64,000 bases of DNA from Psammoneis japonica (taxonomy: Eukaryota): positions 1-64,000 of the forward strand of contig QPGO01000229.1 of the NCBI GenBank assembly GCA_008632985.1, read 5' to 3'. Below the pieces are notes generated by a model. It did no database searches and was not told the DNA's origin. It was given only the letters and a program-made list of their open reading frames with translations. Shown piece after piece: positions 1 to 64,000 of the stretch. The position numbers and the translations under genes are program-made. Numbering within the stretch: position 1 is the first letter of the stretch; the number at the start of each line of letters is the position of its first letter.

Positions 1-769
1 ATGTCGACGTCATTTCTTCTACTCGCACCGTCCGTCCGCCACACCACACCAATTGTCGTCCGATGATACCGTACCGTTACACCCAAAATTCTACCCAAGT
101 AGTATTTTTCTACTGGAAAGTGGAATTCTCGTATGTAGAACTGTCAATACGGTGTTGGTATCTTCTAAAAAGATCTACCGTACATCCACTGTTTATTCCA
201 CTCAGGTAGAAGGCACAGTACCGGTAGAATTTTCGGAGCCAAAAATTCTACCCTGCGCGCCCCTTTCGCGCGATCTAAACCGTCTGTCCTTAGTGAGGTC
301 GGGTGCGACGGTATGAACAAAAAATACTGAAAGTTCTAGTACTCGTCTCAATGCGGCATCTCAACCATGAGCGTCGCCGAGTACAACCCAGCAAATGTGC
401 CAATGCCAACTTCATATATTTGGCATGGAAAGCAGCACTCACAGGTGTCCTGAGTAGAGCCTAAACATTCGTGCTACTTGTGGCGAAAACAGACGGATGA
501 CTTGCACCACTTAACTTTGACAAGCTCTAAAGCACCTATTTGAGATTGTTATTGTGAGTTCTATGTTTAAATGGTACTAAACAATTGCATTAGACAAAAG
601 AATTGTCAGCATCTCATCGCACTTCCGCCAGCTTGACAAGAAAACAAGCTGCTCCCCAGCGCTGAATGCACGACCAAGGTTGCAACCGTTGACATTTCTA
701 GATTGTTCCACATCCCCGGCTTGAGATGCATTTTTTAATAACTATTTGGTCCGTAATGACCTTGGTACT

Positions 770-1510
770 TTTGCTGCAATGGGTGCTGAGTGGACCTGTG
801 AGCGACGACGAGACCGGAGAAACAGTGAGGAGCAAACTCTGCCACACTTAAAAATCATCAAACGCCCAAAACATGAGATGTGTACAACAAACAAACATTA
901 CCATCACATTTTCGACACTATCATTAGCAAATTTTGTTGTTCTTACCTTTGCAGTCCGAAGCCGAGCTTGATTATGAATGCTACTGTGTCAGACGCGGCA
1001 GTCCTGTCAGTGTCCTCTCTGGGAGCAAAAGTCGCGAAACACCCAAGAGGTGAGGAGCAGCAAACAAATCCACTGCAAGTATCATTTTTTTTCATAGTCA
1101 TATTAGTCCATAGCGGTGTTCATGCCGTCGTTGCAATGGGTGCCGGGTAGACCTGTGAGCGACCACAAAACAATAGAAAAAGTGAGAGAAAAGCTGTGCC
1201 CCAGAAAAAAGCATCAAACGCCCAAAAGACGGGCTTTGTGATGAATACAAACACAGCCATAAGATTTTGAATAGTTCCTTTAGCGAGTATTGGAATCTCA
1301 CCTTTGTCCTTAAATTACCGAGTAGAAATATCGACGCTACTGTTACCGACGCGGTGGCGCCGCGTGTTTCCTCTCTTGCAGCAAAAGTCATCAAACACCC
1401 AAAAGGCAAGGGTAAGCAAAAAATCCAAAGCAAGCATCTTTTTTTTCATAGTCTCATTAGTCAATATTGGTGTTCATACCTTTGCTGTAATGGGTACCGA
1501 GTAGGACTAC
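770..1510. repeat. Degenerate tandem repeat, ~178 bp sub-units (~356 bp higher-order period)
   Basis: AAAA-(G)TCATCAAAC(G/A)CCCAAAA-like motif recurs near 851, 1027, 1205 and 1383. TTGC(TG)(C/T)AATGGGT(G/A)C(C/T)G(A/G)GT(A/G)G recurs near 771, 1130 and 1482. Confidence 0.6.
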
Positions 1511-1744
1511 GGGCGTTCAAAGGCCATGGTCAAGGTGACGGCACGGTGTTTTTCGGTGTTTTTGAGCGTCGCTCGCTTCGTCTTGGAGTTTTTTTCGGCT
1601 TCGCAACTCCTCGCGTGTGGTTTGCGTAGGTTGATTACTAGCACGTAGCTTCTATACTGATGGCTACGGCTTGGTCTTCTTCCCCGTAGGATGAGTACTA
1701 CTCTCTACAGGGTAGAACTGAGGGTAGATTTTTTTGGATGTATT

Positions 1745-1995
1745 TCATCGTGGGACCCCACAAATACGGAGGGACCCGCAACCCGGAAATGTGTAGAGTT
1801 CTACGTGAATGTATGGGGACTGTTCACGTAGGTTTTGTACCAGAGCTATCTCGCGAACTAGGCGTTTTTTCGGATTTTTGTCGTAGAAACTGTACCAGTT
1901 TTGCGTATGTAGGCTACATGTTTCAGTACCACATACAAAAATTCGCGTAGAGCTCTACAGGAGGGTCCCTCCGTATTTGTGGGGTCTCACGATGA
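1745..1995. mobile_element. MITE-like non-autonomous DNA element (33 bp TIRs, 4 bp TATT flanking duplication)
   Basis: TCATCGTGGGACCCCACAAATACGGAGGGACCC (1745-1777) is the reverse complement of 1963-1995 with one mismatch. TATT lies on both sides (1741-1744 and 1996-1999). No credible coding capacity. Confidence 0.75.
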
Positions 1996-2614
1996 TATTG
2001 GCCCGGTACGGTAGAACCGAGCAGACAGAGCACAGAGTAGCCCTCTACTCTAGCTAGCTACTAGAACTAGCTACTCTACTAGTCTAGACTCTAGTAGAGA
2101 GCCACCATTGTAGAGTAGATGGAGACTTTTAACTCCCGAATTTTCCACTTGGCAAACACTGTGATCTGCAAAGAGCCTGGTGTCAAAGTCCAGCACTGCC
2201 CTCAGGTCGGTGTCACGTCCGCGATGTTGAACATCTCAAAATCATGTCATCATTGGCGGCGCATCAAGTGGGGTGAACTCCATCAAATCTTGAACGTCGC
2301 AACTTGTTTTTTATCTCCAGCATTTTTCGCTGTGGAACAGCCGGAAGGAATAAACGGAACGGAACGGAAATGGGAAACTGCATCGTCCGTACGTCACTAC
2401 GATCGAAAGATCAGTTTTGGTTTTGATGCCATTTTGGATTTTGCCATTTATATTAGTCTAGTTTTTAGGACGTTCTGAGTTGCAAGTGTTGCGTCGTTGT
2501 GTAAGTTGCATTCACATTATCGAAAAAGAGACCGCCGGAGGAATTGATCGTATTAACATAGGCACGGTTGCTTCGTTGTAGAGTCAAGAGAAGAATCGAA
2601 ACGATACAGAAAAA

Positions 2615-3162
2615 ATGGACAATCTCGCACCAGCGCAACTCGACCCGAGCGAAATCCCGGAAGGATTTACCGCGGCTTCAGCGGGAGGCGATAATGAAAA
2701 GCAGGCCGAGACACAGAGCCGTGAAGCACAAAAGCAAGCCATCTTGGAACAAGCTCTTACACCGGAGGCTCTTGAAAGGCTAAGACGAATCAAGGTGAGT
2801 CTGGTGGCTATTGCAAAACAAGTATCTGTGTCGCATCGCGTGTTGTGTATGTAATGTGATGCTTGTCAGCATATTCAATATTTTTGTAAGTCACCTCACG
2901 AAGCGACGTATTGTTTGTGATTTCCCTCTTGTCTTTTGCTAAGCTCGTGAAAGTCGACAAAGCAAACAAAATCGAATCCATGATTGTAGCAATGGCCATG
3001 CAGGGAAAGCTACCAGGGAGAATCAACGAGGGAAAATTAATTGAAATGTTGGAGGGATTGGGAGCCCAGCAGGGTGCAACTGGTGAAAACAAAATATCGA
3101 TTCAACGAAAGAAATACGCATTCGATTCCGACGACGATGATGATGACGACGATTTGCTGTAA
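2615..3162 (+). CDS. PDCD5: Programmed cell death 5 / dsDNA-binding domain protein (2 exons: 2615-2794, 2944-3162)
   Basis: QAILEQALTPEALERLRRIK|LVKVDKANKIESMIVAMAMQGKL...INEGKLIEML...KISIQRKK plus an acidic tail. GT-AG intron at 2795-2943. Confidence 0.9.
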
Positions 3163-3382
3163 GCTGCCGGAAACAACTCGCTTTCTGCAACCGCGCAGCG
3201 GAAGAATGAGGCTTTTGTCTAGCACGAGTGTGTTATCAAATATGCATTGGAAAAAGTATTCAAATTTTCGTTTGTTCCTTCATCTCTTTTTCTGCAATGA
3301 TGGCATTAATATCTTAGCTTCTTTAGGTTGTTTTCGGGACGCACTCCGGCTTGCACTTTGTATGCCTGCTTGGTCATTACAG

Positions 3383-4063
3383 TTACACCGCTGCATTGGC
3401 GCTCACCGGTTCGACGCGAAGTTGACCTACGGGAATTTCCTCGTAGATATCAACAGTTGCTCCGCCAAATGGATCTGCTTTGACAGTCTCCATTTCCCGT
3501 ACATTCAGAGTTGCTCCCTTCAATGACACTTCTCCGCTGTCCTTGTCACGAACATGAGTTATTTGAGCGAACAGTTTAAGCGGCTTTACGGAATCGTTAT
3601 CTTCCCCAGGAAGTGCAACACTGCCGGTTTCCAGCTGGAGTAGCATATATGGGTAGAGAGGTTCCTGGAATAGCCCCCAAATCCACAGCCCGTCCTTGCG
3701 GTCTTCTGGATCTTCTGACAGTTTCCAAAACCCGTTTGTGATTGTCAGCGTTTTTGAAGCGCCACTTTCGCCAGTTTGATCAGCAGCCACCTGACGCACA
3801 TTGCCTTGTGGTGGTTCGTAACCTTCGTCTTCCAAAAACTGGGCTTCCACAACAAAGAGCTGGTCGACCTTTTTACCGAGTTCTGTTGGGATACCATTCA
3901 ACGAAAAGGAGAGTTTCCAGGTAGTCTCGTCCGTCAGCGTAGCCTTGGCCGATAAAGGTGTTGTCGAGAAGGCTCTAGACTGCGTGGGAACTTGCGGAGT
4001 GGTAAACCCATATACTGAGCTTGCTGTCGACAGCACCAACAGAATGACGAGAAACGATAGCAT
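3383..4063 (-). CDS. Conserved hypothetical protein, probably plastid-targeted
   Basis: Signal peptide MLSFLVILLVLSTASSVYG followed by FTTP and a Ser/Thr-rich transit-like stretch. Intact ORF containing EDEGYEPPQG and WKLSEDPEDRKDGLWIWGLF. Confidence 0.7.
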   Translation of the reverse strand: MLSFLVILLVLSTASSVYGFTTPQVPTQSRAFSTTPLSAKATLTDETTWKLSFSLNGIPTELGKKVDQLFVVEAQFLEDEGYEPPQGNVRQVAADQTGESGASKTLTITNGFWKLSEDPEDRKDGLWIWGLFQEPLYPYMLLQLETGSVALPGEDNDSVKPLKLFAQITHVRDKDSGEVSLKGATLNVREMETVKADPFGGATVDIYEEIPVGQLRVEPVSANAAV

Positions 4064-4555
4064 TTGTCTAAAAAGTTCGAGATGCTTTTTCAGACCAGTT
4101 GAACACCAAACAAAACACCGCGTTTCCAAAGCAACCGCTAACGTTTCTGCCAACAGCTGTCGCCGGTTTCCAGTGCTCGCCAATGAGATGTAGGAAATGA
4201 AAGTCCTTATTCTGTAGTTGAACGAATGCGGCAACATAAGAGGTGAGCTGACGAGCGAGCGCGAGTTCAGAGTGATGAAAAGTTGTGAGTCAGTCGCGGG
4301 AGAGATGGATGAAGATAACCCGGAAGGTACGTTACTTTGTCCCCAAGTTGCGTAGAACTTGGTACGTTTCTACCTGGGTCGTGGGTTTTGGTCGCGTGAG
4401 TTCGATGATGGCGGGGCGGGAGTGATGAGTGATGTTGATGTCAAAAAGCAAAACGCGAAGAGGCAGAACAACACACATGTCAAAACGTGAACATGACAAG
4501 GCAGAATACTCAACTGCTGTCAGCGCTCACGAGTATGTAGGACTGTCAACTTTCT

Positions 4556-6930
4556 ATGATGAGCACGAATAATATTGAAAAACCAGGTGATCCTCGATTG
4601 GGCAGCTTGCTGCATGAGGGGCTGAACGGTGACATTGTTTTTGTACTCTGGCCGTGTGATGAGGTATGCTAGAACGTTGCTCCGTTTGATGCGACTTGGT
4701 CTACCGTGCATAGATCCTAATCATTCATTGTGAATTGCGATGTATTTTATTTACAGGGTGTCAAGCGAAACGGGGGACGACTTGGTGCGGCAGGAGCGCC
4801 TGCGAGGTTTCTACAGTTTCTTAAAAGCATGGGAACTATCCATAATCCGGAGTATGACATCGATTTGTCATCCATTGAATTGTCGTATTATTTTGTCAAC
4901 CTAAAAGATCTGGATTTTGACAAGGACAAAGGTGCATTGGACAAAGCGCACGATCGTCTAACGGAGATAGTATCCAAAGTGCTCGATTCGGGAGGAGTTC
5001 CCTTTTGTATCGGTGGAGGCAACGACCAATCATTTGCAAACTGGAGAGCCTTGAGGCAGTCAGTGGCAAAAGGCTCCCGAATAGGAGTTGTGAACGTCGA
5101 CGCTCACTTGGATGTTCGGCCACTTGCCAATGGACAGCCTCATTCGGGTACGCCGTTTCGGCAAATTCTGGACTACGACGCCGCAGCCAGAGACGGGACA
5201 ACAGTCTTGTGTGAATTCGCAGCTCAAGGCAGTCAGTGTAGCAAGGCCCATGCGAACTATGTAACTTGCAGGGGAGGCTCGATAATGTGGTTGAGTCAAG
5301 TACGAACCGTCGCCATGTCCCACTTTAAAGATGTTTTGGCACGCCATCATGCCTCTGGCATAGACCATGAGTTCGTGTCATTCGACTTGGACGCGATCAA
5401 AGCTTCTGACTGCCCCGGTGTCTCGTGCCCATCCAACACCGGTCTCACGGCAGAGGACGCAATAGGAATCATGAGAATGGCGGGGGAGGCAAGGCATGTA
5501 AAACTTGTGGACATGTCGGAAATGAATCCAAAGATTGAGGACTACATTACCCCTCGCCTTGCCGTGCAAATGGCGTATTCTTTTATTCTTGGCTACACGA
5601 AGCGCGACCGCGAATCAGTTCCTTTGAAAGACCGACACTTGAGCATTCCGCATCGTCGGGCTTTTCGCCTTCGTATTTCCCACCTGAGTCAGTTAGTTTG
5701 CGTCGAAGATGTTCAGAAACAGGGTTTCCGAACGGGCGAGCATATGAGGATACTCAACATTGTCGAGGATGGCACGATTCTTGTGGATCGGAATGGCCGC
5801 ATTGCTTATGCTGGTCCAGCCGAGGATGCTCCTGATGTTGACAAGGACGAAGTCGAACAGGAAATTGATGGAGAAGGCAAATCAGCCATACCTGGACTCT
5901 GTGATGGACATACACATTCCTGTTGGGCTGGTGATAGAGTGAATGAATTTTCGATGAAGCTAGCGGGCGCCACTTACATGGATATTCACAAGAAAGGCGG
6001 GGGCATAGGCTTCACTGTCAAACACACCCAACAAACTGACGAAGCGAGCTTGTACACAAGTCTGATAGAGCGACTAGATGACATGAATAAGACTGGTACG
6101 ACACTTGTGGAATGCAAAAGCGGTTACGGGCTCGATGTTACGACTGAGCTAAAAATGCTGCGAGTAATTGATAAGGCTCATCACAATCTGGGGCACGTAG
6201 ACGTTGTTGGGAATTTCTGTGGTGCGCACTCGATTCTACAAGGAATGACGGAGGAAGAAGCCTTGGATTGCGTAATAAACAAAATGATCCCGGCTTTGAC
6301 TGAGGAGAAGAAACATGGTAGAATGGCCTCGACAAGGCTAATTGACGTGTTTGCAGAAGATGGGGTATTTAGCAACTCGTCGACAAAAGCTATTCTCGAA
6401 GCTGGAGCACGAATTGGATTGCTCGGCAATTTTCACGGTGATGAACTCACGTATCAAGCATGCGGCGAACTGGCTGGAAAATGAGGTGCCGCGCAGTGAG
6501 CCACCTAGAGCATGTCAGCGATGAAGGAATTTCAGCAATGGCAGAAAGCCATACGGCAGCTATACTTCTACCCACTACGGCCTATGTGCTAAGGATGAAG
6601 CCACCCCCTGCCCGTAAACTTATCGACAACGGGGTTCCCGTTGCTCTCGGCTCAGACTTCAATCCAAACGCCCACTGCTCATCCATGGCTCACGTGATGA
6701 ATCTTGCATGCGTCACGATGCATTTGTGTGTTGAAGAAGCCCTTGTTGCCAGCACGCTTAACGCAGCATACTCAATGGGCATGCAAGAGAGTCACGGCAG
6801 TTTGGAAGTCGGCAAGCACGGCGACATTGTACTTGTAAATGCTCGACGATGGGAGCACATCATTTATCAATTCGGTGGCATCCCGCCTTTGTTCGCCGTG
6901 ATCAAAGACGGAATCGTAAGACGTTTGTAA
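4556..6930 (+). CDS. hutG-hutI: Fusion of formimidoylglutamase (HutG, arginase family) and imidazolonepropionase (HutI)
   Basis: Exon 1 at 4556-4663 (GDPRLG...WPCDE), GT-AG intron 4664-4756, then GVKRNGGRLGAAGAP, GGGNDQS, NVDAHLDVR, SGTPFRQ, SFDLDAI...PGVSCP (HutG). In the same frame follow PGLCDGHTH, GDRVNEF, GATYMDIHKKGGGI, GTTLVECKSGYG, DVFAE, HGDEL, and after a 1 nt A-run frameshift near 6480, SHLE, ALGSDFNP, GSLEVGK (HutI). Confidence 0.9.
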
Positions 6931-6969
6931 ATCCGTGTTATGCTGAGAGTTCTAGTTTACTTTGTGAGA

Positions 6970-9900
6970 TTAAAGGTGCTTCATTGGGATGTTAATGCTG
7001 TGCTTTCTCGCCGTTTCTTCTGCTTCTTCGTACCCAGCATCGACGTGGCGCATGACACCGGTAGCAGGGTCGCCTTGCAAGACTCGTCTCAAGCGCAACT
7101 CTGCTTCTTGTGTCCCATCAGCGACAATAACTTGTCCAGCATGAATAGATTTGCCAATGCCGACCCCACCTCCATGATGTATTGAAACCCAAGTTGCACC
7201 ATTCACCGAATTTATCATGGCATTGAGCAGCGGCCAGTCAGCAATAGCGTCGGAACCGTCCTTCATACTTTCAGTTTCTCTGTTTGGCGAAGCGACAGAG
7301 CCGCAATCAAGGTGATCTCTCCCTATCACGATCGGTGCTGAGATTTTACCTTGGGCTACAAGTTGGTTGATGCGTACTCCAAACGCTTCTCGTTCGCCCA
7401 TACCAAGCCAACAGATTCGACAAGGAAGCCCTTGGAATTGAACTTTTTCTTGAGCTTGATCAATCCAACGTCGAAGAGGTTCGTCATTAGGAAATAGCTC
7501 CTTCACAGCCTCGTCAGTCACCGCAATATCCCTTGGATCTCCTGATAAAGCAACCCACCGAAAGGGCCCACGACCACGACAGAACTGAGGACGAATGAAG
7601 AGGGGTACAAATCCTTGAAACGAGAAAGCTTTTTCATAGCCACCTGCTTTCGCCTGACCACGAATATTGTTTCCATAGTCAAATACTACGGATCCCTTTT
7701 CTTTGAAGCCGACCATTGATCTAACTTGCTCCACCATTGACATGATCGACCGCTTTTTGTAGTCCTCGGGGTCGGACTTTCGAAGTCGAAGTGCCTCTGG
7801 GTAGCGCATTCCATTTGGCACGTATCCGTTTAGTTCGTCGTGGGCAGAGGTTTGATCAGTCTAAACAGTTGCCACACGAGGACAGAGTTGAGGGCAATCG
7901 TTCCGCAGTAATGCATGAGAATCCTCAAAGGATGGGACTTACCACCACGTCGGGGATGATACCTCTTGCAAGTAGCGCGGGGAACACGTCTGCGGCGTTG
8001 GCGACAACCCCGACAGACAAAGGAGTGTTGTTTGCCACTGCCTCTTGACACCACGAAATTGCTTCGTCTAGAGTCTCAGTGAGGCGATCCAAATACCGCG
8101 TCCTGATTCTGCGCTGGGCTCGATCCTTGTCTACTTCGACGCAGAGAGCCACGCCGCCGTTCATAGTGATAGCAAGTGGCTGAGCACCTATGGAATGAAT
8201 GAATACGAAAATGTTGAGATCTGCCCGTGAAGAAAAAATGACGACACACAAAACAATTTGTAAGTTAGTCTACGAACCTCCCATTCCCCCGAGCCCTCCT
8301 GTGAGTACCAGCCTACCAGCGAGAGTTCCATCGTAATGCTGCCTGGCTAATTCTGCAAGAGTCTCAAAGGTCCCCTGAAGAATTCCTTGGCTTCCGATAT
8401 AAATCCATGAACCAGCAGTCATTTGGCCATACATGATTAACCCTTTCGCTTCGAGTTCGCGGAAGTAATCCCAGGTCGCCCACGATGGGACAAGGTTGGA
8501 GTTTGCTATTAGGACTCGTGGAGCATCACGGTGGCTTCGAACGACACCCACCGGCTTTCCAGACTGTACCAATAAAGTTTCATCATCCTCGAGCTCCGTT
8601 AGCACCTTTAGGATCGCGGTCAACGCTTCGTGGTTCCGTGCAGCCTTGCCGGTGCCTCCATACACAACAAGGTGGTCAGGGTCCTCTGCCACATCTGGGT
8701 CCAGGTTGTTCAAAAGCATGCGATACGCAGCCTCTTGTTGCCATCCTTTGCAGTGCATTGTCTTTTTGGGAGCCACCGTCCCGCCATTTATCTCGCTCTG
8801 ACTTGCGGCATTAAGAGCGCATTGTACCGTCTTGGAGAGAATCCCGCTTCGCACTAGACGAGCCGCGGCCGCCATGTGCGGTGCCATCTCCACATCTTCT
8901 GGAAGAAACGGAATGTTTGAGCGAACGAGATCATGTGCTGCGGATGTACCTCTCCCCATTTTGGCGTTACTACCAAGCTCTCGACGCCGATACTCGACAC
9001 CTTGTGCTGCAGCCAACAATTCGATTCCCAGAATATTCTCAAGGTTTCGGAGGATACGTCTAGCTTGTCGAACCGAGATGGGACCATTGGACACGTGATC
9101 TTCCACGTTTGCTGAAGTGGGGAGGCTGTCGGCACTAGCAGGGAAACAAAGTGCCTTGTTTTCACTGGCCAGCGCTGCCGAAGTGTACTGTGTAAGCATA
9201 AACCCCGAATTCAAGCCACCCTTTTCTGTCAGAAATGGAGGTAGAATACCATTATTGCTCGCCGGATCGGTAAGGCGATTCAGTCTCCGTTCCGAGATGT
9301 TTCCTATTTCAGTCATTGCGAGCGAGAGATCATCAAAGGTGAGTGCTAGGGGTTCCCCATGAAAGTTCCCACCGCTCTTGGCAACAGCGGATCCATCGTC
9401 TTGGAAAAAGATGAGCGGGTTGTCCGTAACACTGTTCAATTCAATGCTCAAAATCCGTCTCGCATTTTGAAAGGCGTCAGCACAAGCTCCGTGCACCTGC
9501 GGCATGCATCGAAGCGAGTACGCGTCCTGAGGATCTTCTCCGAGATCGGAACGAACAAACGTGGATCCTTCCAATAGCGCTCGCAGCTCCCTTGCCGTTT
9601 CAATCTGACTCGGGTGCGGACGAACCTTTTGAATGTCGGGATCAAGGGCTGCCGCGGTTCCGTATAACGCCTCCAACGACAACGCACCGGTAATGTTGGC
9701 CACGTGCGCACAATTCTCGGCTTCCACAATCGCTAAGCACCCCAACGCTGCCATCATGGCTGTACCGTTTGTCAATGCCAAACCTTCTTTTGCTTCCAAC
9801 TCAACTGGTTTTAATTCTACTTTTGCCAATGCCTCGGCGCCAGCAAGGACTTTTCCGTCAACCACAGCTTTTCCTTCACCAATCATGACCAGCGACATGT

Positions 9901-10360
9901 GAGCCAACGGAGCAAGGTCGCCACTCGCACCCAATGATCCTTGTCGGGCACAATGGGATGAACCTCCGTTCAATCATGTTAGCAATAGTTCAAGAGTTGT
10001 CAGTCGTATACCAGAATACCCCGAAGCCAACGTGTTTGCCCGAATGAGCATCATGGCACGAACGGCGTCGGCTTCGAGAGGCTTGCCAACTCCGGCAGCA
10101 TGAGATCGAACAATGTTGCGTTGCAATTCTTTCAAATCAGCCTTTTCGATCAAGGTCTTTCGGAATGCTCCAAATCCTGTAGTGACACCATAGACCGTCT
10201 TGTTTTCGTTTACCATTTCTTGTACGGCCTCTGCACTCTTGTTGACCGCCTCAATCGCATCTCTTGACAGTCGCAACTTTACCGTCTCTTGTTCTGCTTT
10301 TGCAATCGCCACCACATTTTCAATTGTCAGTTGATGTCCATCAATCGTTAGTTCAAACAT
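6970..10360 (-). CDS. hutH-hutU: Fusion of histidine ammonia-lyase (HutH) and urocanate hydratase (HutU)
   Basis: HAL motifs [36 protein letters not shown] (MIO Ala-Ser-Gly), [31 protein letters not shown] and EDHVS run in frame into urocanase motifs [103 protein letters not shown] and HHGGGVGIG. Introns at 8188-8277 and 7861-7942; small indels near 9945-9980. Confidence 0.92.
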
Positions 10361-10763
10361 GTTCTATAGTTTGATCGGAAGAAATAATGGGACTTGGTAT
10401 GATGATGGCGGTGTCAGAATTTTTTTGTCAGGTCGCGACCGAAAAAAAATGAGAAGCGGATGCTCACGGATGACGGACAGAACAGATAGTTTCGGTGGTG
10501 TTTCATTTTTACTGATTAAACGTTTCAGATTCCGGATTCCGATGAAAGCTAGATGCAATGACGTGTTGAGTACTACAGAAAACGTAGGATCTACATACGA
10601 GTTTCGCTGGTACTGATACCACGTAGCATCCGCCCAGTTTTGGCCTCTTTCCAGCGCCTTCGACAAAGACAGAGCGTTTCACGACAGTGCCGTTCTTGTT
10701 TCTTGTTGGGGCAAGTGTTTTGATTTGTGAGCGAGCCAACGACACCCGAGATTGATATCCATC

Positions 10764-13700
10764 ATGTCGAACGAAGTGGTAGAGAATGGTAAACAAAACG
10801 GAGAAGCAGCGGCGGCGGTTCAGCCAATACTAGGCATGGAGGGAACTCCCGCTGAAGCTCCTGCTCAGTCAAAACCCAAACCTACTTTTGCTCGTTCCGA
10901 CACAGCAGACACGTTGGAATCTTCGGAAGATGTGGACGAAGAAGAAGCGCTGCTTGTTTCCATTGAAAAGCAACAGGAAAAAGAAGACGCAGAGGAAGCG
11001 GCACACCCACACCCTCAACCCAAAGACATTGCATCTGCACCGAAATTGCTGCAGGACATGCTGAAAAAGGGAGAAGTAAAGGCGGACGAGTCAGAAGAAG
11101 AGTCAGAAAAGGAAGAGAAAGCGTCGAAAGAGGCCGCAGTAGCGAAAAAAGGAACTGAAGAAGAGAAAAAGGGCGAGGAAGGGGAGGCACCTCCGTCTCC
11201 CGTGCGACACTACCATACGAGGGTAGGTGGTATCTTTTGTCATTGTTTTGGATCCATATGTCGTGCTCGAAAGGTTGCAGTGCTTTGTTTGGTGCTGTAT
11301 TGTGCTCAGACAGGTCTTAATGAGACAAGTTGAGGGTATACAGTGAGAATGTCGAAGAAGCGGTTCTCCTGCGCTGTTTTTCGATTTTCCCGCTTTTTTT
11401 TGTTCCCTCACGTCTCGCCCACGCGTCTTTCTTACGATTTTTAAATTTCCCTCTTGTACACAGAGAAGTCAACTGGACGAGCTACTCAAGAAGGCTTCTC
11501 AGTACTCTGGTTTCATCTCCAGAGACTTGGAAGAGCTTCAAGAGTCCTTGACGCAAACCGCAAAGAAAAAAGTAAAGTCAGCCGAAAAGAGCAGAAAGCG
11601 CAAGGCAAAGGCCGGGGGCTCTTCCAAGAAGAAGTCGAAAAAGAATGATGGCGAGGCTGCTCTCAAGTCTGCGCAAGAGAAGCACGCCTCCGAAATGCTT
11701 CACGCAGGTTCGAAACCAATCTTTGTCCAGCCACCCAACTTGGCTGCCGGTTGTGTCCTCAAGGACTATCAGCTGGAGGGTGTGCGCTGGCTCACCTCCT
11801 TGTTTGAGAACGGCGTATCTGGTATCCTTGCGGATGAAATGGGTCTCGGTAAGAGAAGTTGGCCCAATTTAACCTACAGCGGATATTATTGTTTTGTGCG
11901 AGAGTGATCGAGTTGCTAACGAACGTCTTTTTTCTGCTCCCCTACTGCTGCTACTTTCCATTAGGAAAAACTATCCAGGTTATTGCGTTGATTGCGCATC
12001 TCTTGACCAAGAACGTTGCGGGACCGTTTCTCATTGTTGCTCCTCTTGCTACCCTTCCAAATTGGGTGCGCGAGTTCCAGAAATGGCTTCCGCAGAGACC
12101 CGTTCTACGCTATCACGGCAGTGCTGCCGACCGCGATGCTATGCTCAAGGGCATGATGCATCCAAAGCAACGAAAGCTTCCGACCTTTCCCTTTATTGTG
12201 ACCTCGTACGAAGTGGCCATTCGAGATCAGTCCAAGCTGGAAAAGTTGAACGAGTACACCTATCTCATTGTCGACGAAGGGCAGCGCCTCAAGAATCACC
12301 GTTGTACCCTGCTTGCATCGCTGAAGCGACTCAAGGCGAACAACCGTTTGTTGCTCAGCGGAACCCCCATCCAGAACAACTTGGACGAATTGTGGAGTCT
12401 TCTCAACTTTGTAAATCCCGATATCTTTGACGACCTTAAGGTTTTCCAGAGTTGGTTTGGTTTCAAGGATATTGGACAGATTGACAAGGGAGGTACTAAA
12501 GAAGAGGCAATCATGATGGAACAGCGCAAGAACGACACTGTCTCCAAGCTTCACGAGATTCTTCGTCCGTTCCTTCTACGACGCATCAAGAGCAATGTGC
12601 TCTCCGAGTTGCCTCCAAAGAAGGAGGTTGTGGTTTACTCGGGCATGTCCAAGTTGCAGTCCGGGTATGCGGATCTTATTGAGAAGGGTGTTCTGAGGGA
12701 TACCCTCATTAGCCAAGGTATCGAACAGGGTCGTACATTGAGCCAGACAAACAAGCAGATGAATCACCGCAAGAATGTCAACCACCCCTTTTTGTTCGGA
12801 GAACCCATTGACCCGGCCACTGGAGCGCACCTTGGAACCGCCCACCCGCAGCTTCTCGTCCGTGCCAGCGGCAAGTTTGCTCTGCTTGATCGAATGCTTG
12901 ATCGGTTGCACCGTGACAAGCACCAAGTTCTTATCTTCAGCCAAATGACATCGCTGCTGAATGTAATTGAAGACTACTTGCTCTATAGGAAGTGGAGGTA
13001 CTGCCGCATTGACGGTTCAACCAACATTGATGACCGTCAGAGTCAGATGGACAGGTTTAACGCGGAGCAGACGGCAGGCAAGGACGGAACTAGGAATGAT
13101 AGCGATGACCGCTGTTTTGTGTTTTTGCTCAGCACCAGGGCTGGTGGTCTCGGAATCAACTTGGTAAGTCATCATGGTTGGGAGCTTTATGCATTCAGCT
13201 GCTCTAGAATGGAGAGTCTCTCACCTCGTTACCATATGTCTGTTGACTGAAGGCAACGGCCGATACGTGCATCATTTTTGATAGGTACGTCGAGATTGTA
13301 CAGTACTCCATTGACAGTTGACCAGACGTTTTCTTGTTCTCTCAACTCTTTCTATTGTTGTCCTTTCTTCTTCCTACGACAGCGACTGGAATCCGCACCA
13401 GGATTCGCAGGCAATGGACAGGTGCCATCGAATTGGCCAGACTCGCCCAGTTGCAGTGTATCGCCTACTCACAGCGGGTTCTGTCGACATTGAAATGATG
13501 GAGAAGCAGATCTCGAAAAAGAAGCTCGAGCGCATGACCATCACGGGAGGCGACTTTAGAAAGGCAGGCAGCCGCTCGGTTGGAGAAAAGATCTCGTCCA
13601 ACGAGCTGAACAAGCTCTTGGAAGACGATATTAAGGATATTCACGCCAAGGGGGCGGATATTGAAAGTATCAAGATCAACGAAGACGAGTTCGATATGAT

Positions 13701-13815
13701 TATGGATCGTGAGAAGTTGTTCGCGACGGGTGCGGATGCCATCAAGACCGAGGGCAAAATGTACGATGTTCTAGACGCTGCCAGCGGGGACCTTCTCGGA
13801 GGTGTGAATGCTTGA
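10764..13815 (+). CDS. DDM1: SNF2-family chromatin remodeller, DDM1/LSH (HELLS) subfamily, multi-exon
   Basis: [129 protein letters not shown]. Short C-terminus with no SANT or bromodomain. Confidence 0.85.
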
Positions 13816-14033
13816 GTGATGATGCGATGAGCGCCTTGAGTTGGGTGCATCGGTTTTGTTATGAAGTTCGTGGAAAAGAGTTATTAGAGATGACACCGTC
13901 TTCTTGAAGAGACAGTGGACGACTCTCACCGACCACGATACAAGTAAAGTAGACTTATGGTATTTTGATCCTTTTGCTTGCACGAATTGTGATCAGTATA
14001 GAATATCTAGCTGTGCAACACTAAAATTGACTA

Positions 14034-16553
14034 TCAAAGTTCTTCATTCGAATACACAGCACCTCCCCCGTTCGTTCCCTCTGGAGGATGGCTTATGAGC
14101 AGTTCATCATACGTCCCTTGTCGTGCATCTTCCGTCTCTTCAATCGTTACATGATCTGGCTCGTGCCCGTTCAAGTACCTGCTCCAAACAAGCTCGAGTC
14201 CAGTCTGAAAGTTCTTGACATATCGCGGAACGTCCCAATAGGGGTGCATGGGGTTTCGCTGTAGACACGAGTCGATGAGTTTCTTTCGGATTGACTCGAG
14301 CATGGTTGCATTCTTCCCGAGAGCAATGGCAATGTCTTCGTATTGTTGTGGTCCATTGTACGCATTCAATTCTTCAAGTCCCAAAACCATGTTGGACGAC
14401 GTTGTGACACGAGAGCACATGTCATCACCGTCACTACGAGTCACAATGGGCACACCGGCATACAAGGAATCTTGAGCGACAGTGTGGCCATTGTATGGGT
14501 ACGAGTCGAGCATGACATTGCAAAAGTCGTGATTCCTCATTTGATGGTCAAATGGGTTTCGTTGCCACGGGAGAAAATGTATGCGAGAATTCAATTCGTT
14601 TCCGTCTCCTTCCACAAAGCTGTCTTCATCGTTATTGTTTTCGGACGTACCCGCAGCCTCGTGAATAAATTTGCGGAGATATGGTACGCCCTCTTTGGGA
14701 TTTTCCAAGAGACAAATCATGCTGTCGGGAACTTCTCTCAGGATTCGAATCCAACTCCGGACAGTTTCAGGATTATTCTTGAGGAACTTGTTGAAATTGC
14801 AGTAGACAATGGATGGCTTCTCGGGACCCACCCCTGGCTTTGCCATGCATCGATTCGCTTGTGGACTGCCAGTCCCCAACTTGTACGGAGTCTCTGCTGG
14901 GGTATAGTCAAAAGTCGGTGCTTTCACCTCGTCCTGAATAGCGTGGCCTTTTGAAAAAAAGTGATTCGGCATGTAGATAAACTTCTCCGTGTACAAGTTC
15001 TCTAGTTCTGGAGGAGACGCAATCTTGTCTGTAAAAATGTAATCCAGATACTGAGCACCATAAGTGCCGAGAAACTCTTGGTGCAAGATTTGTATAGGCG
15101 CCGGTCGCAGAGCAAACAGTCCCTGCGCTCGCTCACCCTGACGAGCATAGCCATCCCATTCAATCAAAATGTGGATCCCAGTATCGTGGATCCTTCGTGC
15201 CAAGGCCACATGATCAAGCTTGAGTTTTTGCACATCGTGAAAGTAGTCCACGTTGGACTTGACTCGCTCTCTCCAATCCACTCCCCGCATTCCGTGTTGA
15301 ATAAACACGGGCGAATCGGCTGGACCCATGGAGAAAATATGAACCTCATACTTGTTCTTGTCAAAAAATCGAAACATGTCGTGCGACAAGTACAAGACCG
15401 CCTTGGAATTAAAGCCGGATGCGACAAAACCAATCTTGAGCTTAAAGTCGGGCTTTTGCGCCTCACGAAAGAATCGTTTGAAATCCGCGTCATTGTCATT
15501 GCCGTAGGGAAGTCCAGGTGGCAGGGGCTTTAATTTCATGGTTTCCTGATCGATTCTGGCCAGCTTTTCATCCAGATACGCCGTACCCTCGGTTACGTAA
15601 CGTTTCAGAATGGATTCAATCGGATAGCCCAGCATCATGTGTGGGTGAGTCGAGGTGCCCCGTTCCCAATGAAAGGTGCCTAATTTTTTGTTCACTGTTC
15701 GATACTCGGCTACTTCCTCTTTGGCAATTCGTACAATACGCTCCATGTCTTGATCAAACTGTGTCCCGTTGAAACCCCAATCAATAATCATGGTTCGGCA
15801 ATAGACAGCATTCGAACACGAGGGATAGAGTTTTTGGCCCGATTTGAGACAACTCAATTCAAACACATCAGCACAATCTTCGTATTTGCGGTCACTGAAA
15901 AATTTGCTTCCCAAGGCGTACAATTCTTCCGGCGTCATGTTTTCAATTTCGCGACTGGCGGACGGCTTGTTTTTTGATGAGGTTGTTGTGGTTGTTTGAC
16001 TCGGAGACGCATCTTTCTTTGTAAGTTCGTCAAGACCAAGTGTCTGTTGGAGCAGCAGTGCGTCTGGATGATTCGGATCGACAGCCAGAGCTTGTTTCAG
16101 ATACATTTTACCCATATCCATTTGACCTCTCCCGACACTCTCGGTTGCAACATAGACAAAGGCATCCGCCATTTTATCCTGAACAGCAAAGCACTGAACA
16201 AAGGGTTGAAAGGCTTGCTCCACACTGTATGCATTTCCAGATGACGCATGCATCAGAACCGCACGCCAATAGTGCATGGCAGCTCTGTCGTACTCTTTTA
16301 ATCCAAAGAGTCGCTGACCCTCTGCGAGATTGGCCTTGCCATCGGTGTTTGGCACGGTCGTTTCAAAATTCAATTCCACGACGGCATTGACAGAAGCAAA
16401 GATCGAAACACATAGCATAAGAAATATTATTAGTTTTGAATGCAGCCGCCTCTGTGGTTGTTGGCTCAAGCAAAGCGAGGCCATGTCGGAAAGCGGCAAA
16501 GGAGTAGACATCCGCCTCATCATTGTCTGCGAAATTTTTGATGGATGTCTCAA
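14034..16553 (-). CDS. TPR + GT41 (OGT/SPINDLY-like) glycosyltransferase with N-terminal hydrophobic signal
   Basis: TPR-like helices, then LKIGFVASGFNS, IHILIEWDGY, LFALRPAPIQI, LDYIFTDKIASP, YTEKFIYMP, YCNFNKFLK, MLDSYPYNGHT and SRVTTS. The start codon may be one of the downstream Met residues. Confidence 0.8.
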   Translation of the reverse strand: MRHPSKISQTMMRRMSTPLPLSDMASLCLSQQPQRRLHSKLIIFLMLCVSIFASVNAVVELNFETTVPNTDGKANLAEGQRLFGLKEYDRAAMHYWRAVLMHASSGNAYSVEQAFQPFVQCFAVQDKMADAFVYVATESVGRGQMDMGKMYLKQALAVDPNHPDALLLQQTLGLDELTKKDASPSQTTTTTSSKNKPSASREIENMTPEELYALGSKFFSDRKYEDCADVFELSCLKSGQKLYPSCSNAVYCRTMIIDWGFNGTQFDQDMERIVRIAKEEVAEYRTVNKKLGTFHWERGTSTHPHMMLGYPIESILKRYVTEGTAYLDEKLARIDQETMKLKPLPPGLPYGNDNDADFKRFFREAQKPDFKLKIGFVASGFNSKAVLYLSHDMFRFFDKNKYEVHIFSMGPADSPVFIQHGMRGVDWRERVKSNVDYFHDVQKLKLDHVALARRIHDTGIHILIEWDGYARQGERAQGLFALRPAPIQILHQEFLGTYGAQYLDYIFTDKIASPPELENLYTEKFIYMPNHFFSKGHAIQDEVKAPTFDYTPAETPYKLGTGSPQANRCMAKPGVGPEKPSIVYCNFNKFLKNNPETVRSWIRILREVPDSMICLLENPKEGVPYLRKFIHEAAGTSENNNDEDSFVEGDGNELNSRIHFLPWQRNPFDHQMRNHDFCNVMLDSYPYNGHTVAQDSLYAGVPIVTRSDGDDMCSRVTTSSNMVLGLEELNAYNGPQQYEDIAIALGKNATMLESIRKKLIDSCLQRNPMHPYWDVPRYVKNFQTGLELVWSRYLNGHEPDHVTIEETEDARQGTYDELLISHPPEGTNGGGAVYSNEEL

Positions 16554-16767
16554 AATGTCTCGCGCGATCCTGCTTGCGCGCGCGCGCGGTGGGTCATCGA
16601 AGCAGTCTGTCTGCCTGCCAGCCGTCTCGCACCGCAGCCATCGATGTGTCGACCCATGTCTGATTGGCGGTTGTGCTTTTAGCTCACTTTCTCGGCTTGC
16701 TTGCTTATCTTGCTAATCGTTGCATCGACAAGCAGCTTAGACCTTAGACGTTTTTATCAACATCACG

Positions 16768-18156
16768 ATGAAGGTTAAGGCTCTCTCTCGTTCGATTGCT
16801 TCTACAGAACGAGAATGTTCCGGTGATTTACGCCGTCAATTTCGAAATCTAGATCCAACGTCACATCCCATGCAACGCGCTCGAGAATAGACTCGCGCCG
16901 TCACGGGTGCCAAATTGGAACGCATGTTTGCCAAGCCATTCGTGGGGACGCTGGGAGAGGGACACATGGATGCTGTCACAGCGTCGGCCACGTCACGTCG
17001 TGCCTTGGTGCCGCTTGTGAGTGGATCGGCCGATGGGGAGATTCGATTGTGGGATTTGGCGAGTCGCAAACGCGTGGCGACACTGACGGGAGAGCATTCG
17101 CGTATCGTGACGGGGCTTGTGTTTGGATTGGACGGGCAAGAATTTTATAGTTGTAGTGATGATGGGCTTGTGAAATTGTGGACAACAAACGCTAGAGCAA
17201 CTAGCGGCAATAGTATCGCTGACGCTGCTGCTTCCTCTCAACATGGTCCGTTGGAAACATGGAGAACACCGGGATCGTTTAAATCGATTGATCATCACTG
17301 GCATGAGGAGCAGTTTGCGACCGCTTCTGATGAAAGTGTCAATATTTGGAGTCCTGAACGGAGCTCGCCTATTCAACGACACGTTGATTTGTGGGGAAGC
17401 CACGACACGGTAAATGTTGTACGATACAATCCAGCCGAGCGAAACTTGTTGGCCCACTGTTCTGCCGATCGTGGCATTGGATTGCACGATGTCCGAGCAG
17501 GAGCGGCACTGAAAAAGACTGTGCTTCAAATGAGATCCAACTGTCTGGAATGGAATCCCATGGAACCAATGAACTTTGTGGTGGGAAACGAAGACTACAA
17601 TGCTTATACCTTTGATATGCGAAAGCTCGATCAACCAACACGAATCTACAAGGGCCACATGAGTGCCGTCATGAGCGTGGGATGGTCTCCAACAGGACGT
17701 GAGTTTGTGACTGGCAGTTATGACAGGACGATTCGCATATTTTCCACAAAGGGCGGAGGTACGGCTCGGGATATTTACCACACGAAACGTATGCAACGTG
17801 TCTTTACGGTTCACTACACGGCAGATCACAAGTACATTGTTTCAGGAAGTGACGACACAAACTTGCGACTCTGGAAGGCAACCGCATCAGACCAGATTGG
17901 ACAATTAACATCTCGAGAGGAGGCTGCACTGCGATACCGTCAGACCTTGGTGAAAAAGTATCAACACTTGCCCGAAGTCAAGCGTATTAGCAAATCCCGC
18001 AAAATTCCCAAAATTATCAAGAAACAGACCGCCATTGTACAAATACAAAAGGCAAGCTCGGATCGAAAACAATCCAATCGTATCAAGCATTCCAAGCCGG
18101 GGACGGTTGAGTTTCAAAGCGAGCGAAAGAAAACTGTTGTCAAGCAAGTGGATTGA
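16768..18156 (+). CDS. DCAF13: SOF1/DCAF13 WD40 U3 snoRNP protein (in-frame TAG at 16888-16890)
   Basis: MKVKALSRS...RNLDPTSHPMQRARE*TRAVTGAKLERMFAKPF, WNPMEPMNF, SPTGREFVTGSYDRTIRIF, YHTKRMQRVF, SGSDDTNLRLWKA and a Sof1 C-terminus. Confidence 0.9.
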
Positions 18157-18160
18157 AACA

Positions 18161-18185
18161 TGTGTGTGTGTGTGTGTGTGCGTGT
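18161..18185. repeat. (TG)n microsatellite in the SOF1 3' flank
   Basis: Run of TG dinucleotides directly after the stop codon. Confidence 0.85.
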
Positions 18186-18499
18186 TTCGCATTTTCGAGT
18201 ATGTATTTCAAAGAGTAAATCATAATGCACTCTCGGTATTCTAAGAGTATTGTTAGGAAATTGGTTTGTGAATGAAGGAATCGCAGGCAAGCACAAAGCA
18301 AGCACGCAATCGCATGCATGCCTGTACCTATGCATCGTGCGTACTGTACAAAACAATATACAGCACAAATTCCTGATACAGCCATGGTGTGAGAAGCAAG
18401 AGTACACCTAAAGGCTTGGAATTTGCCTCCGTAGGGTTCAAAGGGTGTCCCACACGTCGTTGGGAATGACTGCTGTGGCCATATTATTTGGTGCAGTGC

Positions 18500-19837
18500 T
18501 GCTGTTCTTCAAAAAGGTTTTGTACCGTTAACAAATATTGATACCGGTAAGTCTAGTGAAGATCAACGTCGGAAAAGACGGCTTTGGCCGAGGGCCGCCG
18601 CTAGTAGATATCTATATATTACACCAAATGCCTATCTCCTAAGGTTCCATGTAAATGAATGCCAACAATGTCTTCTTCTGTTCCTTGTCGCAAAATATGG
18701 ATGCGTGAAACATGTACCGATACTGTGTTCTTCTCTCTTCTTCTTTGGGATCCTTGCTAATTTGTGCATGTATGTACTTGCCGTCTTTTACGCTTCTTGC
18801 TCCTCACGAACATAGTCCTTCGTCTGCGACTATTGCCAGTCCCTGGATCATTCTATCTCTTATTCCCTGCTCCAGTTGTCTTTGCTTGGATTGCCGTGGC
18901 CACACGTCTCTGCAACAATCAGATCGCCAACTGATGCAGTTTGGCCCTGCCACACAAGGCACATGTCGGTGTCAATCACCCTAATGACGATACCATCGTA
19001 CTCGAGCTTCTGGAGAGGATTGGATGAGTCGCACTCCTGGAGACGGACCGTCTTTCCCTCTTCTAGAGGCCATGAAAGACCGGCCTGGATGCAGTAATCG
19101 TCGTCGAGTTCACTCTCAAACAGGCCATTACTACGCATCCGGAACCCGGTACATCCTGTTCCCAGGGCGAGCTTGGGTCTGCAGTTGCACACCGATGCCT
19201 GAACGCCGAGGCAGAGACCATCGGCATCATCGTTTCCGAAGTGTGTGTAGGAAGAACCTAATTTCCGTAAACCACCATGCGTGTCGTCGAGCACTTTCCA
19301 TCCACCTTGGACAAGAGGAATGGCGACAAGCGAGAATAACGCATGCACGGAGAGCTTCATCGTTGTTACAGTGAAAAGATGTTGTTTGTCGATTGATTGA
19401 GATGCTTCAATATATGAGTTGGAAAAATGACATTCATTTTTTTGGAAGCCCATCACTGCAAGTCTCCGCTCTGCTCGCAGAAAGAGACATTCTTACATAT
19501 GACACGATTGATTTGTTATGCGAGCCTTTCCAAGGCAATATAATCGGGGGCCCTTGCGATTCGGGGTCGCGCTTTCGGTCGGATGCGTCTATTGAGAACA
19601 TCAATCGTGTCGCTTGAAAGGTCCTTCTCCGCGATGCTGAATCGTGAAAGAAAGTTCTTACGATTGGATTGTTATGGGGCCTTACATAAAGGGCAAGTCC
19701 TTCATGATTCACTTCGCGCTTTCACAATTAACAGAGTCGCGGTTTCATGGAGGCGGTTCAAGATGATTCTCTTCACAGTTTGAGTTCGCAGTGCAGTGTT
19801 CACAGTCGAGACCGAAGATGAGAGAACCTTCTGCATT
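18500..19837. repeat. Segmental duplication, copy 1 (paired with ~33969-35330)
   Basis: Long high-identity match from CTGTTCTTCAA...TTTTGTACCGT through ...GATGATTCTCTTCACAGT. Homology resumes just after the 3' LTR (23911-23933 vs 35300-35322). Confidence 0.9.
18860..19360 (-). CDS. Small secreted ricin-B-lectin-like protein, copy 1
   Basis: Signal peptide MKLSVHALFSLVAIPLVQG. Cys-paired motifs GLCLGV, DYCIQAG, VRLQECDSSNPLQ, DMCLVWQG and VAETC...NW resemble beta-trefoil repeats. Confidence 0.65.
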   Translation of the reverse strand: MKLSVHALFSLVAIPLVQGGWKVLDDTHGGLRKLGSSYTHFGNDDADGLCLGVQASVCNCRPKLALGTGCTGFRMRSNGLFESELDDDYCIQAGLSWPLEEGKTVRLQECDSSNPLQKLEYDGIVIRVIDTDMCLVWQGQTASVGDLIVAETCGHGNPSKDNWSRE

Positions 19838-22800
19838 TGTCGCGGAACATGACTCAAGCGGGACTCAAGTGATTGGGTCCCGGTCACGATTGAAGGATCA
19901 CGCGGCAGACGACCACAGAAATCGGAGCCGACCATGAATGCCGCAATCGATCTTGAGGAACAAGATCAATGAATCGAGTGGATGAGGAGCGACGATTTGA
20001 CAAGATCGGTTTGGTGAGATTGATTTGGTAGGATTGATTTGGTAGGATTGATTTGACAAGATTGAAGTCCAGCAGAAGAAGTGGAAAGGTGGATCGCAAA
20101 TCATTGACGAGAGTGAGAAAAAGTGAAGGCTGTTTGCTTTGGTTTTGTGCACTCTTCAGCAGCATCAGCATCTGGTTGTCCAACATGATGTGTGTTGACA
20201 TTTTGTGGCAACAGCGCATCCAAGAGCAGTGAGTGTGAGAAGCGATGAGAGCAAGGAAAAAGAGACCTGCGAGACTTCTCCTTTGTCGTGGAGCGAAGAG
20301 AGCACACTTCGAGAATGTTTTTGGTGAAAATCGAGCTGTGCAAGAGTGACTGCGGTTGTGACAAAGCAGCCAATGTGGACCTGGGAGACAAGCTTCTTGC
20401 AAAGGTGGAATGCACAAGCAGAAAGAAGAAAGCAATGCAAGTTGATGGTGCAGAGACCCTGGAGGATCTTGGCAAGGAGGGCAAGAGAGATTGCACAAGC
20501 TGAGAGCACAAAATCTTTTGCCAAGATGATCCGAGCATTGCCTGAAAACTTGATCCAGGACAGCAAGAACCAAGGTGGACCAAAGAAGTCTGTGTGTTGG
20601 ATCAAGGAGTGCCTCAAGGAGCACTGCTTGGAGCAACATGCAGTGGATGATTGCCAGAACCTCTGTCAGAGGAGGTGTTGGTGCTAGAACCAGGTGAGTT
20701 CGAGGACGAAGCGCTGCTCCATTTCAACAAGTTGGAAGACGTTGACTCCAAGTTGGGAGCAATTGATGACAAGTGTTGCTTGAATGAACTTCAGTTGAAG
20801 ACTGACATCTGCACAAAAGTCCTGGATGACAACAAGCAGAGTTCTTTCAAGTTTGAGTGTTGCAAGGACGGCACGATGGAGAAAAGCGGGAGTGGGGCAC
20901 TCATGGTCCACCAGGAGGATCTGCTGAGTCCACAAATTGATCTTCTGGAGTGGACAAGACCCTGGCTGTGAAGGTGCAGGGCAGCAAATTTTGCCCTGGC
21001 AACTGTGGGAAGTGCAGCCAGAAAGGTCACAAAGCCAACTTTTGTCCAAACAAGAACAACAAGAAGTCAAAGAAGTTTGATGGTGACTGCTGCAATTGTG
21101 GCAAGCACAGACACAGGGCAAGTGACTGCTGCAAGAAGAAGATGGATGAGAAAGAGGAAGACAAGGAGATGGACAAAGTCACACTCACAGTGTTTGACTC
21201 AGTTCACTTGGTTGAGGAGGGCAAGAACCCTGTTCCTGATTCTTTCTTTGACACCTTCAACACCAAGCCTGCAGCAGTTCAAGAGGGAACTTAAGAGATT
21301 GGACAAATGGAATGAATCACCTTGTTGACCTGGTGTGAATGGAACAAAATGACAGACAATGAGGACAAAGAAGACAACAATGGCATGAGTGTGCCAGAGC
21401 CAGAAGTTCCTTTTGTGTTTCCGACAAGGACAAGGATGAAAGTGTCCCACCCTTGGTTTGCCAATGTGATTCCAACAGCAACACAGACAGCATCAAATTG
21501 ATTGACATGAGCTCTGTGGTCCTTTCCAAGAGTTTGAGAACAAGGATTTGGACAGAGAGGATGGTGAGTGGACAGCATCCCACCTCTGATCTGCCATTGT
21601 GACTTAGATTCTTCATCAGACGATTCTGAGTTTAAGCACGATGCGGACAATGAAGACAAGATGACATTGATGTCTGGTGTGCAACATGAGCCAGAATGCA
21701 GTGGGCTGGTGTTTAGCTCCTGCTGGACTCTGGGTCAACAGCACTTGCCAAGAGGTCTCCTCAAGGGATGAGGAACCTCAATGAGGTCAACAAGGTTGTG
21801 AAGGACATGCATGATGGCAGTTTGGCAGCAAAGCTTCAGGGAGATTTGCCACTCACATGCTGGAAAGGGAATGGTGCAGTGGCTGTTGCTGAGATGCACG
21901 TCCAGCCAAATGTCCCCCACAACATTGTGAGCCTGATGAATCTGTTTGAGACTAATTGCATCCTCAGCCCCAAGACAGACCCCAAACAAGCCATTGTTCT
22001 TGAGTGCCCTGATGGCATGGAACAAATTTTTGAAAAATCTGCAAAAGATGGGCTGTTTTGTGTGGAAGTGGAGTCACTGACAGATGCTTCCGAAATGATT
22101 GCAGATGTGTCTGTGGACAGAAAGTCAGACAAAAGGGGTTGGACAAGTGAGTCCACATCAACCGTGCACACATTTCATTGAATCACAGCATGGGTGAACA
22201 ATGCGCGATGAAAACTGCAGCGGCCAATTTCAGTTGGGAGTTGAGAGGATGCAAAAGACCTGTGAGCTCTGTGCAAAGGCAAAGGCTGCACAGCAAAGCC
22301 AACTGTGAAGAAGGCCAGTGACAAGAAAGTGGCCAAGCCTGGACTCCAGCTCTGTCTTGACATGTCAGGACTGTGCACAAAGCAGCGCACAGCAAGAATT
22401 GACACCATGTGCAATGATGGTTGATCAGCATGCAGATCAACTTTGGTTGATGCTCAAAGCAAAGAAAAATGAATTTACAAACAACATCAAGGCTCTGTTG
22501 ATCAAGCTGAAGGGTCAAGGGCACCCAGCTGAGTTCTTGCATGTGGACAATGCACCAGAGTGGGGCAAGCTTTTGAGCCAATTTGTGATGAGCATGGAGT
22601 CACAATGGAGCATGCCTCCCTGAACACGTCACAGTTCAATGCAGCAGTTGAAAGAGCATTTCCAACAGTGTGCAATGTGCCTCACACACGACATTGAAGG
22701 CATCCGACTTTGATGAGATTGAGCAAAGTTGACAGCCAATTGGCAAATGTGCTGCAGGATTGCACATTTGTTCATAACTTGGTCCTGCACAGGGACTGGA

Positions 22801-23897
22801 GCAATGCCCGTGAACCATTTGGCAAATCACCACTCATCAAAACCAAGAACCTGGTGGAGTTTGGTGCAAATGGGTGGATGACCAAGGAGATTTGTGTTGC
22901 TGGGATGAACTGAGAATCACTTGAGCCACACCTGCATTGTCCAGAAGGTGTCCAATTGTTGTTGTGCGTTGACATGCGAGTGGTGTGGGGGAGTCTGAAA
23001 TGCCATTTTCAGCCATTGAAGTTGAGGTGACCATTGGAGTTGAGAAGCATGGGGGTGTTCAATGATGGGTGGGGGGCAGACAAAAATGAACAAAAGAGCA
23101 TTTTGAGTGCACTTTCCACACTGGGTGGCACCACATTGACAAACTGGCAATCAAAGAAACAGACCTTGGCAGCACTGAGCAGCTGTGAAAGCAAGACTGT
23201 GGTGGGTGCAGCATGTGCACAGGACACTCAGTTTCAGAGTGACTTGCAAGAAGAGATCGTGGGTGCAGAGAGGCGGAAAATGCCAAGTCATGTGCACAGA
23301 GACAATGCTGCATCGCTGTTTCTGGCTGTCAATGATCAAGTGGGACAGCAGACAAAACACATTTGTGACAGACATTTTCAATTTTGGGGCAAGCTGGTGC
23401 AACAAGGAGAAGTTGAACCACGTCATGTCAGCATGGAGAAGAACCCAGCAAATGTCAACACACCAAGAACAAGTGCATCAAGAAGATGCACAAGAGACCA
23501 GCTCAGAACCTGCTCACTGCTCAATGGACTCATGATGGTGGAACCGGAGCCAGTCAAGAAGGGTGTCCCAGAACATGACTCAAGCAGGACTCAAGTGATT
23601 GGCCCTGGTTGCGATTGAAGGATTGTGCAGCAGACAACTGCAAAATCTTGGCTGACCACAAATGCCACAATCAATCTTGAGGAACAAGATCAATGCATCG
23701 AATGAGTGAGGAGCAGCAATTTGACAAGATTGGCTCAACAAGATTGATTTGGTGGGATTGATTTGACAAGATTGAAGTTCAGAAAAAGTGGAAAAGCAGG
23801 TTGCAATTTAGCAAGAGTGAGAAAAGAGAAGATCATTTGCTCCAGTTTTGTGCGCTGCTGATGAGTGTCAGCAGTGTTGGCATCTGGTTGTCTGACA
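19838..23897 (+). mobile_element. Decayed Ty1/copia LTR retrotransposon; RT apparently deleted
   Basis: Related LTRs at ~19838-20185 and ~23564-23897, both starting TGT, with a purine tract AAGAAGGG before the 3' LTR. Two Gag CCHC knuckles (~21000-21130), protease LLDSGSTAH (~21720), integrase LCLDMSG / LHVDNAPE / QFNAAVERAF, and RNase H WQSKKQTLAALSSCES / DNAASL / TKHI, in copia order. LTR right ends are approximate. Confidence 0.85.
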
Positions 23898-23949
23898 CTC
23901 ATGATTGCTTGCATGTGCCATCCTTTGTCTGTGCAGAAAACACCCTGCA

Positions 23950-26900
23950 CTCCATGAACAAGCTTGTTGGGAATGGGGATCACATGGTGGATTGTGGTGG
24001 TCATGTTTGAACTTTGACTGGGCTCTCCGGAACGTGGGGGTCAGAGCCTTGGTGAGAACAGGAAGCCACGCAGATCAGCGCCACATCCTGCACAGGTCCT
24101 TTCCACTCAGGAGCCAGACAACACTCACTTGGAGATGATGCAAGAACATTCATTGAGGACTTTTCAGCCACAATCAACAATTCTCCAAAAGTTTTGTGTG
24201 ACCCCTGCTGAAACTCAAGTGATGAGATGATGTGACATCAAATGTTGTGAGACAACAAAAGCAGTGGCTTGACCAGGTTTTGGCCTTTCTTCTGGTGCAC
24301 TTCAATGGGGGTCTATGCAGGAGGATTGGAAAAATTAAAAACAAATGATGCAGGGGCCACAGAGGCACAAAAAACACAAAAAACACTCAACCTCCTTCAA
24401 CCTCACACATCTTCTGATGGGAAAACCCGGCGGAAATCAAGCGCACTTCTGGAGGGATCTCAGGCAAGCATGACACATCAAGTGGATCTTTTCCACATCT
24501 GGTCTGCTGCTCAATGCATTCCTTGCTTGCCCCATCCATGTTGCCAGAGTCAATCATGCTGGCAGTGCAAAAGTGAGCGCACTTTGCCCATGACATCTTC
24601 GCGGCCCTGCAAGAAACCCGTTGGTGTGCCTCGCAGTGACACCCTGCCATCATCTCATGCTTGCACCAGTCCAGGAATCTGTCATGTTGATTGATGAAGT
24701 CAATCTGGTTGTTGCCATGAAACCTGCAAGCAGCAATGGCGGTGTTCGTGCTGTTTCCGGCCACATCACTTCCAGCTGCGGTGCACTGCCACATGCCTGC
24801 GCATGTCTTTTTTTGTGGGAGCCTTGTTTGCCTGCAAACCATTGCTCAATCAGATGAGCTGTCATTGGATGTGCAGCCAATTCATTTGGGTTGTGCTGGG
24901 GCCATGAGTGTCATCACAGCGAATGTCCGCATGTCGTGCAAGTCGGAGCTGATCACCTTGCATCATGGTCTGGCTGTTGCAGCCAGCCAGTCCATGAAAC
25001 TGACAAGTTCTTCCAAGCAGCAGATTGAATGACACAGTTCAATGTCTTGTCTTTGTCAATTCAAGACAGAGCATCTGCAGCAAGCTTGTCATGAGCTGTT
25101 TCAAACTTGGTGAGCAAATTTTTGGTGTGTCACTCCTTGTGTGCCACCAGAGCAATGTCAACTGCCGCTGATCTCACAATGAATTTTTGATTGGGAGGTT
25201 TGTGCTCCTCCCAAGTTGAGCTGTGCTGCAGTGACCAAATGACAAACTTGGCAGACTTTGGAGTGACATCTTGTTTTGGTGCTGCTTCCAAGAAGCACAG
25301 GTTGACCATCAGAGTGCACGACATCGTAATGTCTGCACACATGATAAAAATGTGTTGCCACATTATAAAATCTGCTCATCTGCACATGACGGTTTTTGTC
25401 ATTTAGTTGGTCATTGATCTCCTGCTGTTCTTCACATTTGAATGCAGATGTTTTTTTAATTTTCATGCTCTGCCTTTTTCACAACAACCAACGATCTTTA
25501 ACGACAAGCCAAACATTGCAATTGCATGCAATGAAATTTTCATCATGCAAAGTGTGCACCAATTGTTCAATCAACAACTGTGCTCCAATTTGCCCAGTCG
25601 TCCGCATCGTCCTCTTCATTCCACATGTCTTGTCCACTCTCTTGCAAGAATTTCAAATGTGCCGCTGCCGCATTGGATGTTTCCTCGTCACCGTTCCAAA
25701 AAAGCCACACTGCATTTCTTGCATTTGGGTGAACATCATCGAGAGGAAGAGGTCCCTCGAAACGCTGAATTGCATCACTGCTCCCCTCTTGATGTCATGT
25801 CATCAGCTTCTTTTTGTCTTTCTTCATTTTGCCCGTCCTGTTTTTCTCTTCCTTCCTCGTCTTGGTGCCACCTGTTTTCACCGTCTCCGGCGTCTTTCCA
25901 TCCGAATCCTTCTTTTTCATCAATCCCGTTGCCGTCGCCTTCATCTCTTGTTTTTGTTTTTTTTTTTTGTTGTGTCACTTTGTTTTGGATCCATGTTTCT
26001 GACTTCTCTCCATGCCATCTCCATTTCTGAATGTTTCTTTGTGATTGTTCGCATGCGTCACTTGAGGGCACCCACGTGTTTTTCACGTGCCTTAACGCGC
26101 ATGTAGAAATCCATGTTGTTTTCCAGTGCATGCACCCTTTCTCCTGATGCTGTTCTGCACAACATTTTCTTCCATCAATTCTGCACTCCACATTGCCCTT
26201 TCCCAGTGTGATCTCACGTGGGATTTCCCTGGGAGAAGTTGCACGTGCGTCTGGCAGGTTTTTGTGTTTAAAACTCCAAATCGCACCAGGCGCGCATGCA
26301 ACTTCTCCCACACACCACTCTGGAACATTTCCACAGAAACCAGATTTTTTGGTGTTGGAACAGCAACCATGGCGCCGCGTGACCTGTTGGTTGCCTCTCT
26401 GTTGCAAGACAACAATGATTCCCACCTCGAGGAGGCCGCACTTGAATCTCTCTTTGCCAACGGTTTTGGAGTGATCGACAGCAACGAGCGGAGCCATGTC
26501 AAAGCGATGATCAAGACGGTGAAATCCAAGGTTCAGTTTCACCGCGATTCCACTTATGATCCCTCTCCGAACTGGATTGCGCTTGCCTGTGTGTGGCAAA
26601 AGTTGAAGGGCAGACCTCATTTTTTTGCAGAACCAATGGCTGTGAACCGTGTTGTTGCAAAGGAACTTGGGTGCAAGAGCTTGCTGCACTTTCTTTCTGC
26701 AAAAGGATGGAGTCACTCCAGTCAAGGCACCAAACATCCTCATGCGTTGGAGTGTCGCCGTGCTCCCAAAGCAGAGGACATGAAAGTCGTCGGCAACAAG
26801 GCAAAATCAACAGACATTGCAACCAACATGATGGCAAAGATTTCCATGTTGCACAAGCTTCTCCATGATCCCGGATTGTGCAACCCAAAGGGAGAGCCAC

Positions 26901-29900
26901 TTGTCAAGCACATCAAGCTGAGAAGTTTTGAAGGGAAGGTTTTGTGTTGCGCGCAATGCCTTCACATTGGTTTTTTGATTCTTTGTGACAAGATTCTGCC
27001 ATGCGCACCTGAAAGGAATGGTGATTGCGATCATTGGCTGCACTCCCTGTTCAGCGAATGTGACAAGACATCGACTTGCATCAACTTTTTGGAGAATTTC
27101 CTGGCTCTTGGTCACTGTGAGATGACCAAAGACGAATGCCCTGTGTCCTTCCCTGAATTCGTAAAGTTGTTGTTCCGCCAACACAAACATTCTTGGGAAA
27201 AGCCCATGCGACTGGCGATGCTCGATGTCGAGCAAGAACAAATGCGTGCAGCACATGTTGATGAGACTCTTTTAAGATGTGTGAAAATTGATCATGTGCT
27301 TTCTGCCGCTGACGATTCCGGCAAAAGCAAGGCCACAAGGGATCGTTTTGAGGCTGTGTGGAAAGCCAGGCTTCGTGACTTTGCCACTCAGTGCAAGAAG
27401 AAAGAAATCGGCAATGCAACACCATCCGTTGCGAAAAATGCTCGGAAACGAAAAAATCCAAATGGTGTGAATCCATCACATTGTTTGATTGATTGTTTGT
27501 GCTCATCTTCTTAACTCCAATTCTTCTGTTCTTCTTGCCACCTCTTTAGCCGCCTCCCTTTGCTCCTCAAGCCCCAGTCTCAAAAACCCCAAAGATGGTG
27601 AACCTTCTGATGTTTCTCAGAACGAATCGCTGATTCTCCAAGATGTGCCGACTCTCAAGGAACAATTTGAATGTTCCCGAACAAAGTGGCTGACCCTCGG
27701 CACGACTTGTCAGTCGCCTCCTCCTCCCCCAGACAATTTCACAAAAGAAGAGCTTGTGAAAGTGTTTCCTGAACCATCTCCTTTTGTGATTCCGGGTGAG
27801 GTGAAGTCACAACATTCTCACCTTGTCGTCTTTGAGGAAACCCCCATTTCCGGTTCCTTCAAGGGGAGCTGTGTCAAGCACCAGTTGTTCCACAGCATCT
27901 CTGATTTCTGCTTGGTGAATCACCTCCGCAAGTTTGTGCATGGATTTGAAAACGGCACAGCTCCCAATGATCCGATGCAAGAATCGATGGTTGCGATTGC
28001 TTGCCCGACCCAGTCAACCTCTCATTTTTCCGACGTGGTCACTCATTTGTGACACACGGACAAGATGCATCAGAAATGCTTTTTTGGATTGCGACTCAGT
28101 GTGTCGTCGACACTCCGTGCAGTGTTGGAACATGGCAAGCCGAACGAAAAAAGGGATGGACCAGAGTGCAAGTTGTGCTGTCGGATCTGTTTTGGTTGTT
28201 GTGGCCAGAATTACGAAGTCGCAGACGGTGAGTTAGCTGAAGTGGGACCCACTCACAATCCTGGTGCCATCTTTGGCAGGGATGAGTGGGAGAAGCTTCC
28301 AAAGGATGTGCAGGCAATGACAGCCTCAATCTTGGACGCCGCGCAACTCTGCGAGGACGAAATTAATCTTGTTGCATTGAAAGAAATGCGTTCCTTCCAT
28401 GACCCGCACCGTGATGGTCTTTTCGCGGCTGAGCTCTGCAAGATGGTTGGAGCCAAGCATGTTAGAAGGGAGGCGTGGAAATTCAAGTTAAGTGCATCTC
28501 GTCGTCCGGCAAAAAATCCGTTAATTCGAAAACCGAGCTGCACATTGACAAAGAGGATTGTGACATGGATGGGCGCACCAAGACTGGTGCTCTTTGCTCA
28601 TCACTGCGAGACGCTGTTGGTCGCTCTTGGTCGTTGAAGGTTGTCACTGCATCCAAAGGCAATGCTGGAAACTGTGTCAGTTCGGTGCATGGGTGTGCCG
28701 AGTTCCGATCGCGTGTGCATGGTCATTTTGCAAAACTTGATCTGTCACATGCTGCAGAAATGATGAGACACCGTCGCCCTCATCGTCCTCCGTCAGGCAA
28801 GCTGACCCACAGAAACATCAAAGATTTTTTCCTTGACCCTCACTCTGTGTGGGTGGAAGAGGAAATTGGCAAGCCAAATCTTCCGTCCGACACAGCCAAG
28901 CATCCTGTCATTGTCATGCCAAGGAAACGTCTTCCGTTCGCCATTGTGAAGGACTTTAATTTCTCGTGCGGTTGTTCGGCAATCATCGACAACCTCGATG
29001 AGGTTGGTGCACACGATTGCTTTCGTTGCGCCGTTGTGGCTGGGCATCAAACCGGATTCTCCCATTTTTGCTGCTTGTTGTGCAACACAGATGCTGTGAA
29101 GTGTCCTTTTGTGGCTGGCGATCGTGTCCTTCATTGCTTCAGAGAAGCTGCGAGGCCACTCGGCAGCATTGCGGGGGATCGCAACAACCGACGCATGCAG
29201 AGCCCGGGACTCTATTTCGAGGAGGTTCATGTGGCAGAGTGCGGGACGAAACTCAACGGTTTGATGGATTTGCTTGTTGGCGGACTGGTTGTCATCATCG
29301 ACTGGATCAATGACAATGTTGGCAAGCCAACGTTTGACCACAAGGCGATCGAGGACATGTTTCAAACCGTGGTCCAAACATGGGATCATGCAGGTGCTGA
29401 TTGTGGAGAGTTCAGATGCATGAACTCTGCACAGATGTTGATGCTGTGTGACACAGGGATCCATCCTCACCCTGACCTTCGTAATCTTGTCTGTCCGGCA
29501 GCCAAGTTGGGAGCGGCGAAGCAAATGGAGGAAATGAAGGTCCCGGTGGAGGAGCACGATTTACTCTTGGAACGGATGGAGGGTGATTTTGATTTGGAAG
29601 ACTGTGGAAAGAATGGTCCAGAGTCTTTGCCATGTGACCTGAGTGCAGCTTGTGAAAAGATGGGAATCTGCAATGTCTTTTGTTGTGGACAGCATCTGTT
29701 GCTCTTGTTCTCTGATGGGCAATCAATGATCAAGCGGTTTGGAAGGTGTGGGTGGGAGCCAGTCCCATTCGTGTCGATTGATGAAGTTCGAGCCAAACTG
29801 GAACGGCAAAGAGAGGTTGCTTTTTCATGGCAATCACATTTGTTTTTTGTCTGATTGTGCCAACATCATCACATTGATTTCTCGTTCTAACAGGAAGAAG

Positions 29901-32900
29901 GCTGCTGGTGATTTGTTGTCATTCGCAATGAACAAAAGTGACGATTGCGAGGAGGAGTCAATTGACGAGAAAACAAGCAAACTTCCAACTGCTTACATGG
30001 GTGAAGAGGACAAAAGCGAAGAGCCTGTTGACGATGAGCACAACCAAGTTGCACATTGCTCCGAGGGTGAAGAGGACCACAGCGACTTGGGAGATTGTTT
30101 CGCAAGTGACGAAACTGACGGGGAAACACACAATGTGCTGTGGTTGGGGATGACCCGTCCGCTCAATGCAAGGCAACTGTCTTCTCAAGAATTGTGCTCT
30201 GAGAAGGGGGTGGCCTTAGTGTCGTCTGACCAACACAGGCGAGATGAGGCCCGCGCAATGGCATTTGAGGAATCTAACAAAACAATCACAAACATCGTTC
30301 CAACAGTTTCTCTCCAAGATGGCCATCCTGATCTGCGCTTAAATTGCAATGTGAAAGCAAGAGATTTCGTCAAGAGAGTCAAGCAGCAGTTTGAGAAACT
30401 TGTTGATTTCGACAACCATGGGTTCGACCAAATCATGTTGGACTGCTGCTGGATGCCAGATGGAGAGTGGCGCGACAGTCATTTTGGGATGACTCAATTT
30501 TTCCAAAATCTAATTGATCTTCGGGCCTTGCTCTCCAAAAACGATGAAGGGGGGGACACAGTGATTCCCTTTGCTCTTGCAACCTTCTTCCAGGTTGTCA
30601 AACAATGGAAGAAATTGTTGGCTGTGTTCGACACATGCACAATGGACAATGATGCTGCAAAGAGCCGTGCGAGTGTGTTCTTTGCAAGCAACCTTGTGAC
30701 CCAAGAACAACGAGAACGGTGGTTGGGAAAGCCTTCCGATCAGGAAGAAGCTCATCTTGGAGTTTCCAAAGAAGACATCAGAATGAAAGCAACGGAAGGT
30801 GCTCGCACCGCACTGCTTCACGTGCACCGCAATGACTTTGCCAATTCTGAAAGGATCAAATTCATCATGTTTGCAAGAAAGAGTCAGGTGATCACTGTGA
30901 GTGAATGACAGATTGACACGCGCACCCCATTTTAGAAACAAATCTGACCAACACTTCCTTCTGTCCTGTGCAGCCCAAACAAATGGGGCCTTTTCTTGTG
31001 CTTCTGCTGCTCCTGGACATTCTTCACAAACCAAAACATTGTCCCCAATTGCTTCGACAGGGACAACCCGCAACTTGGGTGAGCACTGAGTCTTCTCAGG
31101 CATTGAAAGACAGTTGTTTCGTTTGTGATCAAGCTGCCAGCGACTGACCAAGTCTGCGTGCTGATGCCGTTGCCTCATGGTTCTCTGGTCAATGTTGACA
31201 GGGCCTTCATCAAGACTCATGCTCGTTGTCCTTGTCTTGTGGATGAGAAGGGAAAAGAAGAACAACACGCAAAAAATGGTGGGAAAATGGCAAACATTGC
31301 ATTGTCTTCCAGATTTGGATGATTCTTGCAGGTGTGACGTGTCTGCATTTTGATTTTTTATCTGGCATTTACAGTGAATGTTGTTCTTTTTTATTTGCTG
31401 TCAAAACAAAGGATGTCATCTCCGTTGAAACGCAATGACAGCCATGTCAAAAAGCAAGTTGGACCATTCATTGTCACACACAAACATGTTTTCAAATTTC
31501 AATGTTGCTGACAATGACCCATGCAATGTCACAGAGAAAAACAGAGTGGCTGGCTGTCTCAACACGACCCAGACGACGGTTGCACTGTTGAACAGTGACA
31601 CTGCTCTCATTGTTGCCGTGCAAAGATCAAGATGTTGTCTCCAGCACCACAGGCAAAGAAGAGAAAGAAAAATGAGACCATCAAGCCAATGAGCCCGAGA
31701 CTTCAGGCAGTGTTGAAGAGAACAGGTGCGCAGGCAGTGCATGGTGCATTGAAATCAGAAGTGAAGGTGGCTGGAAATGATCTCTTTCCACAGGTGAAGT
31801 TTCTCAGTCCGTCAGAATTGGCAAGCAATGGGAGCGTCTCAATGTTTGTCAAGAAACAGATTGCTGGTGGCAACATGGACACTTCAAACTGGTCAGGAAC
31901 TTGGGAGGAATGGGCAAAAAAGGCGGTAAAAAGGCAAATTGACGACAGCAGAAACACGGTGTGTTCGGCCATTGGGGCGGAGGCAATGGCCCGCAAGCCA
32001 AGTGACCAATGTGCGTGACTCGAGAGTTGCGTGCATCTCACAAGAAGATGATGGTGATGCTTTGTCCATGTGGGCGTTGTCACTGAGGAAGAGGGAAAGG
32101 AAAAAGAAAAGAAACTCAAGGCGGCAGTCAGGAGGAAAAAGAGGAAAAAGTCAAGCCGTGACAAGAATGAAGAGAATGATGTCCCGTTTGTGCCGACATG
32201 GGATCCGTTCAGCCCAGACACCATCACCGGCGGCAAACGAAGGAACAAGCAGGCATGCAAGTGGTTCTGTGATCACATCCCACCTCAAACCAAGCAAAAG
32301 CAGGTGTGGAGTCGTGCCGTCAAAACTGGGAACGCACAGGTCTCACAGTTGTTTGCGGCAGGTGACAAAGCTTTGGCGCTGTTGGCCATGGAGAATTGTT
32401 GGCAGGTGTGGGCATGCAGGAACAAGGAGGAGGCGGTGGAAGAATTGGGTGAGGAAATGGAGCCCAAAGAAACAAGGCCTGCCCCTCGGCACACGAAGCC
32501 AAAGAAACAACGAGTGTCTTGGGGAGATGACGGAATCACTCGGTTCAACGATTTGTGCAAAGAGGTGACGAAAGACAGAGACTCCAAGGAGGGCAAGGAG
32601 TTTGAAAAGTGGCATGTGGAGATCAAGAAAAGCGAGTGCAAGAAGTCCGGAGAAGCAAAAAAGAAGAAGAAGACAGCACCGACCGGTGATGCAGAGAAGG
32701 TGAAGGCAATGAACAGCCCAATGGTGGAGAGCAGCAGGGACAACAATGGCAACAACGATGAGCAGGAGGAAGGTGCAAAAGGCAAAACGAACAGATGGAG
32801 GAGACGAGTCCGATGAAGACGAGTCCAATGAAGACAAGTCTGATGATGATTGTCAGCTCAGTTCAAGAGAGTTGTAGCAAGAAAATGTGCACACAGTTGG

Positions 32901-33960
32901 CACAGCACTCGGTCATTGCACTGCAGACGTAACAAGGAATTGACTTGACCGATGAAATGTTTTTCTCGTTTAAAACAATGTTTGCGAAAATTAACAAACC
33001 AAGGTTTGTGTGGCAATGCAATCACGCATTGGCATGTGGCAACAAGGTGGAGGCAGAAATGGTGATGTGGGCACAGTGAAAAACAGCACACACAATTCTC
33101 AATGAGTCATTGCAGTGTTGGCACACCAAACTTGCAACCAGAGGTTGGCCTGTCATCATGTGACAACGATGTTTTGCAGTGTTTTAACAAATTGTCATCA
33201 CGCAAATCTGCACATTTTTAACATTTTGTGCGCTCTGATGACCTGGTCTCATGTCAAGCGAGGCGGCCTCTCAACAGCAGTCTCTTGCACAAAACCTTTG
33301 CAATCAATTGACTTTTCCAAACCCTTCAGTCTTGGGCCACAACTTTGGACCAACCGCCCATCTCAACTCAAACTGCTGGACACCATTGGTTGTCACACAG
33401 CTGGCAGAGCTGACACTCTTTTGGCCCAAAAGCACAATGATGAGAGTGCGGCCTTGTTGTCGCTGGGAGCAGCTGCTGCGCCACTGGAGTTGTCAACACA
33501 CACCTGCTTTTGTTGATCTTTGAACCCAAAAGATGGCTCCACTGTGTGAAGCTGGCAAGCACCCCCCGGGGGCCGATGTTTGGAATTCCAAATGTCATTG
33601 TTGTTTGAGCAAGGTGGCTTTTCTCTCACACACCACCCCCAGAACTCTCACAGATGTGCTGCTTTGCCATCAGCATTGCTGTGCTCTGTGGCAGTGGTGC
33701 ACTGGCTGTCCATTTTGAGGTCATTGCTCAGGCTTTCACAGGGTCAGCAGGCCTGAGAATTGTTCGCTTGTGTTGTTCTTCAAAGCAGCCTGGTGTCAAT
33801 GAGAGCTTGGGAAGCTCTTGCTGCTTGTGATTCAGAGGTTGGGGGCTCAAATCTCTCAAATCCTGTGCCAAATCAATTGCTTCAGGGCTGGGTGGCATCC
33901 TCTCCCATGATTGCCATGATCATCTGTCTGGCAGGTATCTTTGCTGACTGGTTGGCTCTC
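23950..33960. mobile_element. Large decayed TE-like block with several eroded ORFs, possibly a large DNA transposon with cargo
   Basis: Same TpA-free composition as the adjacent copia. Long Tyr-poor, Cys/His-rich ORF remnants at 26126-27514, 27489-28637, 28475-29854, 29739-30908 and 31632-32816. The last (GDKALALLAMEN...WGDDGITRFNDLCKEV..DR) resembles TE accessory ORFs. Family and termini not identified. Confidence 0.5.
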
Positions 33961-33968
33961 ATGCTCTT

Positions 33969-35330
33969 CTGTTCTTCAATAATGTTTTGTACCGTAAATA
34001 AATGATGCCGGCAGTGAAGGTCAACGTCGGAAAAGACGGCTTTGGCCGGAGGCCGCCGCTAGTATCTATATATTACGCCAAACGCCTGTCTCATAAGGTT
34101 CCATGTAAATGAATGCCAACAACGTCTGCTTCTGTTCCTCGTCGCAAATATGGATGCGTGAAACATGTACCGATACTGTGCTCTTCTTTCTTCTTCTATG
34201 GGATCCTTGCTAATTTGTGCATGTATGTACTTGCCGTCTTTTACCCTTCTTGCTCCTCACGAACATAGTCCTTCGTCTGCGACTATTGCCAGTCCCTGGA
34301 TCATTTTGCCTCTCATTCCCTGCTCCAGTTGTCTTTGCTTGGATTGCCATGGCCGCACGTCTCTGCAACAATCAGATCGCCAACTGACGCAGTTTGGCCC
34401 TGCCAAACAAGGCACATGTCGGTGTCAATCACCCTAATGACGATACCATCGTACTCGAGCTTCTGGAGAGGATTGGATGAGTCGCACTCCTGGAGACGGA
34501 CTGTCTTTCCCTCTTCTAGAGGCCATGAAAGACCGGCCTGGATGCAGTAGTCGTTGTCGAGTTCACTCTCAAACAGGCCATTACTACGCATCCGGAATCT
34601 TGTACATCCTGTGCCCAAGGCGAGCTTGGGTCTGCAGTTACACACCGATGCCTGAACTCCGAGGCAGAGACCGTCAGCATCATCGTTTCCAAAGAGTTTA
34701 TAGTTTGTACTTAATTTTCGTAAACCATCATGCGTGTCGTCGAGCACTTTCCATCCGCCGTGGACAAGAGGAAAGGCGACAAGCGAGAATAACGCATGCA
34801 CGAAGAGCTTCATCGTTGTTACAGTGAAAAGATGTTGTTTGTCGATTGATTGAGATGCTTCAATGTGATTTGGAAAAATGGCACTTATTCTTAGAAGCCC
34901 ATCACTGCAGTCTCCGCTCTGCTTCGTTCGTAGAAAGAGACATATCTATCACACGATTGATTTGTTATGCGAGCCCTTCCAAGGCAATACAATCGGGGCC
35001 CAATGAGCTACGATTGCGATTCAGGGTCGCGCTTTCGGCCGTATTCAACTATTGAGAATGTCAATCGTGTCGCTTGAAAGGCCCTTCTCCGCGATGCTGA
35101 ATCGTGAGAGAAAATTCTTACGATTGGATTCGCTATGGGACCTTATTTATGTTCCTAAAGGGCAATGCAAAACGGGGTGTCCTTCATGATTCACTTCGCG
35201 CTTTCACAATGGACTCACGAATCAGAGTCGCGGTTTCATGGAGGCGGTTCAAGATGATTCTCTTCACAGTCGAGATGAAAGACCCTTCTCTCCTTGTTCG
35301 CATGTACGATCCTTTGTCTGTGGGAGAAAC
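33969..35330. repeat. Segmental duplication, copy 2 (paired with ~18500-19837)
   Basis: Direct-orientation, high-identity match to copy 1. Confidence 0.9.
34313..34813 (-). CDS. Small secreted ricin-B-lectin-like protein, copy 2
   Basis: Near-identical paralogue of 18860-19360, with differences mostly in the N-terminal part. Confidence 0.65.
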   Translation of the reverse strand: MKLFVHALFSLVAFPLVHGGWKVLDDTHDGLRKLSTNYKLFGNDDADGLCLGVQASVCNCRPKLALGTGCTRFRMRSNGLFESELDNDYCIQAGLSWPLEEGKTVRLQECDSSNPLQKLEYDGIVIRVIDTDMCLVWQGQTASVGDLIVAETCGHGNPSKDNWSRE

Positions 35331-35644
35331 AGCGCAGTGTGACGCTCATGGTAAGCATTCCTCTCTCGCGTACTGTATCGTCGCGATCAATGCGCAACAC
35401 ATCACACTGCGTGCGCCACCTTTCGTAGCTTACAGTACAGATCCTACGTGCATGCAACTTTGGCGCCTTTTTTTCACGTGATCCTCACAGGATCCTCAAC
35501 GCTCAACGTGCAGAGGACCATCAATTGAAAAACGCCAACGAAAGATTTGTTGCGTCGCAGCCACCAAATACACGATGGTCTCACTTTTTTCATTTTCGGA
35601 CTGAAACACTGAAAACCTGCTGAAAAGAAATCAACGGAAAAATC

Positions 35645-37096
35645 ATGTCGACTGAAGAAGAAAAAGCCATGGCCGAAGAACTTGAGAAAGAGAGACAAGC
35701 AAAAGAGAAACTGGTACTGGAAACGATTTCATCCTACTGTGTCAACGAAACGACAAGCTACAAAGACCTTTGCACCATTGGCGCAGCTCTCAAGGACGGT
35801 GACAAACTCGTTGCCACTGCAATATCAGGAGCAAAGACGAATTTCTCCTTCAAAGTCAATCTCGAGAAATCCCCCGATACTGCTGTTTTTGCAAAGATTT
35901 GCTTTCCATATGCTCTTTGGAATCCGGATCGAAGTGTGCACTACGACTTGAAACGAACCGAGAATGAGTATGCAATCATGAAGAAATTTACCGACATGAT
36001 GGGTGGTCCTGGCAAAGCCCCAGTTGCCACACCATATCTTTGTCTTGACGTGCATGACGGCGAGGACAAAGGCAACAACAAGTACAAGCTATTAGTTACG
36101 CAGTGGGCACCCGGCGACGAACAGTGGTGCAATCAGTTTATTGATGGTCATGTTGATTCGCGAGTCATACCTAAGTTGGCGGTGGCACTAGCGACACTCA
36201 ACTCTACACCTGTGGAGGATCCCGACTACAACGACAATGTTCGCCCCTGTTTTCGAACCATGTATTCTCTCGAGAAAATGATTTTCGGACAAATGATTGC
36301 CAGCCCGCCTCACGATGACTGCACTGCTGCGTTTCATGAGCTTGGTCAGGAAAAGTTTGACAAGATGATTGACAAGATGGAAGAGGAGTATTTGAAGAAG
36401 GTAGAGTTGTCGCATAGTGACACTGCCGTTTTCAACATCCTTGTCGAAAAGAAGCCAAGTGTCGAAGAATTGAAGTCTTTTGGAGATGACGGCTCGTTCT
36501 ATATTTGCGACTGGGAAATGTCTTTTGTTGGACCTACTGGTCGTGACGTGGGGATTTTTCAAGCTTGGCCGATTGCCGCTGCGCTGAGTCACGCCGTCCA
36601 AGGCAACAAGGCGGCAGCTTTCGAGATTCTTGACTGCCTGCAAAACTTTTGGTGTGTGTGGGCAGATGCAATGGTAGAAAAAGGAAACAAGAATGATGAA
36701 TATCTTCTCGGCGCCTTTAGAAACTCCATGGGGTGGATATCACTCTATCTCGTGCTCGCCTACTACATGATGGGTCTAGATACGGACATCCTTCCATTGG
36801 AAGGCGTTCCGGAGAATGATGCTAAGAAAGCCAAGAGTTCCATTGGGCTCATCGGGCTGAAAATGCTTGAATATGGCTTTGGTGGGTTGGATCCTGACCT
36901 TACATTGGGAGAGCTTCGTGGTCGTTACAAAGATTTGATCACCGAGCACTTTGAAATGCTCTTTAAGGTGGCTGAGAGTCGCGGTGGCCGACCCCGCCGC
37001 CGATCCTCGGTGTTACGTGAGACTGGGCGTCGTATCAGCGACGCGTCCTTCATGGAAGAAGGAGCTCGTCGAGCCTCGGCCAAATACAATATCTGA
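35645..37096 (+). CDS. APH/choline-kinase-fold small-molecule kinase, methylthioribose-kinase-like
   Basis: SGAKTNFSFKV, VFAK, Brenner-like HSDTAVFNILV, and ICDWEMSFVGPTGRDVG. Intact 483 aa ORF. Confidence 0.7.
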   Translation: MSTEEEKAMAEELEKERQAKEKLVLETISSYCVNETTSYKDLCTIGAALKDGDKLVATAISGAKTNFSFKVNLEKSPDTAVFAKICFPYALWNPDRSVHYDLKRTENEYAIMKKFTDMMGGPGKAPVATPYLCLDVHDGEDKGNNKYKLLVTQWAPGDEQWCNQFIDGHVDSRVIPKLAVALATLNSTPVEDPDYNDNVRPCFRTMYSLEKMIFGQMIASPPHDDCTAAFHELGQEKFDKMIDKMEEEYLKKVELSHSDTAVFNILVEKKPSVEELKSFGDDGSFYICDWEMSFVGPTGRDVGIFQAWPIAAALSHAVQGNKAAAFEILDCLQNFWCVWADAMVEKGNKNDEYLLGAFRNSMGWISLYLVLAYYMMGLDTDILPLEGVPENDAKKAKSSIGLIGLKMLEYGFGGLDPDLTLGELRGRYKDLITEHFEMLFKVAESRGGRPRRRSSVLRETGRRISDASFMEEGARRASAKYNI

Positions 37097-37808
37097 GCCA
37101 GCAAAAGTCGTAAAAGTTTTGAAATAATGTGTTGAATCTACCGCAACAGAGAGAAGTGGGGTGGTCTCCAGTGGGCCGCTCTAGTTAGAAATTTATGTGT
37201 TGTCTCCTTTCGATTTCCGCCGAGCATGTTAAAATGCACAGCATCGATTTGATAGTGAAAATTTTGAACTTGCTCTGATTGCAATTAGAAGTAGCAACGG
37301 TCCGCAGAATGCGGATGGCTATATTGATTGATTCCACGTGACATGACACGACAAGCTCTTGCCAAGATAGTCAGGAGTAGCAAGTTTGATGCGGTGCGTG
37401 ATCCTTGGCGGCAAACCCGCGATCGGTGTGCTTCGTGTGTTTTGAATCACATTAGCTTTCTCGGCACGGAGTCTTGCGGTCCAGAGGTGGGAGGCAGCCC
37501 ACAGGAAAACATTTGCTTTGTCTGCTGAAAGCACAAAAGATGAAGGTGGGAAAGGCCCATGGCAATGCAGGTCAGAGGGCTTGGATTGCGATGCAAGTGG
37601 AATTGGAATAACAACCGAATATTTGCGATTTTGGGTCGCCCATACTTTCTTGTGGCGGCAGGTCGCACTGCTACCGATGCCGGAGAATTCAGCTGAAGTC
37701 TCTTCCAGTAGGCCCTACACGTCTATTGACAATGACGAGTGCCAGTTGGCTACGAACTAGATTTCTGACATGTAAAAGGTATTCAGTTAGATATTAAGCA
37801 AGAAACTA

Positions 37809-39122
37809 CTACTTTCGTAGAAGATTTCTACCACTGCGAGTACTACCTCCGGCGCTGATGATAACGTTTCCAGCAACACGACGCCCTGCCTTGGCTGCGC
37901 CATGAACCGTAGCTTGATCATCGCCTTCCGTATGCTCCCCAGCGAAAAAGATCTTGTCTTGAACAGAAAGGTTCAATTCTCGATGCGTCCAGGAGTAATC
38001 TGCCATGTCGTATGAGTATGCCCCTTTCACGAAAGGCACGTTGGACCAGTTCATGACCAAGTGTCTGCGATAATGCATCGACGCCTTCCCGTCGTAAATG
38101 TCGTCAAGCATTTGCAAGAGGTCTGACACCAACTCTTCCTCCTCTTTCTTGACCCACGCCGTTGCACCTGGACTAGCATGGAAATAACAGAGCAAGTTTC
38201 GGTTCTCAACGCCCTTCCTGAAGAGTGGATCGAAGAAAAAGTCTTCCGATTCGTCGTTCAGAAATGACCACAACGGGGACAGGATCTGCATGTCGGGATA
38301 GAAGTCTTTGTCAAATTCGAAGTAAACTTTCATCCCATCAACCATCTCAACGTTATCAATGGCCTTTTGTTTCTTTGAAGGAAGCGAAGGTACGAACTGA
38401 ATATCTCCAGCTTGCATAGTTGCGATCGATGATGTCACAACTACTTTGTCTGCCTGAAACTCTCTTCCATCCTTTGTCTGAACTGATATCAAATCTCTCG
38501 AATAGTCAATCTTTGAAACCGCAGCATTGTATTGGATCTTCTCGCTGACATACGGAAGTATGTATGTCTTTAAGTAGGAGTGCCATGTTGTGTTCTTGAA
38601 TTTCCACTCGCGGTAAAAGAACCTAATCCAATTTCGCTTTCTGTTCTTTCCATTTTTCCATACTCGATAGGTCTGAGGCTGATAGGCAATCGTTTCAACG
38701 TCCACTTTCTGTTCTGGAAATAGGAGAAGGTCCTGGAGAATACTAGGGTGTGCATGAATCCACTCTGCGCCGCCGTCGAGCGGTACCTCTTCCAAGAAAT
38801 CGATTTCTCGAACTCGACCCCCGACATCATCCGCGGCTTCTAGAACCTGAAAATTGTCAAAGCCAAGATAAGAAAACGTATATGCGGTGAAAAGACCTGT
38901 AAATCCTGCCCCAACAATAAGGACTGGTTGATTAGCCAATGCACTGGCGTCTGACACTGGAAGAGGCTCCACATCAGCGTAGTAAGGATCCATGAATACT
39001 AATGCCGCAATTATCACTGCCAAGAAGAACACCGCGGTACAAAAGATAAGGAGGCGGAGTCTAAGAACACGAATTAGAGTTTTGATGTGTCCCGAAAGGC
39101 AATAAAGTTTGCAGTTTGTCAT
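37809..39122 (-). CDS. Flavin-containing amine oxidoreductase
   Basis: VLIVGAGFTGL (GxGxxG), LEAADDVGGRV, GAEWIH, WSNVPFVKGAYS, FFAGEHT and TVHGA. N-terminal TM/signal segment. Confidence 0.85.
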   Translation of the reverse strand: MTNCKLYCLSGHIKTLIRVLRLRLLIFCTAVFFLAVIIAALVFMDPYYADVEPLPVSDASALANQPVLIVGAGFTGLFTAYTFSYLGFDNFQVLEAADDVGGRVREIDFLEEVPLDGGAEWIHAHPSILQDLLLFPEQKVDVETIAYQPQTYRVWKNGKNRKRNWIRFFYREWKFKNTTWHSYLKTYILPYVSEKIQYNAAVSKIDYSRDLISVQTKDGREFQADKVVVTSSIATMQAGDIQFVPSLPSKKQKAIDNVEMVDGMKVYFEFDKDFYPDMQILSPLWSFLNDESEDFFFDPLFRKGVENRNLLCYFHASPGATAWVKKEEEELVSDLLQMLDDIYDGKASMHYRRHLVMNWSNVPFVKGAYSYDMADYSWTHRELNLSVQDKIFFAGEHTEGDDQATVHGAAKAGRRVAGNVIISAGGSTRSGRNLLRK

Positions 39123-39727
39123 TTGCTTTCCTTATCTTCGCGACAAAATTGTGAGAGGATGGAAAGGCAAGGCACTCAAGTCGTGTCGTGACTTCACTAT
39201 GGTTAGCCATCTACCGGTAGAGTCGTCGTGACTCGTGACTCGACGTCACGAGTGAAGTCGTCTGTGAAGGATTGAGATCGTGCAAAATTTGCTGCGACTG
39301 GCAGGCACAACTACTCTTGCCCTACTCACAAGCTCTAGAGTAGACACTGTTACAGTCAGAATGGGATGCTCTCTCTAGGATAGAGGCCTGTTATAACTAA
39401 AAAGTAACAAGCAAGCGAGGGGACGTACTCAAAATGTGAGCAGCCACCGGTAGCAGCCACCCACCGCAAGCACCGCACTGCCGCGCCACGCGCGTACGCA
39501 CTCGACTTCAACTTGGACAGTACAACCGACCAATCCTGATTCTCGAAACGACGGGATGGGGACAGGCCCTGGATTCGATTCCACGTGGAATGCCATGAAT
39601 CACATTGAAAGATCCTTCTCCACATCTACAGTTAGTATCGTCAGAGCGTCAGAGTGTTCTTCGTGCGCATTCGCAATGATGTTCTACTAGCGGCGTCGCA
39701 CTCATGTACATTCAAAATCGTTGACTG

Positions 39728-41658
39728 ATGAGTTGCATAGAGAAACGTTCAAGTCGGTGCCGTATGGAGGGGCGTCTTCTAAAGAGAGCTCCGTTTACGG
39801 GTCGTCTACACAAAACGTTCTCGGCTTGCGCTGTTTTCCTATGTCTTACTCTTCACAGAGTTCATCTATGCGACGCTTTCGCCCCAAGTCACAGAATAAT
39901 ATCTCCCGCTTATCCGCTCCATGGGATTGAATTGTCTTTGATGAAAGGCGACAATACCAATTTAGACGAATTGTCTCACGAAACAAATGGATCGTTGGAT
40001 GATACCTCAATTTTTTCTACGAGTGACGACACTGCGCGGCCGACGCAGCCCTTTCGGGCAAAAGCGTACACTCTCACACTATCGGCAATAATTGGGGCAC
40101 TCTCTGGTCTCAACATTGTTGTATTCAAGCGGTCGGTCGCGTTCCTTCGTGACACATGCTACGGAAATCCTATTATTGATGACCACATTCCGACGCTTTT
40201 CATCCCGGCGCTGGGTGGACTGGCTGTTGGTCTTTAATTTTGTTTGGCGGCGACTTCCCTCCGGGACTGAGACAGACGGTTGAAGAGCTAGACAATGATG
40301 TTTTGTTGGAAGCCGGATTAAAAACGTCAGCAACAAACGGATACAGCATAAACTGTGACGAAGAACGCAACGACTTGATTAGATATGCTCGCAAGGGCTT
40401 AGCGGCCGTCTTCACGTTGGGTACAGGAAATTCCTTGGGACCAGAAGGACCAGCGGTTGAAGCGGGCATGTCTGTGAGTCGGTTGTGTACCTCAGTTGCA
40501 CCTCCATCATTTCTTTTCGGCGAAGACAAAGTCGGCTGGGACGAGGCAGCTACTGTCATTGCGCGCAATCGGCTTCTGCTATCTTGTGGTGCAGCTGCGG
40601 GCGTGTCTGCTGGTTTCAACGCTCCTGTGAGTGGCGTTTTCTTTGCTTTGGAGATTGTGCAAGGCGCTCTGTCTCCCATCAGTATCCCAGCACAAGGTGA
40701 CGGTGCAAAGAACGACAGCTCAGAAGGTCGAGAAAGCAGTGTAGCTCAGGCGTCGCTAGCTTCGGAATCAATCAGCATCAGCGCCATTCTTCTTTCTTCC
40801 GTCGTTTCGGCTCTAGTGTCAAAGGCGTTTTTAGGAAACGAGTTGGCGCTTCATGTGTCATCATACGAACTAAAGAATCCTTTGATTGAGTTACCGTTGT
40901 ACTTGTTGCTCGGTGGGCTTGCAGGACTTGTCGCAGCGATGTTCAGTGGTGCAGCACAGTTTTCTAAATCCATTTTTGAAGGAAGCGTTGGGCCTGAAAT
41001 TGTGCGAGACTTCTTTCAGGCGTGTCCAAAGTATGCCAAGCCGCTTATCGGATCATTGGTTTGCGGCGTGGTCGGCTTGGCATTCCCGCAGATTCTTTTC
41101 TTTGGATACGAGACGCTCAATGCATTGCTCGCTTCACAAACTGTTCCCACGGTTGAAGTGTTTGCTTTGCTTGCTGCAAAGACCTTAACCACCGCTATTG
41201 CAGCTGCGTCGGGTCTTGTGGGTGGCACCTTTGCGCCGTCACTTTTCTTGGGCGGCGTTTTAGGAGCAGCTTTCCATAATATTGCTGTCGCAACGATGAG
41301 TTTTGCGCATGACACAGTCCCATTGCTCGGCGATGTATCCGTAGAGTTGTCCGCACTGCCAGCCTATGCAATGGTGGGAGCTGCGAGCGTCCTCGCAGCG
41401 TTGTTTCGAGCTCCTCTCACAGCGAGTTTATTGCTGTTCGAGTGTACAAGAGACTACGACGTAATTTTGCCTCTAATGGCAAGCGCTGGTGTAGGCAGCT
41501 TGGTAGGTGACATTGTCGAAAATGCGCTCGAAGAACAGAGAAGAGATGTAGACTCGGTATCATGGGGTGATCTTGCCATGATCAACGAGGATGCAGACGA
41601 CGGTTGTGTTGTTGAGTTTGAAAGGGAGGAAGAGGACGTTTTGCCTCAAATCAAATAA
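39728..41658 (+). CDS. ClC chloride channel/antiporter, probably plastid (CLC-e/f-like); frameshift near 40235
   Basis: Leader ending DA-FAP. TLGTGNSLGPEGP, GAAAGVSAGFNAPVSGVFFALE, GLVGGTFAPSLFLG and FRAPLTASLLLFE. Confidence 0.85.
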
Positions 41659-42086
41659 TATGTAGGCTTTCTCAGCGTTGGGGCGTGGGATATGGAGGTG
41701 GCTTGATTCTCGAGTTCTTATCTTCCGTTTTGCGGCCGCCGTGGTTTACCTGTGCGAGCTTACTCGCAGCAAGCTCCTACCAGTCGAGCAACTGCACAGG
41801 TGGCCAGGTCCGATTTTTGTTTTGTCCCACTATTTTTATTTTGATGCATGCAACAAGACCCCTCAGTTGTCCGTTCCAAGTCTTTGATGGTTTCGCGAAG
41901 AAGTCGCCGTCTTTTATTTCAGCGACCGTACTGCGTTCGTGATTGCCCTGAATTCGACCATTCAATCCCGCGCGCAAGCGTGAACAAAACGTATTTTGTG
42001 CGCAAAGCGATAACGTGGTTCGAATTTTCGCGTTGCTTTTCACACAATTCTCACAATCCAATTTTAACACTACCTTGCTAAGAACA

Positions 42087-43229
42087 ATGGTGATCTCATG
42101 CTTTGAGCGATTGGGCATCTCTCGTAACGACGCGTCGGAGCGTGAAATCAAACAAAAGTATCGTCGACTAGCGTTAGAAACTCATCCGGACAAAGTGCCG
42201 CCAGAACGTCGAGAAGAGGCGAACGCACGATTCAGGGAGATCCATGAAGCGTATGAGGAAGCAATGGAGTACGTTCGCTGCCATGGTGGTCGGGATCAGC
42301 CGAGTTCCTCCTCCTCCGGTACGACGTCCCGCGGTCGCAGCACAAACAGCAGCACTGCTCAAAAGGAGGAGACCAAAGAGTCACCCCGCAAGAAGTCTAA
42401 CAGGTATACCTCAGACTCTGACATAAGAAAGGCGTTCAATGACGTTTGTGATGAGTTAGATAAAGAGAGAGATGCGAGACTCCAGAAATCATTGATAAAA
42501 CTCTCTCATTCCGTTGAAACGACGTGGCTCGAGTGCAGTGGCGACGTAAAAGCATACCGCGTAATTCTTTCCTCCATAAATGCATCTGTCGGTGACCTCG
42601 GCGACCTCAGCGAGCATTTTTCATCTTCAAGACCACGCCTATCCATCTTTCTGAAGGAGGAGAAGAAACGGCGGCTGCGGGAGTCAACATTGAAATGGGA
42701 AAGGGAGTATGCAGAGAATGCAAAAAGGATTGACGAGCAGTGGCCGTTTCAGGCAGCTAAATTAGAAGCGTGGGCATTGAAGAAGTGGTCGCTCCTCGAC
42801 TACGCAGACGTTGCTCAACGAGTGCGAAATCCTGAAGCGGCCGAGGCGGTTCTTCGTTGGAAACAGGAACGTAGTGAGGCAATAGGAAAGAGGATGATTC
42901 GAGATCGCAAGAAAGCTGCTGCCTCTGTGGTCAAAGCTTTTCCTGACATAGCGAAGATTCACAGCATTTTGGAGAAGGAAATGTCTTCTGAACGCCGAGA
43001 GATTTGCAAACTCCTCCCGGATGAAATTTATTGCCACGTCATTATGCAGCCTTCTGGGCGGTCGCAGAGGAACGCTGGGCCCGAGGAGGCTTCCAAGGCC
43101 ACGGCGTCCAACGGATCAGCAAGCAGGCACAAGAAGACGGCGGGTAAGCGCAGATCCAAGCAAGGAGCAACCAAGGTCGATCTCACGCTCGACCAACTCG
43201 TCGGAGAGTTGTTGGGTATCTTCGGATGA
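42087..43229 (+). CDS. J-domain (DnaJ) protein
   Basis: LGISRNDASEREIKQKYRRLALETHPDK...FREIHEAYE (HPD motif). Confidence 0.85.
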   Translation: MVISCFERLGISRNDASEREIKQKYRRLALETHPDKVPPERREEANARFREIHEAYEEAMEYVRCHGGRDQPSSSSSGTTSRGRSTNSSTAQKEETKESPRKKSNRYTSDSDIRKAFNDVCDELDKERDARLQKSLIKLSHSVETTWLECSGDVKAYRVILSSINASVGDLGDLSEHFSSSRPRLSIFLKEEKKRRLRESTLKWEREYAENAKRIDEQWPFQAAKLEAWALKKWSLLDYADVAQRVRNPEAAEAVLRWKQERSEAIGKRMIRDRKKAAASVVKAFPDIAKIHSILEKEMSSERREICKLLPDEIYCHVIMQPSGRSQRNAGPEEASKATASNGSASRHKKTAGKRRSKQGATKVDLTLDQLVGELLGIFG

Positions 43230-43489
43230 TTTCGAAGGATTGTTGGGACGTCGAACATGTTATAACCATTCAAAGAATATTTTGTCACCACCCTTTTATT
43301 CAGATAGCGTGATCTTTTCCCACATCTCATTATTGACTGAACTGATGTCTTGTAGACAACCGCCAAAATCGAGTATGGTCACACGACGCCCGGAACGACT
43401 ACTAGAGGGAAAACTCACTCTGAACGTGCGGGCAGGAGCCGGTGTCGTCCGACATGAGTGCTCCGCACAACAAAACACTTGCCAGCTAG

Positions 43490-44658
43490 CTATGGGTGGC
43501 ATTCAATAAGATGCAACACATGGGGTTTCGAGAATGGCATGTTTGTCATTTCAGCTTCCACAACCACTGAAAATAATGAATGCAACCCATTCATAAATGC
43601 CTCGTGCGCATCTCTTCCTCTTTGTTGATATGAAATGATAACAGTGAAGGGATTATCGATATCCTTGGTGAGTGCTTTCATGGTGCTCAGTAACGGAGCA
43701 ACAAGCTCGTACACCCATACGCAATCTGCCAAGACGAGAACTTCAGCTTGCCACGAAGCGTCGCCCGTTTCAGAACCCATCTCTTTCATGGATCGAGGCT
43801 GAAACCAATCACAATCCATACATTCGATTCGTCTGCAACCCGAAGACATGATTTCTGACTTGTGACGATTCACATTCTCTCTCATTAAATCTAGAGCGTA
43901 CGGCAAGTCCGTCATCACCACTTCGTCCGCCCCCAACAAACCAGACACAATACCGACGATGCCACAACCAGATCCAAGTTCCAGTACGCGCTTCCCTCTT
44001 ACCTATAGTTTGGATGAATAAAATGAGAGAATAGCTACTAAAAGCTCAAAAATGTCTGTCGAAAATCACAGTCAGGAACAAAAGAATACATACCAACTTT
44101 GGGCGTTGCTCCAGGTATTTGACCCTTTCGAGTGAGGCAGACAACGGTCAACATTGAGAATGAGGCTTTGTTTGTATTCGACACATCCCGAAATTCTTTT
44201 ATGGGCGGGGATACTCACAATAAGATGGCACCATCCCAAACATTCACGCCGGTACCAGCTCCGTGCTGATTTTTCATTTCCTTTACAACAACTTGCTTGC
44301 CGGCAACCTCAATCCCCACCGAGTCGTCATATGCATAAAAGCGACCAGTAATTGCAAGCTGGGAATCAGAAATTTTCTTGTTGTAGATCGACACGACAAC
44401 GCACTCGGCGACCAAACTTGTTTGTAAGGTCTGTATTATGCAATCCGAGCAAGGACACAAAGTCTCCCTTGGATGCATCATATATTTCTGCTGCGCCAGT
44501 AGGTTGGTCGTCTCCTCTCGTTTCATTTTTGCAGCTCGCCACTCGTGCATAATTGCGTTATACAAATCCTCACCCGTACAGCTGCCATCTACTCGAACCT
44601 TTTTAATTTGATGCGAGTCTCGCCCATCGGAATACTCAACCACGGCGATAAGCGCCAT
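43490..44658 (-). CDS. METTL21-like class I SAM-dependent protein methyltransferase, multi-exon
   Basis: GTGVNVWDGAILL, RVLELGSGCGIVG (43955-44000), VVMTDL and VLVLADCVW. Confidence 0.8.
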
Positions 44659-45516
44659 CTTTAAATACACACCCAAGATGATTAGATGCCAAACGCCCAA
44701 AGCTGAAATCAGCCGAAGGTCGAAGTCGCACGAGAAAACGCGGGAAAGAAAATCGCGATGAGGGTGGACGGACGGACGCATGTGGAAGTGGTCGTACAGA
44801 CAGACGGCCACTGAATTTCTTGATCCAGCCCAGATTTGTGATGCAACTGAAACCCTTCTTCCATCTTTAGAAGTAGCTCTACTACTAGAGGCTTTTAAGT
44901 CATCAGGAGCAAATGTGATGCCAATCATAAAAAAGGTAAGGAAGGACAAACACAGACTGGTCCGTTGCCTTTATCTCGATTTCAGAAACTGCTTTTTCTT
45001 CGCCAGTTGTCCTTTTTCTGCTCACACCATTTTCTTTCCTGTGTGATAGGAGATTCGCATTGCAACCAACCATATACAGTAGGGCTATGCTACTTCAACT
45101 TGCGCTACGAGAAGCTAAGGCCTGAAGCCATACCGGTACCTCCGGCCTCAGTCGGGGCCATCCATGTTGATTATGTCTAGGGGTTTGTTCTTTGTGCATG
45201 CATTCACACCGGTGCGGTACCGGCACCGGTAGGTTCCTAGCATGCGAAGAAACAGAAGTTTAGTGTTTAGAAATCCGGTTTTTGAACGCCACAAAGCTCA
45301 AATTTACTTTACAGACCAAACAAAGAGCGCGGCTTTCCCAATGCGAACGAAACTCCGCCTCCTTTGTTGCTCCCCACTACTGTCTTCCATGCTGATGGCA
45401 TACAAAGTTAGCCCCATCTATGTTGGTGCATAACTCTACAGTAAAGTCCACCAACACAGGGAAACACCTACGAATAATTCTAAAAGGCCTTGGCGTAGCT
45501 TGTCTCACTACGTTTT

Positions 45517-45957
45517 TCAGTCCAGCTTCTTCGCTGTGGCGTTAGCAAGAGCTGTGTCCTTGGATTCTTGTCGAAACTTGTGTAGTTTGTCTTGGATATC
45601 CACCAGTCTGTTCAAAACAAAGAATAGGAAAAGGCCCATTCCCGTTATGAAAGCATTCCGTTCTTCTCGAAACATGCCAGCGCGAACCTCACAGGTCGGA
45701 GCCACGTGCACGGGCGTTAATATTCCAAAGTCGTAGAGCGGATGCAGCAAGGCGCCACAAATGAACCAAAAATAAAAGGCATTAATAATAAGCAGGGCAA
45801 TCGCAGTGTAGTGAACCGGCTTGTACTCCCAGAGTCCCGCGACAAACGTGGTAATGGAACGTCGAGTTTCATTGGAGGGCATTGGCAAGCACATGAGAAT
45901 TACGAGAATCAACTCGACAATCATGAATAAGAACAGAACGAGGTAACCTGGATCCAT
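45517..45957 (-). CDS. BAP31/BAP29-like ER membrane protein
   Basis: Three TM helices, FREERNAFITG motif and a C-terminal dilysine KKLD. Confidence 0.8.
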   Translation of the reverse strand: MDPGYLVLFLFMIVELILVILMCLPMPSNETRRSITTFVAGLWEYKPVHYTAIALLIINAFYFWFICGALLHPLYDFGILTPVHVAPTCEVRAGMFREERNAFITGMGLFLFFVLNRLVDIQDKLHKFRQESKDTALANATAKKLD

Positions 45958-46269
45958 TGTCTGTTGTAGTCTTGTCCCTTTATTGGCGAACGGAGGAAGC
46001 AGAAACGGGATCGGCGGGAGAAAGGAATGGCGAATACCACCACGACAAGAAAAAAGTAGAAAACGCCAACGCCGCAATCTCCAAATCTGGAAATCCACGA
46101 TCCAGATTTGTCGGCGATCGACACGATGTCGATCGACGGGCGGGCGGCGGGGGCGGGCGGACGACAAAACGAGCCGAGCACGCCGGAGAGTCTGTCCTGG
46201 CTTCACAGAAAGCCACACGCATTGTGATTGCCATGCCGACCGCACCTGTGCTAGAGTAGAGAGCGTGAC

Positions 46270-47650
46270 AAGGACACACCAGCTTGGAGGTTGGAGGATG
46301 GACCATTGTTTCAGACCGGCGATTTGGGTTGTGACATTTTCTCATTCGTCCGTTTGCAGAGAGCTTCCAGGGGAATTGTTTGTGACCTCCTGTGAGGGGT
46401 CCCAACCGCAGGAGTGGAGAGGAAGCCACCAATGCAGCAAAAAATGCCTCAACACCCACCAAATCCCAAGCTGGATGCAGAGGGTGGGAGAGAGATGGGG
46501 GGGGGCATGCTGAAGCTCCTGACTGTGAGAGGGGAGACACGGCCCAAATGAGAACACAACAAGAGACACAACTCCAACGGCCAACAACTGCACAGCTGTT
46601 TGCTGACTTTGCACAGACCTGCAGGGCCATTGGCAGGAGTGGGGGGGGGGGGGCTTTGTTGGTGCACTCTGCTGCAAAAAGTGCCTCTCCCAGAATCCAA
46701 GCAGGAGGACAAGGGCCTCCAGAGCTTTGTCCATGTGCAGAGCAAAGTGATGATGATGGCACAAGGGGCAAAGGGGACAAAAGAGTTGCGATGGAGGGCA
46801 AGGTTGTGGGCCAGGATCAAAGGGGGCTTCAGCTCTGGAATGAAGAGCAAAAAAGCACCCTCCAGTTGGCCAACATGCACTGGCTGAAATGTTGCAAAAT
46901 GATGAGCTCTGCCTGCAAAATGCAGCAGGTGCAGAAAGCACTTTGTCAAAGCACAGTGTGCCCAGCCCAAATGACAGACCACATTGGCATCAACTTGGGC
47001 ACACAGCAACCCTGCTGGTGGATTGGTCGCTCAAAGACAGCATGAGGAGGAGAGGGGTTGGAGGCACCACAAAGCCAAGGTCTTGGGGGCCAAGCAAGTG
47101 CCAGGCAGCAGCACATGGAAAATGGAGGTGACATCCACAGAGGGGTGACTTGGTGCATGCATCCATTTGACAAAAATGAGCAGATGAAGGTGTGTCTGGA
47201 AGCAGGAAGCATGCCACAACAGGGTGCACAGCAGGTGTGAGCCTTTGCACATTTGTGCAGAGGCCTTGTCAAGCAGGTGTGTCAGCAGTCAGCTGGAGGT
47301 CATCCCACAGATCGTCAGCCCAAATCTTGATTGCTGCTCATCAGCCAGCACAGTGTTGGCTGCAGGTCTGTGTGGATGATGAGTGTCCATGCCCCATGCT
47401 GCCAAACAACCTGCTTGTGCAGCTGTGAGTTGGCCATGTCACCCTGCCCCCTCATGCCATTCATTGACAATGAGGCCCAAGAATTAATCAGGAATCATGC
47501 CATCATGTCCCGGAACCAAGAGGCCAGCATGCAGTCACTTGTGGCCTGGAGCAACAACTTTTCTTGAGAGCCACGGCCATGTGAGACTGTGCTCAACATT
47601 GTCGTCCTTGATTCTAAAAATTGCTTTTCATTTCATTGCAAGGAGTCCAC
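46270..47650. mobile_element. Unidentified repeat relic with TpA- and CpG-depleted composition
   Basis: Abrupt compositional island between BAP31 and NOS. Tyr-free ORFs in many frames, poly-G runs, no recognisable domain. Confidence 0.45.
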
Positions 47651-47959
47651 TTCATTCTTGAAGTAAAGACCACACAGCCTGGAAAATGGGTGCAGTGAGG
47701 GAGAGCGAAAGGCGAGTTGTCGGAAGCGGTGAAGAGGCGGAAAAAGAGGAAAGAGGTGATGTGCTGTGCCGAGCGCCGCCAAAAAGGAGAGACCTCGTGA
47801 AATATGTCCAGACAGCTCCCAGCAGACTGACCGATAGAGTCAACAGAGCAGGACTACACCATCAACGGCAAACTCTCTACACTACTTGACTTAACGTTAC
47901 ACACGAACAACTGTCTTACACCCGAACCCCACGTACGCACTATTCAAACGACTTGAGCC

Positions 47960-50900
47960 ACGTAGCAGATCTCTCTGTTTGTTTCTTTCGGACCTCACGC
48001 CTGGCCTCGACGAAATGCGAAATGATGCCCCACAATCAAATTGCCATCGATTTTCCACCCGCATGCGTTTTATGTGAGCGACCGCTCCAACACGCGACAT
48101 ATCCCCATGCATGCGCAAGACATTCACGCACGCTTCATAACACTCGTCGCCGACCTTGGCATCGCCGCAAATGTAATAAAACGTGTCGTCTCGCATAAGA
48201 AGTTTGCACAATTCTTCGCCGGCGTCCTTTAAGGCTTGTTGGACATAACGCTTGGGAACGCCAGGTTCGCGGGACATGGCCAAGTGGCGCTTCAGCACAC
48301 CATCTGTCACCCAATCGTCAACCTCTTGAGCATAAATGCGTTCCTTGTTGGAGCGACATCCAAAAAACAAATGGCCTCGCCAATGTCTGTATTCTTCAAA
48401 CCATTCTCTGCGACATCCAAGGCACGATCCTGAATGAATCCCATCATAGGAGCAAGTCCGGTGCCTGCCCCCACCAAAATCATCGGAGACGAAATGTTTT
48501 GGGCCCACGAAAGGTGGAACCGCGGATGGCAATTCTCGCGCGATCTTTGCCGGGCATGAGCCTTGCCAAGTAGTTGGAACAAACTCCGTGGATCATGACA
48601 CTCTTGGTTGTTTCGACATGAACGACGCCGACGGAAATCGAGACCTTTCTCGGATCCTTTTTATCCGAAGACGAAATCGAGTAGTGCCGTGCACGCAACT
48701 TGGGCAGTAGTGGTAAGAGTTCGGCAAGCGTCAACAGTGGACCCTTTTGGATCTTAGACGCCCCACCGTGGCAAAGGACGGATCCGAAGGCTTCCAAAAA
48801 GTCAACGACAGTCGGATACGTCTGAACAAATGTTTCAGTTTGTTCTGACTTATCACCTCTCCGCTCGACGATATCCTTTATGTAAAAGGTGAGCTGACGA
48901 CACTTATCGGCGTCCTTTCCGCAGAAACCGTGACGCGCAGCAACGCCTTCGCCAATCGGACCTTCACCAGCGTCAGGGCACAAGACTCGCTTGATCATTT
49001 GCAAAAAGTCTGGAACGCCCCCTTCTGTGAAAGCCAGGTCAACGTATGCCTGCAGGGCGGTGGCCAACGTCTCCGGGGTTGAGAATGCCAGACGAGCGGG
49101 CAGTCTATCACCGTCCTCGATACAGTCCACGGCAAACGGCTGTTGGAGCTGATATGCGACAAGTTTCGAACGCTTCTCCTGCGAGGACGGACAAGCTGCT
49201 ACGAGTTCATCTCCGAAACAATCTGCAAAGCGACGGACCATTTCCATTGAGTTGAGCGGGTGCACGGCAAGATGGTCTCCACTGACGTAGCTCTCTCCAT
49301 CTGGTACGTTGAATGTGATCTTTCTCGTCGAGCGAGTATCAATGTCTCCGTTTTCCATGAGCTCTTCATTTTCAAGACAGAGGCTGCCGACGTCCTCTGG
49401 CCATGTGAAACGCTCAATCTGAGTCTTTGCTCTCCACCTCCTCTTCCACATTAGCTCATAACTGATAGAGGTCTGGCCACTTCCGGCTCTGCTCTCGAGG
49501 ACTTTCTTCAAAGTGTCAGGCATCACCAGACGGGTGACAAGATCAATCCATTGAGCAATGGGCGCTTCGGAGCCTGATGCATCGTCAACCTTCTTAAGTG
49601 GGAGCATCTGTTTCCCTCCTGCCTTTCGAAGCATCGCATCCAGCGCGATGCCCGCTTTGCAAAAGTCAGGGTACAGGGTCGAGCCGAGAGCAAGAACTGC
49701 AACGTCCGTCTCTTTCAATAAGTCGTCGGGAAGGGCAGTCTTGGCAAACACATCAGCATTACCTGGGGCCTCGCCCGCACCAAACGTACTGGTGAGCGCC
49801 AGTATTTTTGATATGCGACGCTCCTTTATGACTTCGAGGCCAGCAACTTCGTTCAGGGCTGCAACCTGTGGTTTGCACAATTTGAGCTTTCGCGCTAGGC
49901 GAAACGCGGCTGCCTCGGCCGTACCAGTCTCTGACCCAAAGATGATTAGAATACGAGGGATCTTGATGCCTTGGTCACCTTCATTTGGGTTGCTTGTTTC
50001 GACTTGTGCTGTCACCGCTCCAGCAGCAGTCACGGCATTTCGGTATTCCTCAGGGAATTCCATCACGTCAAAAGGCGAAGCGCAGTATTCATATCTACAG
50101 TGCAGAGCACACAGCAAGGTCAGATGGTGCACACTCACGTGTCGCATTCCAATGTAACAAAACCAACTTACTGTGGTGCGACGTAAAAGTCACGCATCTC
50201 GTGGTGCCAAGTCACGTTGGTGGGGCCCGTCAGACCACCGATCCAGCTCCACTGCCCGGGGCATTCACGCCCGGCATCACGCTCACGCTTGCAGTGGACC
50301 ATGAACGAGTTTCCTACAGTCTCCATGTCAACCATTGTAAATCCCTGCTTTTCGAACGAATAGTTCAACGCGACATCCATCTCGACATAGGCACGCTGTT
50401 CATAGATTCGCTTTGTCTCGGTACTGATTCCCATGGTTTCTGACCACTCCTTAGCAAGCTTGTAGCGCTCAAAGAGGTTTCTGACAACTTCAACGGATAC
50501 AAACCAGCCATTGAAGGGCATGCACTGATAGTCGACACCTCCAATGTTCATGTTGAAGTTCGAAATCGCAGGTACTGCTGCCCAGCGGAGACCAAGCTCC
50601 TTGATGGCAGGGCAATCGGGGTGCTCAATGTGCTGAGGAAAAAGACGACGCGGGCATGAAAAGTGAGACGGGTACAGCGTGCGACGAGCCGCGTACAACA
50701 ACTCTACTTACGACTTCGTGAACAAACTCTTTGGGAAGTTGATAGACGTAGGGCTTTCTGGTGCCTGGGATCTTAAAAGAAGAGGGAGGACATCATGACG
50801 CGTCTTCTTCTCCGGCGGCTCCCAGTACCCATTCTCGATTATATAGTCCGTGAATCCCACATTGGCCGGATCACCCAAAACCTCTCCCGTCTCCTCGTTC

Positions 50901-53050
50901 TTGTACCCTGCGTATCGTACAAATTGTGACGACCAAAACCGCGTGCCCCACATTTCATTGATAGTTTTTGGCTTGTACACACTCATGACACTCTGAATGT
51001 TGGTACCACAGGTGGCAATTCGCAAGTGCTCCTCCACGTCTGCAAAGATTTCATCGGGCGCCTCAATGTGACGGCAGTCGCGAACCATGAGCGTATTCCA
51101 AGCGATGCGGCCAATGCATTTGGACGAGTTCCTCCACGCCAACCTGGCCCCAATCTGAAGTTCCTCGGATGTGTGGGTGTACGTTCCTGTTGACTCGATT
51201 TCCAGTTTCACTTCCATCAAACGACGGTTCAACTGGTCGTTTGACCAGTTGAGCTCCGTCGCGGCTTGACCAAAAAAGTCTTCTGCTTCGGCAATGAACT
51301 TTTCTTCCCAAACCATGCTGTGATAGATCATCACCATGAGTTCCACGTATACGACTAGCAAATGATTCTTCCAACTCGTCGGCAGTGAAATGACTGTCTT
51401 CATTTTTGGTCAACTCTTCCTCCTCTTCGAGGAACGGCCGTATTGTTTTCAAGAGCTGGCCACCGACAATTGGGTAGGCCCACGTGGGGATTCCACTTCG
51501 ACGATGCATTTCATTCAAATGATCGACCACGCGGCGAAAGGAGGTTCCATACATGCCAATCTGATTGACTTGCTTCACCATCATGTCGAGCGTTTGCTGC
51601 AAGCAAAGCGGAAAAAACAAGTGAGAAAACCTTTACCTTGTGATTCTATTCTGCAACGTCTCTCCCGCAAATATTACGTACTGCAAAGTGAAGAGCCAAG
51701 GAATCCATATCCGTATGCTTGAAAAAGTCGAGGATCTCTTCATGGTTGGTCAAGAGCTGACGATAAAACGTTTCTCCAATAAAAGTGACTTTGCTCGTCT
51801 CACCGCTTGATGTAACTCGATCCCAGAAGCGAGGCATGCCGATCTGAAAGACTTGCGTTCGAAATCGGGCGTGAAGCACCTGAATGCCTTCAATGGCTCC
51901 CTTGGCGACAATCATGGAGACAAACGCAGCCATGGCACTCTCCATGGGAGGCTTTTCCAAATCTTCCAGGTCGGCTTCTTCAGCATATGGAGAGTGTGTT
52001 TGGCAAGCCCAAAGAAATGCCTTGCAAAAGGAAAGCCAATGAGTCGGTAAGACACCGCAGCGGGCATAGATGCGAAAGTACTCTTCCGGGGTTCCCTCCT
52101 GGGGATTAAATCGCTTCATTCCCCAGAATCCGGAAGGCGACGTCTTGAGTACCTCCGCCACGGGTCGATATGCTTCTCTCTGAACCGTCTGTGTATGAGG
52201 ACAGAGAGTACGAACGCAGGCGTCCAACATGGCAATGATTAACGGCCTTCCATGAATAAGTCTAGTTCCGAGACACTGACCGAGAGGATCAATTCCTTGT
52301 TCGACTTGATCGCAAGCCTTTAAATGTAGACTCTCGACCGTCAGAGGCGGATCGGCTGTGGCGTTGTCCTGGAGAAAGTGTTCCAGAGCCACCAGAATTC
52401 GCCAACGTCCAAAAATGGCTTCCGAGAATTCCGTTTGGAACGCCAACACCTTGTTCCAGCCTTCCATAACGAGGACGGCATCTGTCTTGTTGGAAAAGCC
52501 CCTACTGACACCGTACTCGGTTTCGAGCTTTTCCATGGCGCTCGAAATGAGCTCCTGGAGCTTTTCGTCCGTCATGGCCGCCATGGTTTTTCGTTGTTGT
52601 ATAAGTTCTCTGGGATCAATAGTTCGCCTCGATCCCTGGTCCTTGCTCCTGCTGTCGAAGTTCTTCTTGACGTATCTCTGTGTCACTTTTGCAACTTCAT
52701 TCCGCGTCATTCGGCCGAGCACAGGAATCCGGCATCTTCAAGTGCCGAGTGGGTCCTACCTTGTGCGCGAGCCAATCAGAGTTGGTCCTCCTTCAATACT
52801 TAGGAACTACGGTCGACGTGGGCAACCTCACTTAGGGGTCTCGTGTTTGTCCATTACAACCATACATGTCGCTTGCTGGCGGCAGTGTCCATTCTACGCA
52901 TTTTCCGGTCAAGGGATGCTGGCCGACGCGGAGTGAGATCTTCGAGCCTCCAGTTGGCACCGGCAAGTTTCCTTCACTTCTTGCGAGGACCAGGGACCTG
53001 GGACCAGGAACGATCACATCGATGGCGCTGACAGCTGTTGACATGCTGTG
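47960..53050 (-). CDS. NOS: Nitric oxide synthase with N-terminal globin domain(s): globin-NOSoxy-FMN-FAD-NADPH, multi-exon, several frameshifts
   Basis: Globin IGETFYRQLLTNHEEILDFF...HLNEMHRRSGIPTWAYPIVGGQLL. NOSoxy EIESTGTYTHTSEELQIGARLAWRNSSKCIGRIAW, QFVRYAGY, GDPANV, WAAVPAIS, PFNGWF, CPGQWSWIGG. Flavodoxin IFGSETGTAE, TSTFGAGEAP. FNR GDHLAV, RHYSISSS, GVCSNYL, VGAGTGLAP, LFFGCR, YVQ, YICGD. Both ends are approximate. Confidence 0.9.
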
Positions 53051-53139
53051 CATCCATTAGATGACTGTTGTTTGCACAGCCATTTTGCTGGCAGATGCAC
53101 TCGTTTCCACTGACCAGATCCACCTTTTGATTCTTTCGG

Positions 53140-53660
53140 TTTTGCGAGTTGTGACGACGTTGCGAATTCCGCGACGTTGCGGACGTCCGTCATGATGTGG
53201 GTGTTGTGGAAACCTTCCTTCAAGGATCAGTTTTCTCAACAATGCGTTTTGCTGCGGAGTCCGCAACATTTCGTTGCAGAATCCACAACGACATTGTGGA
53301 TTCCGTGATGTTGCGGGCGTCCGCAAAACGTTGCGCACATTGTGGAAACCTGCCTTCGAGGATGAGGTTTCTCAAACATTGCGTTTCTTCACACGGAGTC
53401 CGCAACAATTCGTTGCAGAATCCACAATGACATTGCAGATTCCGCAATGCCATGAACATTGTGGAAACCTTCCTTTCGAGGATGAGGTTTCTCAAACATT
53501 GCGTTTGGTTACGGAGTCGGCAACAAAACAGTTCCGAAACGAATTGTTTCAGATTCCGTGATGTTGCGGACGTCCGCAATGATGCTGTGGTTTCAACATT
53601 CATCGTTGCGGATTCCGCAGCGCAACGTCATGGGTAAGGTGGAATCCGTAACATCCTTGG
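53140..53660. repeat. Short tandem array of palindromic units (~120-136 bp)
   Basis: TGTGGAAACCT..CTTC.AGGAT.AG.TTTCTCAA units start at 53205, 53341 and 53460. Many TTGCGGA/TCCGCAA inverted motifs. Confidence 0.75.
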
Positions 53661-53972
53661 CGAGACAATCACTCGCACAGCATTTCTCCCTCACACAGAG
53701 TTGCATGATTTAGTGTCGTCTTCAAAGTGGACCTTTTTCATTTGGCTTGTTGGGAGGAAAGAGTGTTATGGATACGGTGCAACACTCTCTCTAGATAGTT
53801 ATATATTACTCCAGGTGGGAGTTACATCACGTCATACCTTTGCTGACTGCGTACCCAAGACGAATCTGTTGGCCTCTTTAGCGAAGAACTTTGATGCTAC
53901 CGAGAAAACAACCTTTCTCGGTTTACAAACGTGTGTCAATTCCCTCGCATTTCTTTCGCCTCATTCCCTACA

Positions 53973-55418
53973 CTAGTACGAACCATCCATTCCCGCCATG
54001 CTGGCAATAATCAGCTTGTATCCGTCATCCAATGGTTTGTCCCGATTGACAACACTCTCGCAAATGGCAGGAACGTCCGTCGCAACATCCAAAAACTTGC
54101 ACAAGTAAATCAACAGGTTGAAATCAGCCAACAGGTCGATAAAGGTCCATCCGGAACTCCCGCTCTTGCTCAGTTGCCGCTTCATCTCATCATGGGTCTG
54201 CATGCGATCATCCAAATCACGGTTGGCCTTGGGGAATTGCGAAACAAACATTTCCGACGTGTGTTGCACAATGGGAACGACCGTCAAGAAAAAGTTGTTT
54301 TCGACCGTTTTGGATTCCTTGCCCTCTTGAATGGCGGTAAAGGTTTCACTGACACTGCAAAATCCCGGTTGTGGTCCCACCTCGAGGGCTTCTTCGGCAA
54401 CCATTTCCATACACTGCTTGCTAACCTGAAAGGCTTCAAAGGAAGCATTGCCATCGTCCCCGACCGTCACTTTTACAGTCACAAAGGGCGTTTCCTCGAC
54501 ACCACCGGCCGCCTCGAGTTGCAATTCGGCCGTCATGATGATTTCGGCCGCCGACATGACGAATCCTTCCTCCCTCGGAGCGTGTCCAAAGATCCATCCG
54601 ACACGACGCAGTCCGAGCATTTGCGCCAATGATTCCACCGTGTCTTCCATGGCATCATCCAACACCACAAATCCCTCGGCCGCAGACGGATCCGCCTCTT
54701 GGGGTGGTTCGTAAATGGCTTCCACCACCACCTTGTTGTTGTTTTCCGCGTCATCACTGTTGTCATTCTCTTTTTCAAAACGCCCATAGAGATATCCAAA
54801 TCGATGACGTGAAAAATTGAATCGACGCAAATAGGATTGAAAGTCATTGGCACTGTTGGTTTCCAACGACACACCACCCTTGCTGAAACTCTCTTCCTGT
54901 CGTTTGATTTTAAACGTGTATTGATCATCGAGTGCGACAAATTCATTGAGAGTCCACTGCATCTTCATGTCTCGCAACGGTTTCATGCCTTTGCGAAAAC
55001 CACGGTCTTGTGCCGAGACCGGAGCAGACACATCGTCATGTACCAATTTGATGGAACCGTCCTTGTCAATGATGCGTTTCATGTTGGTTGTGCTACTACC
55101 CGACACTGCTGCTGCTGCTTCTGGAGCAGTAGCTGTAGCTGCTTGTGGCTCGGCAGCACTTTTGGGTGTGTTTTCTGCACACGTGGACGCATCGACACGA
55201 CAATGTACCATGCTACCATGACTCAGACCCAGCTCTTGGAGAGTCTTGTTCGTATCGAGGACATGGGTACAGGCCGGATCGGAACTGAGAGGCTTTTCAT
55301 AAACGACATGAGGACGCGTCTGTGCAATCATTTGCAGAATTGATTCCGTGGTACTTGTCGCTGGATCCAGACCATCGACACGCCATACTCCCACGTTCGA
55401 TCGAACGCGAATCAACAT
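53973..55418 (-). CDS. NPL4: Nuclear protein localisation 4 (Cdc48/p97 cofactor)
   Basis: MLIRVRS UBL-like start, RFGYLYG, VEAIYEPPQE, LGLRRVGWIF, FVTV, AFQVSKQC, FPKANR and LADFNLLIYL. Confidence 0.9.
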   Translation of the reverse strand: MLIRVRSNVGVWRVDGLDPATSTTESILQMIAQTRPHVVYEKPLSSDPACTHVLDTNKTLQELGLSHGSMVHCRVDASTCAENTPKSAAEPQAATATAPEAAAAVSGSSTTNMKRIIDKDGSIKLVHDDVSAPVSAQDRGFRKGMKPLRDMKMQWTLNEFVALDDQYTFKIKRQEESFSKGGVSLETNSANDFQSYLRRFNFSRHRFGYLYGRFEKENDNSDDAENNNKVVVEAIYEPPQEADPSAAEGFVVLDDAMEDTVESLAQMLGLRRVGWIFGHAPREEGFVMSAAEIIMTAELQLEAAGGVEETPFVTVKVTVGDDGNASFEAFQVSKQCMEMVAEEALEVGPQPGFCSVSETFTAIQEGKESKTVENNFFLTVVPIVQHTSEMFVSQFPKANRDLDDRMQTHDEMKRQLSKSGSSGWTFIDLLADFNLLIYLCKFLDVATDVPAICESVVNRDKPLDDGYKLIIASMAGMDGSY

Positions 55419-55686
55419 TGTGGACTATATGTTCTGCTTTTGAACCGTATGGGTGATACGATCGTAATATACTTCTATCAGCAACAACAACAAGAGCAAT
55501 AATATGCTCTGCTGCGATCTGCGATCTGCGAATGAAATCGAAGCGGAACGAGTGAGGTGCGCGGTGCTACGTAGAAGCTACGCGGATTTGGTACTGAGAT
55601 CTTTTCGATCTTCTGACAACGGCCAGACGGTACGGTATGAAAAAAATTGAGAAAATTTCGGGCGACACACAAAACAAGACTTGACC

Positions 55687-57898
55687 ATGAGCGACGAAAC
55701 AAAAGCATCACCGGCGGCCATACAAGACGAACCACCCAAGGATGAGGAGGGCTTGCTCAAGGAGTATGACGCTATAATCTGTGGTACAGGCTTGGTTCAG
55801 TCCATAGTGGCGTCTGCTCTGACCCGAGCCGGTCAAAGCGTGTTGCACTGCGACGGTTTGGGCTACTATGGAGAATTAAATGCCGTTTTGAGTTTGCCCT
55901 ATCTCCAACAGGGATCGTGGAAGAAGGATATACAAGAGTTGGATACTCAAGAACATGTCGACGAATCGGATCAAAACGATGTTTCGTCGTCGTTTAGGTT
56001 ACATCCCGCAGGAGCTTGCCACGGGCTTGTGATTCACTCGACAAGTTCCAAAGCGTCAGAAGCGCCTCCGGCTCTTCAAGTTGGTACCCATGTCACGACG
56101 ATATACGGAAACGGTGTAGTCCAGGCTCTTGCAACAGATTCCAAAAATGGTGAATCGTCTAGCTTAGCTGTCTCCATGTCGGATTGGAAACTAGCAGACG
56201 GGACATGCGCCACCGCGTATTTCCAGGCAACAACGTTGATGCGTTGATTCTTCAACACAAAACCGTGGTTCCCACCGATTGGGCCATGACACAGAAATTT
56301 TAAAACATGCCAGTCGATCCTTTGCACTGGACGTTTCACCACGACTCTTGTATGCATCCGGCAAGGCCGTGAGGGTCTCTTGACGAGTTCGGTTGCGGAC
56401 TATCTCGAATTCAAAAGCATGGAAGGACTCTTGTGGATGTCGTCTAAAGATGACAGCAATAATGATTCAAACAATCAATGGACCGCGTCTCGTGTCCCAT
56501 GTTCCAAGGGTGATGTCTTTAGTTCCAAACTGTTAAAGCCCATGGATAAGAGACGGCTCATGAAGTTTTTGCAACTCGCTTTGGATTATGCCATTGCCAA
56601 ACAAAGTCAAGAGGAAATGGCCGAAGTAGCAGAGGATGACGACGACGACGATTGCAAACACGAAACTTCTCAAGAACAGGTACAATCCGTCAATGAGCGT
56701 CAGTTAAATCAGGGACGGTCCTTGGCTCGTCCTCAGAATAAAGCCGTGTCAACGGACGAATTGCAGAAACTGCAACAATGCATTCAAGAAAACATGGATT
56801 TTGACACGTACCTGACGAGTGAACAAAAGCTATCTCCACAATTAAAGTCGCTGGTCAAGCATGCACTGGCCTTGGCAACAACATGCAGCGAAAGCTCGAA
56901 TCTTGAATGGGGTATTGAAAATTTGTGCAAGCACGTTCAAGCCTTGGGTCGGTATGGAACGACAGCCTTTTTGATTCCTCTCTATGGAAGCGGGGAACTT
57001 CCTCAATCCTTTTGTCGTTCAGCGGCCGTTCATGGAGGAACGTACTTGTTGCGGCGTGCTGCAAAACAAGTCGTGGTGGAGGACCAATCTGTAAGGGGTA
57101 TTGTGTTGAGTGGTGCGCAGCAGCAAAATGAGAACGAAACGACTACTACTGCTCCGGAAAACAAGACGATTCGCTGCAAACACGTGATTGCCTCGCGACA
57201 AGCTCTCGTTGCAAACGAGGAGAATCATCCAAAACGTCACGTATTTTGCGCCGCATCAGTGTATTGCGGGGAAAACTGATTCCAAATGAGCAACAGCGGC
57301 ATGTCCTTTTATTTCCTCCTGGATCCGTCTCGCCAACGCAGTCCCATGCCATTCACGGCGTGGTCCTCGATGACAGCGTCCAAGTGAGTCCTGGGGGATG
57401 TACAGTTCTGCATCTCACTACAACCGTGAATAAGCACAAGACGTGGATGATTCGATTCTAGAACGAGCTGTGGAGTTGTTATTGTCGCAGACAAGGGATA
57501 CAAGCGATGATTTAGAGGAGATTTACCATGTTTGTTTTAGCCACGTGTTGAGCAACGACGACGACGACGACAATACCACAACATTGCCTGACGGATTGCA
57601 CTTGTGTCAACCAGCAAATCAAAGTCTAGTCATGGACGGAGCGTTTGAACAAGCCAAGGAAATCTTTGACAAGATCTGCCCAGACGTTGAGTTTTTGACG
57701 CTGTCGGAGCGCATGGATACAGCAATCAAGGAACGTATCGGCGATCGCGATGACAATGAAGACGACGAAAAGGCGGTTCTACAAAGCGCCATGAACATGA
57801 TGGAAATTTCGCCAAAAAGCAAGGATACAGCAAGCTCAGTAGACGAAGACGCAGATGGAGAAGAAGCAAAAGCTTCCGCAAGTATGGATGACAGCTAA
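55687..57898 (+). CDS. Rab escort protein (REP/CHM) / GDI family, with frameshifts
   Basis: YDAIICGTGLVQSIVASAL...VLHCD...YYG, VADYLEFK, VPCSKGDVF, KRRLMKFL and GRYG...FLIPLYGSGELPQSFCRSAAVHGGTY. Confidence 0.85.
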
Positions 57899-58075
57899 CC
57901 GACGAATTTCGCAGCTGAACTTGTCGCAATGTTGCCGAAGTTGAATGCATTAGCAAGTTCAAAATATGTCTGCTTTCAACAAAGAGCTACCGTTATGCCT
58001 AAACGCCAGCCTAGATAGAGCGAGAGTACTAAAGTAGGTTTAACTACTCTACTCTCTAGAGGCAGTTCGTGCATG

Positions 58076-60148
58076 CTAATCGTATTTGGTGTCGGATTTC
58101 AGCCTGCCTTTTGCGGGACTCTCCTCCTCATAGTCCGAGTCGGATTTCGGTTGTCCTTTTCTATAATCCTGCTCCCTGTCGCTCGTGTCTGATTCCAGTT
58201 TGCCTTTTGTTTCATCTCGTTCGTCGTCGCTTTCGTCGAATTTCATCATGCAATCCAGAATACACTGGGATGACACTAACCCGAAATCCCACAAGTTCAT
58301 CATGTGCATGAGTAAGTTGGGCCGGAGGCTTCGCTCTTTTAGTTCTTTCTTGTACGCCTTGATGAAGAGAAAACACAAGCTTGGGAGAACTTGATCCGAG
58401 GTCATTGTATTCTTCTTCATGAAATAGTTCCAGAGCTTCATAAAGGCCTTTTCCTCGTCCGCAACATCTTCAAATTCGTCAATGAGCTATAGAGATGCAT
58501 AGAATACAAAAGAAACAATCGGTGAGATTTCACAATCAACAGGACGCGCAGACAAAAGACACACGCATAAACATACATCTTCGCTCAGGACATGCTGCCA
58601 CTCGCAATCAGATTCTTCCTCGCTGTCCGGCAAATCCCATTGATCATCGGTAATTGGTAGATTCGTTCTGGAATGATAATACTGACGTGTCGGCATGTTT
58701 TCTCTTTGGTTAGGATGATCTGGTGGCAGCTTTAAAATTCTGTTTTCGCTCTTTCGTCTCTTGCCGTTATCCATTGGGGCGCCTTTCACGGTCTTTACTT
58801 CGGGAAGGATTGTCGCACGAGCGGTCCTTACAAATGTATAATCCACTAGATGATCACTGGTGGGCTCTTCGAGCTTGTGGTTTTCCACAAGGACAGCCAC
58901 ATGAAACTATGACGACAAGAAAGAAGAGCACTTGAGCATATTACGTTTTTAAAAAGATATTGGGCAGCAAAGAATTGAACCTCCGTGTTTTTGAATCATA
59001 CCGATTTGTCTTTACTAGTAGCCCCTTCAAATGTAAACGAGTCCCCGTGGGTAGTTCTGCAGTGCATCAACAATCCACTGTCCGTGAACTAATGGAACAA
59101 GACCAATGAGGATTGTACAGGAAACAACAGTCAAGCAACAAAAGAAGAATCCAAACACTTACTGCATCGAGAAAGCAAAACGGACACCGTCGACTCTTGC
59201 CGTGTGCTTCAACGTGAATGCCAGGTGCTCTTTCCTTGGTCATGAACAAGTAGTGGAAAAACATTTTCGTTGTTGGTTCTGGAAAACAAATGCCGCCATT
59301 AACTATTGTTGGTAGAGCCGATGGATTTGAATCTTCTTCAGCTGCTACAGAAGCAGCAGCGACAGTAGAAGTGCTGTATTTGGAAGACTCTTTGGAGCTA
59401 TTCTGCGGTTCTTGGTCATCTGGCTTGTTTTGGGGAGCGGGCTTGGGGGGCAAAGAAGCTACGCTATCCTTGACGGAGGCTTGACTGGTCTTTAACTTTT
59501 TCGTTTTGCTTTCTGCATCCAGGTCCGGTGATGACAAGGCTCGCTTTCCACTGCTTGCACTATCGTCCATTTTGACGGACCAAACTCGTTCCACTTCAAT
59601 CACGGCTTGTCCCGTCTTTGAGCCTGGGCTGCTAATTGCCGGCGACGAGCTTGTAATGTAATGTTGATAGGACGCTCGCGTGGCTCGTCGTGGCGAACCC
59701 AACAAATCCTCATTGTACCGCTCCACACGATGCTTGAATACCTTGCGGAGCAAATCCATGTCCCTTGTAGAGTTCGTATTGTCCTCTTTAGGAGAGAAAT
59801 CCTTCTTTTTCGGAATATAATCCATGGGGGCATTGTATGTTAGCGTTCGTTGAAGAAACGGCGTGTTGTTGTAGCGCTCGGTCAATTTGGAATTTGGTTT
59901 GGCTTCAGGTGGATGAAACCATCTCTTCTCAAGCTGCTTTGCAAAGGTTGCATGACGCTCATACGTCTGCAACGATGGCAAAAGATAGAGTCAAAAAGGG
60001 GCGAAGAGTCAAATCAGAAAATTTCTGGAATATCAACACGAAGAAACATTGGCACGCTGCATGCACTCCCTACCCGTATGAACTCTGCGGCATGTTCTTC
60101 GCCACCTTTACCATTACTCGTAGTTGTCTTTTTGCTCGCAACGCCCAT
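58076..60148 (-). CDS. SUZ12: VEFS-box Polycomb PRC2 subunit (SUZ12/EMF2-like), multi-exon
   Basis: FLQRTLTY, zinc-finger start RCPFC, and VEFS box RQYYHSRTNLPI...DSEEESD...IDEFEDVADEEKAFMKLWN...LLMHMMNLWDFGLV. Start inferred at 60148 with an intron ending near 59967. Confidence 0.8.
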
Positions 60149-60433
60149 TGCAGAGTGCTTTCCAGTATGCTATGCTCTGGCCTGTCTCAGCGGCATGTTT
60201 GCCATTGTGGATTGTGGATTTTTCGGTGGCACTTCCAGCTTCCAGCGTTATTCAGGTATGAAGCATGAATACGTTTATGATTTTCAACGGCGATTCGCGA
60301 CCTGCGAACTCCATGGGTCAGCGTCCGTCCGTCCACTCCGCATCTCAAAATATTCATCTGTTTTTCATGCCGACCGCCATGACGAATGACGACGCTATAC
60401 CGGTAGAAAACGCAAGACAAAAAAATTACCACC

Positions 60434-61925
60434 ATGCGCGACAATGATGTCAACGTGCCGAACGACGATAATGACAGTAGTGTGTTTACGGATTCTTCAG
60501 TTTCTGACTCTACAGAACTATCTGATAATGATTTGCGACCACTGATTTCAGACTCCTCCGACGTTGTTATGCCGCACAAGCTCCCGCTTTGGCGTCGACA
60601 TAGCCTCAGCAAGGTCTTATGCATTTTAATGATGATTATCGGTGGGATATCGCTTGTCGCTATGCTTTCTTTCCAGTCAATCGATGCGGGGTATCCGAAC
60701 AAATCGCTCTTCTAGGCTGTGCTACAGTCCAACAATTGATCGCCTCTCCGTGGTGGCACCAGGAACGCCAATGATTCCTCCCGGCGGATACAAGTTAATA
60801 CAGGCAACTGTTCACCAGCGCCATTTAGATCGATGGATGTACACTCATTCTTACATTAAAAATTACTGCTGGGCGAACCAAATCAACAGCACCGATCCGA
60901 TTATGCAGGCGCAATGCACTTATAACTTGTCTTCGGTGTGGGACACGGCTAGCTTTGACACGGACCCCTATTCTGCTCCGGCTCGAGGAAGTTGCAATCC
61001 AAAGCAACTTACCATTCAAGGACTGCAACACGCAGAAGCTCTTGGCATTGCCTATCGAAAAATGTTCCCTCACGTGGACGATCCAGAGTTTTGCAGTAGG
61101 ATCAAGTTGGAATCCGATGTCGCTCAAAAGAATCAACAAAGCACCCAACACGCATACAAGGGCATGTGCGGGTCGTTACCCGACCCCACCCAACACCCCG
61201 CCGAGACGGTGTTGGATGACGGGACAATCGAGCCCGGCAGACCCTTTTTTCTCACGTTGGGTACCATTTGCGACTCTGATTTCTACCTCGAGGCTTGGGC
61301 AAACGCAAAGGCCGCCTTTACCAACTCGTCGTGGATTCCCAAAATGACCAAGTCGGCAGCCATCTTGACCAAGCCACTGGCAAGGAGCCTGTCACCGACA
61401 AGGATTTCTTGGCGGAGCTTCTCGACAATATTGTCGATTGTACTGTATGCCACGAGTGTCATGGACTCGACGACACTCCCTCTGCGATTTGGCCCGTGTT
61501 TGATCGTGTCAATGGCAAGAGACGGCATCAAGGCTTTTTGTGCTTGATGCGATTGATTCAAACGTGAGAAATAGATTTATGGCCAATTACTTTGGATACT
61601 ACCTTGTCGTTGTCCAGAGACGAATGCAAAAGGCTCTTGACAATGGTAATGATGACGAGCCCTTGATGTATCTTCAAGTCACGAGCGACGATCGCATCTC
61701 GACATTGCTCAAAATGTTGGATGCGCCTACCTCCATGCTGACACGAGACCTGTGTGGGGATCACAAATAATCTTTCAATTGCTGGAAAAGGAGCACTCCT
61801 ACTTTGTTCGAACTCTGTACAATGGACAGGAAGTACGCTTGCAGACTTGGTCGGCGTTTGTTGACTTTGTATCATCCATCTCGCCGTCGGAAGAAGACTG
61901 TTCTAAATTCTATGATAATCTGTAA
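60434..61925 (+). CDS. Histidine acid phosphatase-like type II membrane protein (intron/frameshifts)
   Basis: TM helix near the N-terminus, YKLIQATVHQRHLDR (RHGxR-like), QLTIQGLQH..LG and late TSDDRISTLL / VRTLYNG. Reading frame changes several times. Confidence 0.55.
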
Positions 61926-61960
61926 ACCATATATTTGATAGCAAAAGGAAGCGTTCGACA

Positions 61961-62413
61961 TCACTCACGCCGCTCGTGTATATAAATCAAGTGATAACCA
62001 AATGGTGTCTTGATCGGGCCAAGGACCTTTCCAACTTGTTCGTTGAAGACCACCTCATCAAACTCCTCCACCATGTTTCCGGGCCCAAACTCTCCGAGGC
62101 TCCCACCGTCCGCGGCGGATGGACACTGACTGAACTTGGTTGCTGCAATCGCAAAGATCTCTGGATCCTCGTGAATTTCCTCCTTGAGGATTTGCAGCTT
62201 ATTGTATGCTTCGTCCTCATCGGCGCCCGTCATGATGAGAATGTGGCTGGCGGTTGCCTTGGCGGTCGACTGCGGTTTTCGTGATTCCAATTCATCAAAA
62301 AAGCTACCACACACAAAAATGAAGCGTTGCTGCTGATGCGTCCTTTGCGGTGCGGTAAAAGCCGTGGTTGAACCGATGAACGCCAAGAATGCAAGTGCAA
62401 TTATCAATCTCAT
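61961..62413 (-). CDS. Parvulin (PpiC-type) peptidyl-prolyl isomerase, plastid-targeted
   Basis: Leader ...STTA-FTAP. ATASHIL, FSQCPS..GGSLGEFGPGNMVEEFD and GPIKTPFGYHLI. Confidence 0.9.
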   Translation of the reverse strand: MRLIIALAFLAFIGSTTAFTAPQRTHQQQRFIFVCGSFFDELESRKPQSTAKATASHILIMTGADEDEAYNKLQILKEEIHEDPEIFAIAATKFSQCPSAADGGSLGEFGPGNMVEEFDEVVFNEQVGKVLGPIKTPFGYHLIYIHERRE

Positions 62414-62693
62414 TCTACCGGTCTGGATGAGAATGCTTGTGGTATGGAGATGAATGGGGCTGGCAGGAAATGTTATGTCGTGTCTTTCACAAAAAAAGCG
62501 AAGTGTCGGTCGCGGCTACTTACTGTCGGTCGCTTTCGCTGTGAGCGTGTCTGCGACTTCTTGTCAACGCAAACAACAAGGGCGTTTTACGATAACATAT
62601 GAAACAGCATCTCTACTTTACAAGGCGGACGACGACTACCGCACAGAGTCTTGCAAACTTCCGCAGATGGTCTACATTGATATATTTATCAAT

Positions 62694-63330
62694 TTAATCA
62701 AAAGATCCGGACGGTGGTCGAATACCACAAGGATCGTCTCCGTCGAAAATGCCGTGCAAAAAATGATCCCATGATATCCATTCCTTGGTTCCTCTGTAGT
62801 ACTCCTCGGGCCGTTTGGGTATATACGGCGTACGCAAATTTCCATTGGCTACCAAATCATTAAATTCTTCTTTTGTGTTGGGACCAAGGTTGGCCTGGAT
62901 CCATTTTCTCGCATCTTCGTACGGGAGCTTTCTAGGTATCGATGAAAGTGTTTGGGTTTTGTGTAACAAAGAGGAGAAAAAGTTAGCATGCGAAAACGAA
63001 GCTACTGCACTTTATTGACAAGCAATGTCTTTTCCTTACTTACAGTGGTTTTCTTTTCAAGAACGATCTTCGATTCTCTTCTTCGAGACGAATTCTCTCT
63101 GCCCTCCACCCGAGGTCGTCCATTAGTTTCTTTTCGTCTGATGAAGAATCTGCAGCATTGTCAGCCGACAACAGCAAGGGAATACGACTTGTTGGTGTTT
63201 CAAAATTGTAAAATACAGGATTCTCGCCGCTGATGGGTCTCGCGACAAAGGCACAGCACCGTGTCATCACGGTCGCGAGCCCAACAAGAGCAGCCATCGG
63301 ACCAAAGAGCATTGCTCTTTGTTTTCCCAT
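62694..63330 (-). CDS. Hypothetical protein, probably plastid-targeted, 2 exons
   Basis: Leader ending CCA-FVAR. Exon 1 ...LEEENRRSFLKRKP joins exon 2 KLPYEDARKW...PYIPKRPEEYY...WISWDHFL. Confidence 0.6.
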
Positions 63331-63774
63331 CACCACTGCAAAACAGGTCAAAAGCAAACTCTCCAGTGGGGGCGCAGACGGGGTGTCTCGAGTCTTCGAA
63401 ACGTTCGTTGAATGCAAGTTCTGGGGTCAATAGAAGCACACAACGTGATGACACGATGAATTGTGAATTCTCATTGGAAGCAAAACGATGCACAACAAAT
63501 GCAGAAATGATGATGTGGCAAAAATTCCAAAAAATGGCGCGAAATCTTTTATCTTTTATACAAACATAGAGGTTTTTATTTTCGTCGGTCGGCGGACAGA
63601 ATGACATCAACATTCAGTACTGATCGCCCGTAGGATTCTACGTGGGTTGTTCCCAGCCGCGAAGTTGAAGAAGCGAGCTTTGTGTTCGACATCCGACGAC
63701 AATAACACAAACCGAGAAAGGAGAGGAGTTGTTGCTGTTGTAATTGATTTCTGGCGTTGAATACATCAGACACA

Positions 63775-64000
63775 ATGATGGAATTCTCACAAAAACGGCT
63801 GATTTTGGTGGTGGTGGCAAGCCTGATCTCTGTCTCAACCTCGTTCCATGCTTCTCTGTCTCCACGGCTTCACGTAAATAATGTTCCCGTTCGACGAACC
63901 GCCTTGTTCATGTCGTCGGGCAAGGGATTTGGTTCAGCTCCTCCGCCACCACCCGAGTCAGAGACAACGACTGAAAACGAAGAATCAACAACCCCTGTCA
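63775..64000 (+). CDS. 5' part of a probable plastid-targeted protein, truncated by the window end
   Basis: MMEFSQKRLILVVVASLISVSTS-FHAS...LFMSSGKGFG, open to the end of the window. Confidence 0.5.
   Translation, partial: MMEFSQKRLILVVVASLISVSTSFHASLSPRLHVNNVPVRRTALFMSSGKGFGSAPPPPPESETTTENEESTTPV

Follow-up and report, generated by a model that had tools for sequence, protein, structure and literature searches.

The locus examined here raises the question of how two genes of an alga came to cover an entire catabolic pathway, and from which sources their domains were drawn. Within the window, by which we mean the whole 64,000-nucleotide stretch of DNA that was analysed, two convergent genes each join two domains of the histidine-utilisation (Hut) pathway; together they cover all four Hut steps, as the original prediction had stated, with coordinates, content and the 39-bp spacing of the stops all correct. 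We regard it as probable that both are intact fusion genes encoding the complete pathway and that their ancestry is mixed, HutH and HutU being bacterial and HutI and HutG of eukaryote type. Ordinary eukaryotic genes (SNF2, GT41, Sof1, CLC, NPL4 and GDI) flank the pair, and G+C is even over the region. Such neighbours, found together with spliceosomal introns, show that the pair is not bacterial contamination, as the original prediction had also held; we read the locus as lying in the nuclear genome of a diatom-like alga.

On the plus strand, the HutG-HutI gene extends from an ATG at 4556 to a TAA at 6930 and contains one 93-nt intron; on the minus strand, HutH-HutU extends from an ATG at 10360 to a TAA at 6970 and contains two (90 and 82 nt). 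The convergent stops (6928-6930 on the plus strand, 6972-6970 on the minus strand) leave a gap of 39 bp, 6931-6969. Both fusions are directly visible, since open frames cross the domain joints in both genes. A single plus-strand frame at 4757-6484, which is stop-free from 4721, carries an Arginase family match (E 1.9e-32), followed by the beginning of an amidohydrolase whose remainder lies in the frame 6445-6930. On the minus strand, one open frame at 8270-9973 encodes the C-part of Lyase_aromatic, Urocanase_N and the start of Urocanase, and the remaining urocanase is found in the frames 7925-8269 and 6970-7860.

As assembled, the window breaks both reading frames: a one-base frameshift lies at 6481/6482, and an in-frame TGA with a compensated frameshift lies near 9945-9978. 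Contigs of X1 and X2, two runs of one sample of which X1 may be the sample behind the window assembly, both carry four single-base insertions (T after 6481, G after 9945, C after 9962 and T after 9978), and the X1 word depth at these frame-restoring insertions is 62. Differences in homopolymer length account for three of the four missing bases. Because both sets of contigs carry the extra bases, the frame breaks are due to single bases dropped in assembly and both genes are intact, which disposes of the earlier worry that the indels might be real. The corrected models, 760 aa for HutG-HutI and 1073 aa for HutH-HutU, have no internal stop, and a fourteen-residue stretch of the corrected HutH model likewise reads without one.

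Spliceosomal introns had been predicted in both genes, and X2 contigs bear this out for two of the three with exact GT..AG joints that are not in X1. The HutG-HutI intron (4664-4756, plus strand) is exactly skipped by an X2 contig (joint 4663|4757) and kept in X1; intron 1 of HutH-HutU (8188-8277, minus strand) is exactly skipped by one X2 contig and retained in another, covering 8160-8305. For intron 2 (7861-7942, minus strand, GTAAGT..TTTAG) no joined contig was recovered in X2, whose contigs end at both borders, 7861 and 7943; we infer this intron from the frames and the urocanase profile, which continue exactly across it. From its intron-less contigs, our guess is that X2 is a cDNA-type library, although none of the runs is registered as RNA. 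A further X2 contig runs from 4456 through the spacer to 7861.

HutG-HutI begins with exon 1 (4556-4663), which carries the ATG together with the 36 opening codons of the formiminoglutamase domain; this domain, of arginase fold, continues at 4757-5611. NCBIfam hutG scores this domain at 147 bits, under the 229-bit cut-off; its best solved match is the formiminoglutamase 4mxr/2a0m (E 3e-66, 285 of 298 query residues aligned), with which the GGGNDQS, DAHLD and SFDLD motifs line up, and bacterial-type structures match more weakly (1xfk, 8e-18; 3m1r, 1e-15). We take 4mxr, 4myk and 2a0m to be the enzyme of Trypanosoma cruzi. The original prediction had placed the arginase-type last step in the Bacillus/enterobacterial route, to which it is not limited, given this best structural match and named relatives that include Capsaspora, Paraphysoderma and Planoprotostelium. 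A linker of about 51 codons (5612-5764), taken from the end of the PDB alignment to the start of the hutI match in the same open frame, leads into HutI (imidazolonepropionase) and its TAA at 5765-6930, where a base is missing from the window after 6481 and NCBIfam hutI (cut-off 298) matches in two pieces of 226 bits (profile 2-230) and 165.1 bits (profile 235-375 of 377).

In the minus-strand gene, HutH (histidine ammonia-lyase) occupies 8816-10360 from the ATG, where the window lacks bases after 9945, 9962 and 9978; it matches Pfam Lyase_aromatic over 1-114 and 127-465 of 466, and NCBIfam hutH in pieces of 141.4 and 464.5 bits (cut-off 539). Between the hutH and hutU matches lies a linker of about 17 codons (8765-8815) in one open frame, spanned by an X2 contig covering 8276-10345. 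The N-terminal part of urocanase (8278-8764), which shares exon and frame with HutH, matches Pfam Urocanase_N over 5-127 of 127 (E 1.2e-57) and hutU over 9-171; exon 2 (7943-8187) holds the middle of the Rossmann-like domain (Pfam Urocanase 40-121, hutU 172-252); and exon 3 (6970-7860) supplies the last 296 codons and the TAA (Pfam Urocanase 122-207, Urocanase_C 1-195 of 196), scoring 471.7 bits with NCBIfam hutU by itself against a cut-off of 375.

Neither protein has an N-terminal extension before its first domain, and a cytosolic location is therefore predicted for both. In the proposed pathway, HutH would convert histidine to urocanate and ammonium (step 1), HutU would hydrate urocanate to 4-imidazolone-5-propionate (step 2), the C-terminal HutI of the partner protein would open the ring of this compound to yield N-formimino-glutamate (step 3), and the N-terminal HutG would hydrolyse the latter to glutamate and formamide (step 4). 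The four activities and co-regulation of the genes are likewise predictions, and the presumed role is to draw nitrogen and carbon from histidine.

The ancestry of HutH and HutU points to bacteria. Among the best 120 matches of HutU, all seven organism-named non-diatom rows are bacterial MAGs, at 69-71% identity, and identity to Astraeus and Sphaeroforma is only 57-61%; for HutH, named eukaryotes reach 43-46% and the best bacterial rows 52-54%. In HutH trees the diatom-type rows stand next to the bacterial loci L012, L047 and L006 and to P0296, and a tree of concatenated HutH and HutU (54 rows) contains a split of six diatom-type rows with L047, L006 and L012 (UFBoot 100, SH-aLRT 99.4). In AU tests, all of which used LG+F+G4 and fast searches and are more liberal than the mixture model, a clade uniting the diatom type with the opisthokont fusions (p 5e-5) or with all eukaryote rows (p 4e-4) is rejected by the concatenated data, and one that takes in the animal-like group of long branches (P0015, P0018, P0021 and P0022) is not (p 0.14). 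Taken by itself, HutH rejects a union with the animal/Perkinsus-type set, which includes P0018, P0021 and P0022 (p 0.0002), with all eukaryotes together (p 0.0019) and, marginally, with the opisthokont-fusion group (p 0.043); HutU alone does not reject the opisthokont fusions (p 0.137). In HutU-only trees the diatom-type rows adjoin Ignavibacteriota (FastTree) or, with weak support (83), join L004 and the L006/L012/L047 group (mixture model), and the origin of HutU is not settled by HutU alone. The two domains would derive from a set of bacterial hut genes and have been fused in the alga's lineage.

HutI and HutG are of a different descent. Among the organism-named rows in the best 120 matches of HutG-HutI none is bacterial. 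For the window HutI, identity is 33-40% with bacterial HutI and 46-51% with named eukaryotes, and for the window HutG 22-32% with bacterial rows and 45-49% with eukaryote-type proteins; the bacterial sampling of both is thin and biased, since every row stems from sequence flanking one of the 80 hutU loci that most resemble the window, with just five for HutG. The HutI tree has a split of 46 rows without any bacterial locus inside (SH-aLRT 100), and the HutG tree one that separates 35 rows from the five bacterial ones (SH-aLRT 99.7). A union with the HutI or HutG of L006, L012, L046 and L047 is rejected (AU p 2.5e-9 and 0.0055, respectively). These domains would be of the type present in other eukaryotes, and would have been fused separately from HutH-HutU.

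The original prediction, in which a bacterial hut operon was domesticated, to be checked by per-domain phylogenies, thus holds for HutH and for concatenated HutH and HutU, which group with bacteria, and fails for HutI and HutG, which lie inside eukaryote-only splits and are kept apart from the same bacteria. Transfer of a complete four-gene operon, followed by domestication and pairwise fusion, would fit the placement of HutH and HutU alongside hut genes from L047, L006 and L012. The bacterial arginase-type HutG that most resembles the window's (about 29-32% identity) is likewise found in L047 and L006, and its clade is the nearest bacterial branch to eukaryote-type HutG in a tree with only five bacterial rows. 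Set against the identities, splits and AU rejections for HutI and HutG, this history is disfavoured and very unlikely. Were all four domains instead vertically inherited in eukaryotes, the bacterial look of HutH-HutU would stem from poor sampling, long branches or alga-to-bacteria transfer. Stand-alone eukaryote HutH and HutU are indeed thinly sampled, and the two clades left unrejected above, for HutU alone and for the concatenation, are compatible with such a history. However, in each of the trees many bacterial phyla surround the diatom-type clade, its split with three bacterial genomes and the rejections by HutH alone run counter to vertical descent, and the bacterial partners have hut genes next to them on bacterial contigs 77 kb to 3.8 Mb long; we consider vertical inheritance of all four domains very unlikely as well.

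Decay into pseudogenes, with the frameshift and stop of the window real, would account for the one-base break in HutI and for the TGA and shifted stretch in HutH, but the missing bases are present in both runs, the frames are otherwise stop-free for 575 and 567 codons, and X2 has intron-less contigs, all of which makes decay extremely improbable. Nor is it at all probable that HutH-HutU serves another purpose, such as a urocanate UV screen or the degradation of a histidine derivative, for example ergothioneine, beside a HutG-HutI gene that is adjacent by coincidence. Nothing direct speaks for such a purpose; thiourocanate-type hydratase models match the urocanase part with 344-375 bits, but they require 880-930, whereas hutU passes its cut-off from one exon. 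Moreover, the partner gene supplies exactly the next two steps, and the pair of architectures recurs in relatives.

Two intact fusion genes of mixed ancestry thus remain the preferred reading, and both architectures are conserved in Amphora coffeaeformis and about 6 to 12 relatives. Among the matches listed, the HutH-HutU order is common to six proteins (67-79% identity in HutH, 78-84% in HutU) and the HutG-HutI order to 12 (40-64% in HutG, 61-75% in HutI). Amphora coffeaeformis, the only named close relative found, has both, as the gene models AAC.2 and AAC.3 of a single scaffold; adjacency in relatives is judged from this gene numbering and from two protein pairs on same-sized contigs, not from DNA.

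In bacteria, hut genes form operons, such as hutHUIG in Bacillus and hutUH/hutIG in enterobacteria. The loci L047, L006 and L012 share with the window the four enzyme families and the clustering of pathway genes, and are the closest type to its HutH (52-54% identity) and HutU (about 65%); their genes, however, are separate, co-directional and intron-less rather than fused, convergent and intron-bearing, and their HutI and HutG belong to other clades. The animal pathway (HAL, UROC1, AMDHD1 and FTCD) is encoded by four unfused genes, and its last step, by FTCD, depends on folate. Its first three steps are the same, and the window HutI groups with the animal AMDHD1-type and other eukaryotes, whereas animal-type HutH is in a different clade from that of the window and the HutU accompanying it in triple fusions is only 31-34% identical. 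In Trypanosoma cruzi the pathway enzymes are four separate proteins. The same four reactions from histidine to glutamate are described there, with formiminoglutamase and not FTCD last (PMC12203737). The window HutG shares the GGGNDQS/DxHxD/DxD pattern with the formiminoglutamase entries 4mxr/4myk/2a0m, but the alga has two tail-to-tail fusions, with HutH and HutU of a different, bacteria-like type.

Fusions of the first two Hut enzymes on one polypeptide also occur in opisthokonts (Sphaeroforma arctica SARC_01050, Astraeus odoratus ID866_1119), but in the reverse order, HutU then HutH, and in a clade of their own beside the gammaproteobacterial locus L026 (UFBoot 100). Judged by their sequences, they and the diatom-type fusions are independent (common origin rejected, AU p 5e-5). 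Other eukaryotes have HutH-HutI-HutU (P0021, P0022, P0026), HutI-HutG (EukProt PhM_4, P0072) or, in P0027, HutI-HutH fused with an N-formylglutamate amidohydrolase domain, and Hut domain fusion is by this comparison recurrent in eukaryotes; orders and partners differ, and none pairs HutH-HutU with HutG-HutI. A literature search found no description of this fused gene pair, and, although the enzymes are known, their mosaic, fused and clustered arrangement appears to be undescribed.

Intron 1 of HutH-HutU interrupts a glycine-rich stretch of ten residues. The HutG-HutI leader contains a short upstream ORF of 15 codons (4493-4540, plus strand) within the span of an X2 contig covering 4456-4661; it lies in the same frame as the main ATG at 4556 and is closed ahead of it by a TAG.

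Histidine breakdown is encoded between 4556 and 10360 by two convergent fusion genes, HutG-HutI on the forward strand and HutH-HutU on the reverse strand, whose stop codons are separated by 39 bp. Both genes had been called in the original prediction, and their coordinates proved exact on re-reading; the fusions are directly visible because the frames are uninterrupted across the domain joints. HutG-HutI begins at ATG 4556 with an exon of 36 codons that ends at a GTATGC donor and is followed by a 93-nt GT..AG intron (4664-4756). The next open frame (4757-6484) encodes a complete Arginase-family domain (Pfam Arginase, E 1.9e-32) followed by the beginning of an amidohydrolase domain, whose remainder lies in a second frame (6445-6930) closed by a TAA stop codon at 6928-6930. 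On the reverse strand, histidine ammonia-lyase (Lyase_aromatic) starts at ATG 10360, and the open frame at 8270-9973 continues without a stop from the C-terminal part of the lyase (E 2.8e-137) through the N-terminal domain of Urocanase (E 1.2e-57) into the first part of a Rossmann-like domain. The rest of urocanase is encoded by the last two exons (8187-7943 and 7860-6970, TAA stop codon at 6972-6970), which are set off by a 90-nt GT..AG intron (8188-8277) and a predicted 82-nt intron with GTAAGT..TTTAG borders (7942-7861). A scan of the 39-bp spacer for bacterial promoters and terminators returned nothing relevant. A 15-codon upstream open frame (4493-4540) lies in the HutG-HutI leader; it shares the frame of the main ATG and ends at a TAG 16 nt ahead of it.

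A search of public sequencing data for this stretch listed three runs, all from one sample; sampled words of the window were recovered at 0.99 in X1, which may be the window's own source, at 0.92 in X2, and not at all in X3. The 93-nt and 90-nt introns are skipped exactly in X2 contigs and kept in X1, and the 90-nt intron is retained in a second X2 contig. At the 82-nt intron, X2 contigs end at 7861 and 7943 and no joined contig was recovered from this run; the intron was placed from the frames and the seamless continuation of the urocanase profile. X2 is read as a cDNA-type library solely from these intron-less contigs, its record carrying no RNA label, and the same contigs make expression of both genes likely. 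One X2 contig runs from 4456 through spliced HutG-HutI and the spacer to 7861, which suggests overlapping or abutting 3' ends for the two transcripts.

As it stands in the window, HutG-HutI is broken by a 1-base frameshift near 6481, and HutH-HutU by an in-frame TGA and a wrong-frame stretch near 9945-9978. Over 4400-10500, the X1 and X2 contigs differ in length from the window at exactly four places, where they carry an additional T after 6481, G after 9945, C after 9962 and T after 9978. At each site the run's only covering contig contains the base, in X1 (word depth 62) as well as in X2, and three of the four are plain homopolymer-length errors. Since these four bases restore the reading frames, the window contains single-base deletions. 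Adding the bases and removing the three introns gives stop-free models of 760 aa (HutG-HutI) and 1073 aa (HutH-HutU), and restores in the damaged part of HutH the expected sequence, which ends in [14 protein letters not shown]. On this evidence, which comes from X1 and X2 and thus from one sample, HutG-HutI and HutH-HutU are intact genes rather than pseudogenes. X1 has no base substitutions relative to the window over the same interval; X2 differs from both at 8941-8942 (C>A, G>A), inside the C-terminal coding part of HutH, and this dinucleotide difference is possibly an allele. The practical point is that single-base deletions in this assembly falsely break genes. Other broken-looking frames in the window, such as the overlapping SNF2 frames at 11347-11907 and 11853-13250, may be artefacts of the same type.

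The locus is ordinary eukaryotic nuclear DNA and not a bacterial contaminant. The larger frames elsewhere in the window match the SNF2 helicase, GT41 glycosyltransferase, Sof1/WD40, amine oxidase, CLC channel, DnaJ, NPL4 and GDI families, and G+C content is even over the first 16 kb (0.45-0.54). No further hut-related genes were found among the 22 large window frames scanned.

The identity of the four domains was assessed with NCBIfam equivalog models run on pieces of the uncorrected window sequence. HutH (Pfam PF00221) matches TIGR01225 in two pieces of 141.4 bits (profile 2-121) and 464.5 bits (135-501 of 506), each alone below the cut-off of 539.15 and together, as a rough sum, above it at 606; the gap in the profile is the stretch with three missing bases. 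The histidine ammonia-lyase model outscores the tyrosine and phenylalanine lyase or mutase models on this domain. An Ala-Ser-Gly triad forms the MIO cofactor of histidine ammonia-lyase, and this triad is present in the corrected HutH model, within [14 protein letters not shown]. For HutU (PF17391, PF01175, PF17392), three exons cover positions 9-171, 172-252 and 253-545 of the 545 in TIGR01228, the last exon alone scoring 471.7 bits against a cut-off of 375, and thiourocanate-type models fall far under their cut-offs. HutI matches TIGR01224 with 226 bits (profile 2-230) and 165.1 bits (235-375 of 377), again each below the cut-off (298.15) and roughly summing to 391, above it; HxH, H, H and D positions, which we take to be metal ligands, are visible in the model.

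The HutG domain scores 147.2 bits against the bacterial formimidoylglutamase model TIGR01227, under its cut-off of 229.15, and no other arginase-family model scores as high (agmatinase 54, arginase 42). Its match to the PDB formiminoglutamase entries 4mxr, 4myk and 2a0m, presumably from Trypanosoma cruzi, is far stronger (E 3e-66, 227 bits, 285 of 298 query residues aligned) than that to the bacterial-type entries 1xfk (8e-18) and 3m1r (1e-15), which we take to be the Vibrio and Bacillus enzymes. In the alignment with 4mxr the motifs GGGNDQS, D(A/S)HLD, SFD(L/V)D and DMSE(M/L)NP are in register. The HutG domain is thus predicted to be a eukaryote-type arginase-fold formiminoglutamase. A complete four-step pathway from histidine to glutamate is described for T. 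cruzi (PMC12203737). Because neither protein has an N-terminal extension before its first domain, both are expected to be cytosolic.

Proteins that share these fusion architectures, here called diatom-type, were found for both genes. The HutH/HutU junction frame gave 59 matches among longer proteins, the best 5 of which (74-78% identity, 96% coverage, about 1000-1114 aa) contain HutH and all three urocanase domains and include scaffold112 AAC.2 of Amphora coffeaeformis. For the HutG/HutI frame, the best 12 of 1392 protein matches have 100% coverage, a length of 753-832 aa and both Arginase and amidohydrolase domains, and they include Amphora scaffold112 AAC.3. Domain order in the fetched proteins is that of the window in 6 diatom-type HutH-HutU and 12 HutG-HutI proteins. 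Other arrangements were also present: a reversed HutU-HutH order in Sphaeroforma, Astraeus and two unnamed proteins, a HutI-HutG order in EukProt PhM_4 (P0072), HutH-HutI-HutU triple fusions of 1650-1790 aa in three unnamed proteins (P0021, P0022 and P0026), and HutI-HutH with an N-formylglutamate amidohydrolase domain in one EukProt protein (P0027).

In the window, two non-homologous genes that together cover four consecutive steps are adjacent. In Amphora scaffold112 the two fusions are the consecutive gene models AAC.2 (HutH-HutU) and AAC.3 (HutG-HutI), and the same longest contig is listed for both members of two further protein pairs, P0003/P0061 (6155 nt) and P0180/P0063 (6372 nt). Gene numbering and shared longest contigs suggest that the genes are adjacent in relatives as well. 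A metagenome scan with HutG-HutI returned four loci, none with both genes: three were intron-rich stand-alone HutI genes and one was a distant arginase-family match. Two of the stand-alone genes, on microbial-mat contigs (L081 and L083), match in at least 6 pieces and are in places about 60-70% identical to the window HutI, with no HutG part upstream. The protein atlas showed no large cluster of fused forms (scores of 0.81 and 0.75, under the tool's meaningful level), and model diatoms were absent from the organism-named rows of the close matches listed.

The original prediction held that an entire bacterial hut operon had been domesticated and its genes fused pairwise. For HutH and HutU, database comparisons point to bacteria. 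Of the 120 best matches of the last urocanase exon to longer proteins, the top six are diatom-type (82-84% identity) and next come stand-alone proteins about 550 aa long (67-73%, one at 58%), of which all seven with a named organism are from bacterial metagenome-assembled genomes (69-71%); HutU of Astraeus and Sphaeroforma is 57-61% identical to the window. The C-terminal part of HutH, compared with 1.84 billion representatives, has as its top match a metagenome protein (P0296, 62%), followed by proteins at 53-56%; three of the best ten representatives looked up carry an organism name, all prokaryotic. In a bacterial set of 80 hutU loci with 10-kb flanks, from which Hut proteins were taken as six-frame ORFs, the top HutH proteins were 52-54% identical to the window (L047, Pyrinomonadaceae; L006, Phototrophicaceae; L012, Gemmatimonadota), versus 43-46% for named eukaryotes.

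Phylogenies place HutH in agreement with these comparisons. In a FastTree of 217 HutH rows (at least 75% domain coverage, cluster members P0446 and above omitted), the six diatom-type proteins form a starred set of 10 rows together with P0296, L012, L006 and L047, and a mixture-model IQ-TREE of 65 hand-picked rows gave the same placement with support of 93; in the latter tree the animal/Perkinsus-type and opisthokont-fusion-type HutH form two separate clades. For HutU, eight diatom-type rows adjoin two Ignavibacteriota loci in a FastTree of 228 rows (support 92), and a mixture-model tree of 64 picked rows weakly places six of them with L004 and the group that holds L006, L012 and L047 (83); as these placements differ or are weak, HutU alone leaves the sister group unfixed. 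The concatenation of HutH and HutU (1047 columns, 54 sources with both domains at 75% coverage or more) recovered a split of the six diatom-type proteins with L047, L006 and L012 (SH-aLRT 99.4, UFBoot 100), and the opisthokont fusions adjoined the gammaproteobacterial L026 (99.9 and 100).

A eukaryotic relationship of the diatom-type HutH-HutU was evaluated by AU tests (IQ-TREE, LG+F+G4, fast searches). Joining all eukaryote rows was rejected for HutH (p 0.0019) and for the concatenation (p 4e-4), as was joining both eukaryote groups for HutU (p 0.0005). Union with the opisthokont fusions gave p 0.043 for HutH and 5e-5 for the concatenation, and was not rejected for HutU (p 0.137). Union with the animal/Perkinsus-type clade gave p 0.0002 for HutH, and union with the long animal-like clade was not rejected for HutU (p 0.293) or for the concatenation (p 0.14). 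We therefore assign HutH-HutU to the bacterial type, with an origin separate from that of the opisthokont fusions. The three closest genomes span three phyla and so point to no single donor lineage; their hut genes are separate ORFs, so that the HutH-HutU fusion most likely arose after transfer.

The situation is different for HutI and HutG. No bacteria occur among the organism-named rows of the best 120 of 1392 HutG/HutI matches; the named rows are animals, Amoebozoa, Andalucia, Capsaspora, Paraphysoderma and Planoprotostelium, with 44-51% identity over the matching half. In the bacterial loci, HutI shares 33-40% identity with the window, and arginase-type HutG (5 rows) 22-32%; both sets were drawn solely from the flanks of hutU loci picked for similarity to the window and thus under-sample bacterial diversity. 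The HutI tree was built from 94 of 151 rows: the 46 locus rows and the named rows in full, plus a selection of 27 unnamed ones. In it the window falls in a split of 46 rows with no bacterial locus inside (SH-aLRT 100), and 15 diatom-type rows form a clade (100). In the HutG tree of 40 rows, the 35 non-locus rows are separated from the 5 bacterial ones with support of 99.7. AU tests rejected joining diatom-type HutI to the HutI of L006, L012 and L047 (p 2.5e-9) and joining diatom-type HutG to the HutG of L006, L046 and L047 (p 0.0055). The phylogenies divide the proposed operon: HutH-HutU, in the concatenation, is nested within bacteria, and HutI and HutG fall in splits without them. The original observation stands, and its interpretation is partly supported.

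It is possible, though we would stop short of calling it probable, that an ancestor of a group of diatoms acquired bacterial hutH and hutU and fused them, fused its own eukaryote-type HutG and HutI, and kept the resulting tail-to-tail pair as a putative two-gene, four-enzyme module for histidine use. Most likely, HutH-HutU would convert histidine to urocanate and ammonium, and urocanate to 4-imidazolone-5-propionate. The C-terminal HutI domain of HutG-HutI would then produce N-formimino-glutamate, which the N-terminal HutG domain would cleave to glutamate and formamide. In this scheme the labile intermediate crosses between the two proteins and not inside one, so that the fusions would link steps 1 with 2 and 3 with 4 in amount and place. 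The two fusion proteins may form one assembly that hands over the labile imidazolone-propionate, adjacency of the genes may aid their co-expression, and the module could serve the use of free histidine as a source of nitrogen and carbon.

The enzymes and the pathway are already known, Hut-domain fusions are recurrent in eukaryotes, and diatom-type proteins can already be found in public databases, named automatically, for example as 'urocanate hydratase' or 'imidazolonepropionase'. As the four enzymes belong to textbook families, no new chemistry is implied. What appears to be new is the pair of particular fusions, of different ancestry and clustered tail-to-tail in the window, with both architectures conserved in a group of diatom-type algae. 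A full-text search, whose coverage lies outside subscription journals, found no account of fused or clustered hut genes in diatoms; a report on another alga lists a urocanase among its nitrogen-metabolism transcripts (PMC12489294). The interest lies in pathway organization and origin, a full amino-acid catabolic route being reduced to two genes, with fusion, clustering and mixed bacterial and eukaryotic ancestry at one locus. If the chimeric origin is correct, this would be a rare documented eukaryotic metabolic gene cluster built of parts with different ancestry. Should the pair prove inducible by histidine or nitrogen limitation, it would provide a clean marker of dissolved organic nitrogen use in diatom transcriptomes, a case study of eukaryotic gene cluster formation and a compact module for pathway engineering.

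Several proteins and loci encountered in these searches merit separate mention. Seven proteins with the same HutH-HutU order (P0008, P0012-P0014, P0016, P0019 and P0020) were considered as possible bacterial fused donors and ruled out: they match HutH incompletely, and in the trees their urocanase portions join Actinomycetota, apart from the diatom type. A 1068-codon frame in locus L009 was likewise ruled out as a bacterial fusion, HutH lying in another frame (L009 7219-8775). L047, L006 and L012 belong to Acidobacteriota, Chloroflexota and Gemmatimonadota, and their HutH/HutU are of a single, closely related type (clade support 100), which suggests that this hut set also moves between bacteria. 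A protein labelled as from a Klebsiella oxytoca metagenome-assembled genome is a close sister of the HutU-HutH fusion of the fungus Astraeus odoratus (P0006/P0007), and is probably a mislabelled or contaminating eukaryotic contig. Finally, in many unnamed proteins of about 1000 aa (P0030, P0034, P0036, P0043, P0047, P0050-P0054 and P0056), histidine ammonia-lyase is joined to the histidyl-tRNA-synthetase-like domain PF13393, often together with the anticodon-binding domain PF03129, a fusion that might couple histidine sensing to its breakdown.

What the first reader, a model, noticed from the sequence alone, without database searches (positions are those of the whole stretch)
19783..33960. Repeat-targeted TpA->TpG/CpA hypermutation ('reverse RIP'): candidate genome-defence system
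Seen: across ~14 kb of TE DNA, TA almost disappears (only a few per kb by eye, mostly in TTA/TAA context), while flanking host DNA has abundant TA. TG and CA are in large excess. TE proteins lack Tyr and show Cys/His at likely Tyr sites, e.g. Gag knuckle GDCCNCGKHRHRASDC at 21082-21129 where C-Y-N-C-G-K-Y-type residues are expected. The LTRs differ TA vs TG (TGGTAGGATT vs TGGTGGGATT). CpG is still common at 26-31 kb, so CpG decay cannot explain it, and CpG decay would not remove TA anyway. Known: fungal RIP is C->T and creates TpA, the opposite direction. Inference: A->G on either strand of TpA, confined to repeats. This would fit a DNA adenine deaminase (TadA-family enzymes favour a T/U-A context) or error-prone handling of modified adenines in silenced chromatin. 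I do not recall this being described, but cannot search.
Basis: partly seen in the sequence, partly recalled or inferred. Interest (0 to 1): 0.95.

Follow-up and report, generated by a model that had tools for sequence, protein, structure and literature searches.

The report
TpA-erasing hypermutation of diatom transposons
A 14-kb block of transposon DNA in a diatom genome has had nearly every TA step turned into TG or CA, the end state of a foreign-DNA-directed hypermutation that one 2026 preprint reports in an unrelated alga.

Summary
Over 19780-33965, TA observed/expected is 0.06 (56 TA against about 501 expected at the host's ratio) and CpG is 0.48. The TG and CA surplus (+445, +381) nearly equals the TA and CG deficits (-445, -445). 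The edges fall within tens of bases of the junctions with host DNA. A second island lies at 46260-47700. Accurate read contigs carry the same sequence, so it is not a consensus artefact.

Polarity is shown four ways: the LTR pair, Tyr to Cys/His against homologues, TA sites of a TA-normal relative, and the dinucleotide budget. So TA became TG or CA, on both strands, after integration.

The host is a diatom. The same signature was reported in 2026 for integrated viruses of the chlorarachniophyte Bigelowiella natans. It is therefore described, though my searches found no report in diatoms.

"Repeat-targeted" is not supported. A single-copy Ty1/copia remnant is hit, while a 1.3-kb host duplication flanking the block is untouched.

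What this window adds:
- Transposons are targets, and erasure is near-complete.
- TA loss does not track CpG decay.
- There is a wider sequence rule: TTAA survives (81%), half-sites survive partly (19%), and all other TA sites almost vanish (2.3%).

The enzyme is unknown. A DNA adenine deaminase is the best guess.

The parts
18499..19779 (.). Left copy of a 1.3-kb host duplication that carries a ricin-B lectin ORF (18860-19492, minus strand). TA is normal, and it marks the left edge of the block.
   Evidence: Self-BLAST: 18499-19779 against 33966-35270, 88.6% identity; alignment. TA o/e 0.61, CG 1.01. Pfam Ricin_B_lectin.
19780..33965 (.). TA-erased block of mobile-element DNA.
   Evidence: TA o/e 0.06, CG 0.48, TG 1.65, CA 1.63. 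200-bp bins. Read contigs confirm the sequence.
19838..20120 (+). 5' LTR of a Ty1/copia remnant. It has lost TA (2 left) but keeps CpG (o/e 1.24).
   Evidence: Alignment with 23564-23845; composition.
20941..21291 (+). Gag fragment with two CCHC zinc-knuckle patterns.
   Evidence: Translation. tblastx is collinear with the gag region of L021, L040 and L046. There is no Pfam hit.
23031..23615 (+). RNase H / C-terminal Pol fragment with no Tyr. Conserved residues are changed by TA>CA and CG>CA/TG.
   Evidence: 2132 representative proteins at E<=0.001. 5 of 5 scanned homologues carry RVT_2; some also carry rve or zf-CCHC. Column analysis.
23564..23845 (+). 3' LTR. Both TA (1 left) and CpG (o/e 0.16) are lost.
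23846..25211 (.). Low-copy TA-free spacer of unknown origin.
   Evidence: TA o/e 0.02. Depth 313-364 against about 65 for single copy. No Pfam hit.
25212..33625 (+). High-copy element of unknown class, with long plus-strand ORFs at 26096-27511, 28466-29851 and 29730-30905.
   Evidence: Depth 4,000-22,650 against about 65. TA o/e 0.07, CG 0.63. No Pfam hit. ORF3 has one homologue, P0279.
33626..33965 (.). TA-free tail at single-copy depth, up to the right junction.
   Evidence: TA o/e 0.05, CG 0.04. Depth 92, and a contig bridges 33814-34175.
33966..35270 (.). Right copy of the host duplication, with normal TA. It marks the right edge of the block.
46260..47700 (.). Second TA-free and CpG-free island between host genes.
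   Evidence: TA 3 (o/e 0.04), CG 14 (0.14), TG 1.76, CA 1.86. No similarity to the block beyond one 22-nt match. No Pfam hit.

Best explanation
The block is a nest of dead mobile elements in a diatom chromosome. It holds a Ty1/copia remnant that lacks its RT, low-copy debris, and an 8.4-kb high-copy element of unknown class.

After integration, a DNA-level process acted on either strand. It turned A:T into G:C specifically at TpA steps, giving TpG or CpA. It was confined to the mobile DNA and stopped within tens of bases of the host junctions. A second, slower layer, decay of methylated CpG to TpG/CpA, acts on the same DNA.

The TpA process is the same kind as the one measured in mutation-accumulation lines of Bigelowiella natans.

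Most likely mechanism (inferred, not shown):
- A nuclear polynucleotide adenine deaminase is recruited to silenced foreign DNA.
- It deaminates A in 5'-T-A-B-3' (B = not A) to inosine.
- Inosine templates C at the next replication.
- TTAA has no good site on either strand, so it survives.

Because TA>TG/CA destroys TAA and TAG and never makes a new stop, long Tyr-free ORFs persist in dead elements.
For: Shown:
1. Budget: TA -445, CG -445, TG +445, CA +381 against host ratios.
2. LTR pair, identical at insertion: 45 mismatches in 245 columns, transitions to transversions 40:5, with 6 CA/TG double mismatches. The flanking host duplicate has 104 mismatches in 1269 columns, 66:38, and 1 such double.
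3. RNase H fragment against 132 homologue segments: Tyr 0 of 185 residues against 2.9%. Three of 5 Tyr-plurality columns are His encoded by CAY, and there is one Val GTA>GCA. Of the 22 positions tested, 10 are explained by one TA or CG step.
4. ORF3 against its only homologue, P0279: 7 of its Tyr align to C(TGC), C(TGC), H(CAT), H(CAC), R, F and V. None is kept.
5. At the 22 TA sites of the TA-normal relative L001, the window has TG at 7, CA at 5 and TA at 0. A>G occurs at 8 of 22 sites after T, against 20 of 131 in other contexts.
6. The 80 related Ty1/copia loci have TA o/e 0.24-0.93, so the clade is not natively TA-free.
7. TG is about equal to CA, and TA is missing in all three codon phases.
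8. Density against host (share left): VTAB sites 0.51 against 22.3 per kb (2.3%), TTAB/VTAA sites 2.05 against 11.0 (19%), TTAA 1.22 against 1.50 (81%). Chi-square p = 5e-31 with the host baseline and 3e-14 with 77 TA-normal copia loci as baseline.
9. The sequence is present in accurate read contigs.

The B. natans preprint shows the same TpA>TpG/CpA spectrum arising de novo in integrated viral DNA.

Inferred: the T-A-B rule. It rests on the product contrast TTGB+VCAA +15.6 per kb against TCAB+VTGA +9.6 per kb, and on 2 single events (22775 and 29995).
Against: No enzyme, inosine or modified base was observed, and no genome was available in which to look for deaminases.

In the 8.4-kb family only 159 places in 18 kb differ in at least 10% of read depth. 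About 560 would be expected if each copy had resolved its TA sites independently. So most of that family's TA loss is shared by descent and predates its amplification (where 40 of the 159 rows were shown).

The baseline for budgets and survival is host or relative composition, not the true ancestor.

The comparison with L001 is at only 54% nucleotide identity.

Differences between the read contigs and the window are of CG/TA<->TG/CA type at 4 of 4 shown sites inside the single-copy part of the block. But 2 of 3 sites in the left flank are of this type too. Ongoing activity is therefore not shown.

The read set is one sample and may be the assembly's own.
Confidence: 0.62

Rival explanations
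1. Thymine-side chemistry. A TET/JBP-type oxygenase or another modifier marks T in 5'-V-T-A-3' of silenced DNA, for example as 5-hydroxymethyl- or 5-formyl-uracil. Mispairing with G, or faulty repair, then gives T>C. On the duplex this is the same TA>CA/TG outcome.
For: TA is its own complement, so sequence alone cannot tell A>G from T>C. The context rule reads equally well as "T not preceded by T". The domain-limited pattern with sharp edges fits a chromatin-directed DNA modification. That oxidised thymines mispair, and that some protists carry 5hmU at TpA, is recalled and comes from no call.
Against: No data on base modifications. The only experimental paper proposes adenine deamination and names an ADAT2-like candidate, without a test. 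No thymine-modification defence with this outcome turned up in my searches.
Confidence: 0.15
2. Inherited rather than in-situ loss. Editing happened mainly in the replicating lineage, on RNA or cDNA during retrotransposition or in a master copy. Already TA-free elements then spread, so the block records ancestry and not a defence acting at this locus.
For: Most copies of the 8.4-kb family (about 60-350 by depth) share the TA-free state. Among the 19 shown high-copy rows, the window copy differs from the family majority mainly at CpG sites (10 of 19). A contig joins 33151 back to 25534, which suggests head-to-tail copies.
Against: The two LTRs of the copia remnant diverged by CA/TG doubles after insertion. 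TG is about equal to CA, which RNA-strand editing would not give. Non-coding spacers and single-copy debris are equally TA-free, and the erasure stops at the host junctions. Tyr-less Pol, with catalytic-type Asp>Asn changes, cannot be an active master.
Confidence: 0.12
3. Adaptive TA avoidance. The elements evolved TA-free sequence under selection, for example to escape a TA- or UA-cutting nuclease or TA-targeting insertions.
For: The family-level sharing of the TA-free state in the 8.4-kb element.
Against: Tyr is lost at conserved positions. Conserved Asp, Glu and Arg residues are also changed. No ORF reaches any Pfam family, while flanking host ORFs do. Non-coding parts are equally depleted. 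Relatives carry normal TA and Tyr.
Confidence: 0.03
4. Technical artefact: systematic base-calling or polishing error on modified DNA, or a chimeric assembly.
For: The read set is from one sample and may be the one used for the assembly. The library type is not on record.
Against: Contigs of 2.0-2.1 kb, built from exact 31-letter words at depth about 70, match the TA-free sequence with 1 and 3 differences. One contig bridges the right junction with none. Unrelated metagenome contigs L002-L004 show the same TA-free/TA-normal boundary inside related elements.
Confidence: 0.02

Closest known systems
TpA hypermutation of integrated NCLDV and virophage DNA in Bigelowiella natans (Mettrop et al., bioRxiv 10.64898/2026.01.13.699255; I read the abstract, Results, Discussion and searched passages)
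   Same: Transitions only at TpA, giving TpG or CpA according to strand. Confined to foreign DNA beside normal host DNA. A single-copy target is hit. That genome also has TpA-depleted CDS (mean frequency 0.0018) enriched in RT and DDE domains.
   Different: The host here is a diatom (stramenopile), not a rhizarian. The targets seen are transposons, and erasure is near-complete (o/e 0.02-0.10, against 0.45 for their NCLDV region). CpG decay lies on top. No rate was measured here.
Fungal repeat-induced point mutation (RIP); features recalled, and mentioned in the preprint's Discussion
   Same: A genome-defence-like point hypermutation that ruins mobile DNA in place and leaves a dinucleotide scar.
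   Different: RIP is C>T and creates TpA, the opposite direction. It needs duplicated DNA. Here a single-copy element is hit and a 1.3-kb, 88.6%-identical duplication is spared.
APOBEC3 editing of retroelements and ADAR hyper-editing of repeat RNA (recalled; the preprint's Discussion notes that ADAR prefers U before the edited A)
   Same: Deaminase-based mutation aimed at mobile or viral nucleic acid. ADAR shares the U/T-before-A preference.
   Different: Those act on cDNA or RNA and leave a strand-biased scar. Here both strands are equal, and the LTRs diverged after integration.
Decay of methylated CpG in silenced transposons (textbook; TE methylation in diatoms is cited in passages of PMC6604790)
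   Same: It is present here as a second layer. CpG o/e is 0.14-0.63 in the elements against 1.02 in the host. The window copy has TG/CA where the family majority has CG at 10 of 19 shown high-copy sites.
   Different: It cannot remove TA. TA loss also does not track it: the 5' LTR keeps CpG at o/e 1.24 with TA at 0.11.

Membership tests
B. natans-type TpA hypermutation of foreign DNA | Changes are A:T>G:C at TpA only, giving TpG and CpA about equally. | tested here: met
   Budget. L001 TA sites: TG 7, CA 5, TA 0 of 22. Tyr>Cys/His. CA/TG doubles in the LTR pair.
B. natans-type TpA hypermutation of foreign DNA | Confined to integrated foreign or mobile DNA, with normal host DNA alongside. | tested here: met
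   Edges at 19780 and 33965. Flanks have TA o/e 0.60-0.61. Host ORFs hit Pfam families while block ORFs hit none.
B. natans-type TpA hypermutation of foreign DNA | Does not require the target to be repeated. | tested here: met
   19938-24421 lies at depth 70-72, the same as the flanks at 60-67.
B. natans-type TpA hypermutation of foreign DNA | De novo rate about 1000-fold above the genome in mutation-accumulation lines. | not testable with these tools
   There is one sample of contigs only. Differences between reads and window do not separate block from flank.
Fungal RIP | C>T transitions that raise TpA. | tested here: not met
   TA falls to o/e 0.06.
Fungal RIP | Acts on duplicated sequence. 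| tested here: not met
   The 1.3-kb, 88.6% duplicate is untouched, and a single-copy element is hit.
RNA-level A-to-I editing fixed through retrotransposition | Strand-biased A>G on the transcript strand, acquired before integration. | tested here: not met
   TG 1509 against CA 1379. The LTR pair diverged by CA/TG doubles. Spacers are also TA-free.
Ty1/copia LTR retrotransposon (element at 19838-23845) | LTRs, Gag with CCHC knuckles, and Pol in the order PR-IN-RT-RNase H. | tested here: inconclusive
   LTR pair at 80% identity. Two CCHC patterns. An LLDSGS motif is seen in the read-through (its reading as a protease motif is recalled). tblastx is collinear for gag, IN and RNase H with L021/L040, with a gap where RT should be. 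The RNase H fragment hits proteins that carry RVT_2. No Pfam family is reached by the window copy itself.
TadA/ADAT-type polynucleotide adenine deaminase as the agent | A deaminase of this family is present and acts on T-A in DNA. | not testable with these tools
   No genome is held. The only link is the T before the target A. The preprint names an untested ADAT2-like candidate.

The most novel reading that the evidence does not exclude
Diatoms and chlorarachniophytes share an old, chromatin- or RNA-guided DNA adenine deaminase system. It works on duplex chromosomal DNA with a 5'-T-A-B-3' rule, independently of cytosine methylation, and drives mobile DNA all the way to a TA-free, Tyr-less state. 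Its enzyme would be a natural editor of A in double-stranded DNA. It could be found by comparing genomes that carry the scar with those that do not.
Probability: 0.3. Interest if true: 0.9.

Novelty: new member of a known kind. Interest (0 to 1): 0.78.

Why it matters
TpA-directed hypermutation has so far rested on one preprint in one alga, with no enzyme identified. Seeing its end state in a diatom has several consequences:
- The process spans at least two distant branches of the SAR group.
- It acts on transposons as well as on integrated viruses.
- The wider sequence rule (TTAA spared) is something any candidate enzyme must reproduce.
- The scar is easy to score in any assembly. Genomes with and without it can therefore be compared to find the gene.

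A natural enzyme that edits A in chromosomal DNA would also interest base-editing work. For annotators there is a practical point: such regions carry long Tyr-free ORFs that are dead, and profile searches miss them.

Tried and rejected
- Whole genome: none is held. There was therefore no genome-wide profile, no family consensus and no deaminase search.
- Pfam: 52 block ORFs of at least 100 aa, then 63 block ORFs of 40-99 aa, 12 island-2 ORFs and 2 repeated Gag-region ORFs, then 9 read-through frames (after one search failed on remaining stops). Nothing reached a cut-off.
- Class of the 8.4-kb element:
  - ORF 28466-29851 has no homologue of 254-809 aa.
  - The Atlas gave only weak leads: Plavaka/Transposase_21 at 0.82-0.84, and dsrm at 0.79-0.82 for ORF 26096-27511.
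  - Three scans of viral contigs found nothing.
  - P0279 has no Pfam family.
  - Its fold prediction had pLDDT 38 and was not searched.
- No RNA holder was listed among the runs.
- Island 2 has no relative in the block or in the 80 loci.
- Earlier scan notes: nothing relevant.
- Ongoing activity: not claimed, because flank differences are of similar type.
- Literature: seven searches found only the B. natans preprint for this signature. No paper holds TpA, CpA, TpG and diatom together. PMC9258296 was irrelevant (passages). Passages of the P. tricornutum mutation-accumulation paper PMC6604790 report a GC>AT bias and no regional bias.
- Rejected readings: artefact, RIP, and RNA editing (see rivals and membership tests).

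Full report
**1. Observation**

In 2-kb windows, TA observed/expected (o/e) is 0.02-0.10 from 20001 to 34000. Elsewhere it is 0.41-0.77, with one further dip to 0.17 at 46001-48000. CpG o/e is 0.18-0.78 inside and 0.93-1.10 outside. TG and CA rise to 1.4-1.95.

In 200-bp bins the change is abrupt at about 19800 and 33960. The second island is 46260-47700, with 3 TA and 14 CG in 1,441 bp.

For the block 19780-33965 (14,186 bp) the counts are TA 56, CG 390, TG 1509 and CA 1379. At the host's o/e one would expect 501, 835, 1064 and 998. The deficits are therefore -445 and -445, and the surpluses +445 and +381. What TA and CG lose, TG and CA gain.

- Tyr is 0.1% of residues in the 102 ORFs of at least 70 aa that overlap the block.
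- The knuckle peptide is at 21082-21129.
- The LTRs show TGGTAGGATT against TGGTGGGATT.
- Of the 56 residual TA, 48 have TTA on at least one strand.

**2. Not an artefact**

Contigs built from a public read set lie on the region at single-copy depth of about 60-72. They match 19938-22055 with 1 difference and 22386-24421 with 3. One contig bridges the right junction, 33814-34175, with none. The runs are one sample, possibly the assembly's own, and the library type is not on record. A second platform therefore remains untested.

**3. Anatomy**

The block lies exactly between two direct copies of a 1.3-kb host segment, 18499-19779 and 33966-35270, which are 88.6% identical. Each copy carries an intact ricin-B lectin ORF and normal TA (o/e 0.61 and 0.60).

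*Element 1, 19838-23845.*
- It has an LTR pair and two CCHC patterns.
- The fragment 23031-23615 finds 2132 representative proteins at E<=0.001.
- All 5 homologues scanned carry RVT_2; some also carry rve, zf-CCHC or Pol_BBD.
- tblastx is collinear with metagenome loci L021 and L040 for gag, integrase and RNase H. About 1.7 kb is missing where RT should be.
- It is therefore a Ty1/copia remnant. It sits at single-copy depth.

*23846-25211.* This is low-copy debris.

*Element 2, 25212-33625.*
- Depth is 4,000-22,650, which means roughly 60-350 copies at least 90% alike.
- It has long plus-strand ORFs but no Pfam family. Its class stays unknown.

*Host.* The Sof1/DCAF13 ORF has named hits only in diatoms (Mayamaea, Nitzschia, Fistulifera, Chaetoceros and others) at 63-68% identity. 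The best unnamed hit is 83%.

**4. Polarity: TA was there and was turned into TG or CA**

(a) *LTR pair.* The LTRs are identical at insertion.
- They now show 45 mismatches in 245 columns, with transitions to transversions 40:5.
- There are 6 CA/TG double mismatches, 12 CG/TG or CG/CA pairs, and 2 TA/TG or TA/CA pairs.
- The host duplicate has 104 mismatches in 1269 columns, a ratio of 66:38, and 1 double.
- A CA/TG double is what two independent resolutions of one TA (or CG) leave behind.

(b) *Protein columns, element 1.* I compared against 132 homologue segments. Of the 150 listed I dropped one 10-stretch polyprotein and 17 that covered fewer than 110 query residues.
- The fragment has 0 Tyr in 185 residues, against 2.9% in the homologues.
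- Three of 5 Tyr-plurality columns are His encoded by CAY.
- A conserved Val is Ala by GTA>GCA.
- Five further conserved changes are CG>CA and one is CG>TG.
- In all, 10 of the 22 positions tested are explained by one such step, and 12 are not.

(c) *Element 2.* The only homologue of ORF3, P0279 (55% identity), has 7 Tyr in the aligned part. The window has Cys (TGC), Cys (TGC), His (CAT), His (CAC), Arg, Phe and Val there, and no Tyr.

(d) *Nucleotide level.*
- At the 22 TA sites of the TA-normal relative L001, the window has TG at 7, CA at 5 and TA at 0. Identity is only 54%, so this is a coarse test.
- A>G occurs at 8 of 22 sites after T, against 20 of 131 after A, C or G.

(e) *The clade is not natively TA-free.* The 80 related loci have TA o/e 0.24-0.93. 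The 150 representative proteins have a median of 3.4% Tyr.

TG is about equal to CA, and TA is missing in all three codon phases and in spacers. The process therefore acted on both strands of DNA, not on a transcript.

**5. A wider sequence rule**

I classed TA sites by their neighbours and compared densities with the host.

| Site class | Block (per kb) | Host (per kb) | Left |
|---|---|---|---|
| VTAB | 0.51 | 22.3 | 2.3% |
| TTAB or VTAA | 2.05 | 11.0 | 19% |
| TTAA | 1.22 | 1.50 | 81% |

The skew is significant with either baseline: p = 5e-31 against host, and 3e-14 against 77 TA-normal copia loci.

The numbers fit two independent strand-wise targets per site, one of which is blocked by a neighbouring T/A. 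The square root of 0.023 is 0.15, which is close to the 0.19 observed for half-sites.

The product contrast favours "the edited A is not followed by A": TTGB+VCAA gain 15.6 per kb and TCAB+VTGA gain 9.6 per kb, with CpG input expected to be equal for both. Two single events also favour it: 22775 (ATAA against ACAA) and 29995 (TTAC against TTGC). This step is an inference with a host-composition baseline.

**6. Two layers**

CpG decay is a separate process from TA loss.
- The 5' LTR keeps CpG (o/e 1.24) and the 3' LTR has lost it (0.16), while both have lost TA.
- In the high-copy family, the window copy has TG/CA where most copies have CG at 10 of the 19 shown sites.

**7. What the high-copy family says**

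Only 159 places in 18 kb differ in at least 10% of read depth (I saw 40 of the rows). About 560 would be expected if each copy had resolved some 280 TA sites on its own. Most TA loss in this family is therefore shared, and predates its spread.

Since the proteins are Tyr-less, the spread was probably non-autonomous or by tandem duplication. One contig joins 33151 back to 25534.

It is why I keep an "inherited" rival. It does not touch element 1, whose LTRs diverged in place.

**8. Why long ORFs persist**

TA>TG/CA turns TAA and TAG into TGA, CAA, TGG or CAG and never makes a new stop. TAA falls from 6.8 to 2.1 per kb, and TAG from 7.9 to 1.0 per kb. Long overlapping ORFs on both strands are thus a by-product, not a sign of function.

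**9. Comparison with what is known**

A 2026 bioRxiv preprint (10.64898/2026.01.13.699255) reports the following for Bigelowiella natans mutation-accumulation lines:
- 231 of 302 new point mutations fall in an integrated NCLDV and a virophage.
- 230 of these 231 are A>G or T>C, all of them at TpA.
- The rate is about 6e-7 per site per generation.
- The genome also has TpA-depleted CDS enriched in RT and DDE domains.
- The authors name an untested ADAT2-like candidate.

The signature here is the same kind.

Seven searches found no other report. No paper holds TpA, CpA, TpG and diatom together. Passages of the P. tricornutum mutation-accumulation paper report a GC>AT bias and no regional bias.

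RIP fails on direction and on repeat dependence. RNA editing fails on strand symmetry and on LTR divergence.

**10. Beyond the window**

Metagenome contigs L002-L004 are the closest copia relatives, at 46-50% aa identity. They are TA-free over the Pol part (o/e 0.03-0.14 in 500-bp windows) and TA-normal in the rest of the contig. Four of the 150 representative homologues have no Tyr at all. Other organisms probably carry the same scar.

**11. Verdict**

- "Repeat-targeted" and "undescribed" are not supported.
- It is a new member, in a new phylum, of a very recently described and mechanistically open kind.
- The deaminase mechanism is my best guess and is untested.

Noticed in passing
window 18499-19779 and 33966-35270: The mobile-DNA block sits exactly at the joint of a 1.3-kb direct duplication of host DNA. 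Without the block the two copies would abut. Both copies keep an intact 210-aa ricin-B lectin ORF. Their divergence (8.2% of aligned columns) is close to that of the LTR pair after YR/YR-pair columns are removed (19 of 245).
   Followed up: partly
window 53058-53510: A 450-bp stretch with 1 TA (o/e 0.03) but normal CpG (1.18). It is full of repeated palindrome-like TTGCGGA...TCCGCAA words. It may be a third, unmethylated target or unrelated repeat DNA.
   Followed up: partly
L002 1-600, L003 1-700, L004 1-900: Metagenome contigs with related Ty1/copia Pol are TA-free over the element and TA-normal beyond it. L002 and L003 are 95% identical to each other.
   Followed up: partly
proteins P0159, P0164, P0250, P0188: These are Ty1/copia-like representative proteins of 111-291 aa with no Tyr at all. 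P0159 has Cys and P0164 has His where close relatives have Tyr in the PSYVYGDN stretch.
   Followed up: partly
window 33151 joined to 25534 (read contig): A contig of depth 41 joins the end of the 8.4-kb element back to its start, with 37 other letters between. This suggests head-to-tail copies somewhere in the genome.
   Followed up: no
window 6970-9973, minus strand: One ORF carries aromatic amino-acid (histidine ammonia) lyase and the urocanase N-terminal domain, and the urocanase C-terminal part is in the next ORF. This is an apparent HutH-HutU fusion. An arginase-family ORF lies on the opposite strand at 4721-6484.
   Followed up: no
window 48480-51409, minus strand: A nitric-oxide-synthase oxygenase domain lies next to flavodoxin and FAD-binding reductase domains, giving a NOS-like gene in a diatom.
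   Followed up: no
window 19838-20120 versus 23564-23845: The two LTRs of one element differ strongly in CpG retention (18 against 2 CpG), although both lost TA.
   Followed up: partly

Follow-up and report, generated by a model that had tools for sequence, protein, structure and literature searches.

The window, a stretch of 64,000 nucleotides from Psammoneis japonica contig QPGO01000229.1, holds one minus-strand gene in which a pseudoglobin, a globin, a nitric oxide synthase (NOS) oxygenase, a flavodoxin, an FNR module and a C-terminal tail are joined. The protein would begin with a short hydrophilic N-terminus, followed in that order by a heme-less pseudoglobin, a heme globin and the remaining domains. 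All coordinates of the gene given here refer to the minus strand, where every motif quoted in the first-pass annotation was found in its place (52464-51107). Open reading frames, tblastn of 12 homologues, which aligned as collinear pieces along the gene, and programmatic joining place the coding sequence (~1510 aa) at 47940-52710, and not at 47960-53050 as first annotated. The first ATG is at 52710, with an in-frame TGA at 52738-52740; alternative in-frame ATGs are found at 52584 and 52575, the latter matching the start of a relative that is 74% identical (P0013). The stop codon is a TAG at 47940-47942.

Three introns interrupt the gene. Intron 1 (51597-51681; 85 nt, GTACGT..TTGCAG, phase 0) lies within the globin, and exactly these nucleotides are absent from a contig of public run X2; furthermore, the ORF prediction of P0013 runs beyond the same HFA boundary with no continuation of the globin. 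Intron 3 (50095-50171; 77 nt, GTAAGT..CTGTAG, phase 2) is likewise missing, to the exact nucleotide, from an X2 contig. Both skipped segments have GT..AG ends on the strand of the gene. Intron 2 (50633-50711; 79 nt, GTAAGT..CCTCAG) was deduced from frame logic and homologue alignment, and none of the X2 contigs listed crosses it. Run X2 is on record as 'DNA?', and its short, low-depth, spliced contigs suggest a transcriptome. The gene is eukaryotic, as its three spliceosomal introns (two of which the X2 contigs lack) and its neighbours NPL4 and BAP31 show. The proposed echo of a hut cluster is one of theme and not of place: the hut genes are found at 4.7-10 kb, some 38 kb from the NOS gene, and many unrelated genes stand in the interval, so that there is no physical cluster.

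The oxygenase domain (50172-51304) is recognized by Pfam NO_synthase on two pieces (E 2.7e-57 and 3.4e-44), and scores 194 bits against syNOS compared with 123 bits for the next match, eNOS. As judged from the alignment, it has a predicted heme-thiolate cysteine, Cys503, in WRNSSKCIGR (SKCIGR at 51124-51107), and a predicted substrate-binding Glu in FNGWFVSVE; in an alignment with 10 relatives, Cys503 and the FNGWF..E site have their counterparts, as do the motifs for FMN, FAD and NADPH. In calmodulin-regulated (metazoan-type) NOS, the CxxxxC zinc site of the oxygenase dimer is N-terminal. In the translated pieces no Cys occurs from the globin to the heme Cys, and consequently no CxxxxC zinc site was found. 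The linker between oxygenase and flavodoxin has 47 residues, 8 acidic and 2 basic, and no 18-residue window in it exceeds a net charge of 0, which agrees with the earlier remark that a basic calmodulin-binding helix is missing there.

C-terminal to the linker, on what is predicted to be the same chain, stands a diflavin reductase made of flavodoxin and FNR. The flavodoxin (FMN) domain (49548-49946) matches Flavodoxin_1 (E 1.5e-19) over profile positions 1-143 with no large insert. The FNR module (48027-49547), with putative FAD- and NADPH-binding motifs RHYSISS, GVCSNYL, VGAGTGLAP, YYICGD and RWQF.LWG, matches FAD_binding_1 (E 3.3e-18), while NAD_binding_1 stays below its 22-bit cut-off at 20.3 bits because the piece is broken by two indels. 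The reductase scores 166 bits against syNOS residues 859-1286, and 64-67 bits against P450-reductase and nNOS matches. The C-terminal tail (47943-48026) extends some 29 residues past the LWG motif and ends in ..WLKSFE; its frame, once the base supplied by public run X1 at 48035 is included, is 40% identical to the tail of P0001, and a W-L..(F/L/V) motif is common to the homologue tails.

Directly N-terminal of the oxygenase, and in the same frame once the extra base at 51354 is removed, lies what its residues mark as a heme globin (51357-51839), a putative NO dioxygenase module. It has Tyr316 (B10, in TFYRQLL), His341 and the proximal His374 (in NEMHRRSGI, 51515-51489). These three are kept in 20, 21 and 19 of 23 clade members, respectively, and in 56, 52 and 52 of 61 other pseudoglobin-NOS proteins. 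Since intron 1 splits the domain, it could be scored only in halves, neither of which had a Pfam match; their PDB globin matches were weak (best E 0.065, the second half with a single-domain haemoglobin), and the second half was the sole region without a syNOS match in the PDB search. Among relatives, 5 of the first 12 homologues score high enough for the Pfam Globin cut-off, and a precomputed Globin match exists on P0125, the closest full-length one. Motifs, Pfam matches and the single frame thus bear out the initial description of a globin with a proximal His immediately before a NOS oxygenase and reductase.

The pseudoglobin (51840-52485), a globin-like domain, contains EGWNKVL (52464-52444), LCPHTQ, RIYARCGV (52074-52051) and FCKAFLW (52029-52009). 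Exon-1 residues 168-351 match syNOS residues 230-392 by phmmer (E 4e-10), and a further weak stretch matches syNOS from residue 180. When an AlphaFold2 model of the domain (pLDDT 71) was compared by Foldseek, the only seven matches at E ≤ 0.001 were syNOS chains; globins came next, at E 0.17-0.6. The degenerate upstream segment noticed at first, with Tyr in the place of His, can thus be identified by sequence and fold as the pseudoglobin of syNOS. At the position of the proximal His, all 23 clade members have Phe or Leu and all 61 other pseudoglobin-NOS proteins have Phe, Leu or Tyr; from this missing His the domain is predicted to lack heme.

All 12 longer homologues carry the same N-terminal region and the NOS in one protein, and the family comprises 114 representatives among 1.84 billion at E ≤ 1e-3. 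The closest database proteins are P0123 (85% identity), P0013 and P0125 (67-70%); identity to named diatom sequences is 52-58% over the first 192 residues of the oxygenase piece. In a 120-row tree of the oxygenase domain, a quick search with SH-aLRT support, no bootstrap and an arbitrary root, the gene falls in a 30-row clade (support 99) together with Cylindrotheca, Seminavis, Epithemia and MMETSP sequences. By this placement among named diatom NOS, the gene is assigned to the diatom 'cyanobacteria-like' NOS clade. The clade is nested among bacterial pseudoglobin-NOS genes, and so the bacterial origin first proposed fits the tree, although among named prokaryotes it is not a cyanobacterium but an alphaproteobacterial MAG that lies nearest, with weak support (83). 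Nor is the architecture new for eukaryotes: globin-NOS of diatoms has been in print since 2015 (Di Dato 2015, PMC4648414; Correa-Aragunde 2018, PMC6104048; Del Castello 2020, PMC7554344), and NCBI already lists such a protein of Seminavis robusta under the name 'Nitric oxide synthase'.

If the enzyme works as its homologue syNOS does (Correa-Aragunde 2018; Nair & Crane 2026), electrons from NADPH would travel by way of FAD and FMN and reach the oxygenase's thiolate heme, where L-arginine would be converted into NO and citrulline. The His-ligated heme of the globin, reduced by the same reductase, would then act as a NO dioxygenase and turn much of this NO into nitrate, so that the enzyme would either recycle arginine nitrogen to nitrate or keep its own NO output short-lived. 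We infer this route from arginine through NO to nitrate by homology; within the syNOS type, the sources as available report biochemistry (NO and nitrate from arginine, pterin and Ca2+ dependence) for syNOS only. Taken as a whole, a single nuclear eukaryotic gene for a syNOS-type multidomain NOS, with syNOS-like NO/nitrate chemistry, is likely to be the best explanation of the locus.

The globin might instead sense gas or redox state, or regulate the synthase, in an enzyme that is mainly a source of NO signals, as has been proposed for diatom stress signalling; Di Dato 2015 (PMC4648414) places diatom NOS in such a signalling frame. We consider this unlikely. The E-helix His341 and a DMD..L..H motif are kept across the family, and 4 of 23 clade members retain the domain without the proximal His, which hints at a structural or regulatory role and implies that NO dioxygenase activity is not universal in the clade. 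Against a sensor, the window globin has Tyr B10, the proximal His and the Tyr of AYPIVG, a set that we take to be shared with NO-detoxifying globins such as Hmp, and the weak best PDB match of its second half is a single-domain haemoglobin. Furthermore, the globin of syNOS does make nitrate from NO, with ~70-75% of the product as nitrate in the available parts of PMC7554344 and 10.1101/2020.10.08.331702. Oxidation of NO to nitrate by the globin is consequently the role that we prefer.

The N-terminus departs from what was expected in one respect. Structure prediction upheld the pseudoglobin, whereas the C2 domain suggested at 52750-53050 found no profile, Pfam or useful PDB support. A profile built from six C2 regions of syNOS-like proteins, one of which (P0119) matches 9Q05 over residues 14-1446, found nothing at E ≤ 10 when run against the window's ORFs in all six frames, and the ORF at 52832-53056 gave no Pfam match and no useful PDB match. 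Of 221 family proteins the same profile matched 25, and no named eukaryote was among these. Deletion of C2 abolished NOS activity in syNOS, according to the sections available of PMC12922734, so that a natural C2-less form may behave differently, and with the Ca2+-sensing C2 missing, any NOS/NOD switch must be controlled otherwise than in syNOS. Three pseudoglobin cysteines, Cys170 (in the Cys-Pro motif of LCPH), Cys218 and Cys229, occur in 20, 14 and 17 of 23 diatom-type clade members, respectively, and in 0 of 61 other pseudoglobin-NOS proteins. It is conceivable, though we think it quite improbable, that the pseudoglobin is a thiol, heme or NO sensor setting NO synthesis against NO dioxygenation, with these clade-specific cysteines replacing the dropped Ca2+ switch; if true, this would be a mode of control not previously described for any NOS.

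The reading frame of the window's gene is broken at five places, all of which are 1-base differences from contigs of run X1 (depth 46-50). An extra base at 51354 separates the globin and oxygenase frames; its removal joins them, an X1 contig (depth 46.6) omits one base here, and in tblastn residues 503 to 505 of P0001 run across the site without a gap. The frame change near 51360 in the earlier annotation is thus not real. At the other four places X1 adds one base: at 50774-50775 within the oxygenase, where record 15 of X2 has one gap; at 48498-48499, just before the NADPH-binding motif, where an X2 contig ends in loose letters that fit the insertion of X1; at 48372-48373, restoring ..GEA.LFFGCRS.. 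as in homologues; and at 48035-48036, before the C-terminal tail, restoring RWQF.LWG as in homologues. The frameshifts can therefore be corrected as single-base differences, and globin and oxygenase are in one frame once these indels are set aside. A deletion in X1 at 49018 requires a compensating indel, and none was among the rows listed. Over 3.3 kb, 38 substitutions and 11 gaps separate X1 from the window, so X1 may represent a different allele or strain and not a corrected version of this sequence; it contains 64% of the words sampled from the window. Of eight X2 contigs compared, six are at least 99% like the window and agree with it at most sites where X1 differs; three X2 contigs have gaps over the sites of X1 indels. 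X2 has no coverage over 51112-51479, and for this reason the globin-oxygenase junction rests on X1 and the homologues.

That gap in coverage would leave room for a globin-less NOS that starts internally and is made in addition or instead, in which case globin and oxygenase would not always share a transcript. Two such transcripts, with and without globin, are described for centric diatoms in the part of Correa-Aragunde 2018 (PMC6104048) available, citing Di Dato 2015. However, the two centric transcripts of Di Dato 2015, as far as the accessible text goes, fall in two separate, well-supported clades, and therefore suggest two distinct genes. In the window, one open frame results from the 1-base correction, the junction has neither stop nor intron, and the N-terminal region and the oxygenase are in one protein in 12 of the first 12 homologues, which makes an internal start very unlikely. 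That the gene is a decaying pseudogene, with five breaks that truly exist in the assembled haplotype while X1 comes from another allele or strain that is intact, is highly improbable. The substitutions and gaps do indicate that X1 is not the same molecule, and the word sharing is incomplete. Against a pseudogene, X2 agrees with the window at most sites where X1 differs, and even so three of its contigs are gapped over places of X1 indels and another fits the insertion at 48498; the homologous pieces are all free of premature stops, and every catalytic motif is intact. An intact gene in an assembly with single-base indels is thus the preferred reading. Since these indels occur about once per 400-700 bases in this gene, frame breaks at other places of the assembly should not be taken as signs of pseudogenes.

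The gene gives the clade of diatom globin-NOS a further member, from another lineage, with genomic sequence and mapped introns. It shows that eukaryotic members have retained the pseudoglobin of the 2026 syNOS structure but not the C2 regulator, which matters wherever syNOS serves as a model for algal NOS. Natural C2-less forms, eukaryotic and proteobacterial, must differ from syNOS in their regulation, and the NOS/NOD switch could be studied more simply in them. In the nitrogen economy of a diatom, the enzyme is a candidate for converting arginine into nitrate or into NO signals.

Among known systems, syNOS of Synechococcus sp. PCC 7335 (PDB 9Q05, 9Q06, 9Q0X, 9Q0Y, 9Q15) is the closest. It shares the order of pseudoglobin, globin, oxygenase, flavodoxin, FNR and tail, the heme-thiolate Cys, the proximal His of the globin and the flavin and NADPH motifs, and neither protein has a calmodulin-binding segment. 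It is the best solved match for the pseudoglobin and first half of the globin, for the oxygenase and for the reductase, and hence for every significantly matching region, in line with the initial comparison with syNOS. In syNOS, the pseudoglobin bridges globin and oxygenase at the dimer interface. In contrast to syNOS, which has an N-terminal Ca2+-sensing C2 (residues 1-134), the window gene has ~75 hydrophilic residues before the pseudoglobin, its oxygenase-flavodoxin linker is longer (47 residues against 10 in the syNOS paper), GGLTGPTN follows WSWI in place of the VPPLGGS of syNOS-like proteins, and spliceosomal introns and the three clade-specific pseudoglobin cysteines are present.

The diatom 'cyanobacteria-like' NOS, represented by the PmNOS protein from Pseudo-nitzschia multistriata and by MMETSP sequences (both in Di Dato 2015) and by the NOS of Seminavis robusta, belong to the same clade in different species. 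Seminavis P0141 has the same architecture, with Pfam Globin, NO_synthase and reductase matches; in the parts available of the diatom NOS literature, we found no description of the pseudoglobin or of the lack of C2. Mammalian-type calmodulin-regulated NOS, including the Ostreococcus type of algae, likewise joins oxygenase, diflavin reductase and C-terminal tail, whereas the window gene has no basic calmodulin-binding helix, no CxxxxC zinc site and no large insert in the FMN domain, and scores lower against this type than against syNOS (123 versus 194 bits, and 64 versus 166 bits). Finally, bacterial flavohaemoglobin Hmp also combines a globin with Tyr B10 and proximal His with an NAD(P)H-FAD reductase on one chain, and the proposed conversion of NO to nitrate would be alike; unlike Hmp, the window gene places a whole NOS oxygenase and a flavodoxin between globin and FNR, and its FNR is of the cytochrome P450 reductase type.

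Open reading frames and Pfam matches delineate a NOS gene as a series of open frames on the minus strand, between about 47.9 and 52.7 kb. An N-terminal frame of 352 codons, to which Pfam assigns no domain, is followed by a short frame with the motif NEMHRRSGI; this precedes two NO_synthase pieces (E 2.7e-57 and 3.4e-44), after which come Flavodoxin_1 (E 1.5e-19) and, downstream of it, FAD_binding_1 (3.3e-18), while NAD_binding_1 is weak (20.3 bits against a cut-off of 22 bits). All the pieces are collinear with 12 homologous proteins in tblastn comparisons. Three minus-strand introns of similar length and with canonical ends interrupt the gene: intron 1 at 51597-51681 (85 nt, GTACGT..TTGCAG), intron 2 at 50633-50711 (79 nt, GTAAGT..CCTCAG) and intron 3 at 50095-50171 (77 nt, GTAAGT..CTGTAG). 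On the same strand, an in-frame TGA (52738-52740) lies 5' of the first ATG of the coding sequence (52710), further ATGs are found at 52584 and 52575, and the stop codon is a TAG at 47940-47942. The start of P0013, a relative with 74% identity, coincides with the ATG at 52575; its reading continues beyond the same HFA boundary at which intron 1 lies, without carrying on as globin. The N-terminal 75 residues are hydrophilic (16 K/R, 11 D/E) and of low confidence in the AlphaFold2 model.

The frames were compared with three public runs of one sample (X1, X2 and X3), obtained from one search, of which X3 gave no contig matched to the stretch. X1 contigs are genome-like, with a depth of 44-50 and introns retained, and differ from the window by 38 substitutions over 3.3 kb. 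Every located frame break of the NOS gene coincides exactly with a single-base indel in X1: X1 has one base fewer at 51354, and one base more behind each of 50774, 48498, 48372 and 48035. With these indels the globin-to-oxygenase translation reads ..ESFA.VYVELMV.., as in homologues, and the translations ..PLL.KIPGT.., ..RGP.NISSPMILVGAGTG.., ..GEA.LFFGCRS.. and ..RWQF.LWG.. likewise match homologues. An X1 deletion at 49018 requires a compensating indel, none being present among the matches listed, and three X1 insertions at 49430-49442 amount to one extra codon. X2 contigs are short, with a depth of 3-6. Two lack precisely the sequence of introns 1 and 3; three are gapped over sites of X1 indels, and a further one has loose terminal letters compatible with the insertion behind 48498. 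Where X1 has substitutions relative to the window, X2 mostly carries the window's base. Cover by X2 is absent over 51112-51479 and no X2 contig among the matches listed spans intron 2, so that neither the globin-oxygenase junction nor intron 2 is documented by a spliced contig. These data are most simply explained if the window is an error-prone assembly and X2 a transcriptome of the organism; the kind of X2 is on record only as 'DNA?', and its transcriptome status is thus something we infer.

Because of the one-base difference in X1 at 51354, globin and oxygenase share one reading frame, and a real frame change near 51360, which the first-pass annotation had named as evidence against the fusion, is discounted. 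A mini-intron at about 51360 (donors GTCGTA, GTATAC or GTGGAA; acceptors CACAG or GCTAG) was rejected for the same X1 difference at the site, because most candidate lengths leave the frame unrestored, and because the sole frame-restoring candidate is 40 nt long, the real introns being 77-85 nt. A bacterial contaminant contig is rejected in view of the introns and of the eukaryotic genes nearby. Over 47800-53300 the window departs from X1 by a single-base indel roughly every 400-700 bases and by numerous A>G and T>C mismatches; frameshifts apparent in other genes of the assembly may be artefacts. At 52724-52767, just upstream of the first NOS ATG, X1 contigs break with loose ends unlike the window, where the alleles may differ in structure or the 5' end may be misassembled.

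In its gene content (SNF2, GT41, Sof1, CLC, DnaJ, BAP31, NPL4 and GDI) the window is unremarkable eukaryotic DNA. BAP31 lies downstream of the NOS gene, and NPL4 upstream of it beyond a degenerate direct-repeat array at 53159-53584, with units of about 120-140 bp and three families (39-56 nt, 67-90% identity). The histidine-utilisation genes, whose nitrogen-scavenging theme the NOS gene had been thought to echo, lie at 4.7-10 kb, about 38 kb away, and numerous unrelated genes separate the two; nothing found in the window links them physically or through regulation, and the idea gains no support. Within that group, the minus-strand frame 8273-9973 encodes an aromatic amino-acid (histidine) ammonia-lyase, represented by its C-terminal two thirds, and then Urocanase_N, and the minus-strand frame 6973-7860 the remainder of urocanase; by its sequence this looks like a fused HAL-urocanase gene at 6973-9973, adjoined by an arginase-family (formiminoglutamase-like) gene at 4721-6481 on the plus strand. 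Elsewhere, two minus-strand frames of equal length (210 aa; 18863-19492 and 34316-34945), about 15 kb apart, carry a ricin-type beta-trefoil lectin domain at the same position and are probably paralogues.

In the N-terminal region, residues 168-351 of exon 1 resemble residues 230-392 of syNOS, the globin-fused NOS of Synechococcus sp. PCC 7335 (E 4e-10), and a weak collinear stretch begins at syNOS residue 180. The syNOS structure paper describes a C2 domain (1-134), a heme-less pseudoglobin (179-339), a globin (340-473) and an oxygenase (474-852) (Nair & Crane 2026, PMC12922734); in the relevant literature searched, the term pseudoglobin occurs in that paper alone. An AlphaFold2 model of exon 1, made with a 13-row alignment, is all-helical (mean pLDDT 71.2, pTM 0.71), and at E <= 0.001 Foldseek matches it to seven syNOS chains and nothing else (E 7e-6 to 8e-5, aligned over about 267 columns), with ordinary globins next at E 0.17-0.6. 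The sequence match and the Foldseek ranking together identify the segment, at the level of sequence and modelled fold, as the syNOS pseudoglobin, and the degenerate globin-like segment of the first-pass annotation is thereby confirmed. The three best atlas clusters for exon 1, named 'Globin domain-containing', score 0.81-0.85, below the threshold of 0.9, and are a lead only. The Tyr that had been noticed in the window where a proximal His is expected is likewise confirmed; among relatives this position is Phe or Leu in 23/23 scored members of the diatom-type clade to which the window belongs, and Phe, Leu or Tyr in 61/61 other pseudoglobin-NOS proteins. The pseudoglobin region is rare, with 114 representatives at E <= 1e-3 among 1.84 billion proteins. 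Three cysteines in the segment at 52206-52009 (minus strand) set the clade apart: Cys170 (LCPH, a Cys-Pro dipeptide) occurs in 20, Cys218 in 14 and Cys229 in 17 of the 23 clade members, and each in 0/61 of the other proteins, a distribution which indicates that the clade acquired them.

The globin proper straddles the junction of exons 1 and 2 and retains Tyr316, His341 and the proximal His374. We take Tyr316 to be the B10 position, assigned after Hmp. Tyr316 is shared by 20 of the 23 clade members and 56 of the 61 other family members, His341 by 21 and 52, and His374 by 19 and 52. Pfam Globin reaches its cut-off in 5/12 of the first homologues, is weak in four and absent in three, and is precomputed on P0125, the closest full-length relative. 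Window exon 1 and the second globin half, searched as separate pieces split by intron 1, gave no Pfam match, and the second half found weak globin matches alone in the PDB (best E 0.065). Gln, Leu or Trp occupies the proximal-His position in P0001, P0012, P0032 and P0142 (4/23 clade members), the first of these being a close relative of the window protein; some clade members may carry a second heme-less globin.

In the catalytic core, the first half of the oxygenase scores 194 bits against syNOS (next best, eNOS, 123 bits) and the reductase 166 bits (next best, P450-reductase and nNOS, 64-67 bits). The heme Cys (WRNSSKCIGR) and the FNGWF..E site align with ten relatives, as do the FMN motifs, RHYSISS, GVCSNYL, VGAGTGLAP, YYICGD and the terminal RWQ..LWG. 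The fused architecture and the resemblance to syNOS proposed at the outset are upheld, with pseudoglobin, oxygenase and reductase all nearest to syNOS among solved structures. The linker between oxygenase and flavodoxin domains comprises 47 aa (8 acidic, 2 basic) without a positively charged 18-aa window, in agreement with the earlier remark that it holds no basic calmodulin-binding helix. The oxygenase piece has no Cys before the heme Cys, Pfam gives no large insert in the FMN domain, the segment after WSWI is altered in the clade according to the alignment, and the C-terminal tail extends about 29 aa after LWG, with 40% identity to that of P0001.

Genome-contig searches with the single protein found no relative, and those with an alignment (A2) did; the two A2 patterns were unable to detect syNOS, so that syNOS-like proteins came from protein searches. 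A quick maximum-likelihood analysis of 120 oxygenase domains gave a tree with SH-aLRT as its sole support measure, an arbitrary root on Bacillota NOS and no metazoan-type rows; a smaller 50-row tree agrees with it. The pseudoglobin-NOS group (96 rows, 87 with a detected pseudoglobin match) forms one clade (support 100). Nested in it is a clade of 30 rows (support 99) that unites the window with Cylindrotheca fusiformis, Seminavis robusta, Epithemia clementina and MMETSP/EukProt rows and contains no named bacteria. The sister, at a weak support of 83, comprises an alphaproteobacterial MAG locus (L001), whose ORF of 1382 aa is uninterrupted and has the same architecture, C2 being absent, and three unnamed proteins. 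Other eukaryotic rows, the dinoflagellate-type ones among them, lie in separate clades amid bacterial ones, and the named eukaryotes need at least two changes of label. This topology fits the bacterial origin suggested earlier, direction of transfer aside, but does not favour a specifically cyanobacterial source, given the alphaproteobacterial sister. Separately, four cyanobacterial loci (L009, L025, L029, L035), like L013 and other Sorangium loci, encode the oxygenase C-terminally, after about 450-870 residues, which in L035 include a BFD-like 2Fe-2S domain, FAD_binding_6 and NAD_binding_1; as read from these sequences, the reversed Sorangium-type architecture is found in cyanobacteria too.

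The fusion is not, as had been suggested, new for eukaryotes: diatom globin-NOS was reported by Di Dato et al. 2015 (PMC4648414) and restated by Del Castello et al. 2020 (PMC7554344), and the Seminavis protein is already named 'Nitric oxide synthase' at NCBI. The syNOS structure paper and its preprint mention eukaryotic relatives for the C-terminal tail alone, in text to which the supplements may add. From the parts present in the gene we infer, by homology with syNOS, a chemistry in which electrons would pass from NADPH through FAD and FMN to the thiolate heme of the oxygenase, which would convert arginine to NO, and in which the same reductase would also reduce the globin heme, allowing it to oxidize NO to nitrate.

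A C2 domain had been thought possible at 52750-53050. P0119, a protein resembling syNOS over residues 14-1446, provided with five relatives an N-terminal C2 profile, which matches 25/221 family proteins, including those of a Spirulinaceae cyanobacterium MAG and Spirosoma rhododendri. The profile gave no match in the 11 named eukaryotic proteins checked, nor any at E <= 10 in the six-frame ORFs of the window (>= 25 aa) and the loci L001-L003, and the ORF at 52832-53056 found nothing in Pfam or the PDB; a C2 domain there was rejected on these results. Among C2-bearing syNOS-like proteins, P0169 (1536 aa) has precomputed matches to the EF-hand families PF13405, PF13499, PF13833, PF13202 and PF00036, which suggests that here a NOS bears a further Ca2+-binding module.

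Regulation is the difference of consequence between the window NOS and syNOS. In syNOS, according to the structure paper, Ca2+ shifts C2 between oxygenase and globin, and deletion of C2 abolishes NOS activity (PMC12922734). C2 is present in syNOS, whereas the window gene lacks it, as do all of its clade and several bacterial relatives, and the pseudoglobin cysteines together with the altered segment after WSWI may be candidates for the replacement of the C2 switch.

Follow-up and report, generated by a model that had tools for sequence, protein, structure and literature searches.

TA-poor tracts and a palindromic repeat array beside a diatom NOS gene suggest TpA-directed transitions

Of 302 nuclear point mutations in mutation-accumulation lines of Bigelowiella natans, 231 fell in two integrated viral regions, and 230 of these 231 de novo mutations were A>G/T>C changes, all on TpA (Mettrop et al., bioRxiv 10.64898/2026.01.13.699255). 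The same preprint describes 124 clusters of TpA-poor, CpA+TpG-rich windows in this genome, with cut-offs of at most 0.43 for Rho TpA and at least 1.52 for Rho CpA+TpG over at least three consecutive 1 kb windows, and reports an enrichment of RT and DDE domains among TpA-depleted coding sequences (bioRxiv 10.64898/2026.01.13.699255). An ADAT2-like deaminase is proposed there, with TadA/ADAT2 named as the candidate class, and the preference of ADAR for a 5' U is cited in the Discussion; trinucleotide context, TTAA and CpG receive no mention in the main text (bioRxiv 10.64898/2026.01.13.699255). This 2026 preprint on a chlorarachniophyte is so far the one report of TpA-directed hypermutation of integrated DNA, and the literature we searched held no report of it in diatoms or elsewhere beyond B. 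natans.

Several other processes alter foreign or repeated sequences through transitions. RIP in ascomycete fungi converts CpA to TpA and thereby raises TA, and the decay of methylated transposons by methyl-CpG deamination is known from work on diatom methylomes. Where retroelement RNA or cDNA is edited by ADAR or APOBEC, this takes place before integration and marks one strand. Among adenine deaminases acting on tRNA, TadA prefers U-A-C-G in the anticodon loop, and eukaryotic ADAT2/3 also edits an A followed by A.

We analyzed a stretch of 64,000 nucleotides (the window) in which a preliminary description had pointed to a repeat array near the NOS gene. Three aligned units of this array were said to read TG, CA and TA at the same site next to an intact CpG, and the simplest ancestor was proposed to be TTACGGA/TCCGTAA, mutated on either strand. 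The features on which our comparison is based are collected in Table 1.

Table 1 Positions of the features discussed in the text, in window coordinates
Feature	Position	Strand	Basis or remark
Large TA-free tract	19730..33936	.	1-kb bins, TA positions
5' LTR	19838..20180	+	TA o/e 0.09, CG o/e 1.01
gag CCHC knuckles	20941-21294		Copia-like element
DSG protease motif	from 21717		Copia-like element
Integrase-like region	22309-22623		Copia-like element
RNase H frame	23031-23618		2132 homologues at E <= 0.001
3' LTR	23564..23892	+	TA o/e 0.04, CG o/e 0.20
Second TA-poor tract	46058..47800	.	5 TA; CG o/e about 0.45; 3' side of NOS
NOS gene, approximate span	47897..52710	-	Last reading frame continues to 47897
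TA-poor tract, array plus 244 bp non-array left flank	52896..53710	.	TA positions, gap and window scans
Repeat array	53140..53660	.	Repeats, palindrome matches, half-site listing
TG state, unit 1 (CTGCGGAG)	53253..53254	+	Sequence and unit alignment
TCCGTGA half-site, rare CA-type product	53302..53308	+	Alignment and read contigs
CA state, unit 2 (ACACGGAG)	53392..53393	+	Sequence and unit alignment
TA state, unit 3 (TTACGGAG)	53510..53511	+	Sequence and unit alignment
Residual half-site TCCGTAAC	53645..53652	+	Sequence, half-site listing
NPL4 gene	53973..55424	-	3' end 313 bp from array

TA-free tracts, a decayed retrotransposon, and the 3'-neighbor rule

The depletion of TA is not uniform across the window. 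Both the 1-kb bins and the TA positions reveal sharply bounded tracts that are nearly free of TA, set in a background with one TA per 28 bp and a TA o/e of 0.47-0.56. The largest of these tracts has 56 TA in 14.2 kb; per kb, TA o/e is 0.01-0.11, CG o/e 0.09-0.87, and TG+CA 1.4-1.95. By the cut-offs used for Bigelowiella, the TA o/e of 0.01-0.11 throughout 20001-34000 is well inside the depleted range, and TG+CA reaches at least 1.52 in 10 of the 14 1-kb bins. The remaining four bins have TG+CA of 1.41-1.50, with 27001-28000, 28001-29000, and 30001-31000 just below the cut-off.

The left end of the large tract is occupied by a decayed Copia-like LTR retrotransposon, which is short at about 4 kb. 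It retains an LTR pair, CCHC knuckles, a DSG motif, an integrase-like stretch, and RNase H (Table 1), and an RT domain was not recognized in it. A Pfam search with 14 ORFs of the large tract returned nothing above threshold, and the ORF at 28466-29854 had no homologues in the homologue search; the long ORFs of the tract are largely a by-product of missing TAA and TAG stops. The RNase H frame retains a record of what it has lost. It contains no tyrosine, compared with 2.9% in 79 aligned homologues. Moreover, it has His (CAY) in three of the seven Tyr-rich columns of the alignment and Gln (CAR) in four of the 11 Arg columns, a pattern which indicates that TA and CG were lost from this frame rather than originally absent.

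The two LTRs provide the timing of the change. They are 73.6% identical, with 61 of 320 columns differing, and 53 of the 61 mismatches are transitions, which run in both directions. Ten sites are reciprocal TG/CA differences, of which five to six have a 5' T or a 3' A, where a CpG origin is equally possible and the site is left unassigned. Because the LTRs were identical at insertion and now stand 53 transitions apart, the change took place after integration, at the DNA level and on both strands. RNA-level editing before reverse transcription is ruled out by this same divergence. In addition, the LTR pair demonstrates that loss of TA and loss of CpG are separable, since both LTRs are nearly devoid of TA while one has kept its CpG and the other has not (Table 1), and the repeat array combines a TA o/e of 0.09 with a CG o/e of 1.38. 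The preliminary description had looked to the array for this separation. It holds at the three sites cited there, yet the array has lost 11 of 33 core CpGs, and the LTR pair separates the two losses better than the array does.

To describe which TA dinucleotides were spared, survival of XTAY tetranucleotides in the two large tracts was compared with the background. TTAA survived best (0.79), followed by CTAA/TTAG (0.31), GTAA/TTAC (0.17), and ATAA/TTAT (0.10), whereas ATAG, CTAC, and CTAG survived at 0.03-0.08 and ATAT, GTAC, and ATAC were absent (0 versus 82, 106, and 93 expected). A TTA/TAA flank is found in 48 of the 56 TA left in the large tract and in 610 of the 1685 background TA (P = 3e-14), and TTAA accounts for 18 of 56 compared with 71 of 1685. 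The A after T was changed when C, G, or T lies on its 3' side and was spared when A does. A simple fit gave cumulative hazards of 0.09 for a 3' A, 1.8 for C, 1.1 for G, and 2.3 for T, values which are approximate, as the zeros saturate and the transposon is assumed to have originally had the tetranucleotide make-up of the background.

The repeat array in the NPL4-NOS spacer

NPL4 and NOS are separated by a spacer of 1.26 kb, in which the array is located. The NPL4 family was confirmed in a protein atlas, which was uninformative on lineage, and the best named relatives of this protein are all diatoms, with identities of up to 72%. NOS consists of an N-terminal globin-like region, an NO_synthase oxygenase part, a flavodoxin part, and an FAD-binding part. 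Homologues of 650-1840 aa have the globin-like region before PF02898 as well, some of them with PF00042, and the closest cluster includes a protein of Fragilaria crotonensis. Together, NPL4 and NOS point to a diatom-like genome that has no close sequenced relative in the collections searched. The first in-frame ATG of NOS, at 52710, is 186 bp from the edge of the surrounding TA-poor tract and 430 bp from the array, which agrees with the earlier placement of the array at the 5' end of NOS. Twelve palindromes lie 430-950 bp upstream of this ATG.

Three higher-order units of about 137, 119, and 146 bp make up the array, and these in turn are composed of palindromes of about 20 bp with the form TTRCGGA-N1-2-TCCGYAA. 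In total, there are 33 half-sites, three TA, and 43 CG. The units come from a repeat search and an alignment: the search found segments of 41 and 31 nt in three copies each, spaced 118-139 bp apart, and a 56-nt segment present twice at 89% identity, and a period of about 130 bp was not reported by Tandem Repeats Finder. Eight of the 16 exact copies of TTGCGGA/TCCGCAA in the window fall within 53177-53612. With up to three mismatches, the window has 12 matches to TTGCGGA-N-TCCGCAA, nine of them inside the array, and nine matches to the form with a two-base spacer, of which the array contains three. Since shuffled sequence is expected to give about 3.6-3.7 palindrome matches per whole 64 kb, this clustering is far above chance.

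Searches for relatives and for the boundaries of a mobile element gave the following results. BLAST found no second copy of the array within the window, the best match outside it being 20 nt long, and Rfam gave no match at E <= 1 across 52500-54100. No convincing terminal inverted repeats or target-site duplications were found around the tract; a candidate pair at 52844/53671, with a 4 bp duplication and TG..CA ends, was rejected because it is at about chance level and its left end contains three TA. A metagenome scan with a 21-mer of the unit returned 0 loci. The idealized TA-form palindrome returned 17, each with one palindrome and none an array, and these lone palindromes are regarded as chance or unrelated matches. 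In the literature, the half-site 7-mers gave incidental matches only, and neither a factor nor a published motif could be matched to the palindrome. On its sequence and its copies in the reads, the array is best described as a non-coding, multi-copy repeat element of a small family, and it may once have been, or even now be, a candidate cluster of binding sites.

The three-state site is the outer pyrimidine-purine step in the left arm of the palindrome, in the half-site TTRCGGA. The letters and coordinates originally given for it proved exact: TG, CA, and TA are each followed directly by CGGAGTC, and they share one column in a MAFFT alignment of the units 53199-53335, 53336-53454, and 53455-53600 (153 columns, with column identity averaging 78%). 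The residual half-site that had been noted near 53645 is likewise present (Table 1). The TA of the third unit is in TTAC context, which is among the more resistant contexts. A second column reads TG/CA/TG, with TCCG-TG-A at 53306-07, TCCG-CA-A at 53445-46, and TCCG-TG-A at 53559-60; accordingly, the homologues of the half-site at 53302-08 are 53441-47 (TCCGCAA) and 53555-61 (TCCGTGA).

All 33 half-sites were scored in the TTRCGGA orientation. The outer step reads TG in 23, CA in three, TA in two, CG in one, and something else in four; one TCGCGGA is left in the array, at 53168. At the core, 21 half-sites still have CpG, seven have TG, four CA, and one CC, so that CpG has decayed to TG or CA in 11 of the 33. 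This decay is symmetric (7:4), as methyl-CpG decay should be. The statement that the adjacent CpG is intact thus applies to the three cited sites and not to the array in general. By itself the array does not show a TA ancestor, as its majority state of TG (23 of 33) fits an ancestral TTGCGGA.

The 3'-neighbor rule changes how this majority can be read. In TTACGGA, the top-strand A is in the favored context TAC and the bottom-strand A in the spared context TAA, from which about 95% TTGC and 5% TCAC are predicted. The observed ratio of TG-type to CA-type half-sites, 23:3, is compatible with this prediction (P(>=3 of 26 | 0.05) = 0.14) and incompatible with a strand-symmetric process (P = 4e-5), although the half-sites are not independent, as the units are duplications, and these binomial figures are therefore generous. 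The objection that decay of TA should yield TG and CA equally is removed by the measured rule, and a TG majority inside the array is uninformative about the ancestor. A family consensus of CG or TG had been named as the observation that would speak against the TA ancestor. A TG consensus is indeed found inside the array, and we argue that near saturation of editing it does not discriminate.

The lack of TA extends beyond the palindromes. The tract at 52896-53710 holds four TA in 815 bp, compared with 29 expected at background density (Poisson P(<=4 | 29.1) = 8e-9), and its non-array flank at 52896-53139 has one TA compared with 8.7 expected (P(<=1 | 8.7) = 0.0016). Outside the two large tracts, the sole TA-free gap longer than 240 bp is 53058-53510 (452 bp), and all 13 of the 600-bp windows with four or fewer TA start at 52851-53151. 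All four surviving TA of the tract have a TTA/TAA flank (P = 0.017), TTAG once and GTAA/TTAC three times, and are thus in resistant contexts. Over the 815 bp, the values are 0.08 for TA, 1.27 for TG, and 1.62 for CA; TA lies within the Bigelowiella cut-off, whereas the CpA+TpG enrichment and the length do not reach theirs. The data do not establish that a palindromic array of about 0.5 kb is enough to be targeted: 244 bp of the affected tract lie outside the array, and the array belongs to a family with multiple copies.

Origin of the half-sites

The reading best supported by these observations, and probably the correct one, is an ancestor TTACGGA/TCCGTAA that was lost through a TA-specific transition separate from CpG deamination. 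It draws on the TA-free tracts, the context rule with its product ratio, the TA-bearing copies in the reads, and the published precedent, and not on the consensus of the array. The TA ancestor first proposed from the array is in this way favored by the wider evidence, while the array taken alone, with TG at 23 of 33 half-sites, does not carry it.

The course of events would have been as follows. The original half-sites would most likely have been TTACGGA/TCCGTAA. After integration, the element and about 250 bp alongside it would have been changed at the DNA level by a TpA-specific process of transition, in which A becomes G where T is 5' and C, G, or T is 3', and the neighboring retrotransposon tract would have been stripped of TA by the same process. 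A change of TTAC to TTGC would be about nine to twenty times commoner than a change to TCAC, and TTGCGGA/TCCGCAA would come to predominate, next to a small number of TCACGGA and two TTACGGA that survived. In that case the TG/CA/TA column would be a local footprint of this process, and the decay of CpG in the array would be a separate, slower one. The tracts, the context rule, the product ratio, and the TA-bearing copies are observations; we infer a TA ancestor for each half-site, identity with the process in Bigelowiella, and the action of an adenine-deaminase-like enzyme.

The strongest competitor takes TTGCGGA-N-TCCGCAA as original, for example as a dimeric site, bound by a transcription factor or transposase and amplified in the NOS promoter, with the TA, CA, and CG variants due to drift and the array poor in TA merely through multiplication of a TA-free motif. 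The TG state of 23 of the 33 half-sites, the eight exact copies of TTGCGGA, and the spacing of the palindromes at about 20 bp are all as this explanation would have them, and a single TA-free unit of about 130 bp is not very improbable where TA gaps average 28 bp. However, the non-array flank is equally poor in TA (one compared with 8.7 expected), so the lack of TA does not come merely from multiplying a TA-free motif, and all four surviving TA stand in resistant context. Furthermore, the three TCACGGA half-sites are two steps away from TTGCGGA, and these CA-type sites would need many events, as a new TA formed from TG would mostly revert. We regard an original TTGCGGA as unlikely on these grounds, to which the copies in the sequencing reads add another.

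Read contigs from three runs of one sample were compared with the window at 80% likeness; differences between copies were taken from 40 of 113, and consensi of loose ends from 12 of 28. The window haplotype is covered to a depth of about 31-36. Another version, diverged from it, can be followed into the unique left flank and probably represents the other haplotype, and a joint reaching back 714 bp in one version looks like a tandem duplication of the array and its right flank. Depth rises to as much as 512 (53466-53502), compared with about 62, from short and more distant matches. Copies also vary in length: there are joints at which 91 and 73 bp are skipped, and another that returns by 140 bp.

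Among the 40 of 113 differences, other copies have TCCGTAA at five half-sites where the window reads TCCGTGA (53307), TCGGCAA (53521), TCCGAAA (53537), TCCGTGA (53560), and TCCGCAA (53577). At the half-site 53302-08, two read contigs have TCCGTAA, and at 53555-61 the other contigs read TCCGCAA twice and TCCGTAA once. As the other copies are uniform at the five half-sites whereas the window is heterogeneous, with CA, TG, and AA, TA appears to be the older state there in what is an unrooted comparison; this arrangement speaks against an original TTGCGGA. Four of the five differences are transitions, two with the favored product and two with the disfavored one (53307 and 53560), which counts against the proposed rule, and that at 53537 is a transversion. 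Conversely, at 53058 and 53635 other copies read CA and the window retains TA, and losses have therefore occurred on both sides. The TA-bearing contigs may represent the other haplotype and its tandem duplicate, between which and the window the differences are unrooted. Such two-way differences in TA only hint at recent activity of the proposed process. Manual reading of 12 of the 28 loose-end consensi gave six TA, seven TG, one CA, and one CG among paralogue half-sites. In some of these loose ends, TA is plentiful in susceptible contexts, and unedited family members therefore probably exist.

An ancestral CG (TCGCGGA) would turn into TG or CA by methyl-CpG deamination on either strand and into TA by a second change. 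TCGCGGA does occur at 53168 and in one paralogue end (among 12 of 28 loose ends), decay of CpG has taken place in 11 of the 33 cores, and 13 of the 40 copy differences listed (of 113) are transitions between CG and TG/CA. Nevertheless, CpG decay in the core is symmetric (seven TG, four CA), whereas the outer site at 23:3 departs strongly from symmetry, by the probability given above. In 21 of 33 half-sites the CpG at a distance of one base has been preserved, array-wide CpG is not depleted (o/e 1.38), and TA would require a second transition that does not involve CpG. An ancestral CG is accordingly quite improbable. Avoidance of TA through selection, for instance on DNA flexibility, nuclease sites, or RNA instability, with a coincidental three-state column, is very improbable indeed, for although TA is scarce even in the background of the window, selection leaves unexplained the sparing of TTAA alone, the 53 transitions that came to separate two LTRs after insertion, and the sharp tract edges that coincide with a dead retrotransposon whose frames lost tyrosine.

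Returning to the TA ancestor with TA-specific transition, a broader picture may be offered tentatively. It is that of a diatom with ongoing TpA adenine editing at the DNA level (T-A-B edited, T-A-A spared), which would be independent of CpG decay and would mark both retrotransposons and a sub-kilobase non-coding repeat in the NOS promoter region, with the two haplotypes edited differently.

Comparison with described systems

ADAR or APOBEC editing resembles the pattern in the window in producing clustered transitions in retroelements. It differs in that the LTRs here diverged after integration and on both strands, and the array is not a retroelement. RIP shares more features, namely dinucleotide-specific transitions in repeated or foreign DNA, action on both strands, sharp boundaries, and ruined transposon frames. 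However, TA is removed and CpA/TpG raised here, which is the opposite direction and involves the other base pair; with TA o/e at 0.04-0.09 and TG/CA at 1.3-1.9 in the tracts and the array, the signature of RIP is absent.

Methyl-CpG decay has its counterpart in the CpG to TpG/CpA changes of the 3' LTR, of much of the large tract, and of 11 of the 33 array half-sites. Nonetheless, this process leaves TA alone, whereas the 5' LTR and the array keep a CpG o/e of 1.0-1.4 at a TA o/e of 0.09. A pattern of methyl-CpG decay only is not what the array shows, given its CG o/e of 1.38 with TA at 0.09 and the 23 TG versus three CA at the outer site. As for candidate enzymes, TadA/ADAT2 deaminates an A after U or T, and the array half-site contains T-A-C-G. 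The editing of A before A by ADAT2/3, in contrast, does not match the sparing of TAA in the window.

The closest likeness is to B. natans, as described in the preprint's main text. In B. natans, TpA is the target, TpG and CpA are the products on either strand, and the DNA is integrated, and the same appears to hold here. Both also have tracts with clear bounds in which TpA is depleted and CpA+TpG enriched, and which are linked to transposon or viral sequence, here through the Copia-like element at the start of the large tract. The hosts differ, a chlorarachniophyte in one case and a diatom-like stramenopile in the other, and so does the extent of depletion, which is near saturation here (TA o/e 0.01-0.11) compared with 0.45 for the NCLDV region of B. 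natans. Unlike in the main text of that report, loss of CpG accompanies part of the tracts here, a TAA-sparing rule is seen, and the affected sequences include a small non-coding repeat next to a host gene. Moreover, the process in B. natans was seen in mutation-accumulation lines, whereas the one proposed here is read from sequence comparison.

With these differences, a process of the same kind, operating close to saturation, is suggested for the diatom-like genome of the window, and it would add to the published case a host lineage, near-saturation, the TAA-sparing rule, and a clean separation from CpG decay. The 3'-neighbor rule narrows the search for an enzyme and can be compared with the 231 mutations of Bigelowiella. 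The array offers a small test case that is not a retroelement and lies beside a host gene, implying that the process can reach the upstream region of a gene, and its palindromic half-sites form a built-in test of strand asymmetry, which the data pass. If the proposed process is real, it would point to a genome defense that is SAR-wide, spanning Rhizaria and stramenopiles, and that also rewrites regulatory DNA. Overall, the process recorded in these tracts looks like the same kind as the TpA hypermutation of Bigelowiella, here in a diatom.

TA loss and CpG retention in the large tract

TA is almost absent from the 14-kb tract at 19730-33936, which holds 56 TA dinucleotides in all, and CpG loss along it is uneven. 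The only recognisable part is its left 4 kb, a Copia-like element whose two LTRs (19838-20180 and 23564-23892) share the loss of TA but differ fivefold in CpG retention, with 18 CpG in the former versus 3 in the latter. The CpG-keeping LTR is the copy at the edge of the tract, adjoining unique DNA. In the 24-34 kb part, numerous frames are open over long ORFs; no Pfam match was found among 14 ORFs of the tract, and a search with the ORF at 28466-29854 returned no sequence homologues. Such long ORFs without homologues are largely explained by the loss of TAA and TAG stops, and this part may derive from other transposons or a viral insert.

Outside the three TA-poor tracts (19730-33936, 46058-47800, and 52896-53710), the observed/expected (o/e) ratio of TA is also low, at 0.47-0.56, with CA/TG at 1.14-1.20 and CpG at ~1.0, and the same TA bias might be acting weakly across the genome. 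With these tracts set aside, the minimum of the window lies in the NPL4 coding region (53973-55424), where TA is rather scarce (o/e 0.31) and falls to 5-6 per 600 bp at 54026-54176. Codon usage may account for this scarcity, or the process proposed to have removed TA from the tracts may have acted mildly here too.

The palindromic array in the NPL4-NOS spacer

Contigs assembled from reads of the spacer (52800-53900) represent two haplotypes differing by ~5-12%, the second version being probably the other haplotype. One read contig joins 53881 back to 53168, which suggests a 714 bp tandem duplication of the array and its right flank; the same contig omits 68 bp (53743-53812). The idealised TA form of the array's palindrome was also present in 17 metagenome contigs, once in each and with no surrounding array in any of them; these single occurrences probably arose by chance or belong to unrelated operator-like sites.

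NOS and its flanks

Since the second TA-poor tract directly adjoins NOS, tracts bearing the proposed TA-specific editing lie on either side of the gene. No similarity to the array and no identifiable coding were found in this second tract.

Features within and beside NOS
Feature	Position	Strand	Location	Properties
NOS N-terminal region	51646-52737	minus		~350 aa; without Pfam name
Second TA-poor tract	46058-47800		directly 3' of NOS	5 TA; CG o/e ~0.45; GC 0.52-0.55

The N-terminal region of NOS is also present in homologues of 650-1840 aa, where it precedes the NO_synthase domain, and several homologues sharing it carry a globin call (PF00042). Judged from these domain assignments, the arrangement points to a putative globin-NOS fusion, of the kind typical of some algae.
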